The notes below the pieces were generated by a model that saw nothing but the letters and a program-made list of their open reading frames with translations, ran no database searches and was not told where the DNA came from. From Eledone cirrhosa (Eukaryota), in NCBI GenBank assembly GCA_964016885.1, contig OZ024743.1:295802001-295866000 (forward strand): a stretch of 64,000 bases of DNA. Direction: 5' to 3'. Below, in pieces: positions 1 to 64,000 of this stretch. Numbering within the stretch: position 1 is the first letter of the stretch; every line of letters starts with the position of its first letter. The translations under genes and the position numbers were made by a program.

Positions 1-280
1 ACACTGGCAGGTCACGGAAACAATGGCAAAATAAAGTGTCTTGCTCAAGATCATAACACGACGCAAACACACTATCAAGTCAGTGAAGCAACGTAAAATA
101 GTTTTGTTCAAGGTTTTATAACGACGCTAACAAACTGTCATGTCAATGGAGCAACGTAAAATAAAATGACTTGCTCAAGATAATAACACAACTCTAACAC
201 ACTGTCCAGTCCGGGAAACTAACCCACGCCTTCATGATCGGGAACTAAACACTCTAACAGTTAAGCCGCGCCCATTCACA
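1..280 (-). mobile_element. Degenerate tRNA-derived SINE with a triplicated internal segment
   Basis: The minus strand starts with a tRNA-like head (gcgcggcttaactgttagagtg...gggttagtttccc). The block gcaacgtaaaataaa..tcttgctcaaga..ataacac recurs three times, at about 25, 87 and 150. Confidence 0.55.
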
Positions 281-920
281 TAGTGATAGCGCGTAATAAA
301 ACACAATTACTGAAATATAACAACAGCAACAAACTCAACAAGGTAAACAAAAGTAATAACACTAAAAGATTATTTTAGCAATATAAGAAACACGAACGTA
401 ATCTGAGATTAAGAATAAAATATGAAATATTAACCAAAGAAAATTAAGTAAATACTATCAGGAGTACATGAAGAACTAACAAGAACATAACTAACAAGAA
501 CAAACAAAACAAAGCAGTAAACAGCACAGACGTACAACTATACACTTCTATATCTAAATTAAAGCTAAATCTGTAACCAACCGCCCGAAAAACTAATACT
601 ACAGATGAAATAAAATATAACCAAAAGGGAGAAAATTGATTTTTCTTTAAATGATTATTTTTTCGTTTTACTTTTTCTTTTCTTTTTCTTCCGTATTTTT
701 ATTTTTGTGAAATTATATTTTATAAGCTTGAAGTAATTTCAAAATATATAACATGTTATATTTCATCCTTATATTTTTCAATTTTGTTTTCACTCCTGAT
801 GCTTTTTAATTAAGACATAATGTTGTGTTGTGTCACCTGTTTAGGATTTTATTCGGCAAATGAGATTTCAAAATTGATAAAACAACAACAACAACAACAA
901 CAATAATAACAATAGTAATG

Positions 921-1130
921 ATTTCTACATTAGACACAAGGCCAGCAATTTTGGGGGAGGGGAAAGTCAATTAAATCGTATGCTGTGCATTAATGGTGCT
1001 TTATTTTATCGACCATGTAAGGATAAAAGGCAGCGTTAAACTCGGTGGGATTTGAACTCAGAACGTAAATGGCCATAACTCTATGTGCAAAGCATGGTGT
1101 CTGACGCTCAACCGATATTGCCAAACCACT
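921..1130 (-). mobile_element. tRNA-derived SINE, family A (older copy)
   Basis: Homologous to 6448-6637: acaaggccagcaatt, tttattttatcgacc, ggatttgaactcaga (reverse B box), accgatattgccaa (reverse A box). Confidence 0.85.
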
Positions 1131-1159
1131 GGCCACAATGCTCTATATATAGGAGACAT

Positions 1160-2480
1160 TAAAAGACAGAGGCAGTGGGGGCATTACGGAAAAATCGATT
1201 AAATAATATAAAAAACAATAACATTATAACAATATAAATTCTCCAATAGCGGGGTATCACCCAGGGGCGACTCGGGTATCCCAATAATCTTGAATCACAC
1301 GACGCTTCGAGAGCATTCGAGGAGGGCACCCTTCTCTTCTCCAGATCAGCCAGCCTACAGGAGCACGTTCCGTGTAGGCCAATGCACACAGGCCATCCTC
1401 GCAACATTCACCCACCTTTTAGAAAAATGTACTGGGGGTAGCATTTCCCTCTCCACACTCATCTTTCTTTCCAAGTAAAACTTTGAAAAGTTGATGAGCG
1501 ATTGGCCGAAGAGAAAAGCGGCTGTCTTCAGTCCTTTCCACCTCATCAACCACTCAACTTCATCGGCTACAGCAACCAGGCAGAAGAAAAATGACTGCCC
1601 TTCTCGGCCAAAAGAAGGCGACGGGGCGATCTTTACGATGGACTCAGTCGATAACTCGCCTGGTAGAGGGCAGTGAGCGCGTGACAAAATTCCAGATAAC
1701 AGGTACCAAGTCTCGGTCTCTTCTTGACCCAGTACGGCAGCTCAGTCAAAGAGATGAGCTGCGGAAAGACCTGTCTTCCATAAGGCGACCAACCGTTTTG
1801 GAATATCTGAAGATGCCGTAGCCTCAGCGCATGTTTGCGCATAATAAGCCATGGTATACCCTGCCTTACTACTGATTTTTCCGGGTTCAGTTTTTCTTCA
1901 GTCACCTTTTCATATTCCTCTAACAATGCGCCAACCACTTTGCTTTCCGAGGTGTTCGACACCACCACAGTGTGGTCGTCCATATATAACGACGCAACTT
2001 TTCCATGTCCAGGTTCGAGCTGGATGTCTTGCAACAGCTCCAGCTTCCGCAGTAAAAGGTCGAGGATCAATACGTACAGAAGGGAGAAGAGAGCGCACCA
2101 TTGACGGCCCAATGTCCTGATCTGGAAAGGTTCAGAAAATGGTCATTTAATTTGAACACCGAGCAGATGCCGCTGTGCATTGCAGCGATCCAACTTCTGA
2201 AGACGGGACCGAATGCAGCTTGCTTGAGGACAGCCTCCAGGTATTGAAGGTCAGACTTATCGCAAAATATTGATTGATCTAAATTGATCATAGCCCCACC
2301 GAAGCCAGGTTTACTCCCTACCCTCTCTATGATGTATACCATGAGGTGGAGGTTTTCGTGTATTTACCTGGTTGGAATTGCGCAAGTTTTCGCCTTCCCT
2401 ACTAAACGCTCGACGGCAAGCGCCAACCTCTTCTCACAACCTATACTATCCCTATCTGCTGACTGAACGAAATACCTATT
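1160..2480 (-). mobile_element. Decayed Tx1/L1-clade LINE: RT fragments plus 3' end
   Basis: Frameshifted peptides include INLDQS..DKSDLQYLEAVLKQAAFGPVFRSWI, LFSLLYVL, VASLYMDD, KLNPEKS and LINFSKFYLERKMSVER, typical of Tx1-type ORF2. Confidence 0.85.
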
Positions 2481-2767
2481 TATATAGGGTCTAGAAAACC
2501 CTATGAGGTTGATCCAAGTCCATACTTGCGCTTTCGAGAAATCTAGTCGGTACATGTCTGACAGTTGAAACTGGCTGATCAGTTACTTCCATCCTGGTGG
2601 GATCCTAGGAATGCTGATCTTCACTGTTCTTCTGCCCATGTGGGACGTGTACATGATAATGTGGCACGTTCTACTAGTAGCCTTCTAAAGGCAAGGTCTT
2701 CGGTTTTTAACAGCACCGAAATAGTTCTGAAATGTTTGGCCTTTGCTATGTACCCCACGATTTCTCA

Positions 2768-2784
2768 TGATGACGATAATGGTA

Positions 2785-2833
<49 letters not shown>

Positions 2834-3040
2834 CGACGACGACAACGATGATGATGATGATACTAGTAAATATAATTGCATCCTCTTGTACTATTTCATA
2901 CAAGTGGCGTTGAAACATGTATTAATGAAACTGAAATACATTCTTTCGTATTTACGTGAGGAAGAATCCCAGAAATGAGAAGAAGACGAAGAAGAAGAAG
3001 AAGAAGAAGAAGAAGAAGAAGAAGAAGAAGAAGAAGAAAG
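2768..3040. repeat. (GAT)n and (GAA)n microsatellites
   Basis: Direct reading: GAT run at about 2768-2860, GAA run at about 2978-3038. Confidence 0.95.
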
Positions 3041-3853
3041 GAAAAAGAAAATGAATGAATGAATGGGTGGTTGAAAGAAGGAAACAACATGTTAGAAAGA
3101 AACAAAAAGAAAATTAGTAGAATAAGAATGTAAGAAAAACGTGTGTGGCAGGATGAAATTATTGAATACATACCAACCTCTAATAACGAGCAATCAATAT
3201 TTCTTTAAACTTCAATGATTTTTCAAAATCTATCAAGAGATGGAATCCGTTATTTCGGAAAAAAATAATCATGCTGTGATACGGTTGATTTGAGAAAAAA
3301 ATACAAGAAACTTTTTAAAGAGCGTCAATATCTTTTTGTGTTTTTATAATTTCTCCCTCGTTGTTATTGTTTGTAGTGCATTTTTTTTAGGAATTTTTTC
3401 TTATTTTGCTTAATATTTAAAAAAAAACATACGACGCACGTTCTTTTCCCAATATAATGAGTCACCGCAATTATAGATTGATAATTGAAATATTTAAAGA
3501 GCGTCACCACTAGTTTAACTAGTCTCGTTTAGCTAACACAACACTTCGATCAGATATGAACGTTCGTATGGACACACGTACGTAAATATCTCTGTACGCC
3601 TGTATATCCGTCAACCAGTCTGTCTGTATGTATGTTTGAATGTATGTATGTATACATACATGTATGTATTTATGTTTGTGTATGTATGTATGTATGTATG
3701 ACCGAGTATGTATATATGTTCTTCTGGTTTTATTATATTATAAATTTTCACCAACAGAGAGAGAGCCGGTTTCTAATATAGATACAAGACACATTGGAAT
3801 TTAGACAACATCAAACAAACATGTATGTTTGTATGTTTTTGTGTATGTACGTG

Positions 3854-3900
<47 letters not shown>

Positions 3901-3910
3901 ATGTGTGTGT

Positions 3911-3941
<31 letters not shown>

Positions 3942-4260
3942 CGTGCGTGTGTGTGTGTGTGTGTGTGTGTGCGTGTGTGCGGGTGTGTGAGTATGTGTGT
4001 GAGTATGTGTGTGTGTTTGTGTGTGTGTGAAGGTATGGATTTTATTGCTTGTGCGGATCTGGATGCTTTGAGTTATATGTGTAATGTTTCTGTATCCATG
4101 CTTGGCAAACGTAATTTGAGCGGAAACCAGTCGTATTTTATGCCCACTTCACATGTTCCACTAGAAATATTGTCTATTGCATTAAATGCATTTTCTGTGG
4201 CCATATATAGACTAGAGGTATCGCTAACAGGTTTGCAGATCGTTTTACTGAACATCTGAG

Positions 4261-4469
4261 ACATCCACTTATAATAGTTGTTTCTACTTTTGGCACAAGG
4301 CCAGCAATTATCTCAGTGCATTACTGGTACTTTATTTTATCAACCTCGTAAGGGTGAAAGGCAAAGTTAACCTCGGCGGGATTTGAACTCAGAATGGCAA
4401 GGGCCGTAACTCTATGCGTCAAAGCATGGTGTCCTCTCTACCGATACTGCCAATCCACATCCACTTATA
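4261..4469 (-). mobile_element. SINE family A with target-site duplication
   Basis: Reverse complement of the 6448 copy, flanked by the direct repeat acatccacttata (4261-4273 and 4457-4469). Confidence 0.9.
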
Positions 4470-5640
4470 TCATATGTTGTCCGTCAATTCAACTCCACTG
4501 CTCTCACTATCTCCCACTCGCTTCTTTTCTTTTTCATCACTCCAATTTTTCCCACTCCACCTACCTTTCCTTCATTTCATACCACCATCCATTTCACCAC
4601 TCTCACTCCCTCTTTCCATCTGCTCTCTCGGCCAACTTATTTGCTTGTACACTTCCTGTTTTAACGTTTAAACTTCTATTCTACACAATGTAGTCATTTC
4701 AACCAATTTTATTCCCCAGCTTGGTATTGGTATCTTTCCAACTATTTTTCTTATATATTATCATTTTCGTTCGCTGTAGTTTCATAAAGGATGAAATACG
4801 ATGTTGACCAGTGCGGAAGTCGAACCTCGAGCGTAAAGAACCGGAATACTTTCTCAAAGCATTTTGTCCGACACCGTAAGAATTTATATACTTACAAATG
4901 TTGCTAGTTCGTATTGTAACCCTTTTCTAGACACACAGGAGCCGTCAGAAAACAAGAATAACTGATTTTTCGCTGTCCATTCGAGCCTCCACAGGAGCAA
5001 AACCAAAGAATACAGCTTTATAAAACACTCCATGTTTATATATAAACAGACCACTGGAAATGCACGAATAATTCAAACCCGACACAAATATTTTCAATTT
5101 CCACATTATATGTATTATATATTGCTGGCTCTTTTTACACGTTTGTATCCTGACCAGTATATATGGTATTATACATGTGTGTGTGTGGGTGTGTGGGTGG
5201 GGGGGGGGGGTATGCATGTGTTTATGTATTGTGTATGAAAAGGCCTGTGTCGCCAAATATTGATTTTCCATTACATTACGAAATGGAATTCAGATTTCTC
5301 TGTTTCCATAATTCCATACTCGCAACCACGCACACACCATAGCTTCTCTGCGAACACCATTAATTGTATTTTGGATTTACAATTTTTGTTGTTTATTCAT
5401 ATACCGGAAAGGCTACGAAACTTCACGCACCGATTGTGCTTTTCGTGTAAATGTTTTTTTCCTTCTTTCAAGACTAGTAACTTGCCAAATCTGATAAGTT
5501 GAGTTTGACTCTCTTGCTATATTGGCAATAGATTGGGTGCGAGAATGTGTCATAATCATTTAGTTAGAATATATGTTACAGCTGTAGAATATTTTTACCT
5601 TCACTTGAAGCAAGTTTGATCTTCCTCCTCACATATTTTG

Positions 5641-5679
<39 letters not shown>

Positions 5680-6447
5680 GTGTGTGTGTGTGTGTATGTA
5701 CATAATACACCCCCACACACCCATCCACCCCCACACATATGTATAAATATACATATATGTGTGTGTGTGCGTGTGTGTATTACCTTGGACATATTTATGT
5801 TCCCTACAAAGACATTCATATGAGTTATATAAACATAGAATATACACATAAAGCCTTTAGCTGCGTCACTACTAAAAACAATGCTATTTACAAATTATAA
5901 ATGTATGTGTGATGTCGTGGTAGATGTAATGTAAACAACAATAATATTTACACGTGATGTATTGGTTTAAAGTGATGAAATTCGCAGTGATAGAACTGAC
6001 TCATCGAAAACAGTGTATCATCAGAATTCAAGTTCCACCGAGGTAAGCGTCGTTTTTAATCTGTCTCAGGTAAATAAATACCAGTCAACTACTCGGATCG
6101 ATTTTTCTCACACCCTCTTTCATTCTCTTTCCTTTCTCCTTTCTCTTTCTCTCACTCTTTCTTTCTCTCTCTCTCTCTCTCATATTCTCTCTACGCTGTG
6201 CTTTTAAATCAAAAGATTTATCACGCTGATTCGGCCTGTCACAGAATGGCATCTTGGGTAAGTGTATACACGGAATACTCAGCCGACTACATGTTAATAT
6301 TACGCATAGGAATAAATTGAGTTCATTAACTAAACTTGCATCTTTGACATCGATGAAAAACATCTATGGCTAGCCATTGATAGAAAGAGCGATACTGGAG
6401 ATCAGATCGATTTACAGACCAAAGATGGTTTATATTATATCTAAATA

Positions 6448-6637
6448 CGGGCGGTGGATTGGCAGTATCGGTGGAGGGTCGGACGCCATGCTTTCCAGTA
6501 TAGTTACGTCCCTTTACGATCTGAGTTCAAATACCGCCGAGGTTGACTTTGCCTTTCATCCTTACGGGGTCGATAAAATAAAGTACCAGTAATGCACTAG
6601 GTAATTGCTGGCCTTGTGCCTAAAGTAGAAACAATTA
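6448..6637 (+). mobile_element. Full-length SINE family A with target-site duplication
   Basis: A box tggcagtatcgg, B box gagttcaaatacc, 3' end aaagtagaaacaatta; flanked by duplicated attatatctaaatac. Confidence 0.92.
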
Positions 6638-8989
6638 TATCTAAATACCCACAAATATGTTAAGGTTATATATTTTATTGCTAGAGAGACATCTGTATAC
6701 TTTGTTAACTTCCATAATTATCACTGGGATTTAAACGTGTTTATCGGTATAACATTTGAAGAAGATTATCAAGACTCATTAAACATTAATTTGATACTCA
6801 AGATGTCTCCAGACGAGTTCTCCTGGGGTTATTTCCCGTATTGCTACAAAACGAAAAATATAATATCAGTTAATGACTAATACTGTTTATTTAGTCACCA
6901 TATATTTATTTTATTTGTTTAACCTTTCATGCATTAATTATGCTATTAACGATTTATGAATCATATATAACCTTACTCAATGAATATTTGCTTTAAAATA
7001 TTCAATATGTGGTCTGAATACTTTTATTGATTTAAAGGCTAGAGATGCCTCAGAAAATAGTTAGTCGTTCGCTTGTTATACCTTTAGGGTGTGTCAAAAT
7101 CTTGATGCATTCAACTGTGGCTTTAATCAAAATATTGAAAAACACATAAAGCGGAAACGCGATGTCGTGAAGTATAAGTATTTTCCCTTGAGTGTCTAAA
7201 ATAAATACCCAATCTGTACATATAAGTTAATGTGAGGCGTAGCATGACTGACAGTTAGTTATTTCAAATGTTTCAAGGATTAAAAAAATAGTAATTCGAC
7301 CGTGACAGTGTTTGAACTCCGAGTGGTAGTAAAGTATTGATGCGTGCCGAAGAGAGTAAAATTACAATAGTTAAAATTGGGGAGTGGTACATTCGTTTTT
7401 CCCGACATCATCGGTTCATGTAAAAAAGAAAAAAAGTGTAATCGTACATACAGTAAAACATCAGACTAATTGCAGCGAATTCAATCAAGAGTTTCAACTG
7501 ACAACTTAATTTTTAATCGCCAGAAGCTTATAAACTATTAGCATCACAAAGACAAAATGTAGCCTGAGGAATGTAATGTAAGCTCGCATAGACAAAGTTA
7601 GTGAGTCTGGTTAAGTTCTTATACGTAGAATAAATAGATTATAGACACTTCTTCCGGAAAGAGGAAAAAAGAACATTTCTCTGTCAGATATATGAATATC
7701 GTCTCACGATGTTTAATATAGCTTACTATGTTCACAAACACATGCTATAATATAGTATGTCATATTTCCCTTTCTACATCCACAATAACAATCTGTGATC
7801 GACTTTCAACGGAACAAAGATAAAATTCACATGGACAGGAATAGAAATAAAATTGTGTTGATGAAACCAAATAGTTTAAGCCATTTAGTCGAATGTCCTA
7901 CAACTGATACAGACGCTATTATGTTGCTTGCGAATAAATGGCATTTATTTGATTATTCACTTATGTCGTGTAGAAAAATGAAATTTTTATGTTCACACTT
8001 TATTAAACTTCATCCATGACTGACAATAAATAGAAAGCTTGTAGCGCAAGTGGCAAACAACTTGCATTAACAACTCCATTTTCCTTCCAAACTTGTCCTA
8101 AATAACAAAGGAGTATGTTTGTTTTATGGGCAACGCATTCTCTAAAACATTTCAATGAAGATATATTATGCTTCACTTGGTTCACCGGGTATATAGTTTT
8201 TACAATACTTTCATTTCATATTTAGACACAATACAATGCATTTTATATGAAATATTTACAAGAATGTTTTACATATTTGCCTTTCGAAATCAGAGCAACA
8301 AATTAAAATAATAGCTGCGTAAAAGTTTCTTGACATAATTGAAACCGGATCGTCAACACGTCTCACCGACAGCTTATATTTTACTACATTGTGTTCTTCC
8401 TACATATAGAAATAAGAAATAAAGTTTTTTTTTTACAATATCTTCATTTCCATTCGGCAGATTTCTTGCTCTTTTCTTTTCTTTTTTTTTTTGTTATTTT
8501 CTTGAATCGTTAATATAAATTTCACCATCTTATGAGATCAGGGCAAATGTGAGAGAATTCTAGTTATAATATGCCCTCAGGTTAGCATATTGAAATTATG
8601 TCTTTTTCGTCACTTTTTGAATTCTTTGTCTTTCTGAAAACTTTTAGAATCTACTTTTCTCTTTTATGAAAATTAATAACTATTTTTATATATTATTTTT
8701 TTCTTTCTCTCTATTGCTGTATAATTGGAAATTTTGCCAAGTTATAGTCTTTATTTAAATTATTTCGTATAAATTATTATTTTGTTTCAGCTTAGTTTTC
8801 CATAAGTTCCTTAGTTATTAGAAGTGGTTTGGTTTAGTTTTCTTCTTACTTTCTGTTTCTTTTTGTTTACTTTTCTTTATGTTCATAAATTCCTTTATTT
8901 TTCTTATGTGATATTCCTCAATTTGTTCAGTCTCCTTACTTCCTTTTTCTTTTCGTCTCGGTGACAGCCTTTTTCTCCTTCTCTTTCAC

Positions 8990-9290
8990 TTCTCTTTCAC
9001 TTCTCCAACTTTTTCTTCTTCTTCTTCTTCTTCTTCTTCTTCTTCTTCTTCTTCTTCTTCTTCTTCTTCTACTACTACTTTTCCTTCATTGTTTCCTCTT
9101 CCTTTTTTTATTTTATTTCTTCCACCTCTTCCTCTTCCTCCTCCTCCTCCTTCTTCGTCATTCCATTGTCTTTTCCATCGTCATGTCCTCCGTCTCATTC
9201 ATTTTTCTCTTTCATCGCCTTCTCCATCCTCTCCCTTTTCCTTTATCTTCTTCCCCTTCCTCTTCTTCTTCTTATTATTATTATTATTAC
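8990..9290. repeat. (CTT)n microsatellite and pyrimidine-rich low-complexity tract
   Basis: Direct reading. Confidence 0.9.
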
Positions 9291-9294
9291 TAAA

Positions 9295-9479
9295 GGGCGG
9301 TGAATTGGCAGTATCGGTAGAGGGTTGGACGCCATGCTTTCTAGCATAGTTACGTCCCTTTACAGTCTAAGTTCAAATCCCGCCGAGGTTAACTTTGCCT
9401 TTCATCCTTACGGGGTCGATAAAATAAAGTACCAATAATGTACTGGGTAATTGCTGGCCTTGTGCGTAAAGTAGAAACA

Positions 9480-9517
<38 letters not shown>

Positions 9518-9530
9518 CATCATCATCATC
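9295..9530 (+). mobile_element. SINE family A with (TTA)n/(CAT)n tail
   Basis: Highly similar to 6448-6637 and followed by (tta)n. Confidence 0.92.
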
Positions 9531-9839
9531 ATCCTTTTACTTCTGTCTTTCGTTCCTCTTTATGTTCACCGTTATCTTTTTCTCTTCCTTCCCAACTTCT
9601 CGTTTTCTTTATAAACTAGCAATTTTCCAATTATAATGAAAGAGATTAGTCTTCCTAATTCAGAAAATAAAGAAAATCAAGAAAAAATAAATAAATATTT
9701 AATTACAAATTTCTTCTATTTTATTCTACTGCTATGGTTTCTTTATATATATTTTTTTATTTTTATGTTTATTAATTATACAGTCTATTTCTAGTAATCT
9801 TTATCATCATAATTGTTAACACTAACCTCAACAGTATTA

Positions 9840-10324
9840 GAATCGTCATCCGCCTACTTTTTAACTTCCTGCTCTTCCCCGTACTCCACCTCCTCCTCTT
9901 CCTCCACCTCCTCATCATCATCAATATGATCAGCCACATAATCATCCTCAGTATCAACAGCAGCAGCGGCAATAGCCTCATCATCACACTCATCCTTATC
10001 AGCATCTTCATCAATCTTATCATCGTCTTCATCATCAACATCATCATCATCATCGTCATCATCATCGTTCTCATCATCATTATCATCGACAAAAGTAGCA
10101 GCAGCCGCAGTGTCCTCATTATCACCCTCATCATCATCACCATATTCATCATCTTGTCATCGTCGTCGTCATAATCAACATCATCCTCATCATCCTCATC
10201 ATCTTCATCATCATCATCATCATCATAATCGCCATCATCATCATCATAATCATTCTCATCATCATTATCATCGGCAGCAGTAGCATCTGCTGCAGCATCC
10301 TCATCATCACCCTCATCATCACCC

Positions 10325-10357
<33 letters not shown>

Positions 10358-10460
10358 CACTCATCCTCATCATCTTCATCAATCTTATCATCATCTTCAT
10401 TATCATTATCATCATCCTCATCGTCATCGTCATCTTTGTCACCATCAACATCACCATCAC
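9840..10460. repeat. Degenerate (CAT)n tract with internal duplication
   Basis: CAT/CGT/CCT triplets; atcatcacactcatcc..atcttcatcaatcttatcatc occurs near 9980 and again near 10350. Confidence 0.85.
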
Positions 10461-10610
10461 CGTCGGCTCATCCAGATCAGTTTTGTAGCAAAGCTGGAAC
10501 TGAAGACTTTGGTTTCCGATTATTTGTTCAGCTAAAAATAGCAGCGAACACGCCATTCTTAATCGTTCAGAGGCCAGGCGTATATAAATCTTATTATTAA
10601 CATTATTTTC

Positions 10611-10792
10611 GCAGTATCAGTAGAGGCTCGGACGCCATGCTTTCCAGCATAGTTACGTCCCTTTACAATCTGAGTTCAAATCCCGCCGAGGTTGACTTTG
10701 CCTTTCATCCTTACGGGGTCGATAAAATAAAGTACCAGTAATGCACTGGGTAATTGCTGGCCTTGTGCCTAAAGTAGAGACAATTATTTTCG
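10611..10792 (+). mobile_element. SINE family A, slightly 5'-truncated, with target-site duplication
   Basis: Similar to the 6448 copy; attattttcgc is duplicated on both sides. Confidence 0.9.
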
Positions 10793-12837
10793 CGTCTATC
10801 GGCAAGTGTTACGGATCGCCCTCGTAAATCTGTTGTTATCCAACGTATTTCGTTGAAAATGTGATATTCTTTTGTTAGTTAACTATCCAGTATCATCTTG
10901 AGCTAGTTTTCAAACACGCCCCCAATGTTTATTTTTAATAAGACGGACAACGATTTTGAGTCTGATATACAGAACAGCCGTATGTCCACAGGATACAAGA
11001 GCCAAAACAATGACAGCAGCGGCAAAAACACTTCACAGGAAAATTATAAAATAAATTTTCCGCATTTAAAAAACTTCAACACAGCCGTCACCATAAAAAA
11101 ACTACAAAATATAATGAACTCAACACTGAACAACAACACTGAACCTCTCCATAATTATTCAATAAGTATTTATGTAGTCCTACAGTAGTTATTTTATAAT
11201 AGTTTTCTAGTTACACAAAGCCCGTAGCACTGTGCGTTCGAGGTAGCTATAATCTTACTACATCAGATTTTGGGTGATATTTTCAAAATGCAGTCATTAT
11301 CTTTTCTTATTTTCTCTAGTACTTTTAGTTCTTTTACTGTCCAATTAAGAATATTAAAACTTTAACTTTAATTACGCTAAAATATTTATGCCAATTACCT
11401 TATTCTTTGCAATTAGTTCTGTCTTAAGTAATCATCAAATGCGTCTATAGTGTTTGTTTTTTTTACATTTTCTTTCTCCTGTGTGTGTGTTAAAAGAAAG
11501 CATTTTTGTCAAGTAGAAAATACGATATTAATTTCTTTCTACATAAATTTCAGTTCAAGTCTTTTTAATGTATTTTTAATGTATTGGGGTTGATTCATTT
11601 CACTATATGCTATCCTTCAAAAACATTTCGGCTATTACAGCTTCTAGTCCACCGATGTACTGGCTCTTCTTTCTAACCTTTCTATCGCTACTACTGTCTT
11701 GCCACATCCACTCAGGCACCCCCACCACAGACGTCTCTCCGCATCTCTATCCATTTTGTGCTCGAACCCAACAAGCCCCGCACTAACCACAGCGTCTAGT
11801 CATTCCTGCTCAGAAGCCCCCACCCCTCTTTCACGGAACATGGTCCCCGTTTCCGTGCTTCCGCAAAGAAAAACTTGAACCAATTTAGGCAGAATATAAA
11901 CTGCATTGATGCCTCTACTCCCGGAGGTCTTGAGAATGTTTTGGGTAATGTCCCTTCCTATAGACCTACCAAATAAATAAAATGAGAACCTATTATTGGA
12001 CAATGTTAAATAGCCAGTCAATTTTTTTAATTATTCTAGCTGAAGAAATTCTCGAAGAACATAACAAAAATAACAAATAAAGAAATACTGCTTTTATTTT
12101 TATTTTACTTTCTTTCCTTTGGTAAACCTATTGGCCTTTACTTTTTCTTATAGTTAATTTTTGTGTATTTTCTTGTATTTTTCGTTTTGTTATGTTTATG
12201 TTTCTTTATTTTTATTTTTATTTTTATTTTTATTTTTATTTTTATTTTTATTTTTATTTTTACAGAGTCAAGAATCTCAAAATATAAATGTGTGTTGATC
12301 ATTTTTTTTTTCTTTTTTTGTGTTTTATTTGTTGCCGTCTTCCATCCACTCTTTTATTTAATGATCTTAGAGAAAACATTGATTTATGTATTTATTCAAA
12401 GACGACTTCTATTTTGATCCAAAACGCTTCTAAGTTTGGTTAACCTTACCGAACAAATGACCAAATATATTAAAAACTCTTTTCTGTCAAAATAAAACAA
12501 AACTTATAAGCTCTGCTTAAACCATAATGTATCTCCTTATTTTATTCTTTTTTAATTATTTCTCTCACCCTAAAGCGGTGAATGATACTAAAGTTGACAC
12601 AAGACCACAACAATGAAGGAATAAAAATAGTACTATACTTTAACCATGAAATACTATCGTGTTTAATAAAATTATTCTATTATAAATTATGTAAGAAAAC
12701 CCTTGACCTTCTGTTGTTTATCAGTCTTGTAACTGAATACTCTGACTGAATACGCACGTGTGTTTTCTTCTCATTTTCATCTGCTTCGTCGTCTTATCAC
12801 TCTTTATCTTTCTATTGAATTTTTATTTTTCATTCTA

Positions 12838-12873
12838 TCTTCTGATGACAGACTACTGTCCGAAACATTAAGA
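12838..12873 (+). ncRNA. Degenerate minimal hammerhead motif in a probable PLE 3' tail
   Basis: tctt-CTGATGA-cagactactgtcc-GAAAC-att-aaga. Stem III looks like CpG-decayed AACGTT. A related decayed motif lies on the minus strand near 52799-52830. Confidence 0.5.
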
Positions 12874-13068
12874 CTCTTTCCCTATTATTTCAAGCGTTGA
12901 ACCAATATGTTTCTTGATTGCGTCGTTTGCTTTGTTATTTCTGTTTACCTTTTACTTACACACATACACACACACACAAACAAACACGCATACATACATG
13001 CACACACACACATACATACATGCACACACACACACACACACACACACGCACGCACACACACACACACG

Positions 13069-13121
<53 letters not shown>

Positions 13122-13133
13122 CTATCTATCTAT

Positions 13134-15322
13134 CTAAGGCGGGTAAAATTCCCGAGATCCATGGACGAGTTCTCTCCAGTGGTCTCTGTCCCTCATTATC
13201 GCTGCCATGTCCTGCGTCTCCAACAGACCAGTGTCTGTCCTTAGGGCATCAACATACGTTAACCTTGGTCTTCCTCTTCTAGTGTGTCCATGTAGGGGCT
13301 CCCAAAGGAGCACTGAGTGCAATGTCAACTCTGGATGTCGGTGAGCATGTCCAGCTAACCTCAGTCTCCTCTGTGTCACTTTTGAGCTGACTTTTGGGAT
13401 GCTCCCATACAGCTCTGAGTTTTTCATCCTCAGTGTATACTAATTAATGTTCAGAGCTACCCTCAGCATTCTCGTGTAGCACCCATCCACCATCTGAGTG
13501 AGTTTCTTGGTCAGTGTCCAAGTATCAGACCCATACAGCAGCACAGACTCCAATACAGCAATGAAGAGGCGGATTTTCAGGTCTCTACGAAGGTCCGACT
13601 TCCACACCGATCTCAAGCTGTGGCACGCCGCCCAGGCTTTGCTCTTCCTCTCAACCACATCATATTCCGTATTCCCAATCTTTGCTCCCAAATACAGGAA
13701 GCCCTCAACCAATTCTAGCGGCTTCCCGCTTACATTAGTGATCCCCTCTGGCTTCTCAACATTCTCTACCAGATATTTTGTTTTAGTCTCATTCATTTTC
13801 AGCCCCACACTCATCGACACAGTCTCAACCCCCCGCATCAAATCCTCTGCCTCCTTCACTGTATTTGTCACCAAAACTATGTCGTCGGCAAATTCAGCAT
13901 CCGATACCTTTTTCGCCCTAACTCTCCTGCTCTGAGCCGGTGCTACAGTAAAGCCAGTTTTTCTCCAGTTCAAGGCGCATACAATAGTCCACTACGATGA
14001 TAAAAAGGTAGGGAGCCAATGTATCTCCCTGGAGCACTCTAGCCAGTATCTCAAAGAACTCTGTCATCCCATCAGGTGTAATGACATGGGCTTTGGTGTT
14101 GGTGTAGAGCAGTGATATCAGGTCCACTATTTTCTTAGGGATTCCATAAGCCTGTAAGATCTTCATCAGGCAGTAACGGTCCACAGAATCAAAGGCCTTC
14201 CTAAAGTCAATGAAAACCATGTCCGCAGGAAGGCACTTTGCTCTAGCTCCCTCTAATATCCTCCTCAGCATCAGGATGTGACTGGTGGTTGATCTACCCT
14301 CTCTGAAGCCGTTCTGGTTGTTCCTGAGCTTCTTCTCCATCTCAGGCTGGATCCTGTTAAGAATCATCCTGTTGCGAGTCTTTGCCACAAGTGACGTCAG
14401 TGAGATCCCCCTGTAGTTGTTGGTGTTAGAGAGATCTCCCTTCTTTGGCACAGGGACGATGTTACTGATCCTCCACTGATTCGGGGCAACTCCTTTCTCC
14501 AGTGCCCCGTTACAGAACCCCAGGATGATATCATCAAAATCACACCTCTTCATCGCCTCTGATGCCACTCCATCTTCTCCATGAGCCTTGCCCTCCTTGA
14601 TCCTCTTCTTGGCTCTCTGAAGCTCCTCTCTGGTGAAGGGCTCTGTCTCAACATCCAGTTCCTCAAACAGCTGCCTGATCTCCCCAGTATTCTGGGCTGT
14701 GGAGGGTGGCTCTCCTAGTAGGGTCCTAAAATGTTCTAGCCGTTTCCTCTTCCTATCCTCGGGCCCCGTTCCCTGGATTTCACTCGAACACCTTCTCTTC
14801 CTCCCTGTGATCTCGTTGATGATCATCCAGCTCTCCTTACATCCAGATCTGTCAACCGCTCTGATCTTCTCTATCAGTGCCTCCTCTCTGACCTCAGTGT
14901 AAGCGGTACAGAGCTCTTCCCTCATCACCTCCACAGTCTCCATCCTCTTCTCCGTAGGATCAGCATAGAATTGGTCCTTTGCATCTTTCAGGTGTTCTCT
15001 GGCTGCACACACTTTTGGGTTTGCAGAGCTGACGTGCTTCACTTTGTTCTTTTTCCTCGGCACCAGGGTTTCACTTGCTTCCGCCACTGCATTGGTGAAG
15101 TGCCCGTACCTCCTTGTCACACTCTCCTCAGTCCATCCAATCTCTCTCTCTCCTCTGACTCTCCACACAGAGTACTAAACCTGTTTCTCACTTCCACTGT
15201 TAACCTCTCCTGTAGCTGATCATCTTCCTTGAAAGCTCCCCAGTCATAGATTGCTCTCCGGGGCCGAGCCTTGCTCTTTCTTAAGCTCACCCGGACCTCA
15301 CTCATAACAAGCCGGTGGTCAC

Positions 15323-15324
<2 letters not shown>
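13134..15324 (-). mobile_element. 5'-truncated RTE-type LINE with RT pseudo-ORF (frameshifts, premature stop)
   Basis: ORFs 13918-15168, 13440-13973 and 13134-13427 give VPVPKKGD, NYRGISL, NQNGFREGRST, FIDFRKAFDSV, QGDTLAPYLF, FADD, VLLYGSDTW and RRLRLAGH..R. Both ends abut microsatellites. Confidence 0.93.
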
Positions 15325-15392
<68 letters not shown>

Positions 15393-15559
15393 GCTAATTA
15401 AAGACTTGTGAGGGTACTATTCCAATTAGTACTTCATAATTTAAAAAGAGTAGTGGGTAGATATTAAACAGCAAACGTAAACCTCAGGATCGAGCTTAAA
15501 CTGTTCAGATTGTTGAACCATTGGTCTGTCCAAATGACTTAAGTTTGACCGTAACGTTT

Positions 15560-15842
15560 GCATGGACCCTTAACCATTTTCGGGGTGTCGTTGGGAGACG
15601 GCAGTTTTGAACGCTGCTCAAACTACCTCCATATCTGGCGGTCATGGGCGAGTGCTTGGGTTGTGGCAAATTTCTGTCCCTTTCCGTCAACTATGTTTTC
15701 TGTCCACCACTTTCTCTGTAAACACTGCTTTCTCTTTCCCCTCACTGTTCTTTGGAAAATTGCCTTAGAGAGTTGGCCCGATCTTGTTACATGTCCATAC
15801 TATCTCAATATCCTCTTCTTCACAGTCGTCAGCCGACCATGC
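15560..15842 (-). mobile_element. 3' fragment of an RTE/BovB-type LINE
   Basis: The minus strand translates to about GHVTRSGQLSKAIFQRTVRGKRKQ...AHDRQIWR, an RTE C-terminal signature. Confidence 0.65.
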
Positions 15843-16455
15843 ATGTATTAAGACACACACACACACACACAGATACAAATATATATTTGTGTATGCGTGT
15901 GTGTGTGTGCGCGCGCGCGCGTATGTGTGTGTGTGTGTAAAGAGTAAAGCCACTCTTCGGTGATGAATGATTATGGGATTTTCACCAAAAAAGTTCTCCT
16001 CCGAGGCACAAGATCGAACAAGGTTCTTTGTGGAAGACCAGCAGGCGCCCATGCATATCTATATATGTATTTTTTGCTTATTTGTTGTTTTTTTGTGTGT
16101 GTGAGAGAGTGTGTCTATACAATGAATGTACGAAGCCGAATTTCGTCCTTTAAGCAGAGATAATATATTGGTTGGTCATGTTTGGAAGTACGATCATTTA
16201 AATATAATTTAATCGTTATGTGACTAATGTTTTTTTATTTAACACCTTAAATTGTTTTTGCTTCTATATGTATATATGCATTAAAGCCTGGTTAGTTTCT
16301 CAATTGATATATATCTATATTTCGTATAAAATGATTGTATAATATGAATGCTCTAAACAAAAGTTTGAGTTTTTACTGAGAAATATTATCTATACATATT
16401 TTATATGTATTGATTAAAACTAAAATTAAATGTAACACACACACACGCGCGCGCG

Positions 16456-16630
<175 letters not shown>

Positions 16631-16791
16631 GGGTATAATATCGTACGAGCGGAGGAAGCAGAGAGAGTAGAGAGGTGCGATACAGATTAATAAATGCCAA
16701 TAGCCAAAACGTGGTATGCTCAATGCTTAGGTTAGCAGAGTTAAACATTCGATGAAGTTGATATTTAGCGTATAGTTTAAGCAGAGCGGTA

Positions 16792-17869
<1,078 letters not shown>

Positions 17870-17971
17870 TATTCATATATACATGTATATTAATCACCTC
17901 ATTTACACAGACGAGAAAAGTATATATTCTCACCTGTCTTCTAGTCCAGCAGTCGCAAGCGGTGGGAGGGA

Positions 17972-18013
17972 CCGTCCTGACGAAGGCCAGTTAAGCCTGA
18001 AATGCATAGACAG
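17972..18013 (+). ncRNA. Minimal type-I hammerhead ribozyme
   Basis: CCGUC-CUGACGA-AGGC CAGUUAA GCCU-GAAA UGCA UA^GACAG, with palindromic stem III AUGCAU. Confidence 0.78.
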
Positions 18014-18123
18014 TTGTCCCCTTTGCTTCTGCTGGACATCACCAGAGGGAGATAGCCCCCCGGTGTTTGCATAGCAACGGCTTCCTAAAGCCGTATTTCT
18101 TTGGAGATACGAAATATTTATAC

Positions 18124-18168
<45 letters not shown>

Positions 18169-18218
18169 AAGTATGACCCCAATGGCAGAGCTCAAGCCGT
18201 TTCGACGGTTATTTCCGG

Positions 18219-19140
18219 ACTCCGGCCAAATTCCAACTCACTGAACAAACATTAGGAAATAAGTGATTATATTCCCAATTATGTGTTCGGGGTGCTAACT
18301 AAAAGTATTGCGTGGAAAATTGGCTGTATTATTTCATATGAGACATATCTAATATATCTCTTCCCAGACGGACGTCTCGTTTCATTATAGGATTCCTACA
18401 ATTTGGGTGAAATTATACCAATTTATGTAGGAGCTTGTATACCATCAATAGATATATATTCAAGTGGGCTCCTATAATTCATCAGTGGGTGCCCCAATAA
18501 TACTAATATTGATAATCTAACCAACATCAGCATTTAGCGATAATCACTTCCTTTGCCTGAGGTATCTGTCAGGTTGCCAGTCCAGCAGTTCTGAAAGAAG
18601 TGCTCGAACTGATTCAAAAAATGAGGAAGTGAATTACAGCCAAAAAAAACAATACATGCGCGTGACAATGAGCTCTGAAAGGAATTCAGGCCACGTGCTA
18701 AGAACTAAATTAGAAATTGAAAAAATATCTATGTGTGTACAAGATTTGATGACACACACAGATATTTTCTCGGGCAAAATAACAGAATGATATATAAGGA
18801 ACAATCAATATTCATATATAAAAAATAAACAAAGAAATGCTAACCTTATACCGGGAATTTTTTTCAAATCTGCTGCGCCAAGAGTAAGTAAATAAATACA
18901 ATATCGGAGAAAGCTTTTTAGCGATACTCCGGCCAAATTCCAACTCACTCAACAAACATTAGGAAATAAGTGATTATATTCCCAATTATGTGTTCGGGGT
19001 GGTAACTAAAAGTATTGCGTGGAAAATTGGCTGTATTATTTCAAATGAGACATATCTAATATATCTCTTCCCAGACGGACGTCTCGTTTCATTATAGGAT
19101 TCCTACAATTTGGGTGAAATTATACCAATTTCTGTAGGAT
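18219..19140 (-). mobile_element. ORF-less PLE-like or retrozyme-like element with a direct repeat (period 707 bp)
   Basis: 18219-18432 is repeated at 18926-19139. It carries the HHR at 18363-18489 and lies between (TA)n tracts. Confidence 0.75.
18363..18489 (-). ncRNA. Type-I hammerhead with a large branched stem II
   Basis: CCCA-CUGAUGA-AUUAUAGGA[77 nt]UCCUAUAAU-GAAACG AGACGUC CGUC^UGGG. Confidence 0.82.
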
Positions 19141-19149
19141 TTATATATA

Positions 19150-19373
<224 letters not shown>

Positions 19374-19664
19374 AAAACAAATAACGAAACGAAATTAAAT
19401 TTCGTTTCGTTTGTAACTCACTTTTGTATGACTGACGCTTAAACAATTAAGTTAAAAATGTACATCCACATATGTATACTGAAATACTAGTATGCATATG
19501 AATACACACACGTGTACATATGTAGATGTACCGAGTTTTTCACTGGACACTTTACTGTGAGTGTTCAGCTAGTCTGTATGTAAACACACAGACAAACCGG
19601 TTTTTAGAGTCATACTGGTTTTCGAGGAAAGACCTTTCCTCTATTCTCCAGAAAGCCAGACAGG

Positions 19665-19709
19665 AATATTGGACTAGTTTCGATGTTGTTACATCTCATC
19701 AGCAATATT
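19665..19709 (-). ncRNA. Type-I hammerhead ribozyme, array copy 1
   Basis: AAUAUUG-CUGAUGA-GAUGU AACA ACAUC-GAAAC UA GUC^CAAUAUU. Confidence 0.92.
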
Positions 19710-20129
19710 TACCTATCCTCCGGCCTTTCTAGAGAATCGTAAAAGCACATATCGTTATATGCTTTTTCTATGAAAATTAGTAGTGGGCAGACTAATTTGC
19801 ATAGAGCGTGAGTACGTACCGGTTCAGCGGAGACGATAAAAACAAATAACGAAACGAAATTAAATTTCGTTTCGTTTGTAACTCACTTTTGTATGACTGA
19901 CGCTTAAACAATTAAGTTAAAAATGTACATCCACATATGTATACTGAAATACTAGTATGCATATGAATACACACACGTGTACATATGTAGATGTACCGAG
20001 TTTTTCCCTGGACACTTTACTGTGAGTGTTCAGCTAGTCTGTATGTAAACACACAGACAAACCGGTTTTTAGAGTCATACTGGTTTTCGAGGAAAGACCT
20101 TTCCTCTATTCTCCAGAAAGCCAGACAGG

Positions 20130-20174
20130 AATATTGGACTAGTTTCGATGTTGTTACATCTCATCAGCAATATT
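20130..20174 (-). ncRNA. Type-I hammerhead ribozyme, array copy 2
   Basis: Identical to copy 1, offset by 465 bp. Confidence 0.92.
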
Positions 20175-20667
20175 TACCAATCCTCCGGCCTTTCTAGAGA
20201 ATCGTAAAAGCACATATCGTTATATGCTTTTTCTATGAAAATTAGTAGTGGGCAAACTAATTTGCATAGAGCGTGAGTACGTACCGGTTCAGCGGAGACG
20301 ATAAAAACAAACCGGTTTGTCTGTGTGTTTACATACAGACTAGCTGAACACTCACAGTAAAGTGTCCAGTGAAAAACTCGGTACATCTACATATGTACAC
20401 GTGTGTGTATTCATATGCATACTAGTATTTCAGTATACATATGTGGATGTACATGTTTAACTTAATTGTTTAAGCGTCATTCATACAAAAGTGAGTTACA
20501 AACGAAACGAAATTTAATTTCGTTTCGTTATTTGTTTTTATCGTCTCCGCTGAACCGGTACGTACTCACGCTCTATGCAAATTAGTCTGCCCACTACTAA
20601 TTTTCATAGAAAAAGCATATAAGGATATGTGCTTTTACGATTCTCTAGAAAGGCCGGAGGATAGGTA

Positions 20668-20712
20668 AATATTGCTGATGAGATGTAACAACATCGAAAC
20701 TAGTCCAATATT
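20668..20712 (+). ncRNA. Type-I hammerhead ribozyme, array copy 3
   Basis: aatattg-ctgatga-gatgt aaca acatc-gaaac ta gtc^caatatt; predicted cut after C20705. Confidence 0.92.
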
Positions 20713-21132
20713 CCTGTCTGGCTTTCTGGAGAATAGAGGAAAGGTCTTTCCTCGAAAACCAGTATGACTCTAAAAACCGGTTTGTCTGTGTGTTTACATA
20801 CAGACTAGCTGAACACTCACAGTAAAGTGTCCAGTGAAAAACTCGGTACATCTACATATGTACACGTGTGTGTATTCATATGCATACTAGTATTTCAGTA
20901 TACATATGTGGATGTACATTTTTAACTTAATTGTTTAAGCGTCATTCATACAAAAGTGAGTTACAAACGAAACGAAATTTAATTTCGTTTCGTTATTTGA
21001 TTTTATCGTCTCCGCTGAACCGGTACGTACTCACGCTCTATGCAAATTAGTCTGCCCACTACTAATTTTCATAGAAAAAGCATATAACGATATGTGCTTT
21101 TACGATTCTCTAGAAAGGCCGGAGGATAGGTA

Positions 21133-21177
21133 AATATTGCTGATGAGATGTAACAACATCGAAACTAGTCCAATATT
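21133..21177 (+). ncRNA. Type-I hammerhead ribozyme, array copy 4
   Basis: Identical to copy 3, offset by 465 bp; predicted cut after C21170. Confidence 0.92.
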
Positions 21178-21406
21178 CCTGTCTGGCTTTCTGGAGAATA
21201 GAGGAAAGGTGTTTCCTCGAAAACCAGTATGACTCTAAAAACCGGTTTGTCTGTGTGTTTACATATACACTAGCTGAACACTCACAGTAAAGTGTCCAGT
21301 GAAAAACTCGGTACATCTACATATGTACACGTGTGTGTATTCATATGCATACTAGTATTTCAGTATACATATGTGGATGTACATTTTTAACTTAATTGTT
21401 TATATT

Positions 21407-21608
<202 letters not shown>

Positions 21609-21819
21609 ACACGGGTGTGTATGAGTGTGTATAGAAGATTATATTAATAAAAGGAATTCCGACTTTCTTTGATTTACTCGTTTTATTTACAATCCTTTAA
21701 AATTTATAATGGTATTAGAATGAAATAGTATGTTTGAATATTAAATGTTAAGTGTTAATTGAACATATACAGTGAAAAGTGGCTCCAGAATGCTAAATCT
21801 TGCAAACTGTATTTCGACC

Positions 21820-23997
<2,178 letters not shown>

Positions 23998-24695
23998 TAA
24001 AAATAGCTTATAAAATAGATGGAAGACACGTTAAATCCTGAAAAAATTATTTTTATAGCATCTTAGCGCTTGAGTACATCATTCTTTATACTTATATATA
24101 TATATATATTTGTTTGTGTGCGTGCATGTGTGTGTGTGTTTCTCTGTATGTGTGTGTGTATGTGTGATATTAGTTAACTACTATCACACCATCGTTAAAA
24201 ATTCCTCTAATAATTATATGCTGCATTTATTCAAAATGAAGCCTGAAATCATAAAAATAGTTCTCACTAAAAGACTTTACGCTTATTAACATTTTGTTTT
24301 GAAATAATACCTGTAGTTCGTGCGCGCCACCCTGAGAAAATTAATTATCACAAGTGAATATATATACATAAACATCTCGGCAAATTAAAAACGCCTACCA
24401 CTTTCTTTAAAACAGTTTTAATCGTCTATTGAACAGTTTAATGACGCTTTTAAAAATTTGATTTATACAATTTATTGTATTTGTACGAAGATATTATTTT
24501 CAAACTTTGGAAGATTTACAGTATCACTATGGTAAAAGGTCTTTTTTCAAAAGATCCATAAATATATTCTTGCATTTGCGTGCTCACACACACAAACTGA
24601 TATATAAAATTATAAATATGCATATATGCGTGTGCCTCAAAGTATTTGAATGCACCACACGCCCACGCACAAACACAAACATATATATATATATG

Positions 24696-24735
<40 letters not shown>

Positions 24736-24788
24736 TACATGATGGCTTCCCCTTCGTTATCGAGTATGGCCATGGCACGAGAAAAAGA

Positions 24789-24827
<39 letters not shown>

Positions 24828-24853
24828 TGTAATAAACAACATAAGGCAATTAT

Positions 24854-24912
24854 TTCATTTACCAATGGTTTCTTGAAAGCAAACAAATTTTGCTTTAAAT
24901 CATCAGAATGAA
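24854..24912 (-). ncRNA. Type-I hammerhead ribozyme
   Basis: UUCAUU-CUGAUGA-UUUAAAGCAAA AUUUG UUUGCUUUCAA-GAAACC AUU GGUA^AAUGAA. Confidence 0.85.
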
Positions 24913-25103
24913 AAAAATCCTGGTGTTTTTATTGACATTGGATTTTAAAAACAAAAATATAATCTATATGAAAGTGAGACTGGAAAAGGAAGAAGGAAAG
25001 GAAAAATAAACACACATGCACACACACACACACACAATTACATACACACACATATATACATACACATATATACATACATACATATGCACATATATACATA
25101 TAT

Positions 25104-25682
25104 ATGGTGGCTACCAACTCGTTTTCGAGTATGGCCACTACTTCATATCCATGTAGGAGAACCCCTCCTGATGCGCTGAACGAGTATGACTTTTTAGTCC
25201 CTCCAGCGACTTGAAAACTCTGGTACAAACACTGCACTTGTGACAATTATTGACACATATTGCTGGGCCCATGGTACCATGTGACGACAAGTGCAGAGAG
25301 ATCTCCAGATATAAAGCAATGCCTGTGCCGTGAAGCTTTTATAGTGAGCAAAGGCACTGCACAAAGCCAGTCCCACTCTCTTAACCAAGATGATATTTAC
25401 CAAAAAGAAGAACAAGTCAACATCATTGGATAGTCATCAGGGTTGCAGGTGTTATATCAGAGTTTTCCTTCTCCTAGAATTCTGCCTTGACAAAGGCTAA
25501 GGGGTCATCTCTCCCAGTGATTTTGGATGGCTATTGACTCTTAAGAGCTCCTTTGCCCTTTGACAGGTTTTGTTTTTAGTCCTGCAGGATGTCCAAAGTA
25601 ACCCTCCTCACCAAGAAACCTAGTGGGGTTTCCAGTTTAGTCGCTAATGACCCGACCATGAGACAGGTTGTACTGGGATACA
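25104..25682 (-). mobile_element. Internal fragment of an RTE/BovB-type LINE (same family as 30430-31511)
   Basis: 25104-25512 is highly similar to 31104-31511. Confidence 0.8.
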
Positions 25683-26046
25683 TGTTATATATATATATAC
25701 ATACATACACATATACATACACGTACAAATACACATACATATACATATACATACATACACACATATATATCAACATATCCATACATACACATACAAATAC
25801 ACAAACACACACACACATGTATATATATATATATATACATCTAGTATTAAGGATACTATTTATGGTTATGTATATACTAAAACCTTTTATAGTTATATAT
25901 ATTTTAAACCCTAAACAGTGAAAGTCAGTAATTTCTTACTACCTTATTACCAGTAAGATAAATAGCTCAATGTAATAACATCAGTTGTTCTACAGAGCAG
26001 TTATATAGAATACACAGGAATCAAAGCTATGTTCAAAGCATTTATT

Positions 26047-26093
26047 CGCTTACAATTGTTTCATCCAAACCGAGGCTTGGTATCTTCGGAGCA
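26047..26093 (-). ncRNA. Hammerhead-like motif with CCGAAGA core
   Basis: UGCU-CCGAAGA-ua CCAAGCC uc GGUUUGG au-GAAAC AAUU GUA^AGCG. Confidence 0.6.
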
Positions 26094-26754
26094 TTTTTCA
26101 ATGTTTGTACACATACATGACCTCCTTTCCAACGCAAGAGACATACAGATATATATGTATATATTGATGTACAGTGGAGTGACATATATTATATTATTTC
26201 TGAATGGCAATTTAAGTTCAAAAACAAAATCACATTAAAACAGAATCAAAGCACAATAAAAATTAAAATACAACATCAATGCAAAATTAAAATACAATCG
26301 TCAGTTAACGTAGATAATGCAAGAGGATAGTTTGTTAGTCAGTTGTAGTAGTTATTGTATGCATTAGTTACACGTGGGGCATGCACGTGTGTCTTATTTA
26401 TATATGATTATTGTGCGGCAGGGTGTTAGATTTAATACAATCATATATAAATAAGACACACGTGCATGCCCCACGTGTAACTAATGCATACAATATCTAC
26501 TACAACTGACTAACAAACTATCCTCTTGCATTATCTACGTTAACTGCCGTTTGTATTTTAATTTTGCATTGATGTTATATTTTAATTTTTATTGTGCTTT
26601 GATTCTGTTTTAATGTGATTTTGTTTTTGAACTTAAATTGCCATTCAGAAATAATATAATATATGTCACTCCACTGTACATCAATATATACATATGTATT
26701 TGTATGTTTCTTGCGTTGGAAAGGAGGTCATGTATGTGTACAAACATTGAAAAA

Positions 26755-26801
26755 TGCTCCGAAGACACCAAGCCTCGGTTTGGATGAAACAATTGTAAGC
26801 A
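26755..26801 (+). ncRNA. Hammerhead-like motif with CCGAAGA core
   Basis: UGCU-CCGAAGA-ca CCAAGCC uc GGUUUGG au-GAAAC AAUU GUA^AGCA. Confidence 0.6.
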
Positions 26802-27218
26802 AATAAATGCTTTGAACATAGCTTTGATTCCTGTGTATTCTATATATATACATCTATATATACATACATACATACAATCATGCACATATACACACGTACA
26901 TACACACACATACATACACACATATATACACGCATACATACGCATACACAAATATAGATATATGTATACATACCTACATACGCACACACACAAATAATTA
27001 TAAGAAACAACATAATGATAAAAATACCGTCACATAAGAATAAAATAAATGTAAAAATTATTATAAAGTTGACAGCGATACAGGCAACAAATAAATGAAC
27101 AAACACACGTGGTAAGCAATACACACAATTGCACATACACACATAAAAATAAATACATACACACACACACACACATACAAATACATATACATATACACAT
27201 ACATACACATACACATAT

Positions 27219-27255
<37 letters not shown>

Positions 27256-27295
27256 ATACTGTTGGCTGTTTGCTACAATGTTTTCTATACCTTTC

Positions 27296-27340
<45 letters not shown>

Positions 27341-27592
27341 CATATACATACATACACACACATACATTCTTAGAAGTATTCATTGAACCTTATTTTCATT
27401 GATCATTTGCTCCAGGTACTTATTGAGTGCTCTAAATCAGCTATAAACATTTATACCCTTTTCTAATTATTTATTTATTTATTATTGTCGTATTCTCAAC
27501 TATTTGTTTACCCCTGTCACCTTTTTATTTTTATATATATATAATATTTATGTGTTTTCTTATATATGTGTGTGTGTGTATATGTATGTATG

Positions 27593-27727
<135 letters not shown>

Positions 27728-27834
27728 TTAAGAGTTATACAAGGTTCAATGAATACTTCTAAGAATGAGTTTTACACACATACATGTGTGTGTATGTATT
27801 TGTATGTATGTGTGTGTGTATATGTATGTATATG

Positions 27835-27896
<62 letters not shown>

Positions 27897-28391
27897 TAAA
27901 CTGCGATTCTGTTTTTTTCTCTTCTCTCTCTTACTGCTCCCTCATTCTCTCTGTTTCTCCTACTTTCTTTCGCCCCCTCTGTCATGTCAGTTAACTCTTC
28001 CTCACACTTCCACTCACTCACTCACTGTTTCTCCTCTCCTCACTTCACCCCGTTTGCGACGAAAGCAATTTCTCTCTTTCTCACATTGCATTCGTTCGCG
28101 AAAGGTCTTTTTTCTAAGCGCTCATATATTCACCTAGCTTATGCTAACAGAATAACTATGAAGCTTGTTTCCTTCCTTCTACGGTTAGCTCTACTCTTTG
28201 TTGTTTTCCTGTCTCACTCGCTTTACGCGTTTTAATTGTCCTAATAACTTAATTAGTTATTATTGCACCGACGTGAGGTATATGATTTTTAATATAATGA
28301 AATATCTATGATCATCGGCAAATCACTGATGAGGGACTTATTTTATTACATGTTATCCATGTGCTACCAGCAGTATTTTTCTCCCCATTTT

Positions 28392-28462
<71 letters not shown>

Positions 28463-28579
28463 ATATGTATGTGTATGTGTGTGTGTGTATGTATTTATTT
28501 TTATGTGTGTATGTATGTATGTGTGTGTATGTACGTGTGTATATGTGCATGATTGTGTGTATGTATGTATATATATATA

Positions 28580-28655
<76 letters not shown>

Positions 28656-28925
28656 TGTATTTGTATGTATGTGTATGTATGGATATGTTGATATATATGT
28701 GTGTATGTATGTATATGTATGTGTATTTCTACGTGTATGTATTTGTGTATGTATGTATATATGTATATATATATATGTGTGTGTGTATATGTATGTATGC
28801 ATATATATGTGTATGTAATTGTGTGTGTGTGTGTGTGCATGTGTGTTTATTTTTCCTTTCTTTCTTACTTTTCCAGCCTCACTTTTGTTTTTAAAATCCA
28901 ATGTCAATAAATACACCAGGATTTT

Positions 28926-28985
28926 TTCATTCTGATGATTGAAAGTAAAAATTTGTTTGCTTTCAAGAGACCACTGGTAAATGAA
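28926..28985 (+). ncRNA. Hammerhead, mirror copy of 24854-24912 with a GAAAC>GAGAC core mutation
   Basis: ttcatt-ctgatga-ttgaaagtaaa..tttgctttcaa-gagac cactg gta^aatgaa. Confidence 0.7.
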
Positions 28986-29078
28986 ATAATTGTCTTATGT
29001 TGTTTATTACATAACTATTAAGCTCTGTAACCTACATAGAGCACTCTTTTTTCCTGGACCTTTCCGACGGAATTACTT

Positions 29079-29150
<72 letters not shown>

Positions 29151-29203
29151 TAACAATAATAATAATAACAACAATAATAATAACGACAACAACAACAATA
29201 TTA

Positions 29204-29279
<76 letters not shown>

Positions 29280-29329
29280 GCACACACATAAACATGTATA
29301 TACACACACACACACACATACACGATAGC

Positions 29330-30410
29330 AACTAACAGCGCTGCGATCGAATGCCGCTTTTTAGCCCAGCCAATGATCTAAAATGTCTTGCACAGAGTTG
29401 GCACCCGAAATATTCACTGGGAATAGCTGGCTGAGGGTGGCAACAGGCCACTTTACCGGTCAGGTATAGCGGCCTAGGCCTCCGGTCCCCGATCTCACTA
29501 GCTTTGCCGGCGTATCTTTCGTCGGTAACCTCGTGCCGCGTCCTCGTCAGCAGGGTTCTTCAAAACACAACATGACCCTCTGTGTTCAGAGAACGTGAGG
29601 CCAGTAGACGTCCCTCCTCCTTCTCCCCCTGTTGACGTCAAGTCCCCCCAACGCACTTGGGATGCCATCCAGTGCAACCTTGCCTCAGACAGGCTCACGC
29701 GCCAGCTCGACCAGCTCCGCCTTGCTTGTTTTCGTGCGGCCTCCAAACTCCAAACGCCTGGCTCCATGCTCTGCCCTCATACTCCACTGGTACGCAGCTA
29801 GTCAACCATAGCTTACGAATCGGCGTTTCCCTGAGGCTCGGCCTCCGGATCTGCCAGCCACACCAATGTCGCTGCGGTTCCACCGTGGACTCTTTCGGCC
29901 TCGACCCGCTTTCCTGTCGCCACAGTGGCGGCCGCATTCCACGCCATACTGCCCTCAACGAGGTGATTAAGCATGGCTTGGACGCTGCAGGCTTCCCTTC
30001 CCAGCTCGAGCCGGTGGGGCTGGATTGAGGGGACGGCAAAAGGCCAGATGGCATCACCATCTTCCCGTTCCGCGGTGGCAAACCCCTCGTCTGCGATGCC
30101 ACTTGCACCGACACTTTCTGCAACCGCAACCTGGGGCAGTCTGCGACTGACCCAGGTTCTGCTGCACGTCGGGCTGAGGGGGGCCAAACTCCTTACCGGT
30201 TGCTCTCCGACAGGTTTGCGGTCTTTCCCCTGGCAGTGGAAACTTCTGGTGTCCTCGGCCCCAGGGCTACCTGCTTACTCACCACCATAGGCGCTGAGCT
30301 GGCCAGCCGTAGGTGTGAGCCCCGCGAGTTGGAGTGGCTTTTCCAGCCGTCCTTCGGGGAAACGCCTTCTCCATTCTGTCCGCCGGGGCTGTGGGTGGGC
30401 CCCATCGCTT
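29330..30410 (+). mobile_element. Decayed CRE-like non-LTR retrotransposon (zinc knuckle plus restriction-like endonuclease)
   Basis: AWLHALP...[16 protein letters not shown]...LSC....GRIPRH..LNEVI...EPVGL*GDGKRPDGITIFPF..GKPLVCDATCTDT...FPLAVETSGVLG: CCHC-type knuckle and PD..D nuclease. Confidence 0.85.
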
Positions 30411-30429
30411 ACCAATACATTAGTTAAAT

Positions 30430-31511
30430 ACCATTCTTTCATCTCATACATATATACATGATTACTTGTAGCCTGGTCAGTTGGAGTTCATGTACTTTTG
30501 CATGTCGCTTGAGCCCTCCTGCTGATTTACATTCTCTACCACATGTTTTGCAAGCATGATGAGTAGCATCTCCAACAGCAGCCTGGTACTCAACCACTGG
30601 TCTTAATTTATGACTGCGAAGATGACTTTCGAATCCAGCTTTGCTTAGGCAGAATCTCGCACAGACGCTGCATGTCAGCACCACAGGAGGACTCTCTCCG
30701 TCTGGAAGTGCAACAGCAATGCCCTTCCTCACATCCCGCTTTACTTTCTCGTATGCGATTCGAGATGCCTCAAAGGTAACTTTTCCCTCATATACAGTCT
30801 TTCTCCATTTATTACGATCAGCAGCAATATTTTCCCATGTATCAGCAGTGATGTTAGCGTCTTTCAAAGAGGCTTTCAAGGAATCCTTATACCTCTTTTT
30901 TGGTTTATGTGGCGGTTGTTTTCCTTTAACTAACTCTCCATAAAAGAGTTGTTTTGGTATCTAGAATCCTTCATCCTGGCAAGGTGACCACTCCAACGGA
31001 GTCGTTGCTTATGCACAAGAGTTTCTATACTGTCACACATGGAACTTTCCAAAATCTCGACATCACTGATGTGGTCCCTCCAGTGAAATATATACTAACA
31101 TACATGGTGGCTGCCAACTCGTTTTCGAGTACGGGCACTACTCTATATCCATGTAGGAGAAGCCCTACCGATGCACTAAACGAGTGTGACTTTTTAGTCT
31201 AGCCAGCGACTTGAAAACTCTGGTACAAACATTACACCTGTGACAATTATTGACACATAGTGCTGGGCCCATGGTACCATGTGACGACAAGGGCAGAGAG
31301 ATCTCCAGATATAAAGCAATGCCTGTGCCGTGAAGCTTTTATAGTGAACAAAGGCACTGCACAAAGCCAGTCCCACTCTCTTAACCAAGATGATATTTAC
31401 CAAAAAGAAGAACAAGTCAACATCATTGGATACCATCAGGGTTGCAGGTGTTATATCAGAGTTCTCCTTCTCCTAGAATTCTGCCTTGACAAAGGCTAAG
31501 GGGTCATCTCT
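30430..31511 (-). mobile_element. 3' part of an RTE/BovB-type LINE with two C-terminal C2H2 zinc fingers
   Basis: KRYKDSLKASLK...WENIAADRNKWRK followed by CSVCARFCLSKAGFESHLRSH and CKTCGRECKSAGGLKRHAKVH. Confidence 0.85.
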
Positions 31512-31544
31512 CATACATACATATATACATATATACATATATAC

Positions 31545-31638
<94 letters not shown>

Positions 31639-31674
31639 ATAATAATAAATTTGAAAACTTTAATCTGTTATTTA

Positions 31675-31734
<60 letters not shown>

Positions 31735-34700
31735 CCGGCCATCCGGCCATTTATCGCTCGTATACAGGAAACTGACTGGCCAGTCTGCTGATATGAAAAT
31801 CTGGCTGATCAGTCACTGTGTATTTTTGAAAATAGCATATATTTTCACTAGCTCTGGCAGTTTGCCAGGTAAACCATGTGATGTACTGATGAAGCGTGAT
31901 ACCCAGAAACATTAGTGTATGCAGTTCTGTTCACATGCTACACAAGAGCAAGAATGAAGGGTTCATTCTACTGACATGGCTATAAAATTGAGGCTTGTTT
32001 GCATAATTGCAAATGAATCGAATGTTATTATTAATATTCAAGCAACTCAGATTACATTTATTGTATTCAACCATGTAGAGCGAAAAAAAAGTTACTCTTT
32101 TTATTCATATATATATATATATAATTTATAGCTTATGTGCATATATAACAGATTCAGATTCTGCAAAGGTGTTTCCTTTATTTAAATAAATAAAATTTGC
32201 ATAAAATTTATTTTTTTCTATATCTTGAACTTTTTTCCGGTTAAAGGTTGAACAGTTGTACTTTCTGAATGTTTTTGATATATCTATAGATCGTTTGCAT
32301 CTGAAAGCATTTAATATTTCGGTTTCTGAATATTTAAAATGTTATTGTTTCAGTTTCATGCTAATAATCGTATTACGGATGGAAATGTAATTACTACCAC
32401 AAACACAAAATACACTTCAAATTTGTTAGTTTTTTCATTGTTTTTGTTTTGTATGTTGTTGGTTAGTCAGGGATAAAGAGCAAAGTCTCTGTTGGAAGTG
32501 TGAGGAAGGATGAAGATATCCTCAAAACGGAGACCTGATCCTATTGTTTGCAACATTGTGAACTTCATTAAATGCCCCCGGCGACCAGGTTTTGGTGTAA
32601 ATAGAACGACAGTTTCACCACTCAAATAAGGTATATGTAGATTTGAGAACAGAACGTAAAGAGCTGAAACAAATACCGTATGGTCTAACAATTTCTCCAT
32701 TACACTACACTGGACCTAACCCTAACCTAAAGTTATCTACTGCGAATGAATGAATGGTAAAGATGATTTCAGCCAGATTTGAACGCAGTGCGAAGAGAGC
32801 AGAAACAAATAAGGCACGGCCTTTGTTCTCTGCTGTAACGAAATACATTTAGTATTTAAAAAGTACAACTCGAAGTGGGATAACACTAATTCGTTTCTGA
32901 TTTTAAGATAAAAAAAAATTGAAATAAATATATTTATCTGAAGATTCTTAATGTCTAGTGTTCAAAACAAACTTTCGAATGAATATTTTGAAAAATGTCA
33001 GACGAACTTTTAAAAAAAATCCATGCTAAAAGGTATAATTGCCAGATACATTCGTAAATGAAAGTTTTTTGGAGGGAGAGACAGAAAAAAAGAGAAAGTA
33101 TAGGAACCCATAGCAACATTTGTAATGATACTGTGTATTTTATATCATTACCTCATTCACACTCTCACCCCTTTACTCTTTCTCTCTCTCTCACACACAC
33201 TCACACACCCTTTCTCTTTCCCTCACTCTCTTTCTCACTTTCTTTGAAATGTATCTTAACATCCTAGATGTATCAATTCATGTACTAAACTTTTATGGTT
33301 TCTGTCTGTGTATGTGATTCTATATATCTATTTAATTATATATGTGTGTTTGTCGGTTAAATCGCAAATGAAAGTTGTGTCTTACCATAATTACAATAGT
33401 ATTTTGCAACCAATCATTGCAGTTGCATCTCTCTGAAGTAAATACATATATAGATACAGTTATTGGTTCCCTATAAAATATATACAAAACTATTTAGTTC
33501 CTATATGTAAACACTAACTAACGTGTGTACCTGCTTGACTTCGAAAGTCGCAAAAAAAATGTTATGGTTTAGAAGAACATAAGAAAAGAGTTCAAATATG
33601 TTATATTTATTGAATATGCGTGTAAAACAGTTGTGTGTCACTAGGTACGGAATAATGAATGTGTAAAGCAGTTTTCATACATAAGTGTAAAACATTACGT
33701 TCACACATAGCAATAATATCCTTGAGAAAACTACCAGCGTATTAATGTGATTGGTTTTCTGTTGGTAGATATCTACAATCAAAAAGTGAAAATCACTTCC
33801 TTCAGCCAATCACGTTTCTAGAATATATAAATTGATATATTTGTTACACTTCCTTGTGGAAGATAAATTGCAATATCTTACTACATTTACTATCTTTTTA
33901 TGGGGTGTATAGAATTATGTGACGGCATTAAGTGATAAGCGTTGCAACAAATAACAATTTCTTTTATAGTTTTTGCGACCATTCTTCTATGATGGCATGG
34001 GTTAGACGAAGTTAGGAGAATGTGTTTTTTTTCCTCTTCCAAAATGAGGTTGCTCACTCCTCGAACAAAGGACGTTATGAGTATTCTCCCACCACCGTTT
34101 TCTAGGCGGAACAGCCGAATCAGAGAGAATCAACGCAGATAAACAGACTAGAATCAATCCTAATTCTTTATTTATTGACTCGAAAATGGTGAAGGACAAA
34201 GTTGAACAAGATGGAATTTGAACTCAGAGCGCGGGGAGTGTAAGCAAAACATTTTATTTGACAACCTAACAACTCTGCCAATTTGCTTCTTAGCCAACTA
34301 TTTATGTTATTATGCATTTTAAAACTCTTGAATGTTCATATAAAACCATAGTTTTGACTTTACTCTTCTTATGCTTATAATCAATAAATAATTATGTTTA
34401 ATAATATTTCATCCAATTAAGAGTCATGACAGCCCTCCACGTCGAGACACATGTCTAGTCAAACGATAGTAATATTAAAAACTAATTTTTAAAAAAAGAG
34501 GGAGAAATTATAATTTTTGAAGAATATGTTGAGGTATATATTTTAACACTCAATGTTTCAATTTAAAATCCCCTGGGTTCAACTTTTATCCCAAAAGATT
34601 CTATTCAATAGGTATCAGTGTTGTCTTTTTTATCGGTAAATTCCACGTGCAAAAGAGTACAAAACAACATAAACATATTTTCTCTATTTATCCCTGGTCA

Positions 34701-36247
34701 TTGTCATTGAATTGAGTTCTGCTCATGAGTGATATTGAAACCATTCTAAGATATGATCCATCCATCAACCAGTGGAGTGTCTTCGGGTTTCCAGGTATTA
34801 CAACATGCAGTCATGTTTTCGAGGGACCGATATTGCAATAGAATCCATTAACTGAATAATTCCCAGTATTCTGTTAGGTATTTATCAATAACTTGCTTAC
34901 CTAGTAACGTTAGCAAATTTTACTGCCTTAACATATAGTACTTCTAACTTATTATTGATACAGATTGTAAAATTAATACTTAGCAGCCAGAAATGGATTT
35001 AATCTCAAGGAATAAAAATGCACCGACAGAGACGATTAGACATGACAATTAGTGTTTGAGAAATGAAGTATTAAACTAATTATCGGGCTGGACTGGATAC
35101 ACTTTTCAATTACAACTACTCGAAACATCTCTATGTATCTTTAACATAGATTATATTCGATTAGAAAATAATATAATGTTGAGGAGCCAGGCATCACATA
35201 TTGGTTAAAGAGTTCGTGTTGCTATCGGGAGATGCCAACTTCGAAACAACTGCGTGGCAACTTAGGCTGGTGTTTTACCAGACCTTGAAGTTGTTTTGAG
35301 CATTGTGAGTGAAATTCAGTTGAGAAAGACTGTTTGAAAGCCTGTCAGGTGGATTGTACCGGTAAATTCAAAGGCCTAGCATTATCACTTATCACAAGCT
35401 GATTCAGCACGGTAACTATGTTAAGGATACATGTGTATGTGGACTACACAAACACGTACACGTTAATTCAGGAGATGCACGTTTAATGTATCAAAGGACT
35501 GAGTATATATCGTCAAAAGCTTAGGCGAGGTATTGTTTTATATATTGAAAGTTGTTGCCCAGTCGTTATCTATTATAATCAAGAAGTAATAGCATCTCTC
35601 TGTGTTTTGTACACCGACAGATGCAATCATAATGATCGGAGATGTACAAGTGACTTGACTTGAGGTGTATTGAAACTGAATCAATCACATCGTTGAAGAG
35701 TTATATTTCCCATTCAAAAAATAGAAAAGAAAACTGATACTTAACTTTTCATTTATTTTATTATGTCAACATTCTATCGCACTCTTTCCTTCCTGATTAC
35801 CGAGACAATGAAGCACATTTTAAATCCTGTGTTTTTAATGGCTTAAGCGAATCTTCTACGATATAATATTATTGTCATTTAAATAATACTTGCGACAAGC
35901 AATAAGATCTTATATAGAGAGGCAATTTGGTAGAATTGTTAGAACGTCAGATAGAATTCTTAGTGATATTTTTGCTGGTTCTTTTGCTTTGAGTTCAAAG
36001 GCAATCGAAATAAATTTGCCTTTCATCCTTTCGAGATTGATTAAAATGAACCATTCAAACACTCTGATCTACTCTCTCTTGTGTGGATACACACAAATAC
36101 ATACAACCATACATACATACATGCATGCATGTAAACATACATGTAAACATAGATACATGTATGTAAGCATACTTGAATAAATAAACACACACATACACAC
36201 ACACGCACACACACACACACAAACACACACACAAACACACACACACT

Positions 36248-36283
<36 letters not shown>

Positions 36284-36892
36284 GATATAGATATATATAT
36301 ATATATATGTAACATTTTATAGCCTAGTGTAGTCAAAACGAGATACTTTTATATATATTAAAATAGATTCAGTTATTAACCTCGTGACTTTCAGCCTTTT
36401 ATTCTACTGATATTTATATAACACTATAGAAATAAATTTTAATAACCGATGGTTAAATGGGTATTCGATAAGGCTTATTGAATACCTGAGATGAATGATA
36501 GATGGTGGATAGTCGTATGTTAGATCACAATCACTGTGTCAGTGATTTATTGATTTCTTTTTAAACATATGCAATACTTCTCTTTGTGAGGTATTAGTGG
36601 ATACAATCGATTGGATAGCTTATAAAAATGTATTGGTACTGCATTATCAATTTTGTATTGGTGAAGGATTGAAGTATGGCACGGTAGTAATGACTAAATA
36701 TACTGAACTAGGGATTCAGTTATGCCCTGATGTAATATTAAAACAGAGAATGCTTATGACCTTCATATATATATATAAAGAGAGAGAGAAACACACACAC
36801 ACGCGCGCGCGCGTATATATATATATAAGTTTATTCCAGGTTCAATAGGGGGTAACCACAGTAAGTAAAGTACTAAATACATAGCAGAGTAT

Positions 36893-37020
36893 AAATATTT
36901 AATATAGAAATGGCTTCTACAAAACTAGAACTGTTTCATTCGGGAGAAATCATCAGGAAGCCCTGATGATTTCTCCCGAAGGAAACAGTTCTAATCCTGT
37001 AGAAGCCATTTCTATATTAA

Positions 37021-37024
<4 letters not shown>
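36893..37024. repeat. ~130-bp palindrome made of two back-to-back hammerhead motifs
   Basis: aatatttaatatagaaatggcttctaca...catcagg aagc cctgatg...tgtagaagccatttctatattaaatat. Confidence 0.9.
36912..36962 (-). ncRNA. Type-I hammerhead ribozyme
   Basis: GGCUUC-CUGAUGA-UUUC UCCC GAAU-GAAACAG UUCUAGUU UUGUA^GAAGCC. The plus-strand partner at 36963-37007 lacks the 5' strand of stem I. Confidence 0.8.
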
Positions 37025-37113
<89 letters not shown>

Positions 37114-37286
37114 GGGGGGGGGGAGAAAAAGGATGAAGAATTGATTACGTGTATTTAGGCGTTTATTTTCTATTGACTTGTTGCACACGTTTCGTGGAGG
37201 ATTGACTCAAAACCATCCATAGCAATATTGGCCCCGGTTCGAGACAGAGAAGGGGAATGGAAGAGAGAGAGGGCTGGTGGTGTTGT

Positions 37287-37335
<49 letters not shown>

Positions 37336-37467
37336 GTTATATAGTAAGGTGTATTATTGGTTGTGTAAAACGGTCCAATAAATTGTTGTCAGCAATATTA
37401 AGTTCTCCACCTTTAGTATATCTCCAATTTCATTCAAGGGAACAGCTAGATGATGTAAAACGGAGTA

Positions 37468-40505
<3,038 letters not shown>

Positions 40506-40872
40506 ATATGTGTGTCTGTGTATATGTGTGTGTGTGTCTACGACCAGTGCATATAGATCACAGACACCCACATACACACACATATATATATATATATGTA
40601 TACACACACACACATTTATATATATAAATACACACACGGATATATATGGGTCGTCCAGATTCATTTCACATTATATACCCGTCTCTGTATATGTTAGTTA
40701 TTTAAAAATGATTTTTAAGTGAACATGATGTTAAAAAGATATTTTGAAGTGAACGTGACCCGTTGGGTCACGGGTGGTCTAGTATATAATAAAATTAACG
40801 AAGATCGCTGGTATTAAATCAATGAACTTCGGCCAGTGTCAGGCGAATATATATATATAAAAGAGTAAAAGA

Positions 40873-40905
<33 letters not shown>

Positions 40906-40917
40906 AAAAGGTTCAGG

Positions 40918-41011
40918 ACCCCGACGGCAGAGCTGAAGCCGTTTCGACGGCTATTTCTGGACTAAATTAGATTTGAAACGTGGTAATAAATAGCCGAACC
41001 TTTCAAGGAGT
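40918..41011 (-). ncRNA. Hammerhead of the U3-A8 family (UUGAAAG core in this copy)
   Basis: ACUCC-UUGAAAG-GUUCGGCUAUUU...AAAUAGCCGUC-GAAACGGC UUCAGCUCU GCCGUC^GGGGU. Confidence 0.7.
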
Positions 41012-41593
41012 AATTCCATATATGGGCATGCGATAATCATGCATATCTGAAGGTTGTAGTTGTCAAAAGCATTGGTCAAAATTTCTTGTAAACAGAGTTA
41101 AATCTTTCATTCATGCATGAATGAATACACTAAGCTTTAGATTTTATAGAAAGTACAACCACAGATTCCAACCAACATCATATATTTTGGTTTCTATCAA
41201 TTCCCTGGGGAATTGGTTGACCAAATGCTTTGCTTAATTGTTTTATGTTTATTTATTTAAAAAATTAATATTTAAAAATTTAAAAAAATGTAATTTTTTA
41301 ATTTTTATTTTTTAAGATTCCTTAGAATTAAGATTCCTGTAGAATTCTTTTTTCGCTTGCTTTCTAGCTAGCCTATTTCATCAACACTCCTTAGAATTTG
41401 CTGTATAGAACTTACTTTCAACGCCTGGCCGGCATCACCCACTCCCTCATTGTTCTACAGGCAAGTCCTCCACCTCCACCCTTTACCCACCGCCATGAAA
41501 GATTTAACTGTATTTACAAGAAAGTTTGACCAATCCTTCTGACAACTACAACCTTCAGAAATGCATGATTATCGCATGCCCATATATGGAATT

Positions 41594-41687
41594 ACCCCTT
41601 GAAAAGTTCGGCTATCTATTACTACGCTAAAAATCTAATTTAGTCCAGAAATAGCCGTCGAAACGGCTTCATCTCTGCCGTCAGGGT
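41594..41687 (+). ncRNA. Hammerhead with U3-A8 variant core (UUGAAAA)
   Basis: ACCCC-UUGAAAA-GUUCGGCUAU...AUAGCCGUC-GAAACGGC UUCAUCUCU GCCGUC^AGGGU. Confidence 0.75.
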
Positions 41688-41912
41688 CCTGAACCTTTTC
41701 CTGTATATTTATATATGTATATATATATATATCCTCTTTTACTCTTTTATATATATATTCGCCTGACACTGGCCGAAGTTCATTGATTTAATACCAGTGA
41801 TCTTCGTTAATTTTATTATATACTAGACCACCCGTGACCCAACGGGTCACGTTCACTTCAAAATATATTTTTAACATCATGTTCATACATATATAGACAC
41901 ACACACACACAA

Positions 41913-41988
<76 letters not shown>

Positions 41989-42125
41989 TTACACATACAC
42001 ACGAACTACCCACCACAAAAAGACTTGTGACAAACAAACAAACTAAAGCACACTCATACCACGCTACAAAAGCAAACAAAAGAACTTTGACAATATATAA
42101 ACAACCATCCGGTTATATAAGTATC

Positions 42126-43006
42126 CTAGCAGCGTTACTCGGCGTTGCACGGGATAAGGTATTTTGGAACACGGGCCGCCAATAGATCTAAAAACTGCAT
42201 GCCTGGACAATATGTAACGAAAATAAACCGAATACTCTGATGATTTTCCGCGATGAAGAGGAAACATGCAGGTTTTCACCTAGGGGATCAAGAAAATGAA
42301 TTTTTTATGTGCATAATATGCCTTGAAATTTCAGGAAAATCGGCTAGAAATAACGCCTCCAAAAAGCCCTAAGAAGTTGAAAAAATGAAGTATTTCACCT
42401 AATGCGGGCCCTAGGCCAGAAGAAAGTTGGATTTTCTTTGCTTACGGTATGAAGAAGAGACTGACTAATACATAGTTACAATTTCAATGGAAATCGGTCT
42501 GACGTAACGCCTCAAAAAACCGCTAAAAATGTTAAACAACGCAGTTTTTCACCTGATGCGGGCCCTAGGAGATAAAAAAAAGTTGAATTTTTTATGTGCA
42601 TACCACTCCCTGAAACAAGTAATACACATGTAAAATTTAAAAAAAGTCGGTTGGATACTTCTCGAGTTTTAGGGATTCAAACTCACACACACACACACAC
42701 ACACATTTTCAAGGTAGTGACGTAATGTAGACAGACAGACATTTAGACAGATATTATAAGGGTGCGACGTTATAAGTATGTATCTATCTAAAAAGAGAAA
42801 GACTAAGAATTATAGAGCGAGATCGCTAAATCGCCTAATGTGGTCCCTGGGGCATAGAAAATTTGAAATTTCTTTTGCTCGGAACACTCCCTGAAACATA
42901 AGTTTTACATGTGTAAAGTTTGAAAACAGTCGTTTGCGTAGTTCTCGAGTTTTAGGGATTCGAACTCACACACACACAGACAGACATTCTCAGTTTTATA
43001 TATAGA
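42126..43006 (-). mobile_element. Non-autonomous Helitron-type element with internal repeats
   Basis: Minus-strand start a|TCtatatataaaa..(gtct)n; end hairpin cccgtgcaacgccgag...CTAG. tctcgagttttagggattc.aactcacacac is duplicated internally. Confidence 0.72.
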
Positions 43007-43077
43007 TAAATATTTACATTTCTCAAAGTATTGAATTATTTAAGACTATTCAACAGAGTTCGTAATATAATCGGCTT

Positions 43078-43135
43078 GTCTCCCCACAACCCCGGCGGAC
43101 ACAATAGAGAAGGCGTTTCCCCGATGGACGGCCTA
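43078..43135 (-). mobile_element. Short 3'-end fragment of the CRE-like family
   Basis: Its reverse complement matches about 30345-30398. Confidence 0.7.
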
Positions 43136-43194
43136 CTGACCAAATAATGTTTAATGCTTAAAGAAATCTGTCAAATCAATTAGTGGTAAAGGTG

Positions 43195-43303
<109 letters not shown>

Positions 43304-43304
43304 G

Positions 43305-43401
43305 GAACCAGTAAGACCCCGACAGCTGAGCTCAAGCCGTTTCGACGGCAGAATTAGCCGTCGAAACGGCTTGAGCTCAGCTGTCGGGGTCTTACTGGTT
43401 C
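43305..43401. repeat. Perfect 45-bp-arm hairpin made of two half-hammerheads (U3-A8 family)
   Basis: Arms 43305-43349 and 43357-43401 are exact reverse complements. Each reads GCCGUC-GAAACGGC..GCUGUC^GGGGU. Confidence 0.92.
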
Positions 43402-43481
43402 ATATTACCCACTCTACTACCTCAAGTATTGAGTACTTTGGTGCGTTATGGTCCACCTGGTTCCTTACCACATTTCCTTCG

Positions 43482-43529
<48 letters not shown>

Positions 43530-43708
43530 ATAAATTAACGGAGGCATAGGCCCTCGCTATTCCTTGTAAATAGCTATTTCAGAGCACCAAGTCTAATTTT
43601 CAATTTCTGCTTGTCCGGCAACCGCTCTGTATAATCAGTTCCTGATTATTACTAAGAATTCTATAAGAATCAAACATTCATGATTTTCACCAAACAGGAG
43701 GAGTAGTT

Positions 43709-43753
43709 AGCTTTGATAAGCATTAAAAAATTCGAAACAGAGCTCTGTCAGCT
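43709..43753 (+). ncRNA. Hammerhead with U3-A8 variant core (UUGAUAA)
   Basis: AGCU-UUGAUAA-GCAUU AAAA AAUUC-GAAACAG AGCU CUGUC^AGCU. Confidence 0.68.
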
Positions 43754-43878
43754 TTATCTCCCCTGTGTGCTGAAAATTAAAGTAAGTGAGAATGTCACTA
43801 CTCTAAAACAATAGCATAAGGTCTTCGAAATGCTTTTAATTAAGCATACAGTGTATTGCAAAATACACTATATATACA

Positions 43879-44009
<131 letters not shown>

Positions 44010-44098
44010 CATGAATCAAAGTTCTGTTTAAATCATTTATTTGCTTACAATTGTTTCTTCCAAACCGAGGTTTCAACACAAGAGACATATAGAAACAT

Positions 44099-45742
44099 AT
44101 GTATATATTGACCCACACGGCCATGGACAATAGTGACCTGACTAGACCCCAGATTGATGTCATACTTGCGGCCCGTAAAACAGTAATCACCTTTGAAGAC
44201 CAATTATGGACTCGCAACGATACGCAAAACAACTTCGACATAACCATGGGATCTAGTGACTCGGCGCAGGTCACTGATTTAGTCGGCCTATATTTACTTA
44301 ACGAAATCCATAAGGACCTTCCATACCTCAACGGTGGTTTGTACCGCGATGATGCACTTCTACTTATAGATTATAAAAAATTCAATATAGAAAGAACCAG
44401 AAAACTATTGCACAAGACATTCAAAAACTATAACCTTAGTATTACCATGGACAAAAACACTAAAACCGTTAACTTCCTGGACGCCACCCTCTACCTAGAC
44501 TCAAAGATATATGCACCTTTCCACAAACCTAATGAAAAACTCATTTACGTAGATACCAAGTCTAACCACCCTAGATCTATATTAAACTCTATCTCTAAGG
44601 GAATATCTAATAGAATCTCTAATCTATCCTATGACGTAAACATATTTAGCAAAAACTCGCAATATTATAATCAGGCATTAGCTAGATCAGGCCATAATAT
44701 AGAGAATGAGTTCCTACCTACAAAAACACATAGCTACAACATTGTTTCGAACAACATGTCCATGAGGAAATTTAGTAATAGGAATAGCAACCACACACAC
44801 ACTAATACGGAGGATGCCAACAAAAGTAACCCACACCACAGAAATTACCATAGTACCATAAAAGGAAACAACTCACCAGACATAAAAAACAAAAATAGAA
44901 GAAGAAATAATACATTTTTCAACCCTCCTTTCAATCTAAACGTCTCTACCAACCTACCTAGGGCTTTCTTCTCACTACTAGATAAAAACTTCCCATTCGG
45001 CCATAAGTACCATAGCCTTTTAAACAAAAACACAATTAAAATCTCCTACTCTACTACGCTTAACATAGCATACCACATAGCTATTAGCAATAAAAGAAAA
45101 ATTAATTCTTACTTCCAGCAAACTAAATCACAACAGACGATAAACCTTCAAAATAACATTATAGCAACTAACCCGAATATCAATAGAAATAATAGTAATA
45201 ACACTAGTGTAAACAATAATGCTGGGAACGTCAACCCACATAACCATAACCCTATAGCTACCATCCAGACTTCTACACAACATAATAACCGGCAGACTAA
45301 CACCCAGAATAATTGTAACTGTAGATCAAATAGAACCTTCCCGTTAGATAAAAAATGCTTAACCAAGGATATCATATACTCATGCACAGTCACAACTAGC
45401 AACTCTTCTGAAACCTATATAAGCTCTACTTCAAACTGCTTCAAAACCAGATACAATTCGCACCTCCCCTCTTTCAGAAAACACAGTCTAGCCAACTCCA
45501 CTTCACTATCTAGCTACATACACTATCTAAAAACTAAAAATAAACCATATACACTTAAATGGGAAGTGATAGGTAACGCGACATCGTACAAACCACATAA
45601 TAAATTTTGTAACCTCTGTCTATTAGAGACCCATACTATCATCTTCTCAAACCATAACCTCCTTAATAAAAAATCAGAAGTGTTTGCGCCTTGCCAACAC
45701 CGCTTCCGACACTCCTTCCAAAACTTTAAACCCAATATATAA
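44099..45742 (+). CDS. PLE polyprotein, C-terminal part: RT palm/thumb, Asn-rich linker, GIY-YIG endonuclease
   Basis: FDITMGSSDSAQVTDLVGLYLL, GLYRDD, VNFLD, YVDTKSNHP, FFNPPF, CNCR..FPL..KCL..IIY..YISST..FKTRY..H, CNLCLLE, CQHR. There is no internal stop, but the ATG lies in the inverted stub, so the native N-terminus is missing. Confidence 0.88.
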   Translation: MYILTHTAMDNSDLTRPQIDVILAARKTVITFEDQLWTRNDTQNNFDITMGSSDSAQVTDLVGLYLLNEIHKDLPYLNGGLYRDDALLLIDYKKFNIERTRKLLHKTFKNYNLSITMDKNTKTVNFLDATLYLDSKIYAPFHKPNEKLIYVDTKSNHPRSILNSISKGISNRISNLSYDVNIFSKNSQYYNQALARSGHNIENEFLPTKTHSYNIVSNNMSMRKFSNRNSNHTHTNTEDANKSNPHHRNYHSTIKGNNSPDIKNKNRRRNNTFFNPPFNLNVSTNLPRAFFSLLDKNFPFGHKYHSLLNKNTIKISYSTTLNIAYHIAISNKRKINSYFQQTKSQQTINLQNNIIATNPNINRNNSNNTSVNNNAGNVNPHNHNPIATIQTSTQHNNRQTNTQNNCNCRSNRTFPLDKKCLTKDIIYSCTVTTSNSSETYISSTSNCFKTRYNSHLPSFRKHSLANSTSLSSYIHYLKTKNKPYTLKWEVIGNATSYKPHNKFCNLCLLETHTIIFSNHNLLNKKSEVFAPCQHRFRHSFQNFKPNI

Positions 45743-47214
45743 CAATGTCAGACTTGAACCCGTCACCACCTCTAGCAGCAATCATCAGGGGCACACCTTA
45801 CACCTCATCTCCACACCCATTAATCCACTTTAACGCAAATAGTGACATCCTCCTAATACCTTTTACCCTAGAGATATCCCCATGTACTTCTACTTTTGGT
45901 ATATTGGCCTTCAATTACTTAGACTACATTACACCAATGTAAACTTTAAGCACGGAATTGGTTGTGCTAACATTGTCCTGTGTATGTAGTGCCATCATTG
46001 GATAAATGGAAGATTAAGTAATTAATTTATTAACATAAAAGAGCTATATAAGCTATATGCTGAGTGCAATGAATTATGTACAGGTGATGTATGAGTTATA
46101 AATACATGTATGACTTGATGGTCAGATTAGTGTCTTTGTAAGTGAGAATTGATCTCTGGACTACTCTAGTGATATTTAACTTTGCCATGCAATCAGACAT
46201 GCAATGACCCAGAGCTTACCAGGAGTCATATATAGAAGTGATTCTAATAAGACCCTGCCAGGTTCTGCGGGTGGACTACACTTACAAAGATCATTGATTT
46301 GGAGATCTGACTCTTCATGTGGAATATTCGGTGAGGGCACTCTATGATAGAAGGTAATCACCCTAATATGAACACCTTTAGTACTTCTTGATAGACTATA
46401 CTGTAATTTATAGATAAGATACTTAAATTTAGAAATTGTTTATAACTTTATATGATAGAAACTCATTTGAGACACCATTAATATACTTTAGGATAATAAA
46501 CTTAGCTATAGAAATCAGCTAGTTACCTCCACTTACGCATTAACTCCCCTTAATCACACACACACTTCCGGAATATAGTACGATGTCATCTCTCACAACA
46601 AAAACAACCTGCTCTATAGAATCGAATTAAAGAACGACAAGCTGTGATGTTCTAGCATGGTTCACCAGGCACCCAATGTTGAATCATCGTGGATTGTGAG
46701 ATGGACATGTAGTCTATAAATTACGTTTCCTGGATTGTGAGAGTGGTGGTGTGTACGAGGACAGTGGTGCTGTTTTGCTTCTCATTTGTAATATTTTTGA
46801 TATTTTTGGTGTTTCTCCACACACGGGCTTCTATATCGTAGAGGTGTGTGTGAATAATGCTTTACCAGTACAGCCCCCATGATGCTCTTGATTGCCTGCT
46901 TTGACTGCTTGTTTTACATGTAACAATCTGCCGTAGTATAATCTTGTATAAATAGGACAAGCGTGCACGCCACACGTATGACTGTTGCATACACTGGCTA
47001 CTCCAAACTTTCCTCTTGCTTTATCTTAGTAAACTGCCAATGTTTTATTTTAATTTTAATTTTAATTTTAATTTTAACTTTAACTTTGTCCTTTAAATTA
47101 CCATGCTATATTATTATAATGGATGTCAACCCACTGTGGGTCAATATATACATATGTTTCTATATGTCTCTTGTGTTGAAAAGGAGGTCAAGTATGTTAA
47201 AAATCACTGAATAA

Positions 47215-47263
47215 TTGCTCCGAAGACCCCAAACCTCGGTTTGGAAGAAACAATTGTAAGTAA
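47215..47263 (+). ncRNA. Hammerhead-like motif (CCGAAGA core) in the PLE 3' pLTR
   Basis: UUGCU-CCGAAGA-cc CCAAACC uc GGUUUGG aa-GAAAC AAUU GUA^AGUAA. Confidence 0.62.
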
Positions 47264-47502
47264 ATAAATGATTTAAACAGAACTTTGATTCATGTAATCT
47301 CTATATAACTGCTCTGTAAAACAACTGATGTTGTTACATTGAGCTATTTATCTTACTGGCAATAAGATAGTAATAAATTACTGTCTTTCACTATTTAGGG
47401 TATAAAATATATATAACTATAAAAGGTTTTAGTATATACATAACCATAAATAGTATCCTTAATACTATATATATATATTTATATATAAATATACATACAT
47501 AT

Positions 47503-47601
<99 letters not shown>

Positions 47602-47699
47602 ATGTCAATTAGATCCCAAGGGATTTTTGTACAAGTTGAAAACATATAAATGTATATATACACATACACATGTACATGCACACATATACACGCATTCCC

Positions 47700-47733
<34 letters not shown>

Positions 47734-47741
<8 letters not shown>

Positions 47742-47870
47742 TAAAATAACAGATTAAAGTTTAAGCAAAGAATCGGTGCTTTCACCCTTAACGTGATCTT
47801 CAGAAGATCCCGTTAAGGGTGAAAGCACCGATTCCTTGCTTAAACTTTAATCTGATATTTTAATAAATAT
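47734..47870. repeat. Palindrome centred on a hammerhead-like core
   Basis: gatcttc-a-gaagatc is centred at 47802. The plus arm reads CAGAAGA-UCCC GUUAA GGGU-GAAAGC..GCUU^AAACU. A related fragment lies at 51690-51741 (-). Confidence 0.85.
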
Positions 47871-47956
47871 TTGCTCTACGGTTCTTATATATTTGATATA
47901 TATTTATCCTTATCGAGCCCTCTTTGGATTTTAGTCTTCAAAGTTATAATTATTAC

Positions 47957-48071
<115 letters not shown>

Positions 48072-50224
48072 TGTGTGTGTGAAAGACCAAAGGTCAATAT
48101 TGAAACCTGGATTTTGCAAAATACATAATATTTTTTTATTGGAGAAGGTAAGATATTTTTCCACATTTGATTGCACTGTTTCGTTTCCACTTATGTATTT
48201 TTTGAAAATGTTATTTATTCATTATAAAAATTAAATGATACCATTCTATATATAGGTGGGGCCCCTTCATCTCCTGGCAACCAATATTTTTAGACGAAGT
48301 CCGCCACTGTATATATATTCTACATAGAACTTGTTCTGTGGGGCATTTCTTTCATCAGCTGTTAATTGCAGATCACCTTGATATCGGATTCTTCCGAGAG
48401 TATCGTACCTCCCGACTGTTCTTCATTTGTTAGTATTTACTTTTCATGTGTTCATACCACATTATCTTCCCAACGCACCGTTGTACCATAAAGAACTAAA
48501 TTTTAAATGTTTCATTGTTCTGCAACTTTCAAATTTGTTTTAGAATAATATATCTAGAGAGTGGATATTGTCTTTATGCCATCCAATTTTCATATTTAAA
48601 CTCGATTTGTTTTCTTCTATGCAGTTAGACACTTTGAAAGTCGCAGATGAAATTCCACAAAGAAATATCTAATCAAAATCGTTAATGATTAAACAGACAT
48701 TTTATCGAAACCAATTCATGATAAAACAGAGTTCAAAATCGATTATCGAGCATCGGTGAGTCAACAGCTGGACAATTTTCTTTATAATTTGCGACGTTTA
48801 GGTCATTTGAAGAAACTCAAACGTCATTAAGTTTGCTAACATTGTAACTTGAAAGAACTTGAATGTGGAAATGTGGCTGTAGATTGATTTCGGAAACTTT
48901 GAGATGCTACTGATTGATTTACAAAGCAGATCGATTTGTGGGCAAATATTTGTAGACTTGAGAGCTGAATTAGAAAACATTGGAAAAGATCGATCAGTTT
49001 CAGGAATTGCGAGGAAAATTCAGAATACGAATTTCTGAATTCCATTACTGATATGTTTGCATATCTGAAAACTATTGCAGCGACAATATTAACAATATTT
49101 TTTTTTTTTATTAACATACCCATGGGAATTCTCTCTCCTTCTCTGGAGGAAATCGGCTGTGTTTCGATTTGGAAAGAGATGGGCTCCGCATTTTAATCTA
49201 TAGGACGGCGCCGCATCGATTCCATAGAGATTTACAAGTCCATATACACTCATGGGAATGATTGTTGTCAGTGATGAAGTTTTAGATATAGGAATAACAT
49301 TACTGTTGAAACCAGTACTGCAACAAAATGTTTTAAAACAGAAAACATCAAGGAGGAAAATATTAATTTTCTTTTCGTTCAATGTTTTCGTTTTGTGGGA
49401 TAAATGTTGAAAACTTTGTTTTTAGTAAAGTTCAAAACAGCGGTGGTTTGGCCATTTTGGCAGACTATCGGAAAATAGGTTTTGTAGCATATAGTTATGG
49501 TCCTGTATGTTCTGCGTTCAAATGCCGCCGAAATTATGTATGCCTTTCATCCACACGGAGTCGATTAACTCGATTTCCTACAGACGTCATTATCCTGAAT
49601 GTACTAAATAGATATTTTCAAGTTCCCAAATTGTTCCTGATTAGTTCAGATCTTTAGTGAGAAGGTCCTATAAAGTGGTTGCATCATTATTTTTTGTAGA
49701 ATTATGATCTAAATATCGCGAGGTGGGTAAATGTGTTTTTTTTTCTCTGTTTCTTTTTTTTTTCTTTTTTTTTGTCAGTTCTATATTTGCTTAGGTTCAG
49801 ATTTATTTCTTTATAGTTTTACGCGTTCGAATTGACTATTTTATTATTCCTTCTGTATTTTTTTGAATGGTTTCTTTAGATAATAATGTTTGTTTGGTAT
49901 ATTCGATTTCCAAATTTTAACAATCCTAAATTCAGCCTGTTTAGAATAACAGTAGAGCCTATTTTTCTCTAAGGTTCGGAGACTTGCAACTTGCACTTCC
50001 GTATACAGAGTCGTTTACATAGATGTAACACTACCCTTTTGCGAGAGACTTAAAATATTCTTTGACAGACCAATCCCACACTTAATCAGATATATGGAAA
50101 AATCACTAAAATATGTGCACGACTGATTGGACATCGGACAAGGTCTGATGATCACTGCTTCCGCGTAAAAGATGAGATGGTTTCAGACGACTTTTTGTGA
50201 GAGATCTGCTCAAACAGAGGATGT

Positions 50225-50610
50225 GTCGGACAACGTGCTTTGCGGCATAGAGTTACGTCTCTTTAAATTCTGACTTCATATCACACGGAGTTCAGCTCTG
50301 CTTTCATCCTTACGTTCTCGATAAAATATAGTACCACTAACGCACTGTAGTCGGTTTAATCGACATCTCCAAACCGAAAATCGCTGGCCTTGTGTCTAAA
50401 TCAGGAACCATTATTATACAGCGAACAATATGCTTTGCACACATTTTGTTACGGTGCATTACGTTCTGAGTTAAAGTTCCGCCGATATCTATTTAGCGAT
50501 ACATCCTTCAAGGATCGATAAAATAAAGTTCCAATCACGCACTGGGATCGAGATTATTTACTTTCCTTCACAAATTGTTGGCCCTGTGCCTAAATTAGAA
50601 ATCAATATTA
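50225..50610 (+). mobile_element. Two adjacent old SINE family A copies
   Basis: Degenerate ctttcatcct..cgataaaata.agtacca..gctggccttgtg.ctaaat..gaa.c.atta appears twice. Confidence 0.7.
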
Positions 50611-50803
50611 CATAGCACCGGAAAATGACTGGTTGAACGGATCTACAGGGAAATGTGTTCTAGTCTGTGACTATTAATCTTCTGTAGTTGGGAGATGATA
50701 TAGATTTCTCGGTGTTTTTTTCCCCTTACCCGTGTCTTATGTCTTCTTTTTGAATCGTATTTATTATTGCTTTTTACCTAACGCAGATTTGTTTCTCTAA
50801 TAT

Positions 50804-50894
<91 letters not shown>

Positions 50895-51520
50895 ATTACA
50901 ATTTTGTTTCTCGCCCTAGAACAGTTGACACGTAAATGTAAGTATGCATACGTATACACACACACACACATATATACACACACACTCACACACATATATA
51001 TATGTATACACACATATATACATATTCATATGTACGTATGTGTTATATCGAATATTAATAATATTCGATTCGTTTGTAAACAAACGGTCCTATTAAAGCT
51101 GTGTCGTGCCGATGACAAATCGTCAGCTGTTTCTTCAACACTGGCATTGAGGAACATTCAACATGTTTCTGGCTCATTAATCTTCATCAGGACAGCATAC
51201 CTCTGCCAGTCTGTTGAACGGTTGAAAATATATAGTATTTTCTTAAGTACACATCGGCTGAGTAGCCTCATTTGCATACCGAGCGAGTTACGGCTGAGCG
51301 TGCCGAAATCTAAAAATAAAATTAGAATTTTATTTCTCGCCCTAACAGAGCTGATACATAAATGTAATTATGCATACGTATACACACACACACACACACA
51401 CATATTTATATATAGATAGATATAGATATGCACACACATGTATATACATCTACATATGTACGTACAACTATAACCCATACGTACATATGCATATGTATAT
51501 ATGTGCGTGTATATATATAC

Positions 51521-51581
<61 letters not shown>

Positions 51582-51655
51582 TGTATATGTGTGTGTACGT
51601 GTGCAAACTTACATTTATGTATCAGCTGTACTAGGGTGGGGGAAAAAATTCTAAT

Positions 51656-51686
<31 letters not shown>

Positions 51687-51866
51687 TTAAATCGCTGCTT
51701 TCACCCTTAACGGGATCTTCTGAAACTAATAAATCAATCTGTGAACGCACAAGTAAATATTTCTAAAAACGTTTCAACGAAGGAAAACAGGAAGACGATA
51801 CTTTGGTTCGTGAAGACATTCCCTGGCAATGAACGGAAAATAACGAAGATAATACGTCAGCAATGA

Positions 51867-52093
51867 GAACAGTGTTTTCATAATTGTTTCTACTTTTGGC
51901 ACCAGGCCAGCAATTATCCCAGTGCATTACTGGTACTTTATTTTATCGACCCCGTAAGGATGAAAGGCAAAGTTAACCGCGGTGGGATTTGAACTCAGAT
52001 CATAAAGGGAGTTAACTCTATGCTTCAAAGCATGGCGCCCGATCCTCTACCGATACTGCCAATCCACTGCCCTATGAACAATGTTTTCATAAT
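51867..52093 (-). mobile_element. SINE family A with target-site duplication
   Basis: Reverse complement of the 6448 copy, flanked by gaaca(g/a)tgttttcataat. Confidence 0.9.
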
Positions 52094-52594
52094 GTCGTAA
52101 TGCCAGACATACAGACAGATATATGGGCGCGATGTTATAGCTTTGTATCTATCTAAAACGACAGACTAAGAAAGAGCGACAGAGATCGGTAACCGGCGCC
52201 TAACACCCCTTTCACACGGGCAACTATACGTTGGCTGCTCAAGAGTGGGAAGCAAGACAAATCTCTTTGCATATGCCTGACACGGAAGATCAAGGGACAT
52301 TGTGTACAAGGAGGTGCTACAATCATTGTTTAGGTAGACGAGGCAGAAGGGGATATACACGATTGACTGAAGAAGGATGAGACTGTGTTAGTAGTACGAC
52401 CAACGGCTGCTATCACTCCAATAACAGCAAAAACAACATAAAGAGAGCGAAAGCAATTACATGCTTTTGAAAAATCTTAATGGAAAATTATTTGCCTAAG
52501 CAGAAAATGTAGACACCATCTCCAGGCCGAGGTATTCCGTACTTCCCTGTCTGTTTCAGAAAGGAGGGATAAACATGCCATCTATGTTTAGAAG

Positions 52595-52622
52595 CCCGAG
52601 CAACGCCGGGCCATTCTGCTAG
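52595..52622 (+). mobile_element. Helitron-type 3' terminus
   Basis: The hairpin cccgagcaacgccggg is followed 8 nt later by CTAG|t and resembles the end of 42126-43006. Confidence 0.6.
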
Positions 52623-53299
52623 TATATATATATATATATATAGTACAAAAGTGTTCCGTAACAGAATAGAAGGGAACCACAATTAATGCATATTACTTAA
52701 GGAACGTTAACAAGAAAAAATCTATATAAGAGAACAAGACAATGCGATAATGTTATATTAATCCAAGGATTGATAGAGTTAGATAGATTTGGAAAATAGT
52801 CTTAACATTTCGGACGTTAGTCATTCATCGATTGGAAGAAACAAAGAGATGAATGGTTCTTCCGGAGACACAAGACAAAGGAATACAGACGAGAGTAAAG
52901 AATGAAAATAGAAGATAAGGAAGAGAAGTGATAGCATATGTTGTAATTTATAAGCCTGCTTGGAAGAGAAAAGTAGATTGAGTCTGAAGCTTTGATGGGT
53001 TATAAAAGGGGAGATAAGTGAGAAAGCATTGACAGAAGTGAATTAAATATAATTACGTCAGTGTGTGTGTGAAAGGATCAAAGGCTGAAAGGTACTTAGA
53101 TGGGTGTCTAAGATACTCTAATGGATTGACCAAATGAGGTTTATTTTTCAACATAGACTCTGGAAAGAAACAATGCAGTTATTAATAAGAAAATATGAAA
53201 TGCCAGATTTCACAGCTCTAGCACCTATCATTCATAGTCCCCCAGTTTTCAGCAGACCCTAGTATTTGAGTATGTTTATTCATATATAATTGTGTGAAG

Positions 53300-53570
53300 T
53301 CACATGCTTAGTAGTTATGGTCTCCAACTCCCTACCGTCAGCCATGAGATAGAATCTCGGCAGCGCGTTATGGCCTTTAGACACTTTTTTCACGTTGCTT
53401 CAGTCCAGCCAGCTGACAAAGGTTAGCTGTACTTTTAATTCAAATCGCAGTTATTTTACGAGCTGTGTCACAATGAATCATCCAGAGAGGTGTATGTGGA
53501 ACACTCAGCCACTTGTAGGTTAATTTCAGGAGCAGGTTGTTCTGTGGAGCCTATCAACCGGATCATTGTT
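53300..53570 (+). mobile_element. Degenerate longer SINE (family B)
   Basis: tRNA-like head gcttagtagtta.. and body gtgtatgtggaacactcagccacttgta.gttaatt.cagga, resembling about 35430-35475. Confidence 0.5.
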
Positions 53571-54023
53571 GTGTGTGTGTATTGGTATCCCACTTCACAT
53601 CATTTGCTATATTTTCTTTGGTTATTTTATTATTTCTTTATTTTTCTGAATTTACCGTTTGTTTACCTGTTTTCACACGACTTGATGTATTTATGTTCCA
53701 ATGTAATTTGAGGATATAGCACTGTTCGGGAAAAAGTTGGAACATGTAGACAGTTCAGAGTTCCTTGTTGTATTACAAACGATGTTTGGTTAGACCAGCA
53801 CCAATATTGCTCAAGTCATTGGAAATCACGGAGAGACAGAGTAACTAAGTTCATTCCTAATTATTGAAGACAGCCTAAATTGAATTCGTGACGCAGTAAA
53901 GTCTGTTTTCTTCCTTTTTAAATGAGTATATATTATTCGTCTCCAGCTTCTAGAGGAATGTGTGCGTAGTTGAGAGCGTCTTTCTCTCTAGATATTTATA
54001 TATGGTGTTGCATTACTATCTAT

Positions 54024-54025
54024 AA

Positions 54026-54059
<34 letters not shown>

Positions 54060-54305
54060 CATACATACATACATTCATACATACATACATATATCCATAC
54101 ATACATAAATACGTACATACATACAGATAGAAATTCATACATACATACATACATACATACATACATACATACATACATACATACATACATACATACAGAT
54201 AGAAATTCATACATACATACATACATACATATAGAAATTCATACATACATACATACATACATACATACATACATACATACAAGCATACAGATAGAAATTC
54301 ATACA

Positions 54306-54337
<32 letters not shown>

Positions 54338-54620
54338 GAAATTCATACATACATACATACATACATACATGCATACATACAGATAGAAATTCATACATAC
54401 ATACATACATACATACATACATACATACATACATACATACATACATACATACATACATACATGCATACATACAGATAGAAATACATACATACATACATAC
54501 ATACATACATACATACATACAAGCATACAGATAGAAATTCATACATACATACATACATACATACATACATACATACATACATACATACATACATACAGAT
54601 AGAAATTCATACATACATAT
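54024..54620. repeat. (CATA)n minisatellite punctuated by cagatagaaatt
   Basis: About 9 occurrences of (ca)gatagaaat(t) or its variant tatagaaatt, separated by variable CATA runs. Confidence 0.92.
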
Positions 54621-54829
54621 ATCTTTCCAGGCATTTACTTTCGTATTTACATCTATATCAGTCTTTCCTTACTACATTTTCATTTGTCTATTTACGTGAG
54701 TTTTCGCTGCTGTCCGATCAATTCAACACATACAGACTCCTCTATGATGGCATGTCAGCGGACATACACAAATACACTCATGCACTCACACATGCATACA
54801 CTCACACATTCATACGCACACACACATAC

Positions 54830-54931
54830 ATACGTATAAATAGGCATATGCCCAAGGCACAAAGGCATAATAAATAAATATATACATATGCGTGTGCCAC
54901 TCTGTGTATGTGTGTACGTATATAGATATAA

Positions 54932-55008
<77 letters not shown>

Positions 55009-55023
55009 TATATGTGTGTGTCG

Positions 55024-55068
<45 letters not shown>

Positions 55069-55071
55069 TTT

Positions 55072-55120
<49 letters not shown>

Positions 55121-55166
55121 ACATATATATATATACACACATATATATATATATACATGTATATAC

Positions 55167-55207
<41 letters not shown>

Positions 55208-55266
55208 CATATATATAATAAATAAATATATACATATGCGTGTGCCACTCTGTGTATGTGTGTACG

Positions 55267-55362
<96 letters not shown>

Positions 55363-55363
55363 C

Positions 55364-55397
<34 letters not shown>

Positions 55398-55447
55398 ATA
55401 CATATATATATATAAATACACACATATATATTTTTACATATATATAC

Positions 55448-55516
<69 letters not shown>

Positions 55517-55655
55517 TATATATTTGATAAATAAATATATACATATGCATGTGCCACTCTGTATATGTCTGTACGTATATTTATATGTATATATATATAT
55601 ACGTATATATATATGTATATATATATATATATAAATATATATGTGTGTGTGTGTG

Positions 55656-55713
<58 letters not shown>

Positions 55714-55775
55714 TATACATATATATATAGAAATTCATAAAAGCGGACGTAAAATGAAATGAAAATGAAATGAAA

Positions 55776-55810
<35 letters not shown>

Positions 55811-55835
55811 TATATATATATATATACATACATAT

Positions 55836-55911
<76 letters not shown>

Positions 55912-55930
55912 GTATATGTGTGTGTGTATG

Positions 55931-55962
<32 letters not shown>

Positions 55963-56010
55963 TATGCATATATATATATATTTATATATATATATATATG
56001 TATATATATT

Positions 56011-56072
<62 letters not shown>

Positions 56073-56162
56073 CGTACACACATACACAGAGTGGCACACG
56101 CATATGTATATATTTATTTATTATGCCTTTGTGCTTTTGGCATATGCCTATCTATACGTATG
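54830..56162. repeat. Tandem plus inverted ~55-90-bp module embedded in (TA)n
   Basis: aataaataaatatatacatatgcgtgtgccactctgtgtatgtgtgtacgta occurs at about 54868, 55217 and 55528, and inverted at about 56072-56162. Confidence 0.85.
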
Positions 56163-56179
56163 TATGTACACACACAAAC

Positions 56180-56227
<48 letters not shown>

Positions 56228-56315
56228 ATATGTATGTGTGTATGCGTATGTATGTGTCTGTATATGTGTACCTGTGTATGTGAGTGTGTGTACGTGCGTG
56301 TGTGCGTGTGTGTGT

Positions 56316-56346
<31 letters not shown>

Positions 56347-56447
56347 ACAATTTGCTTAGCTTATTAAATTGTCGTCACGTTCCTGGAAAAGTGTATCAAG
56401 CACTTTAGAAAGTATCGTATTCATAAAAGCTGCTAATATGTAAGTGT

Positions 56448-56491
<44 letters not shown>

Positions 56492-56563
56492 CTACAGCAA
56501 ACCCTTGGTATATTTTACTTGTTACGGGCATTTGACGGTGGCCATGCTACAGCAACATCTTCA

Positions 56564-56628
<65 letters not shown>

Positions 56629-57164
56629 CGTATTTGTGCGCGCGCGTCTATGCATGCACGCACACATACACACACATATATATATGTGTGTGTATAAAGA
56701 GAGAGAGAGAGAGTCATTGTACTTACATCTGTGTGTTTATATGCCTGTATGTGTGTGTGAGTTTGCGCCCAAGCCGGTGTGTATGTGTATTTGTTGACTG
56801 TTGACTTCTATAGATTATGAAAACATTTTGTTCTAAAATAACAAATTAACTGCTCCATATAGACACCAACTACACTTCAAATGAGTGCATTTATGGTGGT
56901 AAATAGAGAATCACGACGGTTCCATGTTGTGCCTAACATTCTAAGCGATGTCATGACAGACAAGACTATAGAAAGGATGTCATTTCATTACCACAGACAC
57001 ATATACACATGTGTTTGGAAAACTGTAGCACATAAACTACCAACACATCAGATTCTGTAGTGACAAACGCTCATGCGCCATGAGAGCCACTCTTTAACAG
57101 ACTCAATCCTGTCTACTAGCCACAGACAAAAACAAAATGCAAGATTGTCAAAGTACAAAGGATG

Positions 57165-57570
57165 TGCAAATGGTCGCCGTACTGCCGAGCTCCTCTGCAA
57201 GATCGTTGGTGGCCCGTCTGAGGAGGGAGCCCCGCAAGGTTGGGTGGCTGTTGCAGCGGGTGTCACTGGCCATCGTTCGGGGGAATGCTTTTGACGTCTT
57301 TATCAGCGGGGCGCAACACTTCTGTCCTCTTTCCCTAAGCCCAAAGTCCAATCACCCTCCCCCTTAACACCTCTCCTCTCTTCTGTGACACCAGGGTTCT
57401 TGCCATCCCTCTCCTTCCCATTCTTTTTCTTTTCTCTCTCTCTCTCTCCCTCTCTTTCCTATATTTTCCTATTCTTTCTTTCCTTTTGTTTCTCCTTTTT
57501 TTTTATTATTTCTTACAAATTGTAGATTATTTCTATTAAAATCATGTTATACTTAAAAAAAGAAAAAAAA
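57165..57570 (+). mobile_element. 3' end of a CRE-like element with pyrimidine-rich UTR and A-rich tail
   Basis: LVARLRREPRKVGWLLQRVSLAIVRGNA is the typical RLE C-terminus; an A-run follows at about 57555-57570. Confidence 0.75.
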
Positions 57571-57968
57571 GCTATGCTATAAAACGATTTTTCTGTATCA
57601 TCTTTATAGATATCTTAGATAAGGAAGCAATTACACAAACGACGATATACTAAAGGATGGTTTCAAATACTGATAGATGTGTTAATTACAACTGAATAAG
57701 TTCCCTACCACCATCCTCATCACCACCATCACCATAATCTTTCAAATGCATATATGTACTCTTTATTCTAGGTGAAGCGAGGGTGTTGGGGAGTGTTTAC
57801 ACTTTATTTCTTTGCACAGTGATAGTTCTAATTCAAATGATTTAGCTATATTTTTGGTTCTTTTTTGTCACCCTTTACGTTAGCTCGTGTAACACAGATA
57901 CAGTCACAAAAGTAAACAAAGATACGACACACCCACATATATACAAACATGCACACACACACACACAC

Positions 57969-58012
<44 letters not shown>

Positions 58013-59468
58013 ACACATTAAACTTCAACAGGGATTATTTCCAAAATGTCATCTATTGTACTCTGTTTGACAAGAAAGATTTTGTAAACTAGAAATATTC
58101 TATCATGGAAAATAAAGTTGTATTTCATTTACATAGAAATATAAAGTTTCAGTTAGATTTTTATATTTATATATATACAAATATAATTTAGATACATGTG
58201 TTTTAAAATGTAAATACATTTTGGTGAATTAAGAGAAGTAGTTTATCTTGCTACTATACAGTAATTATAAAAAAGATTTATGTTCGTAGGATTCTTAGAT
58301 ACATTTATCTATATTTATAACATATTTCCTTACAGTACAAACATTAGACAAACTATATTAATCGATAACAATAGAATTCTACACAAAACAAGGTGAACCC
58401 CATTGGTTGCTGGATAAATATCTATCAAAAATTAATACGGTTACATTATACGCAAAACCAAATATTCTATCATGCCTCAACCATTGAGGAATATGAAATC
58501 AGGCGACTATGATTCCTTGATATTTTACGACGGATCACTGGTAAACTTATGGTGGATACGTCACGACTATATTAGTTCTGAGTATGAAGACAAAACGGTG
58601 AAATCTTCGAAACGTTAATACACACATGTATTTAAGAACGTTACTATTCAAAAGTAAGCATTAAGTACCAATAACTAAACACGCAAGAATGATGGAATTA
58701 GAATACAGTTGTATTTTTAATATAACACGATTGAAAGAAATGTTCCTTGCGTACACAAATGCATGTATACATACACATATTCACTATAGATATACATGTG
58801 TGAGTGGGAGAGGGGAGGCTGATATGCATGGGTGACTGCTGGCTTTCTGCATAAACAATTTATCCTCGCTTGTGCCTTGGAGGGAACCCTTCTATGTGTA
58901 AATCCCCAGGTTATTCATTACAGAAGCTGATCTGTACATATATGTATTAACTATGAAATAAGTCATCGCAAAGCAAATTATCTAAATAATAGTCGATTAT
59001 ATTAAAAAGTAGTTGAGAAAAATGGGTAAAGTAACCCTGGAGATGGAAATGGGTGACAGAGGCACGTGTGATTTATTCTAATTTGCTATAATATATTGCC
59101 TATAATTATCATCTGCCGTCTATTGTCAAATTTATATCAGAAAATACAGAAACCTACAGCTTAACGAAATACGGTTTCGATGTGCCGATAATCAAAAAGT
59201 GATAATTCGTATAAAAAGACAGGTTAATTTCAATAGATTATATAGTATCTCATATATGATTATTTTCTATACTTGATAGTTCGGGTCTTTTACAAAGTAT
59301 TGTATCATCAATAGCAACCCAGAATTCTCTGTGGCTTATAATATTTTGAACGCCAAACTCCAATAAACCCGTACCCACCCAGACTTTTCATAATTCTTAC
59401 TCTTTTACCTCCCACAATTTGACAAGCAGTATCATCACTGATATTTTCCATCTGATCACTTCAAAATT

Positions 59469-59647
59469 CGAGGGTCGACTGAAAAGTTCATAGGCTGACC
59501 AAGATACTCAACATTAATAACTGCTTTGTTTCTAGAAAGAAACAAGGCAGTTATTAATAAGAAGAGTTAAAATTAATGCATGCAAGATTTGACATCTCTA
59601 GCATCACTACTTCATAGTCAACCTATGAATTTTTTAGCCGACCCTCG
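59469..59647. mobile_element. Tc1/mariner-type MITE
   Basis: 31-bp imperfect TIRs cgagggtcgactgaaaagttcataggctgac / gtcaacctatgaattttttagccgaccctcg, with TA on the right flank. A decayed relative lies at about 53100-53263. Confidence 0.8.
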
Positions 59648-61400
59648 TATATCTAACATAACAGAGAGAAAGGAGTTAACAAATATCCTAACTGGGTTTA
59701 AGAAATACTATCAATCTTAGTCTCATACTTTGAGGAAGAATGTGTTACAGTATTTTAAAGATAATTTTTGACAAGAAAGTGATGTGAGTGTGAATCCTGA
59801 TAATTAGCGTAAGTGTTAATTTCGCAGTATGGTAGGCAAATATAGCGGATGTATAAGTAAACAGCTAATAGATTTATATTTAGGTTGGGATATTATCGCA
59901 CTCGATATAGTAGTGGATAATTAAACTATTTTCTAATCTTGTATAGATTTCATTCCTTATTTCCTGGCACTTCCAAATATATATTGTTTATTAACATTCT
60001 AAGCAGTGTATTTTGGATCACGAAAATGTATTATAGGCTATACCCTATCAAGTTGTACAAGTAATTTATCATTCACTGAAAAGTATAATTGAATATAATG
60101 GACAAATGTAAACATGTTTTTTCAGGCGTAGAGGGATTGTAATTAAAATGTACTATATTGTATTCCCGATCGTGCAATATAATGTGTTTTACCATCGCTG
60201 AGATTTGTAATTGATTGTACTGTAAAAATATAAACAAAATATAAAAAACTTAAAAGACGGAAAAAGAGGTTGCCATCTTTTAAGGGCCTTCACCCTATTT
60301 TTAAGCTACATTATAGCATCTCGGCGCATGAGCACATCTTTCTTAACATTAATTTTATATTACCAGCGCTCAAAAAGTCCGAGGGAGCAGCTTCGTATAC
60401 TCTTTATAAAGAAATTAATTTTTTTCCTAATTTTTCCCTAGCGTGAAAATATGGAGATTCGCCAGGCGTATTTCTCTCCTAGTTAGACTACAATTTTGAG
60501 GTAACTCAGTTGCCTTTGTCTTTCTACATGGATTAAAACCAGTCAGGGAATTTCTTTTCATGCCTATGGAAAACGAGAAAAAGATATTTGCTTATATTTA
60601 TCCAATGTATTCGTTTTCACATCGCAGTGGCAGCTGAAACTCTGATATTGCTTTTGATATTGTTTAATCAGATAAAGAAAGGTAGATACTTTGGCATTTT
60701 AGGGCCTCAGAGACTGGTAGCAAGGAGGAAAGTGTCATGAAACCCGGGGTTTGATTCGATTGCCTACAACTGTGTGGACTTTACAAAATACATCCAGTGG
60801 GCTGGTGGAGGTGTTAAACTCGGCATCAGATTAAGCCTGTCAGTGTATTTTGTCCGACGCACTAACAATTCCACTAATCTATTGTTTTAGACAGACACTT
60901 TTTTATCCGCTCTGATAGGATGAATGGCAAATAAGACCTCGATGGGATTTGGAATCAGTGTTCAGGGAGTCGGAACAAATACCACATAGAATTTCGGCTT
61001 ACACTCTAATGTCTTTGCCAATTTTTTACCTTAGCTCTATTCTACGATTGATTTTCGAAAATAGTCCACAACTTAGATAATGCGATTCCTGTAATTTTTC
61101 TTTTTTCCTAAATTGTGAGCTAAAATCAGTGTTGCATATTTTAGTTTGAAATATTATACAAACATATTTACGACACATACGCATGCAGTTGAAAATACAC
61201 GGAAGCACAATTACACGACTATGCCAACGCTTGTGTTTGTGTATGTGGGTGACTGTGTGTGAGTGTGCGTATGTGTGCGTATGTTTGCGTATAAATATAT
61301 ATATATACAGAAATATGTGTATAAATAAATATATATATATATATATTTATGCACATATATTTCTGTATATATATATATTTATACACACACATACGCACGC

Positions 61401-61545
<145 letters not shown>

Positions 61546-62529
61546 TGTGTGTGTATCGAAAGTGAGAGAGAGAGATACGGAAAGGGAGAGATTGGAAGGA
61601 AATTACTAGAGATAGATTAAATGAATAAAGTTTTGTAGTTCTTTCGAACTACAGGAAGGAATGCGGAAATAATTTCCCTTTTATGCTCGCTAAGTAGACA
61701 TAACATGCTATGATGACAGCTACGACAACAGCCAGTAACACACAAAATAGACGAAAGCATGTTGAATGCACCATGTTCATTTTATCTAGGTAAAATATCA
61801 ATAAGTTCAGCTACTCAAAATCAATCATGGGGAAGCTAGAATTACGTAAATGAAGTGTGCAAAGACATAAATTTCCTATAAGAACGATGGAAGAAATGAA
61901 AATAAACAAAATTGTTTAAGTTTATAATAGGATCAAGAAGCAAATAAATATATTATTGAAATGAAAACAGAAATATGAAACAAAATACAGATAAACACGA
62001 TTCCATATATTATTGTCTTTATTGGAAATCTTTTTTCCTAAATCCTTTTAGTTACGGCTCAGGAAAACATGCTTCTTCGTTAACCTTCCGGCAGTTCTTG
62101 AATGCAGGTGAAGACTAAATCCCTACAAAGACGAACTAGAAATCAACGGAGATGGAATTATATTTACTCCAAATTATATGTTTCCTGAAAATTGTGTGGC
62201 TTCTATGTAAGTAGTGTCAAATTTATAGTCCACGCAATTGTGCGATGATGGTGTGATACTGTACATTAGCTTTGTTCATAGACTCTAAGATGAATGGAAG
62301 TTGTGTCTGAGCTGCTCTGCTTTCAATATTATCATTACAATCCATGTATTTAAAATACAGAATGCCAATGTATTTCAAATTACAATAATATTGTTATATA
62401 TTGACAAAAGCCTACACATATTTCTTACTGGAGTAATTCACGTTAAACAGAATATTATTTGATTGTTGCTTCTCTTAAATCGATAGAATAAGAAGCAATA
62501 ATATAACCCAAATGAATCCAGAATGAGGA

Positions 62530-62949
62530 TGTAGTAACCAAGAGTGATTTGTCATGACCTGGTCGAAGTCAGTGGCGAAAGAGCACGTAGATATGGGTCT
62601 ATAACAGAATACTGGGTTGTATAAGTATAACAAGGAGACGTTGTTTGTGTGTATAATATTTCATTAACAATTTGTGGATATATAGAACAGTATAGGTGAC
62701 AAGTCAATGAATAGATGAAAGAATGAAGCCAAGTTATTAGTTACCGTTCTGGTTGCCAGGCGAACGCGCCTTGCCGAAGGCCAGGAGCCGAAAAGGCAAA
62801 TGAGAGAAAGGGAGCTGAAAGTTATTTGTTTTATAGGGTTCTGCCGGAAGTTACAGAAAGGGTTCTACTTCCTATCTAGAGAGCGTTAATCTACTGGTGA
62901 TGTGAGTGTCATAACAAAGGAGGCAACTCCTGCTACATTATCCCCCGCC
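62530..62949 (-). mobile_element. Probable 3' LTR (~408 bp) with adjacent polypurine tract
   Basis: Bounded by TGTAGTA...TGCTACA (62530-62937). On the minus strand it is preceded by ggcgggggataa and has ctataaaa about 100 bp inside. No partner LTR is in the window. Confidence 0.55.
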
Positions 62950-64000
62950 AGATTTTTAAAATATAAAAATCGAATGAAATATGTATGTAGTAAGTTGGCG
63001 AGAATGTTGTAACAGGCATGAAAATTACGAAAAAACTAATGTTTGCAATAATCAATGATAGATATCAAGGTAGCCAACCGCTCTCGGCCAGAGAACGACT
63101 GGACATCTATATATCCATCACCCAAAGATACAATGCAATCAAAGTAAGAGAAGAGCTCAAAGTTCAAATGTTCAAAATACAGTTCACAGGTGTGCAATCA
63201 CATGACAGCAGGAAAGAAAGTGTGTTCCAGAGAATGAATGCAGGTGGTTTTTGTTCTGTGGTATAACGTGAAATTTCCAACCTCCGAATGGATTTTCTCA
63301 CAGGAAGAGTGCTGCAAAAATAAATTCTCTGGCTTGTTCTGCTGGTTTTGGTTGTTGATGAAGCTGTGTTGCTGTTGATGTTGTTGTCTCGCGGAGTGAG
63401 CGTATTCGATGTTTAAATTCACAGTAAAAAAATTTTTTTTAGAAAAAATGAGTTGCGCAAAGTGCTAGAAATAACAGCCGAAGTTGATGGTCGATGTTGA
63501 GAATGCGTTGACCTGGAAGGGTCAAGAGGCCAGCGACCAAAGAAATAAGCATTCTGAATAAATGCGCAGTTTTCAACGGCAAATTTACGTGGTAAATTTT
63601 TAAACCGGCAAATAGGAGAATATAGCTTAAGGCTGGAGAATCCTTGGCGAGAAACATTATCTCATGGCGCGTGGTTATCTCCGTGAGTCGAGAATTCTGC
63701 TGCCTACACGTGCCAAACAAGGTTAAGTTGAAAAAAAAATATTTCTATTGCGCCAGAAAATGATAGTGCAGCAGGTCGTTGGCAGCCATTTTGAAAAAAA
63801 TGTGTGTGTGAAAGTGACAATGATGAAAAAGAAAGAAAGGCTTCACTTAGTATAACAAATATGGCGAGTTCAATTTTTTTTTTTTTGTGAACTTTGAAAA
63901 AAATTTGAACGATGAAGAAAACGATAAAAAAAAGTAATAGTTGAGATTCATCGAAAATAAATGTTCATGTTGAAATGTTTAAAAAAAAAATCAAATTTCT

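Follow-up and report, generated by a model that had tools for sequence, protein, structure and literature searches.

Metazoan non-LTR retrozymes have been described as low-GC tandem repeats, 150-450 bp long, that carry a type I hammerhead ribozyme (PMC7229834, Cervera and de la Pena 2020). The same work reports that coral, mussel and axolotl express retrozymes as self-paired circles, and it proposes Penelope-like elements (PLEs) as their mobilisers. A later study gives unit sizes of 51-972 bp and links the retrozymes of Xenopus to the terminal repeats (pLTRs) of PLEs (10.64898/2026.07.22.740005, Li et al. 2026). In the canonical metazoan type I design, helix III is short and palindromic and the ribozyme is active as a dimer (PMC4209133). 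The axolotl HHR_Amex1 is reported with this same dimer-type design (PMC7229834), and only one of nine predicted Xenopus retrozyme dimers cleaved in vitro (10.64898/2026.07.22.740005). For PLE insertions the literature records (TA)n targets, partial tandems and a further copy that is 5'-truncated and inverted (PMC8557442). The head-to-head form is given as their commonest, with self-priming as the proposed cause (PMC3846280), and a purified PLE protein was found to cleave AT-rich DNA and to extend both of its strands from sites internal to the RNA (PMC11167929). The route by which retrozymes return to DNA and the origin of the head-to-head form of PLEs are described as open questions (PMC7229834, PMC8557442, 10.64898/2026.07.22.740005).

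We compared these systems with a 465-bp hammerhead-bearing tandem unit that fills positions 19371-21402 of the 64,000-nucleotide stretch of DNA analysed here (the window), where it forms a head-to-head array of 4.4 copies that are about 99% identical. The interval 20542-21006, on which the initial annotation was based, is one arbitrary phase of this 465-bp repeat. We number the unit from the first base after the hammerhead cleavage site. The insertion, its arms and its ribozymes are arranged as follows.

19142..19373, unstranded: left (TA)n target tract
19371..21402, unstranded: whole insertion, a head-to-head array of the 465-bp unit in 4.4 copies
19371..20311, minus strand (sense): left arm, 941 nt, 2.02 units, running from unit position 291 to 301; 3' end abuts (TA)n
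19665..19709, minus strand: hammerhead core, outer copy of the left arm
19672..20136, minus strand: second complete monomer, in the left arm
20130..20174, minus strand: hammerhead core, inner copy of the left arm, the copy with one substitution in the extended stem I, at 20179
20309..20311, unstranded: 5'-to-5' arm junction, 3-nt overlap
20309..21402, plus strand: right arm, 1094 nt, 2.35 units, running from unit position 69 to 232; 3' end abuts (TA)n
20668..20712, plus strand: type I hammerhead core of the right arm, seen with Rfam HH9 and with a descriptor
20706..21170, plus strand: predicted monomer or circle from cleavage site to cleavage site, with cuts after 20705 and 21170
21133..21177, plus strand: second hammerhead core of the right arm
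21401..21603, unstranded: right (TA)n tract, followed by (AG)n

The unit very probably belongs to the metazoan non-LTR retrozymes, as a retroelement that is non-coding and non-autonomous, with the cycle proposed below. This fit derives from the type I hammerhead with its palindromic, dimer-type helix III, the non-coding sequence, the GC content of 37% and the 4.4 copies. Like the described retrozymes, it has one type I hammerhead per short tandem unit, is non-coding (the longest ATG frame on the sense strand has 29 aa, and an antisense frame of 68 aa gave no Pfam match at E 0.5) and lives alongside PLEs. Its exact GC content of 36.6% compares with a retrozyme criterion of below 45-50%, and the predicted circle is highly self-paired, as known circles are (PMC7229834). 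The size of 465 nt lies just above the 150-450 bp of the first study (PMC7229834) and within the 51-972 bp of the second (10.64898/2026.07.22.740005). Unlike the described retrozymes, the array is head-to-head and sits in (TA)n. The words inverted, orientation and microsatellite are absent from the main text of PMC7229834, whose supplement may still describe such layouts; in 10.64898/2026.07.22.740005 “inverted” occurs only in one reference title, and here too the supplements may hold such cases. In the openly available literature that was searched, we found no published head-to-head retrozyme insertion and no report of PLE twin priming.

The array consists of pure tandem units with permuted ends, with no LTR pair around an internal region, and no further copy of the unit occurs in the 64-kb window, which is microsatellite-dense eukaryotic DNA (127 tandem-repeat rows). 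The 3' ends of both arms lie in (TA)n, at the permuted unit positions 301 (left) and 232 (right), and their overlaps with (TA)n are just 2 and 3 nt (chance 0.22 and 0.10). Because (TA)n is present on both flanks, any target-site duplication is masked (the retrozyme criterion is more than 4 bp, when present). No arm end coincides with the cleavage site; on all four occasions where an arm passes through the cleavage junction, the junction is intact. A predicted transcript across both arms would form a double-stranded stem with 863 of 872 positions paired, a possible trigger of silencing.

All four complete units, two consecutive ones in each arm, carry the type I hammerhead motif with its core boxes intact. 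The core is built of a 7-bp helix I followed by an internal loop, CUGAUGA, a helix II of 4-5 bp, GAAA and the cleavage triplet GUC, and the palindrome ACUAGU stands where a stable helix III would be. At its gathering scores Rfam returned no match in the whole window. When matches were accepted at E up to 5, 74 were obtained, among which the four HH9 matches were the only ribozymes (E 2.8e-6 to 9.7e-6, 32.5-34.2 bits, against an HH9 gathering score of 52); the remaining matches, mostly miRNA models on purine-pyrimidine repeats, were taken as chance. Positions 1-77 of the Hammerhead_HH9 model (RF02275) align with the unit, the internal loop of helix I and the 6-nt loop 2 among them, whereas helix III of the unit is 5 nt shorter; moreover, the unit is tandem and mobile while HH9 is a single conserved locus. 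The resemblance to newt satellite 2 and axolotl HHR_Amex1, in which helix III is likewise a single pair capped by a palindromic tetraloop (PMC7229834), is one of hammerhead design.

By analogy with these ribozymes, the core design is that of a dimer-type hammerhead, and activity as a dimer is expected, in agreement with the energy model. For the 45-nt core the double fold has an energy of -16.4 kcal/mol, compared to +0.4 kcal/mol for two single active folds. In the natural right-arm transcript, too, the double hammerhead is favoured over a pair of single active folds, by 8.3 kcal/mol. The double-hammerhead fold also lies 6.3 kcal/mol above the unconstrained minimum, and therefore cleavage may be slow or need help according to this model. 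The equilibrium probability of the double-hammerhead pairs is near 0 in the nested model, and the circular minimum free energy (MFE) fold mispairs part of the hammerhead core, though helices I and II form. The host here looks like a microsatellite-rich invertebrate, and for most retrozymes of invertebrates efficient cleavage as monomers is reported, whereas the present unit is predicted to depend on dimers.

Hammerhead viroids carry a ribozyme in each polarity and replicate from RNA to RNA without a DNA stage. The unit shares with them, and with viroid-like circular RNAs, the size class, a branched self-paired fold and multimers processed by ribozymes (the latter predicted here); it differs in having a genomic DNA copy between microsatellites and a ribozyme in one polarity, since a descriptor search found no hammerhead on the antisense strand of either arm. 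The initial annotation had called the RNA viroid-style, and with the second-polarity ribozyme lacking this does not extend to replication. For the same reason we consider it extremely unlikely that the array arose by integration of an exogenous viroid-like circular RNA capable of replicating autonomously, even though size, branched fold and ribozyme resemble such an RNA and more than two turns per arm fit the copying of a circle. By its type I, dimer-dependent design the ribozyme belongs with those of metazoan genomes, and a second, unrelated candidate hammerhead of like design lies 1.4 kb away. Searches of prokaryotic-type collections, which are not where such RNAs or elements would be expected to be held, gave no exact match of a 26-nt core pattern in prokaryotic genome contigs and no blastn match of the unit in phages and plasmids (E 0.01). 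The accompanying claim of a branched circle rather than a DNA satellite poses a false choice, since retrozymes take the form of tandem DNA repeats from which circular RNAs are made (PMC7229834): here the tandem array is the DNA form, and a circle is the probable form of the RNA.

We propose the following cycle for the retrozyme, largely by analogy. The locus itself displays the anatomy, the ribozyme motif, the predicted fold, the arm geometry, the TA flanks and Hydra-like relics nearby; transcription, cleavage, circularisation and the identity of the mobilising enzyme are carried over from published families. The tandem array would be transcribed on the hammerhead strand, and neighbouring hammerheads would pair via the palindromic ACUAGU helix III into a double hammerhead and cut after GUC, giving the 465-nt monomer. 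The long stem I would hold the new ends together while a host ligase closes the circle, which, having a single hammerhead, would cut itself poorly. The RT/GIY-YIG protein of a Penelope-like element, most likely of the Hydra clade, would cut both (TA)n strands. Reverse transcription would be primed at internal sites from both target ends, each cDNA would run slightly over two turns, and the cDNA ends would be joined by 3-nt microhomology into the head-to-head array.

The window contains three relics of PLE open reading frames (22025-22953, 37976-38745 and 44093-45742). By their motif pattern they appear Hydra-like (pattern from PMC8557442): among the 120 homologues listed out of 516, CxCx5C occurs in 108, DK[T/S] in 81, RW[K/R] in 64 and DKG in 8. 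Pfam named no domain in the 549-aa PLE frame and three homologues, with one weak DUF match (E 0.09), and 22262-22636 has a sub-threshold GIY-YIG match. The element at 44009-47307 (open reading frame 44093-45742, plus strand) is a 5'-truncated PLE with an RT core (YRDD), a C-terminal endonuclease region and an Asn-rich stretch; it has a short inverted end (44009-44073) and a degenerate hammerhead core at 47220, and its 3' end at 46906-47487 is matched by 25822-26846. The relic at 21817-23148 is itself head-to-head, its open reading frame pieces point outward and CxCx5C is kept; the third relic occupies 37206-38745. Inverted structures at 16792-17183, 26002-26846 and 36890-37029 carry degenerate hammerhead-like cores that point outward in both arms. 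Thus four inverted structures share the polarity of the array, three by their hammerhead-like cores and 21817-23148 by its open reading frame, and none of the four has sequence in common with the unit. Further inverted structures are located at 40720-41885, 43301-43405, 47702-47907, 51308-51668 and 54824-56167. The arms of the inverted structures in the window are 75-94% identical, and several abut (TA)n.

This neighbourhood bears on a different account of the unit, namely that it is the pLTR of a full-length PLE outside the window and that the array is a 5'-truncated, ORF-less insertion from a linear tandem transcript, with no circle. Partial tandems, head-to-head inversion and TA targets are all PLE features (PMC8557442, PMC3846280), Xenopus retrozymes and pLTRs are related (10.64898/2026.07.22.740005), and other PLE ends in the window share the layout. 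With Hydra-clade PLEs and pLTRs in particular, the locus has in common the (TA)n targets, the partial tandem with an inverted 5'-truncated copy, and hammerheads (PMC8557442). It differs from these elements in having pure repeats: both arms traverse more than two units without any ORF sequence. Furthermore, the unit's hammerhead is of the full type, with a full-size helix I and its internal loop, while the PLE-linked cores in the window have a short helix I, and the three PLE relics show no similarity to the unit. We therefore regard a pLTR origin as improbable.

Which events could have produced the two arms of a retrozyme insertion? The polarity of the array is exactly what priming from both cut strands gives, and L1 twin priming has the same geometry. 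Self-priming by a simple fold-back fails on length whichever arm came first, provided that neither arm gained a unit afterwards: the arms outrun the available template, which would measure 872 nt for the 941-nt left arm and 698 nt for the 1094-nt right arm. The locus, from which alone this is read, suggests two primers on two templates, with both target strands primed. The unit copies vary at 10 of 465 columns, nine of these being singletons, and the exception is position 240, with G,G in the left arm and T,T in the right arm. Such an arm-specific variant is expected if each arm copied its own template more than once round; it is the lone site for the two-template reading, and the same pattern could come from tandem duplication or conversion inside one arm at a later time. 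The right arm begins at a 10-bp palindrome and the left arm at the foot of a 13-bp hairpin, where the two cDNAs may have stopped by stalling, in what is a single event. A circle and an uncleaved multimeric transcript lead to the same arms. Taken together, we tentatively view the locus as the unbroken footprint of a single insertion event: a Hydra-type Penelope enzyme would have used the two strands of a cut (TA)n tract as primers on two separate circles of the retrozyme, copying each one by rolling-circle reverse transcription for slightly more than two turns. We consider this reconstruction possible, short of an even chance.

An artefact of assembly or amplification would also give an inverted layout. 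The arms are 99% identical, and with nine singletons and eight transversions among the ten variants, consensus errors are possible. Such a share of transversions is unusual for ordinary mutation, and errors of reverse transcription or of assembly may explain it. On the other hand, the two flanks differ, no two of the four arm ends share a unit position, and one of the variants distinguishes the arms; the window also has many older inverted structures, whose arms are 85-94% identical. An artefactual origin of the inversion is accordingly very unlikely in our judgement.

The folding of the unit was analysed on the ribozyme strand and its complement. Besides the ribozyme core, the plus strand of this phase contains the following structures.

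20572..20636, plus strand: two adjacent hairpins, one of 14 bp with one mismatch and one of 11 bp with one G-U
20640..20734, plus strand: bulged stem I in its extended form, comprising four helices with 29 pairs in all and bearing the core
20846..20917, plus strand: palindrome-rich purine-pyrimidine hairpin with a 17-bp base stem
20966..20994, plus strand: perfect 13/14-bp hairpin, strand-neutral, between the arm 3' end positions 232 and 301

The initial annotation had described the unit as tiled with hairpins, with a long bulged stem I and a cluster of short palindromes, and all of this is borne out. Each of the nine arm pairs that it named is present once in 20542-21006 and pairs fully, the five named palindromes are present as well, and the four helices of stem I have mean pair probabilities of 0.84-0.91. 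Perfect 8-nt palindromes number 8, compared to a shuffle mean of 2.2, a level reached in 2 of 1000 shuffles. As a linear molecule, 20542-21006 folds at -157.1 kcal/mol on the plus strand (z -10.5) and at -141.1 kcal/mol on the minus strand (z -6.7), with none of 100 shuffles as good in either case. The circular folds of the monomer 20706-21170 likewise exceed their shuffles, at -151.7 kcal/mol (z -9.5) on the plus strand and -135.1 kcal/mol (z -6.7) on the minus strand (0/150). As a genomic control we used 98 of 137 non-overlapping 465-nt windows, with 10 shuffles each; the others either overlapped the array or consisted of microsatellite to more than 10%. The excess stability of the better strand had a median of -4.75 kcal/mol in these controls, compared to -57.7 kcal/mol for the unit, and was equalled in two of the 98, both of which are long genomic inverted repeats.

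From G-U wobbles that work only on the ribozyme strand, the initial annotation had further argued for selection on RNA structure. The plus strand is indeed the more stable: as a circular monomer it gains 16.6 kcal/mol over the minus strand (z -2.8, reached in 0/150 shuffles). Controls make the argument a weak one. An asymmetry excess at least equal to that of the unit (13.5 kcal/mol or more) occurs in 8 of the 98 control windows, four in each direction. The MFE fold has 15 G-U pairs on the ribozyme strand compared to 7 on the other, and the MFE itself selects for such pairs. The nine named arm pairs hold four G-U, three in the extended stem I and one in the hairpin at 20611-20636, and are otherwise Watson-Crick. 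When stems were set by Watson-Crick pairs alone, their internal mismatches comprised 5 G-U, 3 A-C and 6 others (one-sided p 0.36), and the G-U excess was non-significant at three stem thresholds (p 0.36, 0.36 and 0.5), with some of these stems conflicting with the MFE fold. The wobble 20945/20960 is G-G in both left-arm copies. Variable sites fall at paired positions in 6 of 10 cases, compared to 68% expected. Compensatory changes among the unit copies were seen at 0 of 10 variable sites, a count without power in 4.4 near-identical copies: they are too alike, as a single young insertion would leave them, and the variants thus neither support nor refute selection.

Divided by part, the asymmetry amounts to -11.9 kcal/mol in the 95-nt ribozyme arm and -7.6 kcal/mol in the 370-nt body, the latter reached in 1 of 100 shuffles. 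These values matter for the view that the ribozyme arm is functional while the body hairpins are by-products of fold-back inverted duplications and of purine-pyrimidine alternation, without selection on RNA structure. Most of the hairpins have Watson-Crick pairs throughout and, as DNA, are no less stable on one strand than on the other; under DNA energy rules the two strands are about equally over-stable (z -9.6 and -8.5), so most hairpins are strand-neutral. Two of the four body segments lean slightly to the minus strand, and the window has short inverted structures with 50-70 bp per arm (36890-37029 and 43301-43405). With the non-significant G-U excess and the lack of compensatory change, these observations agree with a by-product. 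Against it, the body without the ribozyme arm is over-stable at z -11.3 relative to dinucleotide shuffles and retains the asymmetry given above, all four of its segments are over-stable (z -2.9 to -6.6), 68% of the bases of the predicted monomer circle are paired, and known retrozyme circles are also highly self-paired (PMC7229834). We consider the by-product view somewhat unlikely; it bears solely on the selection claim and is compatible with the identity of the unit as a retrozyme. By analogy, the unit likely works as a structured, probably circular RNA; what speaks for this is the ribozyme and the family, not the G-U pairs.

A structured hammerhead repeat is in itself ordinary, with thousands of copies in many animal genomes, and the value of this locus is that it is a young, clean insertion. 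Made up of the unit repeat alone, the array has arm lengths and start points that can separate models where a full-length PLE cannot, namely two primers from fold-back and a circle from a linear multimer. If true, the two-primer footprint would be direct genomic evidence for the proposed partnership of PLEs and retrozymes, and it would also be evidence for an origin of head-to-head PLE insertions in two primers and not in a self-priming fold-back. Arm lengths, start sites and arm-specific variants over many loci would then read out the mechanism, and a genome-wide survey of the family would make the copying question testable from sequence alone.

Several other elements were noted in the window. 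The second candidate type I hammerhead, unrelated to the unit, is found on the plus strand in 17868-18120 (core at 17977); its helix III is the palindrome AUGCAU, its stem I is bulged, and small hairpins accompany it. It was recognised by descriptor and inspection, with Rfam giving no match, and a two-sequence alignment with the unit hammerhead was discarded as the cores were out of register. The element is a single copy ending at a (TA)n tract, and its non-ribozyme strand folds 14.9 kcal/mol better; it is possibly a monomer of another retrozyme family. Left of the array, between (TA)n tracts, 18219-18432 and 18926-19139 form a 214-bp direct repeat that is 98% identical and 707 bp apart; in this region, which contains no hammerhead core, the minus strand folds better, with an excess of -25.5 and -32.6 kcal/mol. 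A short dispersed repeat family starts at (TA)n tracts (18114-18221, 40875-40963, 41642-41732 and 43253-43405). Another dispersed repeat of about 190-200 bp, SINE-like or MITE-like, is located at 4271-4458, 6433-6638, 9282-9487, 10607-10788 and 51880-52073, with its best copies 86-95% identical and weaker copies near 985-1134 and 50225-50610. LINE-type fragments, all on the minus strand (13440-15174, 30439-30960 and 1633-2142), comprise an RT in two frames, a C2H2 zinc-finger C-terminus and a weak RT match. Finally, 17484-17775 is a 153-bp tandem duplication of 1.9 copies that are 92% identical.
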